A stretch of DNA of 34,998 bases from a virus (Duplodnaviria > Heunggongvirae > Uroviricota > Caudoviricetes > Herelleviridae). The notes below the pieces were generated by a model. It ran no database searches. It was given only the letters and a program-made list of their open reading frames with translations, and had not been told where the DNA came from. A program made the position numbers and the translations under genes. Location of the stretch: the IMG/VR virus record IMGVR_UViG_2706795655_000001, one strand, 5' to 3'. Shown here one piece after another: positions 1 through 34,998 of the stretch (the first letter of the stretch is position 1; the number at the start of each line of letters is the position of its first letter).

Positions 1-60
1 AGAACTTAAAGCTAAACATGAATGTTACATACTTACTATACCACCAAAGGAGGACAAGCC

Positions 61-777
61 TTGCTACAGTTTATAGGACGAGGAAGCGCGTTCAACACAT
101 TAGAAGGAAACAACAGCGCATATTGCATTCACGAAGGAGAACTATTCCTGATTGACTGTGGTAGCAACGTATTCGAAAGACTAGACCACGCAGGTGTTCT
201 AGGAGTAGTAAAAAATATTAAAGTATTAATCACACATACTCACGATGACCATATCGGCTCATTAGGAGGACTCATCTTCCACTCATACTTCAATATGGGT
301 ACAATGGGAGAGAAAAACATTACGGTTTACGCACCATATACATTAAAGGTTCCTAAGATTCTTTCCTTAATGGGAGTAACCAATAAGTATTACCATATTA
401 AACAATTCGAATCACATGTAGAATTAGAGTACGCAAATGAGCCTGTATTTGTACAAGCTGTACCTAATCATCATGTGGAAGAGCTACTGTCTTACGGATA
501 CGTAATAGATATTAAACGGAAGTGCGTATACTACAGTGGAGATTCGAATAATATTCACCCATACATACTAGGAAGATTAGAAAGCGGAATCATCGATTAC
601 TTTTATCAAGATACGTGCAAAGCTGATTACGAGGGTAACGTACATTTATCCATAAATAAGTTGTGTGAACTAGTAGGAAAGAATCGAGATAAGGTTTACT
701 GCATGCACTTAGATAAAGGATTCCCGGTACAGTGGGTAAAAACACTAGGATTTAACGTTGTAGAATCAGTTTTCTAG
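61..777 (+). CDS. Metallo-beta-lactamase-fold hydrolase, Apyc1 (anti-Pycsar)-like
   Basis: Motifs GxGSAF..NNSA, LIDCG, THTHDDHIG (HxHxDH), YYSGDS, VHLS, MHL. Start moved from 22 to TTG 61 because AAAGGAGG lies 7 nt upstream. Confidence 0.85.
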   Translation: MLQFIGRGSAFNTLEGNNSAYCIHEGELFLIDCGSNVFERLDHAGVLGVVKNIKVLITHTHDDHIGSLGGLIFHSYFNMGTMGEKNITVYAPYTLKVPKILSLMGVTNKYYHIKQFESHVELEYANEPVFVQAVPNHHVEELLSYGYVIDIKRKCVYYSGDSNNIHPYILGRLESGIIDYFYQDTCKADYEGNVHLSINKLCELVGKNRDKVYCMHLDKGFPVQWVKTLGFNVVESVF

Positions 778-798
778 CTACATAGAAGGAGCAATAGA

Positions 799-969
799 AT
801 GGAAGAATATCGTTATGCTGTGGTATATCGCAGTAATCCAAAGGTACGACTATCCAAGACGTTTACACGAAAAGGTGATGCGAAAGCATTTCGAGACAAG
901 AGATTCGAGGGGGATAAAGAACGTTACAAAATAGCAAAATATAAGTTAGTACTAATTGAGGAGGATTAA
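799..969 (+). CDS. Hypothetical basic protein, 56 aa (not in ORF track)
   Basis: AAGGAG RBS; ATG 799, MEEYRYAVVY...LIEED; TAA 967-969. Confidence 0.65.
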   Translation: MEEYRYAVVYRSNPKVRLSKTFTRKGDAKAFRDKRFEGDKERYKIAKYKLVLIEED

Positions 970-970
970 G

Positions 971-1285
971 TTGTCAGAGCCTACATATAAAGTTAAAAGA
1001 GAAGTAATGAACACTGTCCAGATATTCGACCCTATCTTATTTAATGAAGGGTCACCAGTTATCATGCAGAGTTACACATCTGACTGGGAAAGAATGTACT
1101 GGAGAGAAGAACACGGTATCGTGAAGAAATATACTGCTGATTCTTTAGACATCTTAGTAGCTAATTACAACGGTGGAGAGCCGGAGGTACGTACTGTACG
1201 AGCTAACTACATAGATGACCAGTTTAATATCATACCTACGAAAGAACTATTAAAAGAACTACGGGAGGAATTGGATGCAAAGTAA
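971..1285 (+). CDS. Hypothetical protein
   Basis: GAGGAGG RBS before TTG 971, in frame with track ORF 956. Confidence 0.7.
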   Translation: MSEPTYKVKREVMNTVQIFDPILFNEGSPVIMQSYTSDWERMYWREEHGIVKKYTADSLDILVANYNGGEPEVRTVRANYIDDQFNIIPTKELLKELREELDAK

Positions 1286-2477
1286 ATTATTTATGCCAAA
1301 AACGTTAAATGTCGGGTATCAAAACAGACAAGGGACTTACACGGGTAGCCTAGCCTATATCATTTATTATGATGAAACTGGTAAACTACGAAAAGAAAAA
1401 TCATGGGAAAGCTGGAGAGATACGAAGATTCCTAACCAAGAATTCGAGAATGAGCCGACAGAAGGATTCGTATTCAATAAGACAGGCGGAGGACGACCAT
1501 CATGGAGTGACCGTAAAGCATTCTGTCGAGTATACGACCCACGAGGATTCGAATTTGAAATTGACATGGCTAACCTGATGTACATTCTGGAGTGCTGCGA
1601 TGTAATGAAAGGTAAAGGAATCGTAGGAGAGCTAGTATATGCATGGGAAGGTACAGAGCTTGTTCTAGTTCCTGTAAACTCCGAGACATATACAGAGTCT
1701 AAGAGATACACAGATGTGTTAATGAATAAAGAACACATTAAAGGTAAAGATTTAAAAGTTGGTTATACATACATCGATAAAGAGGAAGATAAGTATATTT
1801 ACTTAGGTAAGTTCCACGAGTATGATTACCGAACAGACTACAGCGATTCGAACCGAAGACAGAAGGTTACGAAATCTAAGGCTAAGAAGTTCTTCTTTGC
1901 AGAGGAATGTAGATGGTCTAGTAATAAGGACTTCCCGTGGAGAATTAAAGCAATCAGCTCTTTAGGTAAGAAATTCATCAAGGAGTTAGAAGTCGGATGT
2001 GTACAAGACTTTACACCATTCCAAGATATGTTAGAACACTCTCAATACTACTCACCAGTTGATGAAAGTAAAGATGAGTTATACCCAATCAACCCAGAGT
2101 TCATTATCGAGAGAGTTCTAGATAAGGATAGAAGCGAATGGGATAGACGAGTAGGGTTCTACACGAAAGCTTATGGTGACGCTCGTAAGCACGATATCAC
2201 AATGGAGAAAAAATATGATAGACCGTACAGTTGGTATGACAGCAACAGACATGATAGAAAAGTTATCGGTGTTGAGGCTGTAGTTGCAGTTAGAAATGGA
2301 GATTATGGGAGAGACAGTGAAGTGTATCGCGGTTCACTAGAAGGATTCTTTGAGCGATTCACTGGAGAAATGGAGCCTTGCTTCATTAAGAGATATTTAG
2401 AAAACGGTAAGTTCTACTCATACAAAGGTTCAGTACCAGAATCACAAATAAATAAAGATGATAAGGAGCAAGAATAA
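1275..2477 (+). CDS. Hypothetical protein, 400 aa
   Basis: Long ORF, GGGAGG RBS, overlaps upstream stop; no motif recognised. Confidence 0.8.
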   Translation: MQSKLFMPKTLNVGYQNRQGTYTGSLAYIIYYDETGKLRKEKSWESWRDTKIPNQEFENEPTEGFVFNKTGGGRPSWSDRKAFCRVYDPRGFEFEIDMANLMYILECCDVMKGKGIVGELVYAWEGTELVLVPVNSETYTESKRYTDVLMNKEHIKGKDLKVGYTYIDKEEDKYIYLGKFHEYDYRTDYSDSNRRQKVTKSKAKKFFFAEECRWSSNKDFPWRIKAISSLGKKFIKELEVGCVQDFTPFQDMLEHSQYYSPVDESKDELYPINPEFIIERVLDKDRSEWDRRVGFYTKAYGDARKHDITMEKKYDRPYSWYDSNRHDRKVIGVEAVVAVRNGDYGRDSEVYRGSLEGFFERFTGEMEPCFIKRYLENGKFYSYKGSVPESQINKDDKEQE

Positions 2478-2902
2478 TGACAAACACAAATGATGCAGTA
2501 GTATTACAATTGCAAGGTAAGGTTGAAGAGAAGAAAAAGAAATTAGCAGCTTTAAAGAAAGGTCGCCGTACTACAGTTACAAACTGTATTCTTGAATGGG
2601 AAGGTAAAAGCGTCAACTTCAATGTAGCGAGAAAAGCGGAGTTAACGTTATTGTTGGTTAAGTTAAACGCATTACTTATGTCTGCGGATGACTTACTACT
2701 TGAGGACTTCGCAGAAAATACAATCGTTCAAGGGTTCACTATCTACGACTGGATGGAGGACATTAAGGGTAAAATCAAAGAAAAAGATATTACTATTGAA
2801 GAAGGGCAAGTGAAAGAAATCGAGAAGCAACTTGATGCGATGTTATCCGCAGATAAGAAAACTGAGTTAAAGCTTAAACAAATCGCAGACCTATTAAACT
2901 AG
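2477..2902 (+). CDS. Hypothetical helical protein, 141 aa
   Basis: TAATG coupling to previous gene, AAGGAG RBS, followed by terminator. Confidence 0.8.
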   Translation: MTNTNDAVVLQLQGKVEEKKKKLAALKKGRRTTVTNCILEWEGKSVNFNVARKAELTLLLVKLNALLMSADDLLLEDFAENTIVQGFTIYDWMEDIKGKIKEKDITIEEGQVKEIEKQLDAMLSADKKTELKLKQIADLLN

Positions 2903-2908
2903 TACACT

Positions 2909-2937
2909 GACACGGGATAACCTCTCGTGTCTTTTTT
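2909..2937 (+). terminator. Intrinsic terminator
   Basis: GACACGGGA-TAACC-TCTCGTGTC, 9-bp stem, then T6. Confidence 0.85.
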
Positions 2938-2950
2938 GTATCTGCAAAAG

Positions 2951-3000
2951 TAACACTTCTTATAACTTTTTAAACTTTTTTCTAACTTTTTATGATTTTG
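2951..3000 (+). repeat. Five phased 10-bp imperfect direct repeats, candidate parC
   Basis: taacacttct/tataactttt/taaacttttt/tctaactttt/tatgattttg, directly upstream of the parM-like gene. Confidence 0.5.
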
Positions 3001-3062
3001 TGGTATCAATTAGGCGAATGCTCCATATGATGTATTAAGAAATGACAAAGGGGGAAAACAAA

Positions 3063-4154
3063 ATGGCAAAGAAATGGCAAGGAACAAACGTAGGATTATC
3101 TGTAGGTGCAGTAGATGATGGGTTCGGAGATGTGAAATGTGACAACAACGGTCACCCATTCTTAATCCCTTCATTCGTAACTAGCTTTAAACCAAAACCA
3201 TCTACAGAGTTTTCAGTGGAAGGTAAGCAGCTAGAATACATCGCTTGTGAGATTGATGACAAGAAATGGGTAGTCGGAGATTACGCTACAAAGCTAGACC
3301 CGGATATTGAATGGACTGGAGGAGAAAATAAACATAATGATAGTAAGTTTCCGATTATTATGAAAACTGTTCTAGGACTCATGAGCAAAGGCACAAATGA
3401 AACCATCTACACACTTATGATGAACCTACCAATCAAGAACGATACACCAGAACGTAGAGAGCAGCTTACACAACTTGTAAAAGGTACACACGAGATGAAA
3501 ATCTCTTACGACGGGAATAACTGGATAGAAAGAACTGTAACAGTCGAAGATGTATGTATAAAGAAACAACCGTTCGGTAGCTTGTGCGACCTAATGCTAG
3601 ATAACAACGGTGAGATTGTAGACCACAACATCGCAAAAGGATTTAACGTATTAGCAGATATCGGAGCAAGAACACTGAATGTTCTGACATTGGATTCATT
3701 AGAAGAGCAACCGGAACTTACTACACATACAAACATGGGGATGTTTAGTAGCTACCTACAAATCGGGAAATACCTAGAGAACCATCTAGGAGCTACAATC
3801 CCGGACGGAAAGCTACCAATGATTATCCAGAACAAAGAAATAAAAGGTATGGACATCACACCAGTAATCAATCAGGCTTACGAAAATCATGCGAATACAA
3901 TCCTTAATACTCTGGACAGAATACTAATTAATAGTTGGGCTTTTGTAGATACACTTATCTTCACTGGTGGAGGCTCTGAACTACTTAAACAATACTTGTC
4001 CGAACGATTCGCTGCTAGAGGAGTTAAAGTAATGTTTCTAGATAGATACGCAAATGTACGTGGTTTAAGGAAGTATGGGACTCGTATGGCTTCGAAAGCT
4101 AAAAAGAGTACGGTTACTATCAAAGTCGGCACACAGCCGTACATCAGCAAGTGA
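3063..4154 (+). CDS. parM: ParM/StbA-family actin-like partition ATPase
   Basis: Actin-fold motifs VDDGFGDVK (phosphate 1), ADIGARTLNV (phosphate 2), FTGGGSELL (adenosine); AAAGGGGG RBS before ATG 3063. Confidence 0.9.
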   Translation: MAKKWQGTNVGLSVGAVDDGFGDVKCDNNGHPFLIPSFVTSFKPKPSTEFSVEGKQLEYIACEIDDKKWVVGDYATKLDPDIEWTGGENKHNDSKFPIIMKTVLGLMSKGTNETIYTLMMNLPIKNDTPERREQLTQLVKGTHEMKISYDGNNWIERTVTVEDVCIKKQPFGSLCDLMLDNNGEIVDHNIAKGFNVLADIGARTLNVLTLDSLEEQPELTTHTNMGMFSSYLQIGKYLENHLGATIPDGKLPMIIQNKEIKGMDITPVINQAYENHANTILNTLDRILINSWAFVDTLIFTGGGSELLKQYLSERFAARGVKVMFLDRYANVRGLRKYGTRMASKAKKSTVTIKVGTQPYISK

Positions 4155-4164
4155 GGTGCCTTAG

Positions 4165-4431
4165 ATGCGTAAATCAGTCTACTTACGAGATAAGATGGAT
4201 GACGACATCCTAGAAGTAGTAAAGCCTCTCCTAAAGAACCATAGCTTTGCTCACGTCATGAGAGAGCTTGCAAGAGATGGAATCAAATACAGGAAAGGCG
4301 GAGGAGGTGTTGTGTCACACAAAATCATACAAAGTATTACACCAGAACAACCAGCTCCAATCCTTGATATCAAATTGAATAAAAAGGAAGCATCTGATAA
4401 CGATATTGCAAGCCGATTAGATAACTTTTGA
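4165..4431 (+). CDS. Ribbon-helix-helix protein, ParR-like adaptor
   Basis: N-terminal strand RKSVYL, two helices (..SFAHVMRELARDGI), flexible tail; directly after parM; GAGGTG RBS. Confidence 0.7.
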   Translation: MRKSVYLRDKMDDDILEVVKPLLKNHSFAHVMRELARDGIKYRKGGGGVVSHKIIQSITPEQPAPILDIKLNKKEASDNDIASRLDNF

Positions 4432-4444
4432 ATCCGTTTTTCCC

Positions 4445-4498
4445 AAATTCCTGTAATTCCGTAATTCCCGGAAAAACGGTAATTCCCTTGAAATTCCC
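4445..4498 (+). repeat. Cluster of five (A/T)AATTCC direct repeats
   Basis: AAATTCC 4445, TGTAATTCC 4452, GTAATTCCC 4461, GGTAATTCCC 4478, GAAATTCCC 4490. Confidence 0.6.
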
Positions 4499-4763
4499 TA
4501 CATTTATAGAGGGTTTATAGCGACTAATTCACTATCCCGTAGTCATGTAAAACTTTAAGAATCTGCTCTAATTCTTCCATACTAATATCTACATTTCTAT
4601 CCTTGTTGATGTCGTGAAGAACTAAATGATTTACTTTCTGCATTTGTCTCTCATACTGAGCTAAAGAATCTGTGAACCAAGACATATAATCATCGTCCTC
4701 TCTTGTTTTATAATCCTATCATTACCAAAATAAAATCATTTATACATGAAGGAGGAAAAAATT

Positions 4764-4952
4764 ATGGGTATCGCTGCTGTTAGTGCTGGAATCGCATTAG
4801 TTTGTACGACTGGATTGGCTTTGTCAACGGTGTTTAAGTTTCTCCATTCATTCGAAATGGAAATAGGAGTGAAGAAAGAGAAACGCAATCGTAGAGATGC
4901 GAACGAAGAACGTTTTGATAACATGGCTAACCGTTCAAGATTAAACAAATAA
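4764..4952 (+). CDS. Small single-TM protein
   Basis: GGAGG RBS before ATG 4764; hydrophobic N-terminus, charged tail. Confidence 0.7.
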   Translation: MGIAAVSAGIALVCTTGLALSTVFKFLHSFEMEIGVKKEKRNRRDANEERFDNMANRSRLNK

Positions 4953-4967
4953 AAGGGGATGTTAACG

Positions 4968-5495
4968 ATGATTATAAATTACGATGCTAGAGGCAAAGAT
5001 GCTTGGGTTGAGTACACACCATTCACGAAGGTTCCAATGCAGGATGAGTCGGTTTTTATGTACCAAAATATAAAGGAGGAGATAATGAGCGCAAAGGGAA
5101 TGCAGAAGCTCAAAAAAATAAAGCAAGCAAAAAAGATAATCAAAATGTCACTATCAATCTTAGGAGCAAGTGCAAGTCTTACAACCAGAACATTTGCAAG
5201 CGGAGTGACGGGAAATACTCCTCTACTCAATCCACTGAATCCGGGAATCATGGTGGAGTACGGACTACAGATAGCATTTATCGCGGTGGGAGTAGCAGTA
5301 GCACTAAGTATAGTTCTATTGGTAATAGCGGGAACACTAAGAATGTTCAGAAAGAGCCACGAAGCGAATGTATGGACGCAAGACATCATAAAGGGGATAA
5401 CGCAAGTACTGATAAGCGTTCCGAGTATCTACATCATTTACCGAGTAGCAAGCTACCTATTCAGAAATTTAAACTTCTTAAGTCTAGGCTTCTAA
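4968..5495 (+). CDS. VirB2/TrbC pilin-like membrane protein (alternative start 5085)
   Basis: Leader ending TTRTFA|S, TM1 (LQIAFIAVGVAVALSIVLLVIAG), basic loop RKSHEANVWTQDIIKG, TM2. RBS before both ATG 4968 and ATG 5085. Confidence 0.55.
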   Translation: MIINYDARGKDAWVEYTPFTKVPMQDESVFMYQNIKEEIMSAKGMQKLKKIKQAKKIIKMSLSILGASASLTTRTFASGVTGNTPLLNPLNPGIMVEYGLQIAFIAVGVAVALSIVLLVIAGTLRMFRKSHEANVWTQDIIKGITQVLISVPSIYIIYRVASYLFRNLNFLSLGF

Positions 5496-6604
5496 AAATT
5501 CTGAAAATTTCCACAGTACCCGCAGCAGTCATTTCTACATTAACTTTTACAACTATGGGAGACACAGCATACGCGGAAACGGTAGATACGTCATCAGTCC
5601 TTGAGAAGAGTACGGGAATCTTATCTGCAATCGTAAAGGGTGGGGTATCAAGTGCATTACCTACTCCAGTACAAGAGATAATAAACTGGTTGGGAGAGTT
5701 TGTGACCATCATCAAGACTATACCTACAAATGTAGCAAAGATGTCCGCAGATTTATTAGCTTGGATATATGAATTATGTACTGGGCTTATCCTACAAACT
5801 CCTTTATTCCTATTTGATAATGAATGGTTTACGACTATGAGTTTAGGGTTTAGTGGCGTGGCGGTAGGGATTGTAGTAGTACTTACGATTATAGAATGCA
5901 TTAAGCGTATGTTATCTGGAGCAAGTAAGAAGATACGACCAATGGAGTTTACAACAATCATGAAGCGTTGGTCTTTAGTAGCTGGTGTCACTTCGGTAAC
6001 GCCATTCTTATTCAAATCAGCTTTTAAAGTATTGAATTTCATCTCTGGCAAACTTACAAGTATGGGTAGCGACATCATGACAGCTAGTGCCTTGACTACT
6101 ACATTTAGTACGATTGATATTATCACATTGTTAGTATTCGATGCGATATTGATTTCTACAGTTATTCCGATGTTATGGACGAATGGAAGAAGGTTTTTCG
6201 ACCTATTGGTATTAGGCGTAGTAGCTCCTGTTGCCCTGAGTTGCTGGGTGTTCGATTCTCACAGACATTTCTTCACACAGTGGTGGTCAAACGTTAAGCA
6301 TCTCTCGTTGGTTCAAGTGTACCACTCCTTGTTTTTACTTATCATAGGTTTGTTTATATTCGGAATCCCTTTTCCAATGACATTTACGGGTACTGCGGTA
6401 AAGCTCTTAGTCGTTATAGGAGGCTTTTCCAGAATGACCTCACCGCCAAAAATAATATCCAGTAAACTTGATAACGGTAAAGGTCTTGATGAGGTTATGA
6501 AAAGTAACGTTAAAGAAACATCTAAGAAATTAATTAAGAATTTCGCTCTCTCTAAAGCTACAGTTCTAAGTCCATTAAAACTTTTCAATAAGATAAAAAA
6601 ATAA
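5372..6604 (+). CDS. VirB6/TrbL-like polytopic membrane protein (true start unclear)
   Basis: About 6-8 hydrophobic segments; GRRFFDLLVLGVVAPVALSCWVF..FFTQWW resembles the R-x-x-x-L-x4-V-x-AP-x-A...W pattern of Gram-positive TrbL/VirB6 proteins; no good RBS/start. Confidence 0.6.
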   Translation: MDARHHKGDNASTDKRSEYLHHLPSSKLPIQKFKLLKSRLLKILKISTVPAAVISTLTFTTMGDTAYAETVDTSSVLEKSTGILSAIVKGGVSSALPTPVQEIINWLGEFVTIIKTIPTNVAKMSADLLAWIYELCTGLILQTPLFLFDNEWFTTMSLGFSGVAVGIVVVLTIIECIKRMLSGASKKIRPMEFTTIMKRWSLVAGVTSVTPFLFKSAFKVLNFISGKLTSMGSDIMTASALTTTFSTIDIITLLVFDAILISTVIPMLWTNGRRFFDLLVLGVVAPVALSCWVFDSHRHFFTQWWSNVKHLSLVQVYHSLFLLIIGLFIFGIPFPMTFTGTAVKLLVVIGGFSRMTSPPKIISSKLDNGKGLDEVMKSNVKETSKKLIKNFALSKATVLSPLKLFNKIKK

Positions 6605-6609
6605 AAGCA

Positions 6610-7335
6610 TCATAAAAGATGCTTCCAAGTTTTACCGTATACAATATCATTGATTACATGAATTGTAACGTCATATCTAGCAGCTAATTCCGCTCTCTTG
6701 AGTGCCTTGTCTTTATAAGTCTTACGTATCTCGATAACCTGTTCTTCATTTAGATGGGAGTGATGCTCACTAAGTTTCTTCTTAGAACCTGTAGAACGTT
6801 TGTTGTTCTCTACGAATCCGTCAACTTTGACATGTGACCATAGCGTTCCAATCTTTATACCAGATATTAAGGAAAAGGATACATTGTACTCTTTAGATAT
6901 ATTAGTTGCGGTTTCGCCATCTCTTAAAAGTTCTTTAATACGGATAACGTCTTTTTCCTTAAGGACACTACTTGCGTTGTCTTCTCCAATCAAACCTTTA
7001 GCTAACCCAGTATCATAGGCATGTTGTGTGTTCTCTGCTGTAGTAGCCCACTCTAGGTTACTAAGCGTGTTATTATCCTTATCACCGTCCTTATGATTAA
7101 CTTCTGGTTTATTCTCTGGGTTTTCGATAAACGCTAAAGCTACTAATCTATGTACTCTGTAATACTTACGTTTTCCTTTATAACGTAGCCCTAGATGATG
7201 ATAACCCTGCTTATTAATATTATGGCTCATCAACTTACCTAACTTGTTATTTATAACATTCCCTAACGTACTTACACTATAATCGTCTCCACACTCAACG
7301 ACATCTTTTAGTGACTTCCAAACTTCTTTCTCCAT
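6610..7335 (-). mobile_element. Free-standing HNH homing endonuclease (NUMOD4 + HNH + two C-terminal HTH repeats)
   Basis: EVWKSL..YSVSTLGNV; VHRLVALAF..VNHKDGDKDNN..NLEW; AAGGAG RBS before ATG 7335. Confidence 0.9.
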
Positions 7336-7368
7336 ATGTATCGCTCCTTTGGTTTTGGGTATATCTTT

Positions 7369-7377
7369 ATTATAACA
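7369..7377 (-). promoter_or_regulatory. Extended -10 sigma-A promoter for HNH gene
   Basis: Minus strand TG-T-TATAAT, ~35 nt upstream of the start codon. Confidence 0.6.
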
Positions 7378-7394
7378 CATTAGGAGGTTTTAAC

Positions 7395-7508
7395 ATGAGT
7401 ATAACAACACTGATTTTACTGAATACAACGATGTTATTGGCGACTGCTGCTGTGAACGCTGTACAGTGTGTAATCATTATGAAGGAGTTGAAGCATCGTG
7501 AAGAGTAA
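7395..7508 (+). CDS. 37-aa single-TM peptide
   Basis: TAGGAGG RBS, ATG 7395, MSITTLILLNTTMLLATAAVNAVQCVII; overlaps start of the FtsK-like gene. Confidence 0.65.
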   Translation: MSITTLILLNTTMLLATAAVNAVQCVIIMKELKHREE

Positions 7509-9759
7509 AGGATACAAGAACATATCGAACTACTTCTCACAGGTTGAAGATGTACCCGGAGCCTTTAAACATATCCTACAGACAGATACCGATGGTGTGT
7601 TCGGATTAGAAGTAGAACTATATAAGGGCGGAAGAAACATAACCGTTGTGACACCGCCCCAGATTCGTTTTGATGAAACGAATATTCTACCTTATCGCTT
7701 AACGTTAGTAGCGCGCCACACAGACGACTTACATGCTTATGAAGGTTATCTATCTAAACCTAGCTTCTTGCCTTTGTACGAGGGGATGAGCGGCTTATTC
7801 TTACGTGAATTACTGGAGATACAAGTAGGAGAAGATGAAGCACTAGAAATCCAGTGGCTCTTCAAAAGATACATTGATAATTGGCTCCTTACTTCTATAG
7901 ATAGGTATAAAAGTTATTTGAGTGGTAATGAGTACCCGGCTGGCTCTAAGATAGGAAGAACATTCCAAGATAAAATCCTACATGCAATCAATAAGTTATC
8001 ATCGTTTGATATGGCTCGAACATATAGTGAGAAAGTGGAACAGAAGATTGTCGGTAAGGTATATAAATTTAAACTAGGGATTACCATTCGTTCTAAGGAG
8101 CCTAAGAGACTGCTGGAGCAGATTGAGTCTATACTACGTAAATACGATTCACATAATACGGTAAGCCTGTACAAGAGGAAGTTAAAGGGCTTAAAAGATG
8201 AATGCGAGGAAAGATTGGTTATGAACGGAGAGAATGTAGTGAGTGATAGTGAAATTGTATCCTTATTCGGTGGGACAGTAGTAGCTCCCCAAGAAGTTGA
8301 ATCCGTTCAATCTGCTACTACTGAACCGAATAAAGTTAGAACACCTAGAAAGGATATCGGAGGTCTAGTCTCGTTGTTGCCTACATATCCAAGAGAAGAA
8401 GTGAAAGTGGATGCGAACATTGTGAGCTACCTAGCCGAAGCTATGAAGCGTGTAGGTCTGATTCCAACAGCGAGACTAGCGAATAGTACTGTTACAGCGG
8501 GTGCGCGGTTGACTGTTATTCAATGTGATATACCTAAGAAGAAGAACTTAAGTCATCTTATTTCAAAGGCTTCCGATATCCAAGCAGCACTAGGAGTCCC
8601 TTCGCTTAGTATAGAACAAGGTGAGGAACCTGATACTGCCAAATTTACCCTTCCTAATGAAGAAGCAGCTATCATCAGTTTACGGGAACTTATAGAGAGT
8701 CCATCGTTCCAAGAATACGCGAGTAATCACCCATTGCCTTTCATTGTAGGATTAGATGAAGTGGATACGCCAATCTATCTAGACTTGACAAAGCTCGTAC
8801 ATCTTATGATTGCTGGTACGACTGGTTCTGGTAAATCTGTATTTATGAATACGCTCATTATTAGTCTAATGGCTACGAACACACCAGAGATGTTACGATT
8901 CGTTATGATTGACCCTAAGATAGTAGAACTGGCTCAATATGAGGGGATGTCTCACGTAGATAAGATAGTAACGGATATGGAGAAAGCAGGTGCAGCTCTA
9001 AATGAGTTGGTTGTAGAGATGGAGAAGAGATACGAAACATTTAAAGATGCAGGAGTGAAAAGTATTAACATCTATAATGAAGTAGCAGACTGTAAAATGC
9101 CGTATATCGTATGTGTGATAGATGAATACGCAGACTTACACGATACAAACCCACATGTAGAAGAATATGTAACTCGACTAGGACAGAAAGCTCGTGCCGC
9201 TGGCATCCATTTAGTTATCGCTACACAAAGACCAGATGCAAAGGTAATCAGCGGACGTATCAAAGCAAATGTACAGAACGCAATCAGTTTCAATTTAAAT
9301 AGTAATGTGGATTACAAAACGGTATTCGGCAAAGGTATAGGCAATACAACGCTGTTAGGTCGTGGAGACGGTATCATGAGGATAGTAGCACACCCTAAAG
9401 AGTTCCAGCGGTTCCAGAGCGCTATTGTATCTCCTAATGAAATAGAAGAAGGTAAAGTGTATCAGAAGATTAGGGATTACTTTGGCGAGGTTAACCCGGA
9501 GGATATTAATATGGATGACTTTTACCCAGAAGCAGCGACAGAGGAGCCACTATTGAAACTTAAAAAAATTATAGCTAGTACGAGGGAGACAAAGGTAGGT
9601 AGGCTTAGAGAGATTATGGGAATCAAAGCAGAGGCATTGACAGAACTCATGGGACAGTTAGTAGAAGAAGGTTGGCTCATCAAACATGCTTCTAAGACAA
9701 AAGGATATGAATTAATCATTCCAGAGGAGATGTTATCAGAGTATAAAGGAGATTGGTAA
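7498..9759 (+). CDS. FtsK/SpoIIIE-family DNA translocase ATPase
   Basis: Alpha-domain-like segment, Walker A GTTGSGKS, Walker B IVCVIDEYADL, ARAAGIHLVIATQRP, LLGRGDG, C-terminal winged helix; no TM segments seen. Confidence 0.95.
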   Translation: MKSKGYKNISNYFSQVEDVPGAFKHILQTDTDGVFGLEVELYKGGRNITVVTPPQIRFDETNILPYRLTLVARHTDDLHAYEGYLSKPSFLPLYEGMSGLFLRELLEIQVGEDEALEIQWLFKRYIDNWLLTSIDRYKSYLSGNEYPAGSKIGRTFQDKILHAINKLSSFDMARTYSEKVEQKIVGKVYKFKLGITIRSKEPKRLLEQIESILRKYDSHNTVSLYKRKLKGLKDECEERLVMNGENVVSDSEIVSLFGGTVVAPQEVESVQSATTEPNKVRTPRKDIGGLVSLLPTYPREEVKVDANIVSYLAEAMKRVGLIPTARLANSTVTAGARLTVIQCDIPKKKNLSHLISKASDIQAALGVPSLSIEQGEEPDTAKFTLPNEEAAIISLRELIESPSFQEYASNHPLPFIVGLDEVDTPIYLDLTKLVHLMIAGTTGSGKSVFMNTLIISLMATNTPEMLRFVMIDPKIVELAQYEGMSHVDKIVTDMEKAGAALNELVVEMEKRYETFKDAGVKSINIYNEVADCKMPYIVCVIDEYADLHDTNPHVEEYVTRLGQKARAAGIHLVIATQRPDAKVISGRIKANVQNAISFNLNSNVDYKTVFGKGIGNTTLLGRGDGIMRIVAHPKEFQRFQSAIVSPNEIEEGKVYQKIRDYFGEVNPEDINMDDFYPEAATEEPLLKLKKIIASTRETKVGRLREIMGIKAEALTELMGQLVEEGWLIKHASKTKGYELIIPEEMLSEYKGDW

Positions 9760-9787
9760 AATATTTTAAAAAATGGAATAAAAAGTG

Positions 9788-9816
9788 TTGACCGTTAGTA
9801 AACATGATAGTAAGAT
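9788..9816 (+). promoter_or_regulatory. Sigma-A early promoter
   Basis: TTGACC-17-TAAGAT. Confidence 0.7.
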
Positions 9817-9848
9817 ATAAGTAAGCAAACGAAAGGGAGCTAACTAAA

Positions 9849-10079
9849 ATGTGCAAATACTGTGAAATAACTGAACTTCGTAACGCAGAGCCTATCGAAG
9901 CAGAGTGGATTGAAATTAAAGTAATCGGGAATACACTAAACTTAGACTACTCCGCTTACTCTTGTGACTCAAGTTTTGAAGAGGCTGTTAAAATCAACTT
10001 CTGTCCAATATGTGGCAAGGAACTTGTAGAATTACCTGTCATAGAAGAGGAGGAGGAAGAAGAAGAAGATGATGAATGA
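9849..10079 (+). CDS. Small Zn-binding protein with acidic tail
   Basis: CKYC...FCPICGKEL, poly-E/D C-terminus, AAAGGGAG RBS. Confidence 0.75.
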   Translation: MCKYCEITELRNAEPIEAEWIEIKVIGNTLNLDYSAYSCDSSFEEAVKINFCPICGKELVELPVIEEEEEEEEDDE

Positions 10080-10178
10080 AAGGGGTGTTGCTTAACGGTT
10101 TTATAATAAAAGTAGAGTCCGAGATTTATAGTGGAGTTGGGTTAGTCAAACAAAACATAATCTGGGGAGGAACTTATA

Positions 10179-10859
10179 ATGAAAAACACAACTAAAAAAT
10201 TCGCAATTGGTGGCGCTTTGGTAGCATCTTTATTAGTAGGAGCTATCGGGGGAGCGGGCGCAAGCAGTTATTTAAATGACAATACACAGGACTTAGTTAA
10301 ATTCAAAGCATGGAGCAATGAATTAACTGACAAAGTTGTGTCTAAAACACAAGCCAACAAAGAACTACAAGCTTCTATTGCTAACCTAGAAAAAGCAAAC
10401 AAAGAGTTGCAGGATGCAAACCAACAAAAAGATGCGGAAATTGCAAAGTTAAATAATGAAATCTCTATCTTCGTAGCACAAACACAAGCGCTACAGAAAG
10501 AAATCGAGAATAAAAACGCTACAATTGAAGACCTTACTAAGAAGGTAACGGCTCTAGAGTCACAGGTTAAAGGTCTTCAAGATAAAATCAATGGTTTAGA
10601 GAAAACAAATGCAGAACAACAGGCTACTATTAAAAACCTACAAGATACTTTAACTGCTACGCAACAAGCATTAAAGAACACACAAGTCATCTTAGATGCA
10701 ACAAAGAAAGAGTTAGATAAAGCGAACGCATCAGGTAAAGAGAAAGATAAAGAAATCGCAGAACTTAAAGCGAAGTTAAAAGAGTACCATGATGAAGTGG
10801 CTACACTTAAACCTTTACAGCAACAACAGGAAAAGAAAGTTAAAGATTCTGAGAAGTAA
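10179..10859 (+). CDS. Membrane-anchored or secreted long coiled-coil protein
   Basis: N-terminal signal/TM, then ~190 aa of heptad-rich K/E/Q/A/L; GGGGAGG RBS. Confidence 0.8.
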   Translation: MKNTTKKFAIGGALVASLLVGAIGGAGASSYLNDNTQDLVKFKAWSNELTDKVVSKTQANKELQASIANLEKANKELQDANQQKDAEIAKLNNEISIFVAQTQALQKEIENKNATIEDLTKKVTALESQVKGLQDKINGLEKTNAEQQATIKNLQDTLTATQQALKNTQVILDATKKELDKANASGKEKDKEIAELKAKLKEYHDEVATLKPLQQQQEKKVKDSEK

Positions 10860-10867
10860 GTTAGGGA

Positions 10868-10892
10868 GGGGAGCTTTCGGGTTCCTCTTTTA
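10868..10892 (+). terminator. Intrinsic terminator
   Basis: GGGGAGCT-TTCG-GGTTCCTC then T run. Confidence 0.75.
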
Positions 10893-10904
10893 TAAAAATA
10901 GTTG

Positions 10905-10933
10905 TTGACTTTAAGTAAATGATAGTGTAATAT
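10905..10933 (+). promoter_or_regulatory. Sigma-A early promoter (cassette family)
   Basis: AAAATAGTTG-TTGACT-17-TAATAT. Confidence 0.8.
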
Positions 10934-10965
10934 AAAAGTATAAGATAAACAAGGAGCTGTTGAAA

Positions 10966-11295
10966 GTGAAACATAAAAAGAAAATAATGGGTGCATGTGT
11001 AGCGACTATGTGTGCTTGTAGTTTTGGTCTAGGTTGGGGGTATAATCAAGTACAGCATGAACGTAAAGAAGAGGTGAGAAATGAGGCAATCAAGAATACA
11101 CCGAGAAATGTTGAGTATGAAGTAGCTTCAATAGAAGGGGATGAGTACTTAGCTATAGGTAACGAATTCGATAAATATGGTATGCGACAAGGTATAAAGC
11201 TAACACCTCAACAAGTAGGGAAGTGTCTAGAAATTGGGGATAAAGTTGTAGGTGTATGGGAAGGTAAAAACTTAGTTAATGTAATTGCAAAATAA
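10966..11295 (+). CDS. Hypothetical protein with N-terminal TM
   Basis: AAGGAG RBS, GTG 10966. Confidence 0.7.
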   Translation: MKHKKKIMGACVATMCACSFGLGWGYNQVQHERKEEVRNEAIKNTPRNVEYEVASIEGDEYLAIGNEFDKYGMRQGIKLTPQQVGKCLEIGDKVVGVWEGKNLVNVIAK

Positions 11296-11309
11296 AGGAG
11301 AGGGTTAAA

Positions 11310-11492
11310 GTGAAAGTTAAAAAGAAATCAGGAAAACCGTTTAAATCAGGGAATAAGGTGAATACAGTAATAGGTATTATTCACCATCCAGAAGTTAAAG
11401 GAGAGAAAGCATACATCTTTAAAGAGGATGCTTCCTATGTGAGTGTAGCGATGTGCGAAGAAGTGAAAGAGGGTGATACAGTTGAAGAATAG
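11310..11492 (+). CDS. Small hypothetical phage protein
   Basis: AAGGAGAGG RBS; KKSGKPFKSG..HP..ED.SYV. Confidence 0.7.
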   Translation: MKVKKKSGKPFKSGNKVNTVIGIIHHPEVKGEKAYIFKEDASYVSVAMCEEVKEGDTVEE

Positions 11493-11985
11493 AAAACCAG
11501 CTATCATCGGTTTAGTTGTCGTAGGTCTGTTCACAGGATATCATACGTTCTTTGGGAAAGCTAAGACTGTTACAAATGTAGCGAGTATGCCGTACACTGA
11601 GATGGATAAACGAGCTAACCAGTATCAGATTGATGAATTAAAGTACGAAAAGAATAAAGCAGACTTTATTGAAATTTTAGACTATTTAGTATCATTCGAA
11701 AATATGGGTTACTTCAATATGAAATGGGATATCCCGGATAAGTACACGGTAGTTTTATCATTAGATATTGACAATGCAGCTAGAGTCCATAATGGTACTG
11801 CTGTACAGGTGTATGAAATCGTGAGAGCGAATAAGGATAACTTCGGATATTATTTACAGGCTTTTAATAATACGTTCCATAATGGGAAAGCTAAAGAAGG
11901 AGACTTAACTCTCATCATAACAAATAAACAGGGTAAAGAGATTGCTCGTACACAAAAGCTATTAGAATCGGGCGCTCGACAGTAA
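11482..11985 (+). CDS. Hypothetical protein with N-terminal TM
   Basis: GAGGGTG RBS before TTG 11482; PAIIGLVVVGLF anchor. Confidence 0.7.
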   Translation: MKNRKPAIIGLVVVGLFTGYHTFFGKAKTVTNVASMPYTEMDKRANQYQIDELKYEKNKADFIEILDYLVSFENMGYFNMKWDIPDKYTVVLSLDIDNAARVHNGTAVQVYEIVRANKDNFGYYLQAFNNTFHNGKAKEGDLTLIITNKQGKEIARTQKLLESGARQ

Positions 11986-11997
11986 GGAGACAATGCT

Positions 11998-12096
11998 ATG
12001 GTATATATGGATTCTCACACAGGAATGGTTATAATGGCGATAGGAGTCATTATAATGGGGTACTTAATGTTCTGGTTCCTCAACAAAATGAAATGA
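11998..12096 (+). CDS. 32-aa single-TM peptide (not in ORF track)
   Basis: AAGGAG RBS; MVYMDSHTGMVIMAIGVIIMGYLMFWFLNKMK. Confidence 0.5.
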   Translation: MVYMDSHTGMVIMAIGVIIMGYLMFWFLNKMK

Positions 12097-12123
12097 CGTG
12101 TGAGATTTTTTTAAAAATAGTTG

Positions 12124-12152
12124 TTGACTTTAAGTAAATGGTGTAATATTAT
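12124..12152 (+). promoter_or_regulatory. Sigma-A early promoter (cassette family)
   Basis: TTGACT-17-TATTAT. Confidence 0.8.
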
Positions 12153-12177
12153 TAAGGTAATGAGAGGGAGGATACAA

Positions 12178-12417
12178 ATGAGTAATAAAGGTGGACTGTA
12201 TAAGTATGAGTTTTACGACCCAGAAGTAGAAATAAATGGGCTACTACTAGCTAAAAACGATGAAGATGCACAAAAGAAAGCTAACGCGCTGTTGTACATC
12301 ACACATCCCGATGAAGAAGAAACATTACCAACAGTAGAACATGTACTGGATATGGATAAGTTCGAAACTTTAGTTGTAACAGGTTCAGTTGAGACTTATT
12401 ATGATGACTGGGACTGA
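12178..12417 (+). CDS. Acidic hypothetical protein
   Basis: GGGAGG RBS, ATG 12178. Confidence 0.7.
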   Translation: MSNKGGLYKYEFYDPEVEINGLLLAKNDEDAQKKANALLYITHPDEEETLPTVEHVLDMDKFETLVVTGSVETYYDDWD

Positions 12418-12436
12418 AAAAGTTTAAAAATAGTTG

Positions 12437-12465
12437 TTGACTTTAAGTAAATAGTATGATAAGAT
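12437..12465 (+). promoter_or_regulatory. Sigma-A early promoter (cassette family)
   Basis: TTGACT-17-TAAGAT with TGn extension. Confidence 0.85.
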
Positions 12466-12505
12466 AAAGACAGTTAAGAAAAACAATTACTAGGAGGAAA
12501 TACAA

Positions 12506-12649
12506 ATGAATAAAGAAGATTGGTGTCATAACTGCGACAATCACTTTGATGACTGCGAGTGCTGGGAATGTGAAGAGTGTGGAGATGTAGTAGAAGATGG
12601 AGAAACTTTATGCGAGAATTGCAAGGAGGAGGAAGAAGACGATGAGTAA
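12506..12649 (+). CDS. 47-aa Cys-rich acidic microprotein (not in ORF track)
   Basis: TAGGAGG RBS; CHNC..CEC..CEEC..CENC then EEEEDDE. Confidence 0.7.
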   Translation: MNKEDWCHNCDNHFDDCECWECEECGDVVEDGETLCENCKEEEEDDE

Positions 12650-12800
12650 ACCAAAAGCATGTAGTGAAGTAAAAGAGTGTATCCTTTGTTTTAACACAAA
12701 TAAAGATGAAATCGAAAAGGTTCCAGTATTTACAGATAGAGATGGTAACGAAGGTGAGTTTGTAGAGTGGATGTGTAAAGAAGGAGAGGGGTGCTGCTAA
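12642..12800 (+). CDS. 52-aa Cys-rich protein
   Basis: GGAGGAGG RBS, ATG 12642; C..CILC..C..CC. Confidence 0.65.
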   Translation: MSKPKACSEVKECILCFNTNKDEIEKVPVFTDRDGNEGEFVEWMCKEGEGCC

Positions 12801-12802
12801 TT

Positions 12803-13012
12803 ATGGAAGAGAAAGCAATGATTGGAAAAGGTGTACGAATTTACTCAATCATAGGAGAGAACGGAAGATACATGGTAGTAGGTGGTCTGCGCTTAAAAGG
12901 GAACAAAAAGCTAGTAGATGAGATAGCGGAAGTACCTGCATCAAACATCGAAGAAGTAAAAGAAATCATTATGCGTGGAGAAATTAAAAAGTACAGCATT
13001 TTAGGAAAATAG
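12803..13012 (+). CDS. Hypothetical protein
   Basis: ORF with purine-rich RBS; start uncertain (12791/12803). Confidence 0.6.
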   Translation: MEEKAMIGKGVRIYSIIGENGRYMVVGGLRLKGNKKLVDEIAEVPASNIEEVKEIIMRGEIKKYSILGK

Positions 13013-13015
13013 TTG

Positions 13016-13044
13016 TTGACTTAAAGTAAAAGAGATGATAATAT
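13016..13044 (+). promoter_or_regulatory. Sigma-A early promoter (cassette family)
   Basis: TTGACT-17-TAATAT. Confidence 0.8.
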
Positions 13045-13070
13045 AAAGGTAACGAAAGGAGGTGGTGTTA

Positions 13071-13289
13071 GTGGAAAAAGAATTATTCTTAAATCAAAGT
13101 GCAGTAAACCCGCTAGGTACTACACAGGTGACTTCGGTTGACATCACATTCATCACATACACGAAAGAACAGGTTCTAGATAGGATTGACAGATTCGTTG
13201 ATGTGTTCACAATGAACAGTGAGTTCTTAGGGCTTACAGATGTAAAACATTGGTTAACAGATTATGATGTAACGAAAGGGGAAAACTAA
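13071..13289 (+). CDS. Hypothetical protein
   Basis: AAGGAGGT RBS 7 nt before GTG 13071. Confidence 0.65.
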   Translation: MEKELFLNQSAVNPLGTTQVTSVDITFITYTKEQVLDRIDRFVDVFTMNSEFLGLTDVKHWLTDYDVTKGEN

Positions 13290-13290
13290 A

Positions 13291-13707
13291 ATGTCAAATA
13301 TTAATGTAAACATCACATATGTAATAACAGGTTATGATGAGTTAAACGGTTCGACTCCTGTGTTATACGCAGGTCATGACGAACAGTTAGCGGAGGCTGC
13401 GGTTAAAACTTCTATCTTGTGCGACTTTGAAAAAGAAGTGTGGCACAATGGACAGAAGGTACAAGTGCTATCGAAGTCTAGAATCGAAAGTAAGTGGGGT
13501 CTAAGAGAGGACAAACTTAGAAAGATGTTAGTCGATGCATTAGAGGCTTCTAACAAGATGGTAGAGAAGTTAGATAAGGTTGAAAGGGTTAAGGGATTAT
13601 TATGCAACCAAGAAAACCCAAACCTTACTGCGGATAATCTTAGGGATATATCTAACAATGTGAATACAATTAAACACATCATGGAGGACTTGTATGCACA
13701 ATCGTGA
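13291..13707 (+). CDS. Hypothetical protein, paralog of 14871..15314
   Basis: AAAGGGG RBS; shared NIxYV..YxGxDxExA..ExW motif. Confidence 0.75.
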   Translation: MSNINVNITYVITGYDELNGSTPVLYAGHDEQLAEAAVKTSILCDFEKEVWHNGQKVQVLSKSRIESKWGLREDKLRKMLVDALEASNKMVEKLDKVERVKGLLCNQENPNLTADNLRDISNNVNTIKHIMEDLYAQS

Positions 13708-14035
13708 GATGGCAAATAACGGTACAGGCGGTTGTATCACTTGCCCGTTCGCTTATACGGATGATTCTGAACAGGCACAGAACTACGGGTGCTTACCTAC
13801 AGAGTACGACATTATCAAGATGAAAGAAGAGACAGGACATAACTGGGCATGTCATTATGATGAGACGATTATGTGTGGTGGGTTCATTACAGAGGTTAAG
13901 AGACGTAGACCAGACTTGGACTTGACTAAAGGTGGACTAATCTCGTATGATACATGGTATAAGGAAGGACAAGAAGCAGCTATTAAAGAGGCGGAGGAGA
14001 AGTTAAATGAAAAGATATCTAATATTCGGGTTTGA
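13694..14035 (+). CDS. Cys-containing hypothetical protein
   Basis: GGAGG RBS; CITCP..GCLP..WACH..MCGG. Confidence 0.7.
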   Translation: MHNREMANNGTGGCITCPFAYTDDSEQAQNYGCLPTEYDIIKMKEETGHNWACHYDETIMCGGFITEVKRRRPDLDLTKGGLISYDTWYKEGQEAAIKEAEEKLNEKISNIRV

Positions 14036-14273
14036 CCATTACTATCCTTGTGGCGGTTTCGATGATTTACAAGTAGTTACAGATGATTTGACAAAAGGAA
14101 TCGAGTACATTAAAGAACATCATGCAGACTTAGTTGAAGGGTACATGTCAAGTAAGTGGGACAACTTTTATGTGTTCGACAGTGTAGAGAATCAATGGTA
14201 CGTATCTCGTGTGGAACTGTCTACAGAAACAGTTTACTTAGAAGAACAAGAGTTAGACTATACAGTATTATAG
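14007..14273 (+). CDS. YYPxGG-motif protein, paralog of 21065..21385
   Basis: YYPCGGFDD; GGAGG-like RBS. Confidence 0.7.
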   Translation: MKRYLIFGFDHYYPCGGFDDLQVVTDDLTKGIEYIKEHHADLVEGYMSSKWDNFYVFDSVENQWYVSRVELSTETVYLEEQELDYTVL

Positions 14274-14284
14274 GAGGGAATACA

Positions 14285-14509
14285 ATGGGAGTTAAAGAAA
14301 TTAAAGAAATGATGAGTAGCCCAGAAGCGAAAATTCACTTTGGACAAGTAGCAGAAAGAACTAAAGAAAATAAGATTCTTTTCTGCTACTATGTAGCTAG
14401 ATTGCTAGATGAAGAGGTGGAGTGTCCGTTTGAGGACATGCTACCGGAGAACTTACAAAAGGCTTATGAGTATTGTGTAGAGAAGGAATATAAATTCTTG
14501 AACGAGTAG
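14285..14509 (+). CDS. Hypothetical protein
   Basis: TAGGAGG RBS before ATG 14285. Confidence 0.7.
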   Translation: MGVKEIKEMMSSPEAKIHFGQVAERTKENKILFCYYVARLLDEEVECPFEDMLPENLQKAYEYCVEKEYKFLNE

Positions 14510-14517
14510 GAGGAATT

Positions 14518-14856
14518 ATGATGTTAAAATACATAAAAGATTTCGTGCGGTTATGGTGGTACATAAACTTATGGGGTGGCGGTATCACACAAGCGGAGCT
14601 TAGAAGTACACACGAGTTAGCGAAAGCAGCTAATCCAGCGTATAGAGCTACAATAGGAGGTACGTGGGAGCGTGTAGTACACACAACACATAAAGGATAC
14701 GGTAATCGGTCTTTCTGGGTTCGTAAAGGTTACAGAGCGCCATCTGAGAGACTACTAGAAAGAGAAGTATATATAGATGGGGAGCTTTACAAGGTACAAA
14801 AGCAAGCTGATGAGCGATTAGGCGGAAATAGAATGGTTACTGAATACATTAAATAA
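14518..14856 (+). CDS. Basic hypothetical protein
   Basis: AGGAGG RBS. Confidence 0.65.
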   Translation: MMLKYIKDFVRLWWYINLWGGGITQAELRSTHELAKAANPAYRATIGGTWERVVHTTHKGYGNRSFWVRKGYRAPSERLLEREVYIDGELYKVQKQADERLGGNRMVTEYIK

Positions 14857-14870
14857 TTGGGGGAATTATA

Positions 14871-15314
14871 ATGGAGAATATTATCTATGTTGGAGTAGTT
14901 AGAGACGACGATTGGAAAAAGAAGAATTTTTACATCGGTTCGGACTTTGAACGAGCTAAAGATATCGTACTTGCTGAGAGAAAAAGCGGCGTAGCTATCG
15001 TAGAACTTTGGGTAGGACAAGCAGTTATTCAATCATTCCGTTACAACACGTATCACAAGGAGTGGGTTGAAGAAATTAACCTAGAGAGCCAATCTATTAG
15101 TAATGCGAAAGATGCTATAGATAAACTTACAGATAGTTTAGGTAATTTAGGTATTGTTAGCGATGCTATTAACGGACTAGAAGACCATGAATCTATTAGT
15201 ATTCTTCTAGGTTCATTGAATAACCTTAGAGAAGCTTGCCTAGACCTATCAGTAAAAGCAAATGAGAGAGCAGCGAAGAAAGCAGATGGAGGTTTTTACA
15301 TTGGCAAAGACTAA
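14871..15314 (+). CDS. Hypothetical protein, paralog of 13291..13707
   Basis: GGGG RBS; shared N-terminal motif. Confidence 0.75.
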   Translation: MENIIYVGVVRDDDWKKKNFYIGSDFERAKDIVLAERKSGVAIVELWVGQAVIQSFRYNTYHKEWVEEINLESQSISNAKDAIDKLTDSLGNLGIVSDAINGLEDHESISILLGSLNNLREACLDLSVKANERAAKKADGGFYIGKD

Positions 15315-15495
15315 GATTAGTAGCCCGGTAGATTTTGAGAAACTAGACACAGCGACATTATTTCAATATGCATACTTGTATAAGAGTAGGTTGAAATACG
15401 GTAGCCCGATGATTGATTACTACACTAATATGCTAGAGTTGGTTAACTTTGAGATTGGTAGAAGAGCAGAATTATTTGAAAAGAGTTATAAATAA
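15301..15495 (+). CDS. Hypothetical protein
   Basis: GGAGG RBS 8 nt before TTG 15301. Confidence 0.6.
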   Translation: MAKTKISSPVDFEKLDTATLFQYAYLYKSRLKYGSPMIDYYTNMLELVNFEIGRRAELFEKSYK

Positions 15496-15499
15496 GTTG

Positions 15500-15528
15500 T
15501 TGACTTTAAGTAAATAATAGTTTAATAT
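15500..15528 (+). promoter_or_regulatory. Sigma-A early promoter (cassette family)
   Basis: TTGACT-17-TAATAT. Confidence 0.8.
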
Positions 15529-15561
15529 AAAAGTATAGAAAATAACAAGGAGGAAGTTAAA

Positions 15562-15771
15562 ATGAATAAAGGAATATTAATCGGAGGCTTTGCAGCAGTA
15601 TTAGTAGGCGGAGTACTTATCAGTAATGGTCACACAGTTTTAGGAGGACTGGCTACGGTGCTAGGAGCTAACATGACAGGTTGGCTTGCTGGAGTTAAGA
15701 ACTGCATCAGCCACTTAGCTAGAGAAGGACACCTAACAGACAACTGGCATGCTAAGTATAGCAAAAAATAA
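15562..15771 (+). CDS. Small Gly-rich membrane protein
   Basis: AAGGAGG RBS; two hydrophobic Gly-rich helices. Confidence 0.7.
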   Translation: MNKGILIGGFAAVLVGGVLISNGHTVLGGLATVLGANMTGWLAGVKNCISHLAREGHLTDNWHAKYSKK

Positions 15772-15792
15772 TGATATAAGTGTTGCAAAGTG

Positions 15793-15821
15793 TTGTACAC
15801 TGTTGGTTAATGTGGTACACT
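15793..15821 (+). promoter_or_regulatory. Possible sigma-A promoter
   Basis: TTGTAC-17-TACACT with TGn extension. Confidence 0.45.
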
Positions 15822-15850
15822 AGACTCATATCTAATAAGGAGTTGATAGT

Positions 15851-16102
15851 ATGACTACGGTAGTACATAGAAGAAGCGGAATTAAAAGAGGTAAACCATT
15901 CAGAGGTATTGATGTATTAGCAGAAATGAAGTTTAAATGGGTAGCAACTAGAGAAGCAGATTACGCTTATAGAATCATTAGTGGGAAGATGCTTAGAAAA
16001 GAGATTCCTAAGGATGGTGTAGGGTTCGATAGAAAAGGAGCTTTCAAAGTAGATACACCATTAAACTTCTTTCTTGAAAATGAATTTTATGAATATGTAT
16101 AG
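15851..16102 (+). CDS. Basic hypothetical protein
   Basis: AAGGAG RBS. Confidence 0.65.
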   Translation: MTTVVHRRSGIKRGKPFRGIDVLAEMKFKWVATREADYAYRIISGKMLRKEIPKDGVGFDRKGAFKVDTPLNFFLENEFYEYV

Positions 16103-16113
16103 GAGGAGAGAAT

Positions 16114-16491
16114 ATGAGTATTTACTGGATTGGAGAAGAGATAAGTACATCGGGTATGTACCCGCAAGCACTTGAAGACCAGAATGAGTTATTTGTAAGA
16201 GTAGCGGAACCAGCCACGCCGAACCTATATAAGTTTATTTCTAGGTTCGGTCAGGTGGTATACATATCAGATTATTACACAATAGGAAGTATTAGAGAGT
16301 TAGTCAGAGAGAAAGACTACAAAGGTTTATATACATTCTTGTATGAACTACTAATAGGTCAAATTGGAATGATAGAGTTCTTACATAGTATTCACCTACA
16401 CACAGCGCAAGAACGAAGTAGTAGTTATTCAGAAGGTAGACAAAGAGCGCAGAAAGATATAAGAGAAGCTTTAGGACTAGAGGAGGATTGA
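16114..16491 (+). CDS. Hypothetical protein
   Basis: AGGAGG RBS. Confidence 0.7.
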   Translation: MSIYWIGEEISTSGMYPQALEDQNELFVRVAEPATPNLYKFISRFGQVVYISDYYTIGSIRELVREKDYKGLYTFLYELLIGQIGMIEFLHSIHLHTAQERSSSYSEGRQRAQKDIREALGLEED

Positions 16492-16492
16492 T

Positions 16493-16699
16493 ATGTTCAA
16501 GAATATTATTATCGAACTTCACGATGGAACTAAGTTAATTAATAACCCGTACACAGGACTTAACCAGATGACTATTGAAGGATTAAGTCGTTGCTTGGAA
16601 CACACAAAAAGGTATTATGTTTACAAAGATGAACACAACTACGATTTTATACTAGATAGAGAGATAGCAGATATCTACTATGAGGAGGACAAGCTATGA
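16493..16699 (+). CDS. Hypothetical protein, tandem paralog of next gene
   Basis: GAGGAGG RBS; KNIIIEL..G....N.P..G.N. Confidence 0.75.
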   Translation: MFKNIIIELHDGTKLINNPYTGLNQMTIEGLSRCLEHTKRYYVYKDEHNYDFILDREIADIYYEEDKL

Positions 16700-17091
16700 G
16701 CAAGAATATTATTATCGAACTAATCAACGGGGATAGATACGTAAATGACCCGGAACTAGGGATGAACTTAGATTCACCGGAGGAAATCGCTGAGAACTTA
16801 TATGAAGAAGGTAAGTATGAGTTATATAGAGAAGGTTATGGTTACTACTATATCAGTAATCGTGACTTCGCAAGAGCTTACTACGAAGAGACACAACCTA
16901 TCACAATAGTAGATGGAGGTCACAAATATGTTAAGCTGCAACATGTCTTTGAACTTATGAAACATGCAGAGAACATGTGGAGTCTACCATACTATGAATT
17001 TGATGCTCTAGGTAAAACTAAGCAGAAGATTGATAACACAATGGCATGGTTAGAGCGCAACGCTAAAACGAAGGAGGAGCTAAAGTCATGA
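16696..17091 (+). CDS. Hypothetical protein, tandem paralog with C-terminal extension
   Basis: ATGA overlap, GAGGAGG RBS. Confidence 0.75.
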   Translation: MSKNIIIELINGDRYVNDPELGMNLDSPEEIAENLYEEGKYELYREGYGYYYISNRDFARAYYEETQPITIVDGGHKYVKLQHVFELMKHAENMWSLPYYEFDALGKTKQKIDNTMAWLERNAKTKEELKS

Positions 17092-17360
17092 GCCTCTTAG
17101 TAGCTACCTGCGATTATAACGAAGAACGAGAGATGTATGACAATCTCTGTTATGGAGAGGAGTTGAAGCGATACGATATAGGGGGAATCTTCCAACTAGT
17201 ATTGAAGAAAGAAGATAATAGGTATCAAGGTTATTATGTAGTACATAGAACAAAAGAAACATTTACATATGATGGCGGTAATTTAAGTAAGAAGAAGATA
17301 ATGACTATTTTTTGGAATAAAGCTAAGAGTCTAGGTGCAACAGATTTAAAGTTTAGTTGA
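17088..17360 (+). CDS. Hypothetical protein
   Basis: ATGA overlap, AAGGAGG RBS. Confidence 0.7.
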   Translation: MSLLVATCDYNEEREMYDNLCYGEELKRYDIGGIFQLVLKKEDNRYQGYYVVHRTKETFTYDGGNLSKKKIMTIFWNKAKSLGATDLKFS

Positions 17361-17389
17361 TTGACAGTTCATTGAAAATTTAATATAAT
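17361..17389 (+). promoter_or_regulatory. Consensus sigma-A promoter for RNA ligase
   Basis: Perfect TTGACA-17-TATAAT. Confidence 0.9.
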
Positions 17390-17408
17390 AAGAGGAGAGA
17401 AAATACAT

Positions 17409-18341
17409 ATGACAAACTCATTTGAACAAAAACATTACACAAAGGTAATTCGTTACGGTAAATCAGGTACACAAGGATTACTTAACCCGGGAGACGAAAT
17501 CGTAATCTACGAGAAAGTTGATGGTAGTAACGCTTCATTTGCACAGGATACCGGAGTGGACAAGGTTAGACGATTCTCTCGTAAACTAGAACTTACAGAA
17601 GATTGGGGATTAAACGGGTTCGTAGAGTGGACAATTGACAACATCGATGGACAAGCCCTATTACCGGATGTACTATACTTCGGAGAGTGGACAGCGCCAC
17701 ATAAAGTTAGATACGCAGAAGAATTTACACGTACATACTTCCTATTCGACCTATACGATACAAAAGACAAGAAGTACTTACCATATGAATCTGTAGAGCT
17801 AGAAGCATTGCGATTAGGGTTAAAGTTAGCTCCTGTACTGTACAGAGGGAAGTTTATCGACTTCGAACACTTAATGAGCTTTGTAGGTAAAACGGCTCTA
17901 GGAGGTCATGTAGGCGACAAAGAAGGTGGAGAAGGTATCGTAGTTAAGAAAGTAAATGATAAAGACCAAGTATTCTTGAAACTAGTAGACGAGGCATTCT
18001 TGGAAGTACATAACTCTAAAGGTTCTAAACAGAAAGCACCAAAAGACCCGAACAAAGCATCAGCAGAGCGTGAATTCGTAAACGCTACAGTAACAGAGGC
18101 TCGTGTCGATAAAATCTTGTACAAGCTATCTGATGAAGGGGTATTACCTGCTGTACTGGTTATCCAAGACATGGGAGATATCTTAAAGGCTGCTGGTAAC
18201 GTAGTGTATCAAGATATCATGGAAGAAGAGGCGGACGAGCTATTACCTGCTGACCATGAGAAGAGAGAGGTTCGACGAGCTGTAGGTGGAGTATTACCAC
18301 AGATTGTAAAACAAGTATTAAAGACTCGCGGAACACTATGA
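17409..18341 (+). CDS. ATP-dependent RNA ligase, Rnl2-like nucleotidyltransferase
   Basis: Motif I EKVDGSN, III YFGEW, IIIa FLFDL, IV EGIVVK, V FLK; helical C-terminal domain. Confidence 0.88.
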   Translation: MTNSFEQKHYTKVIRYGKSGTQGLLNPGDEIVIYEKVDGSNASFAQDTGVDKVRRFSRKLELTEDWGLNGFVEWTIDNIDGQALLPDVLYFGEWTAPHKVRYAEEFTRTYFLFDLYDTKDKKYLPYESVELEALRLGLKLAPVLYRGKFIDFEHLMSFVGKTALGGHVGDKEGGEGIVVKKVNDKDQVFLKLVDEAFLEVHNSKGSKQKAPKDPNKASAEREFVNATVTEARVDKILYKLSDEGVLPAVLVIQDMGDILKAAGNVVYQDIMEEEADELLPADHEKREVRRAVGGVLPQIVKQVLKTRGTL

Positions 18342-18439
18342 GTAAATACATAGACTTATATAATGAAGTCACCTATGAATATACATATAATAGTACATAT
18401 AATTATAAATACGATTACGACATAATTTCACTAGATTAG
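18338..18439 (+). CDS. 33-aa Tyr-rich micro-ORF (not in ORF track)
   Basis: ATGA overlap with ligase stop; 9 Tyr; ends at terminator; weak RBS. Confidence 0.35.
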   Translation: MSKYIDLYNEVTYEYTYNSTYNYKYDYDIISLD

Positions 18440-18462
18440 AGGGAATTTTCCCTCTTTTCTTT
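18438..18462 (+). terminator. Intrinsic terminator
   Basis: AGAGGGA-ATTT-TCCCTCT then TTTCTTT. Confidence 0.8.
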
Positions 18463-18472
18463 AAAATAATTG

Positions 18473-18501
18473 TTGACTTAAAGTAAATGATGGTGTAATA
18501 T
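18473..18501 (+). promoter_or_regulatory. Sigma-A early promoter (cassette family)
   Basis: TTGACT-17-TAATAT. Confidence 0.8.
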
Positions 18502-18523
18502 AGAATTATAAGGAGGAGATAAT

Positions 18524-18721
18524 ATGAAAGAGAAAATAACTTATAAAGAAGCATGTGAGTACATATCCAAGTACTTAAAAGAAGCGCAAGGTATTGATAT
18601 GACAGGTGAACAAGTATTCAACGCATCGCCTACAGGAGAGTTGTTCCATGTATCTTATTTATACGAACAAGCGAAAGCATACTACAAAGTAAAGGAGGAA
18701 TTAGAATGTTTAAAAAAATAG
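18524..18721 (+). CDS. Hypothetical protein
   Basis: AAGGAGG RBS. Confidence 0.7.
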   Translation: MKEKITYKEACEYISKYLKEAQGIDMTGEQVFNASPTGELFHVSYLYEQAKAYYKVKEELECLKK

Positions 18722-19023
18722 CATTAGTAGTTCCTTTGCTATTCTTAGGCGCTTGCGGGACGGAAGATAAACTAGTAACAGTAGAGAATGCAGAGATAGT
18801 AGAAATCGATGGTCTTGGGTGTACACAAAGGTTTTGTAACTATTATATAACAGTTAAGAAAGGTGAAACATCAGTAAAATTACGTTCATCAGAGCTTGTA
18901 GCAAAAGCATCTACAAAAGGTTCTAAAATTAAGTTTACATATAACCCTGAGACATTAGAAATAGAAACTATGATGTTTACAGACTTTGACCCTAAGGAGG
19001 AAAATAAAGATGGTGCGAAGTAG
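18706..19023 (+). CDS. Putative lipoprotein
   Basis: MFKK + hydrophobic core + LGAC lipobox-like; AAGGAGG RBS. Confidence 0.7.
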   Translation: MFKKIALVVPLLFLGACGTEDKLVTVENAEIVEIDGLGCTQRFCNYYITVKKGETSVKLRSSELVAKASTKGSKIKFTYNPETLEIETMMFTDFDPKEENKDGAK

Positions 19024-19237
19024 AGGGAAAGTGAGCATGCAGATGCTATATTTTACTACATACATGAGTACAATTAACAGACTTGAACGAGAGCTTAGAG
19101 AAAAAGGTAGAGTGACAATTCACTGTAAAGAAGAGATGCACTTCAAAATTGTAGAAACTCTACAAGATAAAGACACATATACTTTACGAGTAGGAGATAG
19201 TTTTTCTATCTTCATGAAAGGGTGGGACAAGGAATGA
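19010..19237 (+). CDS. Hypothetical protein
   Basis: AAGGAGG RBS before ATG 19010. Confidence 0.6.
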   Translation: MVRSRGKVSMQMLYFTTYMSTINRLERELREKGRVTIHCKEEMHFKIVETLQDKDTYTLRVGDSFSIFMKGWDKE

Positions 19238-19656
19238 AGTATAAAGTAGGATTTGAATTTGAGATTAAGGTTTTAGTAGCATACGCGGAGTTCGGTTTTG
19301 ATTTACACACAGGAACAACAGCATCAATTGTAGACACCTCTTACAGCTCTAAGAAACCATACATCATTGAAGATGAGTACAACAACTTTATTATGCCTGT
19401 ATCAGAGGAAGAATTAGAAAGCTTAGTAGCACACCCCATTTTTCCTACCAGAAAGGACAAGCTTGCCCAATGGACGATTATACTTACGAAATCTAATTAT
19501 GGTGGAGAAGACCACGATGTAATCAAGTGTATGAGCAGAGAAGAAGTCAAGAAAGCTATCGATGATAGAAAGGATTACTACGATGCAGATGATATCTTGG
19601 TATTCCCACCATTATCTAATATGATTGCAGATGAACTATATAAGGAGGAAGAATAA
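19234..19656 (+). CDS. Acidic hypothetical protein
   Basis: ATGA overlap; AAGGGTGG RBS. Confidence 0.65.
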   Translation: MKYKVGFEFEIKVLVAYAEFGFDLHTGTTASIVDTSYSSKKPYIIEDEYNNFIMPVSEEELESLVAHPIFPTRKDKLAQWTIILTKSNYGGEDHDVIKCMSREEVKKAIDDRKDYYDADDILVFPPLSNMIADELYKEEE

Positions 19657-19892
19657 TGAGAGCTAGAAAGTTTATATACCATGTCGCTTATACTGTGTAC
19701 ACACCAAGCGGTAGAGTAGGAGAAGGTGACTGTCAGTACAGCATCCCTAAGAAGAGACTAACAGAACCATCTATCAAGAAGTTGAATGACTTCATTAAGA
19801 AACAATGGAAAGAAGGGACAGGTATTACAGCTACTACAGTGGTTATAAACTCTTATCAACTAATTAGAGAAACGAGAGGGTATGCACGATGA
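19656..19892 (+). CDS. Basic hypothetical protein
   Basis: TAATG overlap; AAGGAGG RBS. Confidence 0.7.
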   Translation: MRARKFIYHVAYTVYTPSGRVGEGDCQYSIPKKRLTEPSIKKLNDFIKKQWKEGTGITATTVVINSYQLIRETRGYAR

Positions 19893-20059
19893 CAAAAGTT
19901 GAATTGAATGGTGAGACACACTTTGTCACAGATATATGGGAGTTTATAGAGCTGCTACCACCAGAGACACAAGAAGCTGTGTCAGACTTAGTACATGAGG
20001 CTCTGGATGATTATGAAGTAGTTGTAATGAACAGTTTTCAAGGATTACATAACTTATAG
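19889..20059 (+). CDS. 56-aa hypothetical protein (not in ORF track)
   Basis: ATGA overlap; GAGGG RBS; MTKVELNGETHFVTDIW. Confidence 0.6.
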   Translation: MTKVELNGETHFVTDIWEFIELLPPETQEAVSDLVHEALDDYEVVVMNSFQGLHNL

Positions 20060-20071
20060 GAGGAATGGAAA

Positions 20072-20728
20072 ATGATTAGAATTTTAGCGATGAGAATAGA
20101 AAAATATGTGGGACAAACTGTTAGTGGTCATAACTGTGATTTTGAATACACAGATGAAGTAAAGACTAGACACGTATTACTAGGTTTAGATGAAAAGAAC
20201 AACAAAGTAGCTATTACTCTGTGGGATGAGGAAGGTGAGTGTGGCTCTGGTTGGACTACTGCTTCATGGGGGCATGTTAGCATAGAGTACATAGATAGAT
20301 TCGAAGGTTACACACATAAAGCGAAAGGTGTTATTGAAATCAATGATATTCACCCAGACAAATATGGAGATTACGACGACATCCATAACGACGTGTTTGA
20401 AGTTACATATGACGGAGGAGACAGCTACTACCCAAGCGGTTATTACGACGTAAAAGAAGAGTTGTTCATCGAGACTGATAGATACTGTGATGAACGTACT
20501 GTATGGGTGTTTAAAGGGGAGTCAGCAGTAGGTAAGAGCTACCTTGCAAGTAAACTAGAAGGGTTAACAGTGTATGAAACTGATTCTACTCCGTATCTTC
20601 CTGATGAAATTGTACAGGATGTGGTTGTAGTAGGTAATAAGTATGATTTCAATATAGACGAGGTTCGTGGTAGTTTACTAGGAACTCCGCGAGTAGTTAT
20701 TGTAGACTTTATAGATGGGAGCTATTAA
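20072..20728 (+). CDS. Acidic protein with C-terminal P-loop
   Basis: AGGAGG RBS; VWVFKGESAVGKS (beta strand + Walker A). Confidence 0.7.
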   Translation: MIRILAMRIEKYVGQTVSGHNCDFEYTDEVKTRHVLLGLDEKNNKVAITLWDEEGECGSGWTTASWGHVSIEYIDRFEGYTHKAKGVIEINDIHPDKYGDYDDIHNDVFEVTYDGGDSYYPSGYYDVKEELFIETDRYCDERTVWVFKGESAVGKSYLASKLEGLTVYETDSTPYLPDEIVQDVVVVGNKYDFNIDEVRGSLLGTPRVVIVDFIDGSY

Positions 20729-20729
20729 A

Positions 20730-20954
20730 ATGGGTAAATTTCCGGGTTGGGATAAAGAAACAGTATTAGAAACAGTAGTAGTGGACGACAAAAACAAATA
20801 TGAAATGGTAGAGGCGGAGCTTGGAAAGAATAAGTTCCTGCTCTACTCACCTTACTTCATGAGTAAAGAGGGCTGGAAGAAAGGTGCAAGTAAGTCACTA
20901 CGATACGATGTACTAGAAATCTTTGCAAAAGCATATGAAAATCATGTTAAGTAA
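20730..20954 (+). CDS. Hypothetical protein
   Basis: GGGAG RBS before ATG 20730. Confidence 0.65.
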   Translation: MGKFPGWDKETVLETVVVDDKNKYEMVEAELGKNKFLLYSPYFMSKEGWKKGASKSLRYDVLEIFAKAYENHVK

Positions 20955-21039
20955 CGACCTACATAACATAGGCTACGGTATTATAGTTATCATACTGGTT
21001 TCGTTGGTTGTTCATATTTTTGGAGAGAAACGTAAGTAG
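20944..21039 (+). CDS. 31-aa single-TM peptide (not in ORF track)
   Basis: MLSNDLHNIGYGIIVIILVSLVVHIFGEKRK; overlaps upstream stop; weak RBS. Confidence 0.4.
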   Translation: MLSNDLHNIGYGIIVIILVSLVVHIFGEKRK

Positions 21040-21064
21040 CACACTATACTAAGGAGGAATTAAC

Positions 21065-21385
21065 ATGTTCATAGTATTTGCGTATCAGGACTATTACCCA
21101 GCAGGAGGGCTAAATGATATAGCCCTTATCACTGAGGACTTTAACAAAGTAACGGACTACATAAAACGCCACTATCACCCTTATTTGAGACATGTATACG
21201 GTGGATGGAATAACATACCAGATGAAGCTTATGAAAATACTGATGAGGTAGGGTTTTCCGACAACATACACATATTAGACACTAAGGATAATAACGTATC
21301 AGAAGTTAGCGTTAACGAAAGTAATGGAGAAATTGTATTAACTTCAAAAGGAATAGTAAGAGAAAGACCTACATATAACTTTTAA
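21065..21385 (+). CDS. YYPxGG-motif protein, paralog of 14007..14273
   Basis: AAGGAGG RBS; YYPAGGLND. Confidence 0.75.
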   Translation: MFIVFAYQDYYPAGGLNDIALITEDFNKVTDYIKRHYHPYLRHVYGGWNNIPDEAYENTDEVGFSDNIHILDTKDNNVSEVSVNESNGEIVLTSKGIVRERPTYNF

Positions 21386-21435
21386 ACGTAAGTAGCAGGT
21401 TGGAAAAAACTTTAAAAAATTGGGGGCAATATATA

Positions 21436-21729
21436 ATGAGTAGCGATACAGGAGTTTGTAGTTTTTGCGGAGATACTTTTTCTAGATGCGGTGACCATGA
21501 ATCGTGTGATTGTGGTAAAGGTTGGTGTAGTGAGGGTTGTGCGGAGGCGGACGGGCTTCAAGAAGAAGAGAACGGATACATTCCTCCGGGGGAAACATGG
21601 GAGCAGGATTCTAGCTGTGACTATTGTAGAAAAGAAGATTATGAAGATAGTGAACTATTAGAATATGCATTAGAACGTCTAGGCATATCTCGATATAAGT
21701 TAGTAGCACTCTATAACGAGTCGAAATAG
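21436..21729 (+). CDS. Cys-rich acidic metal-binding protein
   Basis: GGGGG RBS before ATG 21436; CSFC..C...SCDC..WC..GC...CDYC. Confidence 0.7.
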   Translation: MSSDTGVCSFCGDTFSRCGDHESCDCGKGWCSEGCAEADGLQEEENGYIPPGETWEQDSSCDYCRKEDYEDSELLEYALERLGISRYKLVALYNESK

Positions 21730-21754
21730 TAGTAGCAGGTTAGAAAACACTAGT

Positions 21755-21785
21755 AGCCCCCTAGAAATATAGGGGGCTTTTTTTT
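21755..21785 (+). terminator. Intrinsic terminator at the 3' end of the antisense HNH gene
   Basis: AGCCCCCTA-GAAATA-TAGGGGGCT then T run. Confidence 0.85.
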
Positions 21786-22272
21786 ACTTAGTAGCTGACC
21801 ACGAAACGTTATGTTTAATTCTAGAAATCGTACTATTGCCAACTCCGTATGTACTAGCTATTTCTTTTTGTACAACTCCTTTTTTTAATAGTTCTTTTAT
21901 TTCTTTTACCTGTTCTTCACTTAGTTTAGCTTTTATGTTACCACTACCGCTTTTTATAGCAGCTCGTCCCCTTGATTCTGCGTCTTTTAAGTTCTCTTGT
22001 TGTGTACCTACCTCTAAATGAGAGGGGTTAATACAACTAGGATTATCACATTTGTGTCTTATTACCATGTCTTGAGGTATGTCCCCGTTATGTATAGTGT
22101 ATACGTATCTATGAATGTAAGTAGCTCCCTGCATTCCTGTCCTAGTTATAAAACAATAACCAAAACTATCTTTAGAATGTGAAGTACAGTTCCAACAACT
22201 ATTATTGTCTATCTCGTATTCTATCCTTTTAGCGTTCCCGTGTAATTCTATATTTTCATTGATATATGGCAT
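21784..22272 (-). mobile_element. Free-standing HNH homing endonuclease with C-terminal HTH
   Basis: CWNC..GY..IHRYVY..IRHKCDNPSCINPSHLEVGT..EN; AAGGGGG RBS on minus strand. Confidence 0.9.
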
Positions 22273-22293
22273 TAATAAAGCCCCCTTTTCTCT

Positions 22294-22302
22294 ATTATAT
22301 CA
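22294..22302 (-). promoter_or_regulatory. Extended -10 sigma-A promoter for HNH gene
   Basis: Minus strand TG-A-TATAAT, same AATGTGwTATAATA context as at 7369. Confidence 0.6.
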
Positions 22303-22425
22303 CATTTAATAAATTCGCCTATAATAGAAGAAAGGCGAAAAACGAAAAATATATAAAATAGTTGTTGTCTTTTAGTAAAATACATGGTACGATGGTATCA
22401 ACTTAAAGAGAGGCGGTGTTTTGCA

Positions 22426-22635
22426 ATGGCAAACACTCATAAATATGTAGGGGATACGATAACAACGGAAATGAAGTCACAAAAAATATCTTATAGGAAA
22501 GTAGAGGCTAAAACAGATAAGGTGTATTCATACAAAATTAATAGCATTTCAAAAGGCGGAGAATGCACACTAACTACACTATTCAAAATATTAGATGCTT
22601 TGGACTTGGAAATAACAATAAATAAAAAGAAATAA
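22426..22635 (+). CDS. XRE/Cro-like helix-turn-helix protein
   Basis: G..I..EMKSQKISY...INSISKGG..TLTTLFKILDALDLEI pattern; ATG 22426. Confidence 0.7.
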   Translation: MANTHKYVGDTITTEMKSQKISYRKVEAKTDKVYSYKINSISKGGECTLTTLFKILDALDLEITINKKK

Positions 22636-22703
22636 AAATAGTTGTTGCTTTAAAGTAAATGACATGATACGATGGTAACAACTTAATAAGGGAGCTGGTA
22701 AAC

Positions 22704-22922
22704 ATGGGTTTAAAATTAATGGACGCAAACATGATTATACCTATTACAGAAGGAGGAGTTACAAAGCACTACATAACCGATGCGCCTCACTTCTTAGTAA
22801 CAGAAATGTTTTTAAAGGTTGATAGCGTGATGGAGCTTATAGAGTGGTTAAATGACGGGGTTAACTACTCCTATCAATTCCGTGAATATACTTTTTCATT
22901 AAAATTAAATTTCGATGAATAA
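22704..22922 (+). CDS. Early hypothetical protein
   Basis: Cassette promoter + GGGAG RBS. Confidence 0.75.
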   Translation: MGLKLMDANMIIPITEGGVTKHYITDAPHFLVTEMFLKVDSVMELIEWLNDGVNYSYQFREYTFSLKLNFDE

Positions 22923-22987
22923 AGTTATTGACTTTTAGTAAATATAGTATTAATATGAAAGTGACTTAAAAAGAGGAGCTGTTATAT

Positions 22988-23200
22988 ATGTGGAAAAAGA
23001 AAGAAGTTCAAGAAATGAATGATAGTGAGTTAATAAGCGCTTTTCACTGGAATGTAGTTCGCGTAACAAAAGAGACAAATTCCACGCGCGGGGTTACACA
23101 AAAGAGCCTTAAGGAAGAAAAATATATTTTAGATGAAATGATTAAACGTTTTAATCTTGACGTTGTTGTTTTAAAAGAAAAGCATATTATTAACGGATAA
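22988..23200 (+). CDS. Early hypothetical protein
   Basis: Cassette promoter + GAGGAG RBS. Confidence 0.75.
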   Translation: MWKKKEVQEMNDSELISAFHWNVVRVTKETNSTRGVTQKSLKEEKYILDEMIKRFNLDVVVLKEKHIING

Positions 23201-23214
23201 GGGAGCGGGTTATT

Positions 23215-23511
23215 ATGACTAAACAATTTAAATCAATAGGCGGGTTAAAAAACAGCGTAAAGGCTACGTTAAAGCGTGAGGGCTTTGAACTAAGTAATGA
23301 GGGTAACAAGTGGCGTTATGGTAGTGGTATTCTGGTATCATCTGATAGAGTTGATACAATTACAATAGAGGATATAGGCTTGACAGGTAGTAGGAAAGGT
23401 AAACACCGTCCGGAGGTTCTAGAGGCTTTAGAAGAGTACGGGGCGTTTGTATTTAATGAAAATTGTTATGGCTCTATTGTTGAGGTAATCAGAATAAAAT
23501 TTAATAAATAG
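23215..23511 (+). CDS. Early hypothetical protein
   Basis: AAGGGAG RBS. Confidence 0.7.
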   Translation: MTKQFKSIGGLKNSVKATLKREGFELSNEGNKWRYGSGILVSSDRVDTITIEDIGLTGSRKGKHRPEVLEALEEYGAFVFNENCYGSIVEVIRIKFNK

Positions 23512-23574
23512 TTGTTGACTTTTAGAAAACACGCATGTTACAATAAGGGTAACTTAATAAGGGAGCTGGTACAT

Positions 23575-23745
23575 ATGAAAGCGATAGATAAATCACTTGC
23601 TTGTATTAACCTAAATACAGTAGAAAGACGGTTAAAAGACTTAATTAGTATTGTTGAAAACGGCGGTACTATTAGCACAGATTTAACGTTACAATACATG
23701 TTAGAAGATGTTTTAAAAGTAAAAAGAGTATTAGAGGAGGACTAA
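23575..23745 (+). CDS. Early hypothetical protein
   Basis: Cassette RBS before ATG 23575. Confidence 0.7.
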   Translation: MKAIDKSLACINLNTVERRLKDLISIVENGGTISTDLTLQYMLEDVLKVKRVLEED

Positions 23746-23750
23746 AATAT

Positions 23751-23843
23751 ATGTCATTCAGAGGCTCATTAAAAGTATTGGTTATTGTTGGTTTCTTGTT
23801 TGCAGTCGGAAAGGGTATATCATACGCAATCGTACACTTTTAA
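23751..23843 (+). CDS. 30-aa single-TM peptide (not in ORF track)
   Basis: GAGGAGG RBS; MSFRGSLKVLVIVGFLFAVGKGISYAIVHF. Confidence 0.55.
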   Translation: MSFRGSLKVLVIVGFLFAVGKGISYAIVHF

Positions 23844-23912
23844 AAATAGTTGTTGACTTTTAGTAAATGATAGTTTAAAATGAAATTAACTTAAATAAAG
23901 GGAGCTGTTACA

Positions 23913-24068
23913 ATGGAAAGATACGATGTATATATGACAGAGGTTAAATTTTTCCCAGTTAGAACTAAAATGAGAATTAAGTTTAAAATAGTTGAATCTC
24001 CTTTTAAAAATGGAAACTCTTTATGGTTCGACATGATGAAAAGATTACCGATATTAGTTAAAAAATAG
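23913..24068 (+). CDS. 51-aa early protein (not in ORF track)
   Basis: Cassette promoter + RBS; stop inside next cassette. Confidence 0.7.
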   Translation: MERYDVYMTEVKFFPVRTKMRIKFKIVESPFKNGNSLWFDMMKRLPILVKK

Positions 24069-24131
24069 TTGTTGACTTTTAGAAAACAAGATGATAAAAT
24101 GAAAGTAACTTAAATAAAGGGAGATGTTACA

Positions 24132-24320
24132 ATGTATTATAAAATTAATGTAAGTTTAGATAACTGGCACTTTTTCGCAACTAGTGACCACAGTATAACA
24201 AGCAAAGTACAACTAAACAAGGTTTTACCTATTTTCAAAGAGAAGTTTCCGAAAAGTGAGGGCTATTCTATTAGTGTTATGCTACTTAAAACAGTTGGAG
24301 AAGAAATTGAGATAGATTAA
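24132..24320 (+). CDS. Early hypothetical protein
   Basis: Cassette promoter + RBS. Confidence 0.75.
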   Translation: MYYKINVSLDNWHFFATSDHSITSKVQLNKVLPIFKEKFPKSEGYSISVMLLKTVGEEIEID

Positions 24321-24391
24321 AAAAAAAGTTGTTGACTTTTAGTAAATAAGATGATAAGATGAAATTAACTTAAAAAAGGGAGCTGTTAATT

Positions 24392-24583
24392 ATGAATAAA
24401 GAAAACATCGGTAAAATTCAAGGTCTGGTATTACAGTGTAAAGAGGCGGGGTTATCTTTAGATAGTGAAAACGTGAAAAAAGCTATTGCGTGGCATTCGA
24501 GAGTATTTGATATACCTGTGGAGGTCATCAAGGAAACAATGCAAGAAATGTGGAGTAAAACAAGAGCTAAAAAAGGTTACTAA
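24392..24583 (+). CDS. Early hypothetical protein
   Basis: Cassette promoter + RBS. Confidence 0.75.
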   Translation: MNKENIGKIQGLVLQCKEAGLSLDSENVKKAIAWHSRVFDIPVEVIKETMQEMWSKTRAKKGY

Positions 24584-24662
24584 AAATAGTTGTTGACTTT
24601 TAGAAAACAAACGTGATACAATGATTACAGAAATAAAAAACATATGAAAAGGTGGAATTTAA

Positions 24663-24875
24663 ATGAACTATACAAAATTTTTAGAAGGTAAAAAAATGCA
24701 CATGGAAATCATGAAAAAGTATGATAGATTGGAGGAATTCATGAGCGCGCTTGATACTTGTTTCGATTTATACGAACTAGGGTATTGCTCACAGGAAGAA
24801 CAACGTATCTGGGAAGAAATGAGCGAGATGTCTGCACTAGAAATATATGGTTTGTGGATTGAATCTAAAAAATAA
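24663..24875 (+). CDS. Early acidic protein
   Basis: Cassette promoter + AAAGGTGG RBS. Confidence 0.75.
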   Translation: MNYTKFLEGKKMHMEIMKKYDRLEEFMSALDTCFDLYELGYCSQEEQRIWEEMSEMSALEIYGLWIESKK

Positions 24876-24955
24876 AAATAGTTGTTGACTTTTAGGAAAG
24901 ATACATGCTACAATGATTACAGAAACAAAAAACATATAAAAAGGTGGAATATAAA

Positions 24956-25255
24956 ATGGAAATCAGAGAAATTAATTGGAATGTAGAATTTAAAAAGGAA
25001 ATGACAGAGCTTGAAATTTACGGGATTGAAAGAGTAATCGATACTTATTATAATGATGAAGACTTTGATTTCAATACAGAGGCTTTAGGGCTGGCTTATA
25101 CATCATCTAGTGACTATGCAATGTATAACGTTTGTAACGGTGAATTTACTTATGAAGACATAGTTATAAGTCATTTCGCGGTAACTACACAAGGTCACCT
25201 TGTAATGATTTGTCATGATAACGAAGAATACGAAATAAGATTCGAACTCGTGTGA
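24956..25255 (+). CDS. Early highly acidic protein
   Basis: Cassette promoter + AAAGGTGG RBS before ATG 24956. Confidence 0.75.
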   Translation: MEIREINWNVEFKKEMTELEIYGIERVIDTYYNDEDFDFNTEALGLAYTSSSDYAMYNVCNGEFTYEDIVISHFAVTTQGHLVMICHDNEEYEIRFELV

Positions 25256-25399
25256 GCGAGTATAAACAGGCTTTAGGCTCACAGCGTCGCGGGGTTTATC
25301 CCCGCGGGTAGCAACTAAAATAAATTTTAAATAGTTGTTGACTTTCAGTAAATAAAGTATTAAAATGAAGGTAACTTAAAAAAAGGGAGATGTTTTACA

Positions 25400-26281
25400 A
25401 TGACAAAACAATTAGAATTAACACAATACGACACTTTAGAGGCTTTAGAAGGGGATATCGATGTATTAGAGGCGTTTTATGAGTATGAGGGTTCAACTTA
25501 TGTTTGCGACGCTATTCAAGAAATTGCTGATAAATTTATCCCAATCTATACACATGAATTATGGAAAAACGCTTATGACATGAAAGAATATATAGAAGAG
25601 GCGATGTCACAAGGCTTATGTGAAACGCCACGCGGGGAACAACCAGACCTAGACAAGATTTTCCAAGCAGGTTACTATCAGTATTATACACAAGTGTTAT
25701 ATAATAACGAAGCAGAACTATACTATAATTATATTGCTGTAATCGTTAATAAATGGTTGGAAGGGTTGAACCATGACCAACTAGAAAAGATTGATATTAA
25801 CGAACTAGATGAGCGTATAGAAGAGGAAAGAGCCGATATTGATAATAATAGTTATATGGAAGATATGGAAGACATCGCAAAACGTATTATTGCAGAATGT
25901 AAAGGAAAAGTAAATAAGGATGCATCATGGGAAAATTATGGAGATGTAAACGCGTTGGAGCATGGGGGCGTATTCATTAAAAAAGATATGGATTACCCGG
26001 GCGACAAATGTTATTATATCGTTAAACTTATCAATATGACCTCTGCATGCGGTGAAGATGGTTTTACAATAGAAGAGGGGTATGTAGATTTAAAAGACGA
26101 CTGGATAGACTGGGAAGCCGTTGAAAGTACTTGTGATATTGCGGACAGTGACGAAATTAAAGTGGTCGATGTATTCGGGTATTACGGGGTTAACGAGTTT
26201 AACGGGGAATCCACTATATACGATAATGAAAGCGAAGTGTTAGAGCATTTAGCGAATATTGGAATTTGTATCGAAAATTAA
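25400..26281 (+). CDS. Ocr (T7 gp0.3)-like DNA-mimic domain fused to a second acidic domain
   Basis: DAIQEIADKFIPIY...GL...DLDKIFQAGYYQYYTQVL aligns with remembered Ocr DAIHMAADNAVPHY...GL...DVIRILQARIYEQLTIDL; about 69 D/E vs 21 K/R (hand count); own early promoter. Confidence 0.7.
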   Translation: MTKQLELTQYDTLEALEGDIDVLEAFYEYEGSTYVCDAIQEIADKFIPIYTHELWKNAYDMKEYIEEAMSQGLCETPRGEQPDLDKIFQAGYYQYYTQVLYNNEAELYYNYIAVIVNKWLEGLNHDQLEKIDINELDERIEEERADIDNNSYMEDMEDIAKRIIAECKGKVNKDASWENYGDVNALEHGGVFIKKDMDYPGDKCYYIVKLINMTSACGEDGFTIEEGYVDLKDDWIDWEAVESTCDIADSDEIKVVDVFGYYGVNEFNGESTIYDNESEVLEHLANIGICIEN

Positions 26282-26342
26282 TTGTTGACTTTTAGAAAAC
26301 ACTCATGTTACAATAAGGATAACTTAATAAGGGGGTTACATC

Positions 26343-26600
26343 ATGCGAGATATTGAATATATTCTAGATGACTTGGATAAGTGGGCGCATATTCTCACAG
26401 GGCTGCACATTGAAGTTATTAAAGATATTACACCAGAGGAAAAAGAACATTTTGAGAACGAAATAGAGTTCGTGAGAGAGAAAATAAGAGAATTGCAAAA
26501 TGAATTAGAAGAGGCGGAAAAAGAAGAGGCTAAAAGGTTTAATACAGCAAATGAGCGCGCTATGTCAGAGGCGGGACATAATGAAAGGGACTTCCTTTAA
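26343..26600 (+). CDS. Early acidic coiled-coil protein
   Basis: Cassette promoter + AAGGGGG RBS. Confidence 0.75.
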   Translation: MRDIEYILDDLDKWAHILTGLHIEVIKDITPEEKEHFENEIEFVREKIRELQNELEEAEKEEAKRFNTANERAMSEAGHNERDFL

Positions 26601-26634
26601 AAAGGAGGTTCCCACGCTAAAGGGGGCGGGTTAC

Positions 26635-26817
26635 ATGGCATTATCGAAAAGAGAACGTATGCAGGAAATGGAAAGAGAACTAAGAAACTTACAAATAGTA
26701 AAAGATAAACTTATCGAAAAGTATGTAAATGAATTAGGCGTATCGGAAGAAAAGGCGCTCGAAATGTGGCAAGTAATGTATGATATCACTAAAAAGGTAT
26801 GGAGTGAAGAGGACTAA
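26635..26817 (+). CDS. Early hypothetical protein
   Basis: AAGGGGG RBS before ATG 26635. Confidence 0.7.
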   Translation: MALSKRERMQEMERELRNLQIVKDKLIEKYVNELGVSEEKALEMWQVMYDITKKVWSEED

Positions 26818-26886
26818 AAATAGTTGTTGACTTTTAGTAAAAGATAGTTTAAAATGAAAGTAACTTAAAAAAGGGAGCTGTTACAT

Positions 26887-27129
26887 ATGTTAACATTAGA
26901 AGAGAAAAAAGAAATTTCAAAGGGTTTTGGTTTAAAAGTGAATGAAGTTGAGGAAATGATAACTAAAGGTGAAATAGACATGTATAAGTCATATTCAATG
27001 TTTTTCTACGATATGCACGAAAATAAAAGTAGAGATGATTTAATAAGTTTGTTGGAAAGTGGAGAAACTGCCCTAGATAATTTAGAATACTGCACATTAT
27101 CAAGCGGAAAAGTAGCGTATATTTTCTAA
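26887..27129 (+). CDS. Early hypothetical protein
   Basis: Cassette promoter + RBS. Confidence 0.75.
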   Translation: MLTLEEKKEISKGFGLKVNEVEEMITKGEIDMYKSYSMFFYDMHENKSRDDLISLLESGETALDNLEYCTLSSGKVAYIF

Positions 27130-27199
27130 AAAAAGTTGTTGACTTTTAGTAAATAATAGTTTAAAATGAAATTAACTTAAAAAAGGGAGTTGTCTTACA

Positions 27200-27355
27200 A
27201 TGACAAAATTAGAAACGTTAATTAATGGCGGTACGGTTACTATTGAAAAGTTTAGAACGCTGGATAATTTTCTAGATGAATGTGAGCACAATGATTTAGA
27301 GGTTGAAGTGGGAAGAGATGAAGATAATTTTTACACTGTTACACTAAAGAAATAA
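27200..27355 (+). CDS. 51-aa acidic early protein (not in ORF track)
   Basis: Cassette promoter + RBS; TAA 27353-27355 runs into next cassette. Confidence 0.7.
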   Translation: MTKLETLINGGTVTIEKFRTLDNFLDECEHNDLEVEVGRDEDNFYTVTLKK

Positions 27356-27423
27356 ATAGTTGTTGACTTTTAGTAAATAATAGTTTAAAATGAAATTAAC
27401 TTAAAAAAGGGAGCTGTTTTATA

Positions 27424-27765
27424 ATGACAAATTATAACTACTATTCACAAAATGGATTAAGAGGCGAATTACATGTAATCAGTGAAAATAAATTTATTTA
27501 TAAAGTTGAGTCATACCGACAATTAGAGAGTTCGGAAATAGGTTTCTTATATAATCTTGAATTGGTGGCGGGGTATGATTACATTAACCCGGACTATAGC
27601 AACGTTCAAGGGTATGTATCTAAAGAAAACTTTGTAGAAAATATCCACTTGGAGCAAATAACGTTTTACCCTATGTCAGAGACACTGGCAGAGGCACTAG
27701 ACGACAACGGTTATAAGGTCATTAATATTAACGATTACAAGATACACCAATTTAAAGGGTGTTAG
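27424..27765 (+). CDS. Early hypothetical protein
   Basis: Cassette promoter + RBS. Confidence 0.75.
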   Translation: MTNYNYYSQNGLRGELHVISENKFIYKVESYRQLESSEIGFLYNLELVAGYDYINPDYSNVQGYVSKENFVENIHLEQITFYPMSETLAEALDDNGYKVININDYKIHQFKGC

Positions 27766-27790
27766 GCGCTCATATAGAGCGTTTAACTCT
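27764..27790 (+). terminator. Possible weak terminator hairpin
   Basis: AGGCGCTC-ATATA-GAGCGTTT with short T tail. Confidence 0.4.
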
Positions 27791-27875
27791 TCCTAATATA
27801 AATAGTATATAATAAATGTTAGAACGTTGTAAGAGGTTGTGAGGAGTCTTAAAATACATGATAGAGGTGGTATAA

Positions 27876-28052
27876 ATGAAAATAAGTGATGATGTCCGTT
27901 ATTTGCAAAAAGAATTACATGATATAATTGATAAAATACATAAAGAAACAATAAAACCGTTTTACTTACAAGACAAATATTTAATCGATTGCTTATATGT
28001 CCAAAAGTGGGGACTAGAAGACCTAATAAAAGATTTAATGGAAAGTTGTTGA
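27876..28052 (+). CDS. 58-aa early protein (not in ORF track)
   Basis: AGAGGTGG RBS; TGA stop lies inside the next -35 box. Confidence 0.6.
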   Translation: MKISDDVRYLQKELHDIIDKIHKETIKPFYLQDKYLIDCLYVQKWGLEDLIKDLMESC

Positions 28053-28109
28053 CTTTTAGAAAACAATGGTTTAAAATGAAGGTAACTTAAAAAAAGGGAG
28101 CTGTTATAT

Positions 28110-28436
28110 ATGTTAGTTATCAAAGTGAAAAAGAAAGTAGATGCAACGGAATTTGTTAATAATTTTAAACTATTGTTTAATACGTTACAAAGTGGTCATC
28201 ATGTATTTACATTCTATAATACAGTTGAAAAAGAGTGGGTGTACTTATTACGCCACGCGGACGGAACTTTTAAAACTATCAGTGTACACCAAACAAGAGA
28301 TAAGGACGCGAACACTATAGAAGAAATATCGGATATTGAATCATTTGTTTGGAAAAATAGAAAGTATATTAATAATAACATTAGTGATGATGTAACTATA
28401 CACCAATTTTGTAGTTCTGATTTAACTTATTACTAA
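28110..28436 (+). CDS. Early hypothetical protein
   Basis: Cassette promoter + RBS. Confidence 0.75.
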   Translation: MLVIKVKKKVDATEFVNNFKLLFNTLQSGHHVFTFYNTVEKEWVYLLRHADGTFKTISVHQTRDKDANTIEEISDIESFVWKNRKYINNNISDDVTIHQFCSSDLTYY

Positions 28437-28516
28437 AAATAGTTGTTGACTTTTAGCAAAAGATAGTTTAAAATGAAATTAAGTTAAACAAAACAAATTA
28501 AAGGGAGCTGTTACAT

Positions 28517-28711
28517 ATGAATAAATTCGCCGATATTTCTAAAATTGATACATGGACTACGGATGAATTAAAGAAAGCCGTTAAATACTATGAAGTGCAG
28601 TTAAAAGACCCGCGCACGGATGACAATGAAAGACGTTGGTTAAACCGCGCTGTTACTAAATGTGAATCGTTATTGAATCCCCCGTCCGAGTGGGAAAATC
28701 TTTTTAAATAG
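28517..28711 (+). CDS. Early hypothetical protein
   Basis: Cassette promoter + RBS. Confidence 0.75.
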   Translation: MNKFADISKIDTWTTDELKKAVKYYEVQLKDPRTDDNERRWLNRAVTKCESLLNPPSEWENLFK

Positions 28712-28785
28712 TTGTTGACTTTTAGTAAAATAAGGTTTAAAATGAAAGTAAGTTAAACAAAACAAATTAAAGGGAGCTGTTAATT

Positions 28786-29316
28786 ATGACAGATACATTA
28801 AAAGCGGTTGAAATTGGTACTCAAGTATTAGCTAGTGAACTAGTCGGAAAGAGTGGCTTTAATATCGCTCATGATACAACTTATATCGATAACGTGAATA
28901 GTGTCAAATGGTTTAGTGCAACTAAAACAGCGGTGGTTATTACTTATGATGGTTACCAAACAGTGACAGTACCCGCAAATGAGGTTTATGTATGGGTTAA
29001 AGAAAATGCTATCAGTTACGAGGATATGACATACAACTTTTTAGGGCGTAACTGGAAAGAGAAATACAACTATACAGAGGATAACAGCACATATGCAAGC
29101 TATGACAAGAAAATAAAAGCACTTATAAAAGAGAATGCAGGGAAGATATTATATCATGAATGTAATAGCGCGTGGGAACATATTGATAGTGATGTTAAAA
29201 AAGCGCTTGGAATCTTTAGAGGCGTTAAAACTGTAAAAGACTATTCAGTGTCAGAACTAGCAAAAATATACGTAACATCACAACGCGAACTATTTAGACT
29301 AGTTGACCCAGAATAA
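28786..29316 (+). CDS. Early hypothetical protein
   Basis: Cassette promoter + RBS. Confidence 0.8.
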   Translation: MTDTLKAVEIGTQVLASELVGKSGFNIAHDTTYIDNVNSVKWFSATKTAVVITYDGYQTVTVPANEVYVWVKENAISYEDMTYNFLGRNWKEKYNYTEDNSTYASYDKKIKALIKENAGKILYHECNSAWEHIDSDVKKALGIFRGVKTVKDYSVSELAKIYVTSQRELFRLVDPE

Positions 29317-29422
29317 AAAATAGTTGTTGACTTTTAGAAAACAAGATGATAAGATTAAATTAAGTTAATAAGGAGGCTTGCTTATACAGGAGCCTCTAAT
29401 AAATAAAAGGGAGCTGTTATAT

Positions 29423-29704
29423 ATGGAAAGATTAACTTTTGAACAATGGAAAGATGTATTTAGAAACGTAAAGGAAATAAACAATGATTTAAAACATGAG
29501 GGATTCGAGGAGGAGCCGTTGGAGGTTGTCTGGTTGGAAAGTACGAATGAATATGTAATAGCAAGTGGTTGCGAGGTTATAGAAGATGAGTTCAAAACAG
29601 AACACGAAGCACAAACAAGACTTGACAACATGGAACACGAGTATAACACATATATACAGGAAGAGGAAAGAAAGTATAAGAGCTTTCTAGAAAATAATAA
29701 ATAG
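29423..29704 (+). CDS. Early acidic protein
   Basis: AAAAGGGAG RBS before ATG 29423. Confidence 0.75.
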   Translation: MERLTFEQWKDVFRNVKEINNDLKHEGFEEEPLEVVWLESTNEYVIASGCEVIEDEFKTEHEAQTRLDNMEHEYNTYIQEEERKYKSFLENNK

Positions 29705-29767
29705 CTGTTGACTTTTAGTAAAAGATAGTTTAAAATGAAAGTAACTTAAAAAAGGGAGCTGTTATAC

Positions 29768-30103
29768 ATGCTAACAAAAAGACAAATTGAAAATAAGCTA
29801 TTACGCTTACAAATAAAGATTATTGACGACTTAGAAGAAGATGGGAATATCAGAGCCGAACACATGGGTCGTAGTTTTCTAACTGTAGGACATCCAGAAA
29901 ATAGAATCCAAGTTGCTACTACATATAATAGCAACGAAAATGATTTCGAATTTGTTGTAACAGTTATGAAGGGTGAAAAGAAAGAAATTGTTGCCACGCT
30001 ATCAGGTGAAAAAAACTTATATACGGCTACTGATGTTATCAGAAAATTTGTTAACATATATAATACAGATAAAAACTACACTGGATTTTTGAAAGGGGTT
30101 TAA
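29768..30103 (+). CDS. Early hypothetical protein
   Basis: Cassette promoter + RBS. Confidence 0.75.
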   Translation: MLTKRQIENKLLRLQIKIIDDLEEDGNIRAEHMGRSFLTVGHPENRIQVATTYNSNENDFEFVVTVMKGEKKEIVATLSGEKNLYTATDVIRKFVNIYNTDKNYTGFLKGV

Positions 30104-30106
30104 ACA

Positions 30107-30280
30107 ATGCCTAGAATCGATATTAACGAAACAACTTGTATACATGTAGACGCTGATTACCATATGTTAAAAATAAACCAATTGAAACCACTTGCTAAAG
30201 ATGGGTTTGACTATAGCACAATTTACTTGAGTAGGGAAGAGATTATTAAGTTAGCAGAACAAATAAAGGAGGAAAATTGA
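30107..30280 (+). CDS. 57-aa protein (not in ORF track)
   Basis: AAAGGGG RBS; MPRIDINETTCIHV. Confidence 0.6.
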   Translation: MPRIDINETTCIHVDADYHMLKINQLKPLAKDGFDYSTIYLSREEIIKLAEQIKEEN

Positions 30281-30281
30281 C

Positions 30282-30533
30282 ATGGTTAAAATTCTAAAAG
30301 GGTATGATGAGTACACGGTGCGACTATCACAAGCGGAATTGAACACAATTTCATTACTATTAGGGGATTACAACGGCGATGACTATATAAGAGATATCGG
30401 CGAAGACTTCGAAGACTACCCACATGAGCCAGATAACGCGAATAACAACTATATAACAGGCGTTAAAGCCGATGAACTATACAATGCCTTCTATAAACAC
30501 AGAACGCATCTAGAAGACGGAGAGGGGCGTTAA
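30282..30533 (+). CDS. Acidic hypothetical protein
   Basis: AAGGAGG RBS. Confidence 0.7.
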   Translation: MVKILKGYDEYTVRLSQAELNTISLLLGDYNGDDYIRDIGEDFEDYPHEPDNANNNYITGVKADELYNAFYKHRTHLEDGEGR

Positions 30534-30534
30534 A

Positions 30535-30705
30535 ATGAATAAGTTCTTAAGAGCTATGGAATTAATAGAACGAGCAAACAAACTATTGACAGAGGCGGTT
30601 ATGGAAAAAGAAATAACTTATGAAGACTGGGAACAAATTCATAAGAATAGTGAAAAGAGTCTAGAGGCTTGCATAAGTATATATAATAAGGGGGTTGTTA
30701 AATAA
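30535..30705 (+). CDS. 56-aa protein (not in ORF track)
   Basis: GAGGGG RBS; TAATG coupling to next gene. Confidence 0.6.
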   Translation: MNKFLRAMELIERANKLLTEAVMEKEITYEDWEQIHKNSEKSLEACISIYNKGVVK

Positions 30706-30947
30706 TGAAAACAACAATACATTATGCAAACGAATATAATATGTATGATTGGTTTAATAACATTGCAGAAAGAAAAATACAAGTGGAGGATATAGACGCA
30801 GGAAGTTTAATAAACATATATAAAGCATTTATTGAAAAATACGAGTTTGAAAAGGATTGGAGAAGAGGCAAGTCAGAAATAACACCAGCATTGCAGGGAG
30901 CTATTGCAATAATAGAAAAGTATATGTTAAAGCGTTTAGAGAACTAA
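30705..30947 (+). CDS. Hypothetical protein
   Basis: AAGGGGG RBS. Confidence 0.7.
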   Translation: MKTTIHYANEYNMYDWFNNIAERKIQVEDIDAGSLINIYKAFIEKYEFEKDWRRGKSEITPALQGAIAIIEKYMLKRLEN

Positions 30948-30972
30948 TACATATATAAGGGAGCTGTATACA

Positions 30973-31170
30973 ATGGAAATGAAGAAATACTTCAATGAAC
31001 ATGTCATACTACATGTAATAATAGACAACAACATGTATAAGATAAAAGGAAAGGTTATAGGGGCAAACGATAATATAGTGAAGTTAGAAACATACAAGCA
31101 TAGAAAGGTAAACACTAGATATATAAGCCCGAGTAAGATTGTAGGCGTAGAAGTTATAACAAACTATTAA
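30973..31170 (+). CDS. Small beta-rich hypothetical protein
   Basis: AAGGGAG RBS. Confidence 0.7.
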   Translation: MEMKKYFNEHVILHVIIDNNMYKIKGKVIGANDNIVKLETYKHRKVNTRYISPSKIVGVEVITNY

Positions 31171-31192
31171 AAACCTAAAGGAGCTGTATACA

Positions 31193-31327
31193 ATGATAAG
31201 AGTTAAATTAATAGATGTCATCAGCGGTTATAGTGAAAAGAAAGAGTTTGCAAATGAAGAGGCGCTACAAAACTATCTAAATAGAAACCCATTTATTATA
31301 GCTAAGAATAAGGAGCGTGTACAATGA
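31193..31327 (+). CDS. 44-aa protein (not in ORF track)
   Basis: AAAGGAG RBS; ATGA overlap with next gene. Confidence 0.55.
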   Translation: MIRVKLIDVISGYSEKKEFANEEALQNYLNRNPFIIAKNKERVQ

Positions 31328-31638
31328 GTACGATTCTAGAAAACTATATGGACACAAAAACGAATGAAACTGTAAAAGCTATGAAGTTTACAGATGCAAA
31401 TAAAAACCAAGTGTTTAATGTAATTACATGTACAAGAGAACCAATATTCATTAACGGGGAACCTGCTATAAAATTAAGGTCACCTATAGGCTATCAAATA
31501 GTTATGTTTAATGATTATATAGTTAAAGAGGGTGAAGGATTATTCTATGCACATAATGGTAGTGACTTTACAGAAAGATATATACTACTAACATATATAG
31601 AAGAAGACTATAAGAAGTATAAGGAGGCTAAACAGTGA
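31324..31638 (+). CDS. Member of a widespread small phage protein family (V-x-A..D-Y-I-V-K..G-x-FY..F..Y)
   Basis: ETVKAMKF...LRSPIG...NDYIVKEGEGLFYAHNGSDFTERY. Confidence 0.65.
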   Translation: MSTILENYMDTKTNETVKAMKFTDANKNQVFNVITCTREPIFINGEPAIKLRSPIGYQIVMFNDYIVKEGEGLFYAHNGSDFTERYILLTYIEEDYKKYKEAKQ

Positions 31639-31847
31639 TACATACAAAAGATTCAAATAATATATACACTATATATAAGTTTGATGAACTAGACTTAAAA
31701 GCACGTAAACAAGCTTATAACAACTATGTAGAAATGTATAAACCTTATTATAAAGCAAGTGATATTATATCTTATATAGAGTATAAACATGAGGCTATAA
31801 GAGAGAGCTTATTATATTATCAGGACGGAACAGAGGTAAACTTTTAA
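31635..31847 (+). CDS. Tyr-rich hypothetical protein
   Basis: AAGGAGG RBS, GTGA overlap. Confidence 0.65.
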   Translation: MIHTKDSNNIYTIYKFDELDLKARKQAYNNYVEMYKPYYKASDIISYIEYKHEAIRESLLYYQDGTEVNF

Positions 31848-31886
31848 ACATCACCTATTATATATAAAGGAGCGTGTACAATTAAA

Positions 31887-32069
31887 ATGTTATCAAATAT
31901 AGCTATAGAAGAGAAGTTCAAACAAGAACATGTAAGGGGACTATTAGAGCGTATATATAATAAGAGTAAAAGAGAATTGCTGTTATATATAAAGGAATTA
32001 GAGAACTATTATACTAAGGAGGAAATAAAGCACGTATTAGGCGTTATTAAAGAGGTATTAAGATGCTAG
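31887..32069 (+). CDS. Hypothetical protein
   Basis: AAAGGAG RBS (distant). Confidence 0.55.
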   Translation: MLSNIAIEEKFKQEHVRGLLERIYNKSKRELLLYIKELENYYTKEEIKHVLGVIKEVLRC

Positions 32070-32229
32070 AGTCCTATTATATATATATATATAATAACAA
32101 TTTGAACGAATTAAAGCCCGGGGTTTTGTATTTCAAGCCCTGCTCACACTAGAGTATATAAGTTGCATCTATATAGAGGAGGCGGGCGCGGGCTATTAAT
32201 ATATGAAAATTTGAAAGGTGGAATATATA

Positions 32230-32403
32230 ATGCATGAAGATAAAAGCTTAGATAATTTAATAGAGGTATTACAAGAAAATGATGATATACCAGAGGTAAT
32301 GATACATGCACATGCTAGAAGGTTTTACGGGTCTGTTAATGATGATACAATAGCGAGTGTGTGGGATGATATCTATATAGTACTAGAAGCGCGTGGACAC
32401 TAA
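32230..32403 (+). CDS. Acidic hypothetical protein
   Basis: AAAGGTGG RBS before ATG 32230. Confidence 0.65.
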   Translation: MHEDKSLDNLIEVLQENDDIPEVMIHAHARRFYGSVNDDTIASVWDDIYIVLEARGH

Positions 32404-32442
32404 TGCAGAGCCTTAAAACACTAGTAGTCAACTGCAAACATA

Positions 32443-32478
32443 ACAAAAAGACTAGTAGCCCGCTGGAATACTAGTCTT
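32443..32478 (-). terminator. Leftward-facing intrinsic terminator
   Basis: Perfect 10-bp stem AAGACTAGTA/TACTAGTCTT; the T run is on the minus strand. Confidence 0.55.
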
Positions 32479-32522
32479 CATACTATCTCTTATTCACGAT
32501 GGACAGAAAACGCCCTATATAT

Positions 32523-33311
32523 AATAGACTGACAATTTTGAAAACATGAAGGTTATATCCTAATAGTAAGATGTGAGAGTTGTCAGAATATTGTATACAA
32601 CTTGCTAAACATTTTCTGTCTAACCACATGTTAAATGATATGCATGTGAAATGCAATACGTGACAAAAAGTAAAACTATTCCTAATATTCGCAATTATCA
32701 GATAACTATATTATATATAATAAGAGAATGATTATAATGTGCAGAATAGTCTGACAATTAGGATAGGTATGCTGCTGGAATAGACAGAATAGTCAGATAA
32801 CTATAATGATTATAATTTATATAATATTCTGATAATTCTAAATACTTTAGAATAGTTGTCTAAATAGTCAGATAATTATAGTTATTCTAAATAAGCCGAT
32901 AGCATGTATTTATTAGAATAGTCTGACAATTTAGTAAGACTTATATTGTAATCATTATAATGTACTGACAATTCTGAATACTTGACATATATAATAGAGT
33001 GTGGTATATATGCGGGAATGTCTAGATTGTAGTTATTATACTGTATATAATATTCTGACAATTTACAAATACCCAAAAATACTCGGAGCCGGGAAGCCTT
33101 GCTATGACTGGATTTAAGGAGCCATTTTGCTTGTACGGGGTTCTAGTGACCTAGTTAATACACTTATGAGGGGTGGAGCTTAAAAACGCTCTACGAGGCT
33201 GTGAGAGGCTTTAAAATAGAATTTGACAAACTAATAGATATGTGGTATATACACACGCGCTTGTACATGTGTTATATAGAGGGAATAGTTGTATACAATA
33301 TTCTGAAAATT
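32523..33311. promoter_or_regulatory. Cluster of 11 CodY-box-like 15-mers in a non-coding AT-rich region
   Basis: Matches to AATTTTCWGAAAATT at 32523 (11/15), 32578 (12), 32693 (12), 32745 (12), 32788 (11), 32823 (13), 32863 (12), 32917 (12), 32959 (12), 33049 (13), 33297 (14). The repeat is certain; its binder is inferred. Confidence 0.6.
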
Positions 33312-33348
33312 TAGAATAGTTTTATTTTAATTATTTGTCATAAAGGGC

Positions 33349-33377
33349 TTGTCAATTGCGTATAATAGTATTAAGAT
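33349..33377 (+). promoter_or_regulatory. Sigma-A promoter
   Basis: TTGTCA-17-TAAGAT. Confidence 0.6.
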
Positions 33378-33418
33378 AGAGTTAGTTAGAGCGAACGACA
33401 ACGGCTTGAAAATAGTTG

Positions 33419-33447
33419 TTGACTTTTAGTAAAGTACATATTATAAT
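33419..33447 (+). promoter_or_regulatory. Sigma-A early promoter (cassette family)
   Basis: TTGACT-17-TATAAT followed by the cassette RBS. Confidence 0.9.
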
Positions 33448-33480
33448 AAAATTAACTTAAGAAAAGGGAGATGTTGAGAT

Positions 33481-34092
33481 ATGAAAAAAGTAAATGCACA
33501 CGCTATGGAATTAGGTTTAGAGGTTATTGTAGAAACGAAAGGCGGTTTCACTATCGAAGGGAAAATCATTGACTACACTATGAGCCGTAATTATATCTGG
33601 GTTGAAAATAAGGTTGATATCTACCAAATTAATACAGAGGTTGACAGTGTATTCGAAGCCTCTGCAATGCATGTACCTGCTGATATGGTTGAGTCTTATC
33701 AGGCTGTACTAGAAGAGGATAGCGAGGAGTATATCCGAGCTAATAGCCATACATTACCGGCGGAGGATGTCCTTACAATGAAGGAGCTAAAATCCAAAAT
33801 TAAAGAAGAACTTAAGAAGCCGGAATATAGACGCGCTGATATCGAGTCTGTCAAGGTTGCGGTATTCAATAGCTCGGAGGGTTCTGTCCGTATTGATGGG
33901 GAATGGATTGAGAATATTGAATGTTGGGATTGTGAGGTACACATAGAGCTTGACAATGGAGAACCTGTATTCGAAACGTTCGGAACGTTCTACAATGAAG
34001 AGGACGCGGTTAAATATGCTCGTGATATGCGTGTCAAGTTAAACCGCGCTACTTACGATATTACTGATAAGGTTTGGGTATACACTTGCTAG
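33481..34092 (+). CDS. Acidic early protein, 203 aa
   Basis: Cassette promoter + AAAAGGGAG RBS; no motif recognised. Confidence 0.8.
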   Translation: MKKVNAHAMELGLEVIVETKGGFTIEGKIIDYTMSRNYIWVENKVDIYQINTEVDSVFEASAMHVPADMVESYQAVLEEDSEEYIRANSHTLPAEDVLTMKELKSKIKEELKKPEYRRADIESVKVAVFNSSEGSVRIDGEWIENIECWDCEVHIELDNGEPVFETFGTFYNEEDAVKYARDMRVKLNRATYDITDKVWVYTC

Positions 34093-34132
34093 TATGCCCA
34101 GCTAGTACTATAGTTATAATATTCTGACAATT
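34086..34132 (+). promoter_or_regulatory. Sigma-A promoter with a CodY-like box over its start site
   Basis: TTGCTA-17-TATAGT (34086-34114); AATATTCTGACAATT at 34118-34132. Confidence 0.5.
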
Positions 34133-34151
34133 TAAAAGGAGATGTTTATAT

Positions 34152-34310
34152 ATGGAAAAGTTAATTCGTGAACGTGCAGAGGCTTTATTAAATAGTAAAG
34201 GTGCTAACATGGGTAATAACGAACTATTAGCATATTGCAAATCATTTTCCCGCGCTCATGATTGGGATTTAGACTTGACTATCGATATTATGTTCAAAGT
34301 GTTTAGATGA
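34152..34310 (+). CDS. 52-aa protein (not in ORF track)
   Basis: AAAAGGAG RBS; MEKLIRERAEALL. Confidence 0.65.
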   Translation: MEKLIRERAEALLNSKGANMGNNELLAYCKSFSRAHDWDLDLTIDIMFKVFR

Positions 34311-34343
34311 TATTAAAACTACTATATAAAGGGGTTGTCTATT

Positions 34344-34643
34344 ATGATAAACAAATATAATGCTGGTGACTTGGTTGTGTGTGATTGGGGTTCGAATAAG
34401 GGTAAATTATATATCATTATTAAGGTATTGACAGATAAGAATATATATGCTTGTAAAGAGTATCATATGATGGATTCTAAATACTATGCATATAATGACA
34501 TGACTCTAACACCTTGTACTATGGAGTATTTGTCCGCGCTTCCTGTCCTGCATCTTTCCGCACTTAAGACAGACCTTCGCAATATGAAGTTTTATAACTC
34601 TGCTGGAATGGTAATGAATGCAGTTAATAAGGTATATGTTTAA
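34344..34643 (+). CDS. Hypothetical protein, possible N-terminal SH3/KOW-like barrel
   Basis: AAGGGG RBS 9 nt before ATG 34344; YNAGDLVV..KGKLYIIIKV. Confidence 0.6.
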   Translation: MINKYNAGDLVVCDWGSNKGKLYIIIKVLTDKNIYACKEYHMMDSKYYAYNDMTLTPCTMEYLSALPVLHLSALKTDLRNMKFYNSAGMVMNAVNKVYV

Positions 34644-34693
34644 TCATAAATATAATAGATTGTCAACTACTATATATAAGGGAGCTGGTATAT

Positions 34694-34861
34694 ATGAAAC
34701 GTATTCTAAAGGCTATTACAGGGCTATATAATCGCTTGGTATGTAAGGAGGCTAACACTATTGATAATACTATAGAGCGCATGCAGGAGGGCGTGAGAGC
34801 CTATAATACTACTATTGATGTTATTATTAGTCAGAATGCTAATCTATTAAATAGTAAATGA
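34694..34861 (+). CDS. 55-aa protein (not in ORF track)
   Basis: AAGGGAG RBS; MKRILKAITGLYNRL. Confidence 0.55.
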   Translation: MKRILKAITGLYNRLVCKEANTIDNTIERMQEGVRAYNTTIDVIISQNANLLNSK

Positions 34862-34998
34862 ATATCTCAATCCATAAATATGCTAGATTGTCAACTATTA
34901 TTTTGTCAACCCTTTTCTATATTCAATTTCATAGATATAACCCACCCCGTCCTATATAGACCATACGTTCGGGGTACCTCCATGCCACTCGCCTACCC

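Follow-up and report, generated by a model that had tools for sequence, protein, structure and literature searches.

A putative plasmid-derived module for positioning and translocating DNA in Bastille-type Bacillus phages

Our analyses covered a window of 34,998 nucleotides from a Bastillevirinae (Herelleviridae) myophage of the Bacillus cereus group. Bases 2940-9760 of this window encode ParM, an adaptor of 88 aa, TM proteins of 62 and 37 aa, VirB2/TrbC-like and VirB6/TrbL-like proteins and an FtsK-type ATPase without TM segments, and also contain an iteron cluster. We give an even chance to the reading that this block is a plasmid-derived position-and-translocate module, composed of a ParM segregation set and a minimal, VirB4-less T4SS-like inner-membrane assembly with an FtsK-type dsDNA pump.

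An actin-like ATPase, a DNA-binding adaptor and an iteron centromere, most likely just downstream of the adaptor gene, would form a type II partition set, and ParM filaments would move the adaptor-bound phage genomes. The membrane assembly would consist of the 62-aa TM protein, the VirB2-like two-helix protein, the VirB6/TrbL-like protein, the 37-aa TM peptide and the soluble ATPase, in which a VirB4-type N-terminal docking domain, an FtsK-type dsDNA pump and a wHTH tail appear to be fused. Since the ATPase lacks an anchor in the membrane, its hexamer would dock on the VirB6-like protein and the small TM proteins through its VirB4-like domain, and would then pump phage dsDNA at or across a membrane. 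As with Streptomyces TraB, a dsDNA substrate would make a relaxase unnecessary. The membrane most likely is the division or sporulation septum, with DNA passing into the sister cell or forespore in a carrier or pseudolysogenic state. Judged from sequence, this suggests that the phage can pass its genome through a membrane independently of virions.

Module borders and partition genes

The block lies between the two borders originally predicted. An intrinsic-terminator-like hairpin with a T-run (2909..2937, plus strand; hairpin 2909-2931, 9-bp stem with 5 GC pairs) closes the upstream transcription unit on the left, and a terminator is annotated at the matching place in Grass. On the right, a sigma-A-like promoter (TTGACC-17-TAAGAT, 9788..9816, plus strand) opens the next unit. 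As also predicted, the strong TTGACT-17-TAAAAT promoter family seen at 23.5-29.7 kb is absent from the block, and neither Spo0A boxes nor promoters of sporulation sigma factors were found there. Contrary to the original claim, the genes do not all point the same way: two are on the minus strand. One is a conserved 53-aa gene (4524..4685; phrog_5065 4e-35, full length), which is annotated in BillyBob and Goe5, was found in Grass and is divergent from the membrane-gene operon; with a weak RelB-like match in profile search (0.019), it may encode a small regulator. The other is an HNH homing endonuclease (6610..7380; NUMOD4, HNH_3 and HTH domain matches). It is missing from BigBertha, Goe5 and Grass, BillyBob has a different, shorter HNH gene at the same site, and it is a variable insertion outside the system.

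The ParM-type actin-like ATPase (363 aa, 3063..4154, plus strand) matched Pfam ALP_N (8e-17), MreB-like_C (2.5e-22) and phrog_691 (8e-114), and aligned over its full length with the solved ParMs 3js6, 6ixw and 6izr; against the NCBIfam ParM and PRTRC_D models its scores were under the cut-offs. Its start at 3063 is preceded by a GGGGG ribosome-binding site, and the longest ORF begins at ATG 3042. The 88-aa gene that follows (4165..4431, plus strand; phrog_3536 2e-37) encodes a ParR-like candidate, which we call an adaptor because of its position, its co-conservation with ParM and an RHH-like pattern seen by eye at its N-terminus. Its acidic C-terminal tail is conserved, and it aligns with ORF206 of phage 0305phi8-36, the gene directly after ParM in that genome. 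Values of dN/dS are 0.086 for ParM and 0.067 for the adaptor. The predicted type II partition set hence stands for ParM, by Pfam, PHROG and PDB, whereas the ‘ParR’ candidate had no profile or PDB match when Pfam and the PDB were searched.

A parC site had been placed upstream of parM. There we found just three copies of AACTTTTT (2964..2991, plus strand; spacing 9-11 bp), which overlap a weak promoter-like site (2969-2996) and of which Goe5 has only two and Grass none. This is the weaker of two centromere candidates. A denser iteron cluster sits downstream of the adaptor gene (4445..4497, plus strand), with 5 WAATTCC copies in 53 bp out of 19 in the whole window. Clusters of the same kind are conserved in BillyBob, Goe5 and Grass, and in loci L013 and L007 analogous iterons adjoin ParM-like or TubZ genes. 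The 4445..4497 cluster most likely is parC; alternatively, it could be the recognition site of the ATPase wHTH.

Membrane proteins and the fused ATPase

The membrane cassette opens with the 62-aa single-TM protein (DUF7394; 4764..4952, plus strand; PF24126 3.7e-11, phrog_3796), which has a basic cytoplasmic tail and a dN/dS of 0.065. Plasmid and metagenome loci encode proteins matching it in size, position and an aromatic [FY]-x-[HN]-[ST]-[FY] motif, and we may speculate that it is VirB3-like. The 37-aa single-TM peptide (7395..7508, plus strand; phrog_4802 3e-21), read directly in the sequence, has a strong ribosome-binding site, a dN/dS of 0.041 and counterparts of 39-53 aa in 0305phi8-36 and pBFI_1. 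Its stop overlaps the ATPase start, an arrangement that couples the two in translation. For both small proteins the predicted single TM segment was upheld by hydropathy.

Next to the 62-aa gene lies that of the VirB2/TrbC-like protein (175 aa, 4968..5495, plus strand; phrog_3528), which has a pilin topology: a cytoplasmic head is followed by a signal-like segment and two TM helices with a basic loop between them. It is homologous to plasmid proteins of 203-208 aa (1e-17). Its family profile finds relatives of about 98 aa that match Pfam T4SS_pilin, one of them above the cut-off (29.8 bits; cut-off 26.6), and TrbC/VirB2 at sub-threshold values of 9e-5 and 1.3e-4. The VirB2-like call is hence supported by remote homology, mostly through sub-threshold matches.

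The VirB6/TrbL-like polytopic membrane protein (5372..6604, plus strand; phrog_3750 7e-170) would overlap the pilin gene by 124 nt if the candidate start ATG 5372 is used; the signal-like segment encoded ahead of ATG 5555 shows protein-level conservation. The family comprises 124 representative clusters, and Pfam TrbL_4 was found in 12 of 91 members and TrbL in 2. With an AF2 model (pLDDT 84), the top PDB matches were TrwI/VirB6 at Z 9.3-10.2, although chance matches between helical bundles can also score Z values of about 10. AlphaFold DB clusters matching the model carry the names TrbL/VirB6, in line with the original assignment. T4SS-like folds or families were thus found for the membrane ORFs, and the predicted parts (ParM, VirB2-like, VirB6-like, TM peptides, TM-less FtsK) were all recovered by homology or hydropathy.

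The soluble ATPase (753 aa, 7498..9759, plus strand) matched PF01580 (8e-50) and FtsK 2ius (1e-55), and hydropathy indicated no TM segment, as predicted. A VirB4-NTD-like domain (residues 1-260) and a linker precede the FtsK alpha/beta motor (about 347-660), in which Walker A, Walker B and TQRP motifs can be read, with Walker A/B intact; Pfam did not detect an FtsK gamma domain, and the C-terminal wHTH-like tail had weak matches only. Plasmid and chromosomal homologues align over the full length at 30-31% identity. The N-terminal model (pLDDT 75) matched the TrwK/VirB4 N-terminal domain of R388 at Z 11-12.5, the next unrelated match being at 6.5, and its AFDB and Atlas matches are N-terminal parts (DUF8128) of T4SS-type ATPases. 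New here is that this ‘novel’ domain, as modelled, is folded like the N-terminal domain of VirB4; the missing VirB4 would therefore be partly built into the FtsK motor. The earlier statement that VirB4, VirD4 and relaxase are lacking holds insofar as none of these families was matched anywhere in a complete 165-kb relative, but must be qualified for the VirB4-type domain of the ATPase. The gene is the ‘FtsK/SpoIIIE homologue’ signature gene of Bastille-like phages (pham 473, PHROG 3551), noted earlier as sporulation-related, near a ‘plasmid segregation protein’, and treated as a single SpoIIIE-like gene; its membrane partners, VirB4-like domain and plasmid or chromosomal cognates are not described in these reports (PMC4528723, PMC3853046, PMC3853049).

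Distribution, selection and alternative readings

Among 50,697 phage records, 147 matched the VirB6-like protein, 145 the ATPase N-terminal domain, 144 the pilin-like protein and 158 ParM, all of them Bastille-type genomes; the genes are present together in about 145 phage genomes. With dN/dS values against Goe5 of 0.04-0.13 for all seven genes, the module, by sequence comparison, is maintained by purifying selection throughout the Bastille-type phages of Bacillus. Jumbo phage 0305phi8-36, although unrelated, has the matching order of ParM, 88-aa protein, pilin-like protein, VirB6-like protein, 39-aa peptide and ATPase; the N-terminal domain of its ATPase is homologous (hhalign 89.7%, E 1.9e-6), and a Replic_Relax-like gene comes after it. 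The trio of pilin-like, VirB6-like and ATPase genes occurs on Bacillus megaplasmids, metagenome contigs and Metabacillus, Sporosarcina and Bacillus genomes; its neighbours there often include ParM or TubZ and an M23 peptidase, and do not include VirB4. Sporosarcina and Metabacillus repeat a larger set (ParM-like gene, small protein, iterons, M23 peptidase, HTH, cassette), on one contig TubZ replaces ParM beside the cassette, and Grass has an M23-type peptidase within the module. The genes are thus tightly co-conserved and syntenic in phages, and their core recurs on plasmids and chromosomes, as the original prediction had expected for phages and plasmids. Two of five host genomes are without a VirB4-type ATPase, and the cassette therefore stands alone.

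The partition and pump genes could instead organise DNA at the membrane without any crossing: ParM would position replicating genomes, and an FtsK motor held by TM proteins would clear, resolve or orient concatemers in the manner of septal SftA and FtsK. SftA is a TM-less FtsK paralogue that works at the septum, one relative's gene is annotated sftA, and the block has no early promoters. The actin-like AlpC of prophage CGP3 supports viral DNA replication (PMC4446434). We nevertheless consider this unlikely, as it leaves unexplained why several copies have an M23 peptidase and why the motor is always linked with a VirB4-type docking domain and with channel proteins of the pilin-like and VirB6-like types. 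Distinctly unlikely is a conjugation-like, virion-free transfer, in which a mating channel to a non-sister neighbour would export dsDNA of phage or plasmid origin, much like Streptomyces TraB. VirB2-, VirB6- and VirB4-NTD-like parts are present, Grass, L007 and L013 have an M23 wall hydrolase inside the module, 0305phi8-36 couples the cassette with a T4CP-like ATPase and the Replic_Relax-like gene, and an FtsK-like gene led to the proposal of self-transmissible megaplasmid carriers (PMC6199540). However, no adhesin, VirB8-/VirB10-like scaffold or peptidoglycan hydrolase was found in this phage's own module copy, MOB-suite typed every plasmid carrier as non-mobilizable, and the NCBIfam TraB model scored 51 bits against a cut-off of 800.

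As a membrane-associated DNA motor, the module might also act on incoming DNA, by pulling in its own long genome after injection or by blocking superinfecting or conjugating DNA. PADLOC showed motor-level similarity to the defence ATPases SspH and HerA, but only the P-loop motor was similar, and the remaining genes had no match; the block's place outside the early, strongly promoted class counts against genome entry, and the linkage to partition genes is left unexplained, so that we regard such a role as very improbable. Least credible is a type VII-like protein secretion device, which would rest on FtsK-family ATPases such as EssC and EccC. Matches to both NCBIfam models (1e-34 to 1e-22) and likeness of the N-terminal domain to an ESX-3 translocon chain (Z 8.1) and EccE-named models speak for it. 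Yet the protein's one ATPase domain has its best score with true FtsK (1e-55 to 2e-60) and is accompanied by a wHTH-like tail, WXG100, EssA, EssB and EsaA partners are lacking, and the neighbours are DNA-partition genes.

The description ‘lytic phage’ was too strong, since in two Bastillevirinae phages, Bp8p-C and Bp8p-T, a ParM-like protein is reported to affect unstable lysogeny (Yuan 2015, as cited in PMC6669507, PMC8026635 and PMC11526630). Counting against the favoured reading are the lack of sporulation-type promoters in the block and of a peptidoglycan hydrolase in this phage's copy, and the observation that SPO1 forms virospores, i.e., becomes entrapped in spores, without this cassette (PMC12991052).

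Comparison with known systems

The R388 T4SS (TrwI/VirB6, TrwK/VirB4, TrwM/VirB3, TrwL/VirB2) resembles the module in its VirB6/TrbL-like and VirB2/TrbC-topology proteins, in small TM peptides adjoining the ATPase gene and in the VirB4-NTD fold; a M23 wall hydrolase in some module copies is a further T4SS-like trait. Unlike R388, the module has no VirB4-family motor, VirD4, relaxase or VirB8-/VirB9-/VirB10-like parts, and it is carried by virulent or pseudolysogenic phages. Its motor is FtsK-type with a wHTH tail, and hence the predicted substrate is dsDNA, in contrast to T4SS. With FtsK, SpoIIIE and SftA the ATPase shares the alpha/beta motor (1e-55) and intact P-loop motifs, and with SftA the missing TM anchor. 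It differs in its VirB4-type N-terminus, which replaces four TM helices or the SftA head, in the gamma domain that escaped Pfam detection, and in its constant linkage to T4SS-like membrane genes.

Streptomyces TraB and TcpA of Clostridium pCW3 likewise are FtsK-family ATPases of mobile elements, and theirs serve DNA transfer; TraB moves dsDNA without a relaxase, with 8-bp repeats read by a wHTH. Both have TM segments, unlike the phage ATPase, which scores low against them (TcpA 6o1w match 4e-19; TraB model as above), and TraB is without VirB2- or VirB6-like partners. Like ParMRC of R1 and pSK41, AlpAC of CGP3 and the Bp8p-C/T ParM-like system, the phage has a small adaptor gene and short iterons after the gene of an actin-like ATPase. 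In contrast to ParMRC, its adaptor matches no ParR family, its best iteron cluster is downstream of the adaptor gene, and its partition set comes physically linked with a translocation cassette.

Partition genes and borders of the module

Within the module (bases 2940-9760), our analyses firmly establish a type II partition component, the actin-fold ATPase ParM (3063-4154). It matches the Pfam families ALP_N (8e-17) and MreB-like_C (2.5e-22) as well as phrog_691, it aligns over its full length with the solved ParMs of pSK41 and Clostridium plasmids, and its phosphate and adenosine motifs are readable in the sequence. The gene of an 88-aa protein (4165-4431) follows 10 nt after parM. For this protein we found no match in Pfam, NCBIfam or the PDB, its family profile gave nothing meaningful in the PDB, and the Atlas result, Plasmid_stab_B with a score of only 0.85, serves as a lead only. 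ORF206 of the jumbo phage 0305phi8-36 aligns with the 88-aa protein and there, too, directly follows ParM; judged by eye, the protein shows a strand followed by two helices and ends in an acidic tail that is conserved. We treat it as a candidate partition adaptor rather than a proven ParR.

A centromere had been placed upstream of parM by the original prediction. Repeats do exist at this site, namely three copies of AACTTTTT (2964-2991), but a denser cluster lies downstream of the adaptor gene, where WAATTCC occurs five times in 53 bp (4445-4497) and is conserved in kind in the phages BillyBob, Goe5 and Grass. Because iteron clusters also adjoin a Sporosarcina ParM-like gene and the TubZ gene of a metagenome contig, we favour the WAATTCC cluster as the candidate centromere. 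Alternatively, it could be an address for a putative winged-helix domain of the ATPase, in analogy to TraB and clt. Pfam did not detect the FtsK gamma domain (PF09397) in this ATPase, and its C-terminal 93 residues weakly match winged-helix regulators. Another shared element upstream of parM, ATGTATTAA, belongs to no recognisable promoter family.

With megablast, the 6.8-kb stretch matched 29 Bacillus phage genomes, with best identities of 93-94% for BillyBob, Juglone and BigBertha, 86% for B4, B5S and Spock, and 78% for Bastille and Goe5. All are B. cereus-group myophages that belong to the Bastillevirinae (Herelleviridae) and have genomes near 160 kb, and whole-genome checks were run on one complete relative of 165,238 bp. 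The predicted borders, a terminator at 2909 and a promoter-like site at 9788, were both recovered, and the strong TTGACT-17-TAAAAT promoter family indeed has no member in the block and fills 23.5-29.7 kb instead. About 15 strong TTGACT-17/18-TA[AC]AAT promoters stand at 23500-29750, each before short genes, as is typical of an early host-takeover region. Directly downstream of the module lies the gene of a 226-aa membrane-anchored coiled-coil protein (10179-10859), annotated as 'tail needle' or 'Smc-like' in relatives; the close phages keep it, but cassettes on plasmids lack it.

Contrary to the original claim, the genes of the block do not all point the same way: an HNH homing endonuclease gene (HNH/NUMOD4, 6610-7380) and a conserved 53-aa ORF (4524-4685) are both located on the minus strand inside it. 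The endonuclease is a variable insertion at a polymorphic site between the genes of the polytopic membrane protein and of a 37-aa transmembrane peptide; nothing is inserted there in BigBertha, Goe5 and Grass, whereas the insert of BillyBob is another, shorter HNH gene. The 53-aa gene is divergent from the membrane-gene operon and has a weak RelB-like match. It may encode a regulator of the cassette; an HTH gene occupies its place in plasmid and chromosomal copies.

ATPase and membrane proteins

The FtsK/SpoIIIE-family ATPase (7498-9759) comprises 753 aa and is translationally coupled to the 37-aa transmembrane peptide (7395-7508). Its motor (approximately residues 347-660) is an FtsK alpha/beta motor with Walker A and B motifs, as seen from matches to PF01580 (8e-50), FtsK 2ius (1e-55) and NCBIfam FtsK NF007615 (2e-60, far below the equivalog cut-off). 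EssC/EccC, TcpA (4e-19) and TraB all scored lower than FtsK against this motor. None of the 753 residues belongs to a hydrophobic segment, so the N-terminal multi-transmembrane anchor is absent. For TraB, the family model NF041214 reached 51 bits against a cut-off of 800, which, together with the missing anchor, places the protein outside that family. A known defence system was also considered and rejected, with only the motor domain matching PADLOC.

In place of an anchor, the N-terminal 345 residues, folded with 24 homologues, gave a model with a pLDDT of 75 that is good for residues 1-260. With VIA-align, this model of an alpha/beta domain matched the N-terminal domain of TrwK/VirB4 of plasmid R388 with Z scores of 11.1-12.5 and an rmsd of 3.4-4.3 Å over 209-216 residues; the next unrelated fold followed far below, at Z 6.5. 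Matches in AFDB (E 1e-12 to 1e-8) and in the ESM Atlas (TM 0.57-0.59 over about 245 residues) were likewise N-terminal parts of T4SS-type ATPases, carrying TraD/T4CP, DUF87/HerA, PrgI-family and DUF8128 annotations, and an Atlas feature search yielded leads only. Judged from its modelled fold, the N-terminal domain would serve for docking as in VirB4, which makes the protein a predicted chimera of a VirB4 N-terminal domain and an FtsK motor. The fold of the N-terminus is thus not novel.

Of the original view that VirB4, VirD4 and a relaxase are lacking, this modifies the part on VirB4. In the complete relative, PF03135 (VirB4) had no match, PF12846 matched only the P-loop of the FtsK gene, and the coupling protein and relaxase families PF02534, PF13814 and PF03432 were not found. 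TIGR00929 (VirB4) reached 22 bits against a cut-off of 643, and only the VirB4 N-terminal fold is present, built into the ATPase.

Several lines of evidence, each only moderate, together support a VirB6/TrbL-like assignment for the polytopic membrane protein (5372/5555-6604), which is represented by 124 clusters in a library of 1.8 billion proteins. Pfam TrbL_4 was found on 12 of 91 aligned family members (best 9e-10) and TrbL/VirB6 on two of the 91, whereas neither the window protein itself nor ten distant family members, scanned singly, had a direct Pfam match. In the AF2 model (pLDDT 84), R388 TrwI/VirB6 structures were the top PDB matches, with a Foldseek probability of 1.0 (E 8e-3) and VIA-align Z scores of 9.3-10.2 over 226-235 residues, compared with 7.5 for the next unrelated fold. 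The model also matches numerous AlphaFold DB clusters that bear the name TrbL/VirB6 or T4SS protein (E 2e-7 and weaker). Another structural relative is gp153 of Bacillus phage G (BFVD G3MBL9, E 1e-8); phage G also encodes a ParM homologue, elsewhere in its genome.

The 175-aa protein (4968-5495) has a signal-like segment and two transmembrane helices, a topology that fits a VirB2/TrbC pilin, and no direct Pfam match. It is homologous to plasmid proteins of 203-208 aa at the same position (1e-17), and its family profile retrieves relatives of about 98 aa (E 1e-19 to 6e-5) that match Pfam T4SS_pilin, one above the cut-off and several just below, and TrbC/VirB2 at 9e-5 to 1e-3. Remote homology therefore supports a VirB2-like protein. 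The T4SS link originally expected was hence found for the VirB6-like protein, and for the pilin-like protein it is supported by remote homology only. In both phages and plasmids, the cassette opens with a conserved 62-aa single-transmembrane protein (DUF7394, 4764-4952); we may speculate that this protein or the 37-aa peptide takes the role of VirB3.

In the region 5372-5555, the VirB6-like gene and the last part of the pilin-like gene overlap. A signal-like segment upstream of the ATG at 5555 is conserved at the protein level, from which it follows that the gene starts upstream of 5507; before this segment, no start with a good ribosome-binding site was found. At least 8 of 13 loci have an in-frame ATG or GTG at a distance of 121 nt from the pilin stop, on the upstream side, at the position of a Trp codon that is conserved in the pilin frame, and in two more loci an equivalent start lies further upstream. 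In several bacterial loci, an ordinary start precedes the pilin stop by 19 or 61 nt. Two X_XXY_YYZ heptamers, phased as -1 slippery sites (5465-5474), are present in the closest relatives only among the 13 loci compared. Pilin-VirB6 fusion proteins were rejected, as the N-terminal extensions of 'long' VirB6-like calls of 520-540 aa are not homologous to the pilin-like protein. We regard these calls as gene-calling artefacts; the VirB6 frame is +2 from a hydrophobic-coding frame, so that T prevails at the third positions of the VirB6 codons and this frame meets no stops.

Conservation of the cassette in phages and plasmids

Among 50,697 phage records searched with tblastn, the VirB6-like protein was found in 147, the ATPase N-domain in 145 and the pilin-like protein in 144, all of them Bastille-type genomes, and ParM in 158. 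Hosts of the phages in the first three sets are B. cereus, B. subtilis, B. megaterium, B. pumilus and relatives. Two of the Bastille-type genomes with the whole module (157-161 kb) are labelled 'Xanthomonas phage Xoo-sp15' (MN364664.1) and 'Phage f2b1 (Staphylococcus aureus)' (MN940411.1), host labels that look implausible. In agreement with the expected co-conservation, this gene order recurs in the unrelated jumbo phage 0305phi8-36, with ParM, 88-aa protein, pilin-like protein, VirB6-like protein, a 39-aa peptide and ATPase (locus L003, ORF200-207). Its ATPase N-domain is homologous to that of the window (hhalign 89.7%, E 1.9e-6), the motor looks T4CP-like (weak TraG-D_C), and a Replic_Relax-like gene follows. 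In its layout, this copy of the module resembles a conjugative system more than the Bastille-type copies do. Comparison with Goe5 gave dN/dS values of 0.04-0.13 for all seven phage genes, and we thus reject the idea of a decaying plasmid remnant. A lack of co-conservation, which would have refuted the original prediction, is likewise not borne out.

Elsewhere, a core cassette of a transmembrane protein of about 70 aa, pilin-like protein, VirB6-like protein and ATPase occurs on plasmids of 120-360 kb from Bacillus and allied genera, in metagenome contigs and in Metabacillus, Sporosarcina and Bacillus genomes, with ATPases that align over the full length at 30-31% identity to the window ATPase. 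In Sporosarcina and Metabacillus, the set is larger and includes a ParM-like protein, a small protein, iterons, an M23 peptidase and an HTH protein. On one contig TubZ replaces ParM, and phage Grass carries an M23-type peptidase inside the module. A locus search with a narrower VirB6-like alignment found five genome loci only, and a 400-genome sample of the phylum added only two weak matches. Two of five carrier genomes encode no VirB4-type ATPase at all.

Possible functions and known systems

The set of parts would correspond to a minimal Gram-positive T4SS inner-membrane assembly in which the lone ATPase might act as a dsDNA pump. ParM could feed DNA to such a pump at a membrane, and a dsDNA substrate would account for the missing relaxase. 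The same genes could also form a membrane-tethered DNA organiser that acts without any crossing, serve intercellular conjugation, act on incoming DNA or secrete proteins in a T7SS-like manner. We favour DNA translocation over these readings because of the parts list and the repeated coupling to a filament partition system, sometimes joined by a wall hydrolase. The more far-reaching proposal is that Bastille-type phages, megaplasmids and jumbo phages share a working minimal dsDNA secretion machine, built from VirB2-, VirB3- and VirB6-like parts and the VirB4-FtsK chimera and fed by actin or tubulin partition, through which a genome could pass a septum or the boundary of a cell with no need for a capsid. 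We consider this rather unlikely.

A link to sporulation is hinted at by the hosts, as all identified carriers are endospore-forming Bacillaceae, and by SASP genes located 0.5-2.5 kb from the cassette in two independent elements (L008:7288-7497 and L016:11447-11647, both related loci). From such a SASP neighbour it follows that the plasmid of 'Arthrobacter citreus NEB 577' probably stems from a spore-former. Against this link, regex scans of the block found no sigma-F, -G, -E or -K promoters and no 0A boxes, and SPO1 forms virospores without the cassette (PMC12991052). The premise of a lytic phage is weakened by secondary sources on the Bastillevirinae phages Bp8p-C and Bp8p-T, which report that their ParM-like protein affects unstable lysogeny and that Bp8p-C exhibits the behaviour of a plasmid prophage (PMC6669507, PMC8026635, PMC11526630). 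A carrier state is hence a more probable setting for the module than a purely lytic cycle.

Previously, phage 'SpoIIIE' and 'ParM' genes were noted singly and their role was called unknown (PMC3853046, PMC3853049, PMC3601020, PMC4528723), and self-transfer of the megaplasmid pBtic360 was suggested on the strength of an FtsK-like gene (PMC6199540); the literature searched contained no description of the membrane partners, of the VirB4-like domain or of the shared cassette. The phage 'SpoIIIE', an isolated curiosity in that literature, appears here as the motor of a membrane assembly of several conserved proteins, three of its parts being of T4SS type, which also occurs on plasmids and in chromosomal elements of spore-forming Bacillaceae. 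If this assembly moves DNA, it would offer phage genomes a virion-independent route, with bearing on virospores, pseudolysogeny and spread in cell chains, and it would represent a relaxase-free, VirB4-less type of conjugation in Firmicutes as well as a natural chimera of the FtsK and VirB4 lineages of one ATPase superfamily. As a true secretion machine, it would allow phages to spread or to enter spores by a route other than infection, and it might link FtsK pumps and T4SS ATPases in evolution. This is relevant for biocontrol of the B. cereus group by these phages, and Grass, Goe3 and phiNIT1 are among the B. subtilis phages in which the system can be tested.

Compared with T4SSs, the system departs in the defining VirB4 motor; compared with FtsK/SpoIIIE, it departs in the membrane anchor. 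The module is best described as combining traits of T4SSs and of FtsK/SpoIIIE while belonging fully to neither.

What the first reader, a model, noticed from the sequence alone, without database searches (positions are those of the whole stretch)
25400..26281. Ocr-like DNA mimic in a Gram-positive phage, fused to a second acidic domain
Seen: residues ~35-105 (DAIQEIADKFIPIYTHELW...QGL..DLDKIFQAGYYQYYTQVLY) keep the pattern of T7 Ocr as I remember it (DAIHMAADNAVPHYYADIF...SGL..DVIRILQARIYEQLTIDLW). The protein is very acidic (~69 D/E vs ~21 K/R) and has its own strong early promoter. It is about 2.5 times the length of Ocr, with an extra C-terminal domain (WENYGDVNALEHGGVF...). Known: Ocr blocks type I restriction-modification and BREX. 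Inference: an anti-restriction mimic whose second domain may target another defence or DNA-binding protein, or lengthen the mimicked DNA.
Basis: partly seen in the sequence, partly recalled or inferred. Interest (0 to 1): 0.75.

Follow-up and report, generated by a model that had tools for sequence, protein, structure and literature searches.

The report
Ocr-like DNA mimic fused to orphan domain
An early gene of a Bacillus cereus-group phage encodes a true but distant relative of the T7 anti-restriction DNA mimic Ocr joined to a second acidic domain of unknown function that also exists as a stand-alone phage gene, so it is probably a two-part anti-defence protein, but databases already label it Ocr-like and nobody has tested it.

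Summary
ORF 25400-26281 (+) encodes a 293-aa protein with exactly 69 D/E and 21 K/R (pI 4.05).

Residues 1-172 are a genuine remote homologue of T7 Ocr:
- Profile-profile comparison gives 95% probability, E 3e-8.
- The family profile's top PDB hit is 1s7z.

Pfam's ocr model misses the protein. This domain adds a roughly 50-residue helical extension to the Ocr core.

Residues 173-293 are a separate acidic alpha/beta domain with no Pfam, PDB or named relative. It occurs mostly alone in Bacillus-phage early regions and terminal repeats. In 7 of 7 such records there is no Ocr-like gene, so it works autonomously and is unlikely to be a mere extension of the mimic.

Fused homologues are mosaics whose domains have recombined independently. 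One breakpoint lies at the domain junction.

The Ocr-like call is not new: the identical BillyBob protein is deposited as 'Ocr-like protein' and PHROG 2568 holds both proteins. This scan also met the same fusion on three other genomes. No experiment exists. The promoter is real, but nearly every gene in this early array has one. Interest is moderate.

The parts
25338..25366 (+). Sigma-A-type promoter-like site (TTGACT, 17 nt, TAAAAT), one copy of the unit repeated before most genes of this early array
25383..25389 (+). Ribosome-binding site AAGGGAG, 10 nt before the ATG
   Evidence: read directly from the sequence
25400..26281 (+). CDS of the 293-aa two-domain acidic protein, stop codon included; 100% identical to BillyBob ULF48893.1 'Ocr-like protein'; PHROG 3460
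25442..25756 (+). Ocr-core fold, residues 15-119, which superposes on T7 Ocr residues 6-110
25772..25912 (+). Helical extension of the Ocr-like domain, residues 125-171 (helices 125-129, 133-144, 153-171); absent from T7 Ocr but typical of the 160-180 aa Firmicutes-phage subfamily
25916..26278 (+). C-terminal acidic alpha/beta domain, residues 173-293; conserved motif W-x-N-Y-G-D-V-N-x-x-E-H-G-G plus D230, D233, W235, Y262; PHROGs 12969, 38432 and 17818 (unknown function); fold unassigned
25915..25945 (+). Recombination breakpoint at the domain junction in CAM003-type phages: nucleotide identity is 70-81% upstream and falls to 50-57% downstream

Best explanation
The gene encodes a bivalent early counter-defence protein made of two autonomous acidic modules. 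Module 1 (residues 1-172) is a distant homologue of T7 Ocr. It has the Ocr core fold, an Ocr-like net charge and an extra helical hairpin. It most likely acts as a DNA mimic soon after genome entry, occupying the DNA-binding groove of host modification-dependent defences; type I R-M methyltransferase/endonuclease and BREX PglX are the known Ocr targets, and BREX was first shown in Bacillus cereus. Module 2 (residues 173-293) belongs to a separate, unnamed alpha/beta family that is usually a free-standing early gene of about 120 aa. It most likely binds and blocks a second host protein, either another defence component or a DNA-binding protein. Fusion delivers both modules in fixed stoichiometry from one early promoter. 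Shown here: homology, fold, charge, domain autonomy, mosaic recombination and early-array context. Inferred: DNA mimicry, dimerisation, the targets, and any function of module 2.
Confidence: 0.6

Rival explanations
1. The Ocr-like module is a DNA mimic aimed at host-takeover targets rather than at restriction or BREX, for example RNA polymerase, HU or other nucleoid proteins. On this view the protein belongs to the SPO1-style host shut-off programme.
For: T7 Ocr itself has been solved bound to bacterial RNA polymerase (6r9b, listed). SPO1-type phages use acidic DNA mimics against HU (Gp46; PMC8892312). The gene sits in an array of early genes of unknown function resembling a host-takeover module.
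Against: The best-documented, high-affinity targets of the only characterised homologue are type I R-M and BREX PglX (PMC3439906, PMC7261183). No similarity to Gp46 was found in this neighbourhood, and SPO1 lacks the C-domain.
Confidence: 0.2
2. The C-terminal domain has no target of its own. It only serves the mimic, by extending the acidic surface, driving oligomerisation or stabilising the protein.
For: The C-domain is as acidic as the N-domain, with net charge -22. The linker is very short. The fusion is retained across divergent Bastillevirinae, including DIGNKC-type proteins at 26-39% identity.
Against: The domain is mostly a stand-alone gene (70 solo against 17 fused). It occurs in genomes with no Ocr-like gene (0 of 7). 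It also combines with other unrelated extensions. Most Ocr-like proteins lack it (84 N-only), and its alleles reassort independently of the N-domain.
Confidence: 0.15
3. The resemblance to Ocr is convergence of acidic helical proteins and not homology, so the 'Ocr-like' label is an annotation artefact.
For: Pairwise BLASTP gives E 0.13. Pfam ocr does not hit the protein. Foldseek E-values are about 1. A PHROG is a merged remote-homology cluster, so a hit to it is not independent evidence.
Against: Three independent lines agree in register: profile-profile E 3e-8, profile against PDB with Ocr as top hit, and a structural match that is rank 1 and covers 91% of Ocr. Ocr-invariant positions D36, P47, G70, D77, Q83 and A84 are matched. 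The equally acidic C-domain scores nothing against Ocr.
Confidence: 0.05

Closest known systems
T7 gp0.3 Ocr (PDB 1s7z, 2y7c, 6r9b, 8zek; Pfam PF08684; PHROG 2568)
   Different: About 22% identity, and below Pfam's threshold. It has an extra helical hairpin of about 50 residues and a fused 121-residue alpha/beta domain. The host is Gram-positive and the virus is a large myovirus rather than a T7-like podovirus. Dimer formation and targets are untested.
Stand-alone Ocr-like proteins of Bacillus phages (Tsamsa gp18, Deep Blue Blue_024, MrDarsey and others; PHROG 2568)
   Same: Same 160-180 aa domain including the helical extension, at 42-58% identity. The Deep Blue type is the sister group of the fused clade's N-domain.
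   Different: They lack the C-terminal domain. In Deep Blue the C-domain homologue is a separate 224-aa gene two genes upstream.
Polyvalent proteins of phages and conjugative elements (Iyer et al. 2017, PMC5512222)
   Same: Several conflict-related modules are joined in one polypeptide. Relatives of this Ocr-like domain are fused to LPD24 and PBECR3, names from that work, and also to DUF3846 and DUF6908.
   Different: Only two small domains are present. There is no evidence of virion packaging or injection. That study reported Ocr searches as recovering only a phyletically limited set, so this combination is not part of its catalogue as far as I could see.
Other acidic phage DNA mimics of Bacillus phages (SPO1 Gp46, Gp44)
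   Same: They are small acidic early proteins of Herelleviridae that block DNA-binding host proteins (PMC8892312).
   Different: No sequence similarity was detected (tested on the neighbouring gene), and SPO1 has no C-domain homologue. The folds and targets are different.

Membership tests
Ocr (Pfam PF08684) | Scores above the curated gathering threshold (25 bits) of the Pfam ocr model | tested here: not met
   No hit for the whole protein or the N-domain. Relatives reach only 17.7-20.1 bits or E 3.5e-5. T7 Ocr as positive control scores 215 bits.
Ocr superfamily (PHROG 2568 'ocr-like anti-restriction') | Significant match to the PHROG profile that contains T7 Ocr | tested here: met
   Residues 1-172 score E 2.2e-38. 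T7 Ocr scores E 2.5e-57 in the same PHROG.
Ocr superfamily | Independent profile-level homology to bona fide Ocr sequences | tested here: met
   hhalign gives 95.1% probability, E 3e-8. The profile's top PDB hit is 1s7z at E 6e-4. The true-Ocr HMM hits 35 of 84 solo relatives in register.
Ocr superfamily | Ocr fold | tested here: met
Ocr superfamily | Very high net negative charge, conserved across the family | tested here: met
   The N-domain has net charge -26. Solo relatives have a median of -30 and true Ocr a median of -26.
Ocr superfamily | Homodimer that mimics about 24 bp of bent B-DNA | not testable with these tools
   No multimer prediction and no model coordinates were available. Sequence around Ocr F54-A58 is not conserved, though the aligned positions stay hydrophobic; the identity of the interface residues comes from memory of Zavilgelsky 2009.
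Ocr superfamily | Binds and inhibits type I R-M and/or BREX PglX | not testable with these tools
   No experimental report was found for any Bacillus-phage member.
Polyvalent proteins (Iyer 2017) | Multiple effector or counter-defence domains in one polypeptide of a phage or conjugative element, typically delivered with the DNA | tested here: inconclusive
   The protein has two autonomous domains, and relatives are fused to LPD24 or PBECR3. There are only two domains here, no sign of packaging, and expression from an early promoter instead.
C-domain family (PHROG 12969 / 38432 / 17818) | Significant match to these PHROG profiles and to the solo-protein alignment A3 | tested here: met
   E 3.9e-21, 4.1e-10 and 6.9e-8 against the PHROGs. 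The A3 HMM scores 3e-43. All members are of unknown function.

The most novel reading that the evidence does not exclude
The C-terminal domain family (W-x-NYGDVNP-x-EHGG motif, about 120 aa, acidic alpha/beta) is a new autonomous anti-defence or DNA-mimic module of Bacillus phages. On this reading the fused protein disarms two different host systems at once, with the two halves swapped by recombination as hosts change their defences.
Probability: 0.35. Interest if true: 0.6.

Novelty: new variant of a known kind. Interest (0 to 1): 0.42.

Why it matters
Curated surveys treat Ocr as confined to T7-like coliphages. AntiDefenseFinder finds it only in Teseptimavirus and Kayfunavirus, and Iyer 2017 found only a limited set of relatives. 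This family shows that the Ocr fold is widespread in Firmicutes phages, in a longer form, and that it is used as a building block joined to several other conflict domains. If the mimic blocks Bacillus type I R-M or BREX, it would be a practical tool for Bacillus genetics and phage work. The orphan C-domain would be a well-defined candidate for a new counter-defence function, already pre-sorted into solo and fused forms for testing. The matter is tempered by the existing database label, the lack of any assay, and the fact that this scan has already reported the same fusion on three other genomes.

Tried and rejected
- A combined alignment of fused, N-only and C-only proteins (A4) misplaced the C-only rows and was discarded. 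A5 and A2 were used instead.
- Foldseek of the full-length model against the PDB gave nothing.
- The wide VIA search of the full-length model was swamped by helical hits.
- BFVD returned only uncharacterised Bacillus-phage proteins.
- The ESM Atlas returned nothing.
- Pfam found nothing for the 50 C-domain relatives or for C-domain proteins with extensions.
- The C-domain profile had no PDB sequence hit.
- The C-domain is not related to DUF3846, DUF6908 or LPD24, the other partners of the Ocr-like domain.
- SPO1 has no C-domain homologue, so no named host-takeover protein explains it.
- The word-indexed search with the C-domain found one unnamed protein, and cluster look-ups gave only 'hypothetical' names.
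- The downstream 'DNA mimic domain' gene is not detectably like SPO1 Gp46.
- The question of one or two origins of the fusion could not be settled, because P0244/DIGNKC sits on a very long branch.

Full report
**What is there.** ORF 25400..26281 on the + strand encodes a 293-aa protein. The two halves are about equally acidic, with net charge -26 for residues 1-172 and -22 for residues 173-293. A TTGACT-17-TAAAAT promoter-like site lies at 25338-25366, and an AAGGGAG ribosome-binding site lies 10 nt before the ATG. The promoter is therefore real but not specific to this gene. The gene is one member of an SPO1-style early array lying next to the terminal repeat.

**Source.** The window is a Bacillus cereus-group myovirus of the Herelleviridae, subfamily Bastillevirinae (Bequatrovirus-like). 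It is 97.6% identical at nucleotide level to phage BillyBob over this region. The BillyBob protein is 100% identical and is already deposited as 'Ocr-like protein'. vB_BcgM calls its homologue 'OCR-like antirestriction protein', and LY2 calls its homologue 'type I DNA restriction enzymes inhibitor'. PHROGs places the whole protein in phrog_3460 (unknown function, E 5e-120). It places residues 1-172 in phrog_2568 'ocr-like anti-restriction' (E 2.2e-38) and residues 176-292 in three unknown-function PHROGs. T7 Ocr itself belongs to phrog_2568.

**Is the N-terminal part really Ocr-like?** Direct tests are weak. Pfam's ocr model PF08684 does not hit the protein, while T7 Ocr scores 215 bits against it. 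A PHROG is a merged cluster, so I ran independent tests.
- A 45-sequence alignment of the N-domain family, containing no T7-like sequences (A2), was compared by hhalign with a 23-sequence alignment of bona fide Ocr proteins that all carry PF08684 (A1).
- The A2 profile searched against all 177,635 distinct PDB sequences returns T7 Ocr (1s7z) as the top hit, at E 6e-4.
- Four of the 45 family members individually reach Pfam ocr, with a best E of 3.5e-5. It is the only Pfam family hit by more than one member.
- An HMM built only from true Ocr proteins detects 35 of 84 solo relatives, always in register, but none of the fused proteins directly.
- As a composition control, the equally acidic C-domain family shows nothing against Ocr.

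I conclude that residues 15-119 are an Ocr core. Residues 125-171 form a helical extension that T7 Ocr lacks and that is typical of this 160-180 aa subfamily.

**Architecture and autonomy.** The exhaustive search found 298 relatives. Among the 171 proteins I classified with domain HMMs, 17 are fused (N plus C), 84 have only the Ocr-like domain and 70 have only the C-domain, with a median length of 122 aa. The fused set consists of 16 close relatives plus the very divergent DIGNKC-type protein.
- In 13 viral-contig loci encoding a C-domain relative, none has an Ocr-like domain within 10 kb.
- In 7 whole records with a solo C-domain, four of them at least 97% complete, none has an Ocr-like domain anywhere. 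Positive controls scored 1e-60 to 1e-65.
- Tsamsa has the Ocr-like gene without the C-domain.
- In Deep Blue the two are separate genes about 850 bp apart, in the opposite order.
- Solo C-domain genes often lie in terminal repeats of Herelleviridae.

In my tests that holds only within B. cereus-group Bastillevirinae.

Negative charge is conserved in both families. Solo N-domains have a median net charge of -30, true Ocr -26 and solo C-domains -17.

**Modularity.** In other relatives the Ocr-like domain is joined to LPD24, DUF6908, DUF3846 or a PBECR3 nuclease domain. LPD24 and PBECR3 are names from the polyvalent-protein work (PMC5512222). The C-domain is unrelated to the LPD24, DUF6908 and DUF3846 partners.

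Among fused homologues the two halves have discordant histories, in both directions:
- Window against the CAM003 type: N 73%, C 42%.
- Window against the Chotacabras type: N 50-52%, C 72-78%.
- P0004 against P0006: N 72%, C 98%.

Sliding-window nucleotide identity places the CAM003 breakpoint at the domain junction, where identity of 70-81% falls to 50-57% around residues 172-186. In Chotacabras the breakpoint lies near residue 100-110, at the end of the Ocr core (consistent). Rate differences cannot explain opposite patterns, so the halves recombine independently while the fused architecture is kept.

**Mechanism.** Established knowledge: Ocr is a dimeric DNA mimic whose activity depends on the dimer and on bulk negative charge (PMC3439906). 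It blocks type I R-M and BREX, and BREX was demonstrated from B. cereus (PMC7261183). Inference: the N-module acts in the same way early in infection, and the C-module, being autonomous, has its own target. My confidence in the overall statement is 0.6. I put homology at about 0.9, DNA-mimic anti-restriction function at about 0.6, and an independent inhibitory role for the C-module at about 0.5. The rivals are a host-takeover target such as RNAP or HU (0.2), a purely auxiliary C-domain (0.15) and convergence rather than homology (0.05).

**Novelty.** The 'Ocr-like' label already exists in GenBank and PHROGs. Papers only repeat the annotation (PMC12651245). Curated surveys do not reach this family. 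I found no experiment and no description of the fusion or of the C-domain. This scan has already reported the same fusion on three other genomes (e1-5438394, e1-5384301, e1-5698624), and the two that were followed up reached the same reading. I class it as a new variant of a known kind, of moderate interest.

Noticed in passing
window 22900-29400: Nearly every small + strand gene is preceded by the same TTGACT-17/18-TAAAAT or TGnTACAAT promoter-like unit: 51 sites against 30.5 expected from shuffles. This looks like an SPO1-style early gene array. All ten neighbouring proteins scanned fall in PHROGs of unknown function.
   Followed up: partly
window 26343-26600: The acidic 85-aa gene directly downstream (25 D/E, 12 K/R) is annotated 'DNA mimic domain containing protein' in vB_BcgM and Chotacabras. 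It falls in PHROG 6492 (unknown function) and shows no BLASTP similarity to the SPO1 HU-inhibiting mimic Gp46, so that label is unsupported here.
   Followed up: partly
window 24944-25255: The gene directly upstream encodes a very acidic 103-aa protein (22 D/E, 5 K/R, pI 4.09; PHROG 4874, unknown function). It could be another mimic-like early protein.
   Followed up: no
window 25288-25306: A GC-rich hairpin (7-bp stem CGCGGGG/CCCCGCG with a 5-nt loop) lies between the upstream gene and the promoter. It has no following T-run, so it is not a canonical intrinsic terminator.
   Followed up: no
P0165, P0253, P0262, P0260, P0173 (metagenomic relatives): The Ocr-like domain also occurs fused to LPD24, DUF6908, DUF3846 or a PBECR3 nuclease domain. 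It also occurs with unassigned N-terminal extensions of 110-200 aa (P0157, P0159, P0235). These Ocr fusions appear not to be described.
   Followed up: partly
L023 838-1713 (Chotacabras gp263): The fused homologue is annotated 'HU-like domain-containing DNA binding protein'. Its cluster has no precomputed Pfam domain and it matches the same two domain HMMs as the window protein, so the HU label looks wrong.
   Followed up: partly
MN364664.1 121426-121872 (hit H71): A record named Xanthomonas phage Xoo-sp15 (157 kb) carries a C-domain homologue like those of B. cereus phages. It is the only non-Bacillus named hit among 146 records. The cause could be a host mislabel or a transfer.
   Followed up: no

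Follow-up and report, generated by a model that had tools for sequence, protein, structure and literature searches.

The direct terminal repeat of a virulent Bacillus phage was found to carry twelve 15-mers with the consensus AATAKTCTGACAATT, spread over positions 32523 to 34132, which match the CodY consensus AATTTTCWGAAAATT at 11 to 14 of 15 positions (at least 12 of 15 in ten of the twelve). Judged from its sequence, the array is real, conserved and of a protein-binding type. We give a probability of about 0.5 to the reading that the 15-mers are operators of the host regulator CodY and would gate the early promoters of the terminal repeat. Throughout, CodY likeness was scored as matches or mismatches to AATTTTCWGAAAATT and to the 24-nt double consensus.

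The window, by which we mean the whole stretch of 34,998 nt that was analysed, has its closest relatives among Bacillus phages. The region of the array is 83–87% identical to the genome start of phages BigBertha, vB_BcgM, BillyBob and Juglone, and the genes flanking it reach 97–98% identity with BigBertha. By homology, the source of the window is a Bequatrovirus phage (Bastillevirinae, Herelleviridae) of the Bacillus cereus group. In the BigBertha record, a direct terminal repeat (DTR) is annotated at 1–2577 and its initial 1.1 kb carries no genes. The corresponding elements of the window are the following, P1 and P2 being promoters described below.

32121 to 34997: DTR of the window, placed by its homology with the start (position 1) and the annotated repeat (1–2577) of BigBertha
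32116 to 32123, unstranded: left DTR boundary, motif GCCCG/GGG, the DTR starting at 32121 (GGGTTTTGTATTTC...)
32230 to 32403, + strand: small ORF in the DTR, 57 aa from its ATG, PHROG 36065 (a function-unknown family), absent in BigBertha
32448 to 32478, + strand: conserved hairpin with a 10-bp stem (AAGACTAGTA/TACTAGTCTT), an 11-nt variable loop and no T run
33070 to 33215, + strand: GC-richer conserved block between P1 and P2
33481 to 34092, + strand: gp1, the first gene of the DTR, 203 aa, PHROG 2236 (a function-unknown family)

The end of the DTR at 34997 is practically the last base of the window, which makes the window the right end of a genome of approximately 167 kb. At the right DTR boundary of BigBertha we found an inverted copy of the left-boundary motif, CCCCGGGC, and in the related phage Thurquoise, mapping put the termini in the centre of a comparable inverted GC-rich motif (PMC10043171). 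As the ends map to these GC-rich inverted motifs, the cut signals are distinct from the 15-mers. The first 15-mer lies approximately 400 nt from the GCCCG/GGG end motif, and the array occupies the stretch approximately 400–2000 nt from the physical end; accessory recognition by the small terminase subunit may be one role of the 15-mers. Homology of the leader among phages begins at the hairpin (32448–32478). The sequence-only reading had called the stretch non-coding, and indeed the leader contains only short spurious ORFs, while the homologous 1.1 kb of BigBertha has no annotated gene. Scans of the region for Rfam families and tRNAs returned no matches, and the block at 33064–33225 received no support as a structured RNA (z-score −0.26; compensatory pairs 1/40).

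The twelve sites are listed here with their scores against the CodY consensus (of 15) or the double consensus (of 24).

32523 to 32537, + strand: site 1, AATAGACTGACAATT, 11/15
32578 to 32592, − strand: site 2, AATATTCTGACAACT, 12/15; its core TTGTCAGAATATT is unchanged across nine phages
32684 to 32707, + strand: site 3, 24-mer AATATTCGCAATTATCAGATAACT, 18/24; 15-mer at 32693, 12/15
32736 to 32759, + strand: site 4, 24-mer AATGTGCAGAATAGTCTGACAATT, 19/24; 15-mer at 32745, 12/15
32779 to 32802, + strand: site 5, 24-mer AATAGACAGAATAGTCAGATAACT, 17/24; 15-mer at 32788, 11/15
32814 to 32837, + strand: site 6, 24-mer AATTTATATAATATTCTGATAATT, 19/24; 15-mer at 32823, 13/15, unchanged across nine phages
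32854 to 32877, + strand: site 7, 15-mer at 32863 (AATAGTCAGATAATT), 12/15; 24-mer 18/24
32908 to 32931, + strand: site 8, 15-mer at 32917 (AATAGTCTGACAATT), 12/15; 24-mer 18/24
32959 to 32982, + strand: site 9, 24-mer AATGTACTGACAATTCTGAATACT; 15-mer at 32959, 12/15
33049 to 33063, + strand: site 10, AATATTCTGACAATT, 13/15
33297 to 33311, + strand: site 11, AATATTCTGAAAATT, 14/15
34118 to 34132, + strand: site 12, AATATTCTGACAATT, 13/15, after the stop codon of gp1 and before the ribosome-binding site of gp2

All twelve 15-mers of the sequence-only reading (eleven plus one at 34118) were found where it had placed them. Successive sites are 55, 115, 52, 43, 35, 40, 54, 42, 90 and 248 nt apart, an irregular spacing with no helical phasing. 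To obtain chance expectations, the stretch 32480–34140 itself (1.66 kb, GC 0.34) was shuffled 2000 times with dinucleotide composition preserved. With at most three mismatches to AATTTTCWGAAAATT, ten sites were observed against 0.19 expected, and with at most two mismatches, four were observed against 0.012 expected; none of the 2000 shuffles reached the observed counts. The excess over AT-matched shuffles was thus confirmed, and the rough chance expectation of about 0.03 that had been estimated by hand was of the right order of magnitude. When the 35-kb window was scanned with the phage consensus AATWKTCTGACAATT, allowing at most two mismatches, 14 matches were obtained against 0.75 expected, 13 of them inside 32523–34132. 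Anchoring the search on the right half of the motif, CTGACAATT (96 unique contexts from four genera), gave a free left half of A98 A92 T99 A83 T56/G35 T83 (in per cent). Since this unselected left half recovers the motif, the real unit is the pseudo-palindrome AATAKTCTGACAATT.

Conservation in related phages, which had been named as a check on the array, was evident in an alignment of nine Bequatrovirus leaders. Identity to the window was 0.90 in the 15-mers and 0.90 in the two strong promoters, compared with 0.74 in the remaining leader, and eleven 15-mers placed at random did not attain this identity in any of 5000 trials. These values indicate that the 15-mers are under purifying selection and as conserved as sigma-A promoters. 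Whole units, each with one 15-mer, come and go between phages while the motif is retained. In five complete relatives, the motif (at most one mismatch) occurs only in the DTR leader and in one intergenic copy approximately 9.4 kb upstream; in the window, the segment holding that upstream copy is replaced.

Arrays of the same variant are present in four Bastillevirinae genera, and scattered or clustered copies in three further genera. Same-variant arrays were found in the Bastillevirus phages CAM003, Bastille, Goe5 and Evoli and in Tsarbombavirus BCP78, and Wphvirus W.Ph. has approximately 20 copies within a 1.6-kb gene-free stretch. The 5103-bp repeat of the B. subtilis phage phiNIT1 has copies at its positions 86, 868 and 5022, and the 2669-bp repeat of the B. 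pumilus phage phiAGATE at 72 and 2438; Bcp1 has one small cluster. The 15-mer cluster was not found in SPO1, Staphylococcus phage K, Listeria phage A511, Enterococcus phage phiEF24C or SPbeta, and a scan of SPbeta detected no enrichment of CodY boxes. The array is thus confined to one subfamily although the hosts of K, A511 and phiEF24C have CodY, which marks it as a clade-specific feature. The modal variant, AATATTCTGACAATT, departs from the consensus by an A at position 4 (83–91%) and a C at position 11, both shared by four genera whose leaders can barely be aligned. Approximately 80% of copies are co-oriented in most genera, and BCP78 is mixed. Several unrelated IMG/VR contigs also contain many exact copies of the 15-mer; no Pfam or phage-record match was obtained for the proteins they encode. 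No description of the array turned up when we searched the literature for phage CodY boxes, terminal repeats of Bastillevirinae and the motif string.

Functional CodY sites carry up to approximately five mismatches to the consensus, and the twelve phage sites have one to four. Consensus sequences of Spo0A, Fur/PerR, TnrA, Rex, LexA, AhrC, DnaA and ScoC gave a poorer fit than CodY in an informal comparison. Two array sequences coincide exactly with predicted boxes of codY-regulated genes in Streptococcus salivarius: AATATTCTGACAATT is the predicted box of thrC, and AATATTCTGAAAATT, the sequence of site 11, that of ilvD (PMC5966866). Further variants of the phage array also occur in the table of predicted boxes of that study. 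In B. subtilis, the strong CodY site II of braB is made up of tATTaTCTGAcAATT and AATTgaCAGAAtATT (PMC4608796). Read on the other strand, a phage site, AATTGTCAGAATATT, matches motif 3 of this operator, AATTgaCAGAAtATT, at 14 of 15 positions, and motif 2 has TCTGACAATT in common with the phage site. The CodY consensus is the same in B. cereus and B. anthracis, and CodY is also capable of activation (PMC5633148). We also scanned bacterial genomes for the perfect palindrome TTGTCAGAATATTCTGACAA and obtained nine matches, most of them centred in a long GC-rich inverted repeat; as this repeat recurs across Lachnospiraceae assemblies, it looks like a dispersed repeat element and not like promoters of CodY-regulated genes.

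A typical CodY operator consists of two 15-mers with a 6-nt overlap, i.e. a 9-nt offset and a 24-nt unit (PMC10415144). We compared the flanks of the phage sites with the partner half in 97 unique contexts from four genera. Similarity peaked at −9, with 4.80 of 9 matches versus 2.5–3.6 at other offsets, and a second, weaker peak appeared at +9 (4.12 matches). Predicted partner positions are enriched in G and C. The partner halves of the array are weak (four to six mismatches, giving 24-mers of 17–19/24), and conservation of the −9 partner between orthologous copies, 0.73, compares with a background of 0.74. The TATAAT-like sequence upstream of the sites is mostly the AAT of this −9 partner (T at −6 in 79–87%, G at position 0 in 41%).

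Double operators also occur elsewhere in the lineage. Outside the DTR of BigBertha, single sites are not enriched (18 versus 9–18 expected), while three pairs at exactly +9 were found where at most 0.01 are expected under Markov models of order 1, 3 and 5. All five Bequatrovirus genomes that were scanned contain an equivalent of one of these pairs, which matches the optimised operator AATTTTCWGAATTTTCWGAAAATT at 22–24 of 24 positions; the match in Flapjack is perfect, and a reversed control pattern gave none. In BigBertha, this double operator ends 2 nt before the −35 of a gene that matches PHROG 1867 and is annotated as 'single strand DNA binding protein' (SSB). Its sequence is canonical and the DTR variant is not used there, which shows that selection can maintain the consensus in this lineage. 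The resemblance to CodY operators put forward in the sequence-only reading is real and stronger than had been claimed; the two roles offered there, sensor and sponge, are both kept as candidate readings.

Three promoters order the sites in the leader.

32982 to 33010, + strand: promoter P1, TTGACA-17 nt-TATATA with TGTGG just before the −10, kept in nine phages, start predicted at about 33017
33223 to 33251, + strand: promoter P2, a twin of P1, TTGACA-17 nt-TATATA with TGTGG, start predicted at about 33258
33419 to 33447, + strand: promoter P4, TTGACT-17-TATAAT, 11/12, directly upstream of gp1

The promoters previously proposed at 32982 and 33223 were borne out, while the one at 33349 proved weak (9/12). 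P4 is the best canonical promoter here; it belongs to the general early-promoter family of the phage, is placed to drive gp1 without an intermediate and is followed by no 15-mer. Sites 1–9 all lie upstream of P1. Site 9 has two CTGA cores at a distance of 9 nt, and its final base is the first base of the P1 −35, the same geometry as that of the operator at the SSB promoter of BigBertha. Site 10 falls at about +32 to +46 from the predicted P1 start and site 11 at about +39 to +53 from the predicted P2 start. Sites 9–12 thus have a regulatory placement: abutting the −35, downstream of the predicted starts, and between gp1 and gp2.

Under our main reading, CodY would occupy the leader sites upstream of P1, the last of which abuts the P1 −35, and would also sit approximately 30–50 nt downstream of P1 and of P2, at one site each. 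The site between gp1 and gp2 would be occupied as well. With this layout, CodY would hinder initiation at P1 and block elongation from both P1 and P2, whereas P4, an ordinary early promoter beside gp1, would stay free. How much transcription reaches the genes of the terminal repeat would then track host nutrition. The effect of CodY at the leader could be repression or activation. A wider version of this idea, which we regard as speculative and rather unlikely, holds that Bastillevirinae place a CodY checkpoint at their early promoters and, in Bequatrovirus, also at the SSB-gene promoter, so that infection of a starved or sporulating host would be delayed or dormant; with genome amplification, the multiplied arrays would in addition drain CodY and thereby open up the amino-acid supply of the host.

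The conservation pattern bears on who reads the sites. BigBertha encodes no CodY-like helix-turn-helix. Phages that infect B. cereus, B. subtilis or B. pumilus have retained one and the same site, which fits a slowly evolving host reader. Several features fit CodY less well. The array is confined to one subfamily, the −9 partner is conserved no better than the background, and at the SSB promoter, where the CodY operator is unmistakable, the lineage uses the canonical sequence and not the DTR variant. A dimer that binds a pseudo-palindrome needs no fixed orientation, yet approximately 80% of the copies are co-oriented. Moreover, CodY reads mainly DNA shape, with two base-specific contacts per half-site and tolerance of many variants (PMC10415144), so that the uniform A4/C11 variant needs a further constraint or concerted evolution. 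The uniformity could possibly reflect tuning to an intermediate affinity, by which the array would free CodY before the operator at the SSB promoter does as nutrients drop; it could also reflect concerted evolution of the repeats, or the same DNA may be subject to a second constraint or be bound by a second protein.

A different sequence-specific protein, either encoded by Bastillevirinae phages or another host factor, is the next reading to consider, possible though less probable than CodY. It would read the 15-mers for the biology of the genome end, such as packaging or terminal-repeat recognition, the start of replication, partition or end protection. In that case the sites would look like CodY boxes because they had converged on an AT-rich pseudo-palindrome, or because they deliberately compete with CodY. 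The strict retention of one variant and one orientation across genera would suit such a protein, as would the restriction of the sites to one phage subfamily and the gain and loss of units between phages, which resembles centromere or iteron arrays. So would the constant position in the outer DTR, where the first copy lies 72–210 nt from the end in phiAGATE, phiNIT1, Goe5, Evoli and BigBertha, and the inverted copy of phiNIT1 approximately 70 nt inside the other DTR boundary. However, no candidate reader was found among the proteins of the DTR. gp1 was considered as the array-binding protein and rejected: its structure model (pLDDT 84) consists of two small beta-barrels, with no helix-turn-helix and no significant fold match, and no known domain is present in the other proteins of the DTR. 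Cutting by the terminase takes place at separate GC-rich inverted motifs, approximately 400 nt away. A phage-encoded reader and its sites would usually diverge between genera, and this reading leaves both the flanks at 9-nt offset and the identity with CodY boxes unexplained. The sequence-only reading had itself offered a phage protein at the genome end as an alternative; it is weakened, and we keep it as a rival. The other alternative offered there, an iteron-type replication origin, found no support. The spacing is irregular (35–248 nt) and shows no helical phasing, no initiator gene adjoins the array, and gp1 has no recognisable DNA-binding fold. GC skew gives no sign of an origin here, as it tracks transcription and its cumulative curve turns at approximately 26–30 kb, away from the DTR.

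If CodY does bind, the array might act as a sponge rather than as a set of operators, hundreds of copies of the 12-site array on amplified genomes titrating CodY away from the host chromosome and thereby derepressing amino-acid synthesis, uptake and proteolysis in the host, to the benefit of phage production. We regard this as distinctly unlikely. The density of sites is unusual (twelve in 1.6 kb, and approximately 20 in W.Ph.), each genome carries two arrays, many sites have no obvious promoter partner, and the motif is retained while copy number varies, all of which would suit a sponge. A sponge should, however, use the sequence of highest affinity, whereas the array keeps a variant with two to three mismatches even though the lineage has a canonical operator at the SSB promoter. 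In addition, phiNIT1 and phiAGATE retain just two to three copies, and several sites lie at classic operator positions, abutting the −35 or at +30 to +50.

It is very improbable that the repeats serve no dedicated protein and are duplicated promoter fragments, each a −10 box with the first transcribed bases, which would act at the entering genome end as weak promoters in tandem or as landing sites for RNA polymerase: a TATAAT-like hexamer does lie 6 nt upstream of, or overlap, many copies, which are co-oriented with the DTR genes and contain a −35-like CTGACA, but there is no −35 at 16–18 nt from these −10 boxes and no consistent −10 after CTGACA, the upstream hexamer is well conserved in its AAT only, as the 9-nt periodic reading would have it, the hexamer of site 12 is TATAAT or TAGAAT among phages while its 15-mer is constant, and the conserved footprint is the 15-mer itself. 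For the same reason, the absence of a consistent partner hexamer on either side, the 15-mer was rejected as a −35 or a transcript start of the sigma-A family; the real promoters, P1, P2 and P4, are elements of their own.

Should CodY bind these sites, a large family of strictly lytic Bacillus phages, which are candidate biocontrol agents against the B. cereus group, would be reading the main nutrient sensor of the host. Control by CodY, if true, could account for medium-dependent plaquing, carrier states and spore entrapment, and would bear on predicting phage efficacy against starved or biofilm cells. codY mutants exist for B. cereus and B. thuringiensis, so that the idea is directly testable, and the array offers a compact natural set of graded putative CodY sites. 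If the two-level checkpoint were true, CodY would be the second host master regulator read by virulent Bacillus phages, beside Spo0A in phi29.

Among known systems, host CodY operators such as B. subtilis braB site II come closest. They share the same 15-nt pseudo-palindrome, matched at 11–14 of 15 positions by the phage sites, and the 9-nt partner signal, and two phage variants are identical to predicted boxes of codY-regulated genes. As in roadblock repression at host operators, phage sites abut a −35 or follow a promoter. Unlike host operators, the phage array is dominated by one variant and one orientation. To our knowledge, at least twelve putative sites per 1.6 kb in the terminal repeat of a virulent phage is far denser than any host CodY locus. 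The array also resembles centromere and iteron arrays, such as F sopC, R1 parC and plasmid iterons, in being a non-coding array of short repeated, mostly co-oriented sites with a variable number of units; it differs from them in its irregular spacing, in having no adjoining partition or initiator gene, and in matching the operator of a host regulator. Work by Meijer, Castilla-Llorente and Salas on the phi29 family is said to have found Spo0A boxes at early promoters and host parS sites near the genome ends. There, too, several binding sites for a master regulator of the host surround the early promoters near a genome end of a virulent Bacillus phage and couple its lytic development to the physiology of the host, although phi29 belongs to another phage family and its genome ends carry a terminal protein, in contrast to the long direct repeat described here.

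The optimised CodY double operator is a 24-nt unit of two 15-nt CodY motifs overlapping by 6 nt, and scanning of five Bequatrovirus genomes with it returned a candidate operator matching at 22-24 of 24 positions in every genome (5/5). These matches, and two further pairs of CodY-like boxes with the same 9-nt offset in BigBertha, are as follows (L010 and L011 are BigBertha loci):

BigBertha (KF669647), 106944-106967 (L010:1945-1968), double-operator match
Flapjack, 108801-108824, double-operator match
B4, 84180-84203, double-operator match
vB_BcgM, 102507-102530, double-operator match
SWEP1, 118609-118632, double-operator match
BigBertha, 30685-30708 (L011:4686-4709), 9-nt-offset pair
BigBertha, 27094-27117, 9-nt-offset pair

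In BigBertha, the one genome of the five in which promoter context was read, the double-operator match lies directly 5' of the -35 element of the promoter of a gene matching PHROG 1867 ('single strand DNA binding protein'), a site outside the window. One of the two further pairs precedes a TATAAT promoter without a -35 element by about 40 nt, within a 1-kb gene-free stretch flanked by an XRE-type regulator gene on one side and by the portal-gene side on the other; the second is intragenic, in a gene that lies upstream of the one for the large terminase.

Copies of the 15-mer also occur away from the array. Relatives carry one additional intergenic copy about 9.4 kb upstream of the direct terminal repeat (DTR), in a segment that is swapped for unrelated sequence in the window (21736-22314 versus BigBertha 152900-153490). 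Five unrelated IMG/VR viral contigs (L028, L069, L072, L047 and L060), whose proteins were without known relatives, hold 2-7 exact copies of AATATTCTGACAATT, and in several of them it sits inside AATTGTCAGAATATTCTGACAATT, a 24-bp palindrome without mismatches, with a GC-rich spacer after it.

The window takes in the right DTR from one boundary to the other, and the outer part and leader of this repeat contain elements other than the 15-mers:

32116-32123, left DTR boundary, motif GCCCG|GGG
32230-32403, 57-aa ORF (PHROG 36065) within the DTR
32448-32478, hairpin, start of leader homology
33070-33215, conserved block of 150 nt, higher GC, separating promoter P1 from promoter P2
34990-34998, right DTR boundary

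The final window bases match the BigBertha repeat end, and the other DTR boundary of BigBertha has the inverted motif CCCCGGGC. The PHROG 36065 ORF is missing from the BigBertha DTR, which shows that gene content varies at the outer end of the repeat. The hairpin keeps its 10-bp stem in nine phages around a variable 11-nt loop and is not followed by a T run. The conserved block, which had no Rfam match and no support for RNA structure, may represent a leader, a gene for a small peptide or some other signal in the DNA.

A repeated element, TAGATTGTCAACTAYTAT, lies at window 34648-34683 and 34876-34910 and is followed by TATATATAAGGGAG at 34668; the similar CTATTATATATAAAGGA was found at 31855 and 31980. 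These elements may form a second promoter or leader class. Members of the general family of early promoters in this phage (GTTGTTGAC..17..TATAAT) are present at window 33419 and about 20 times in 22-30 kb. The twin promoters P1 (32982-33010) and P2 (33223-33251) differ from this family and are identical in architecture, TTGACA + 12 nt + TGTGG + TATATA.
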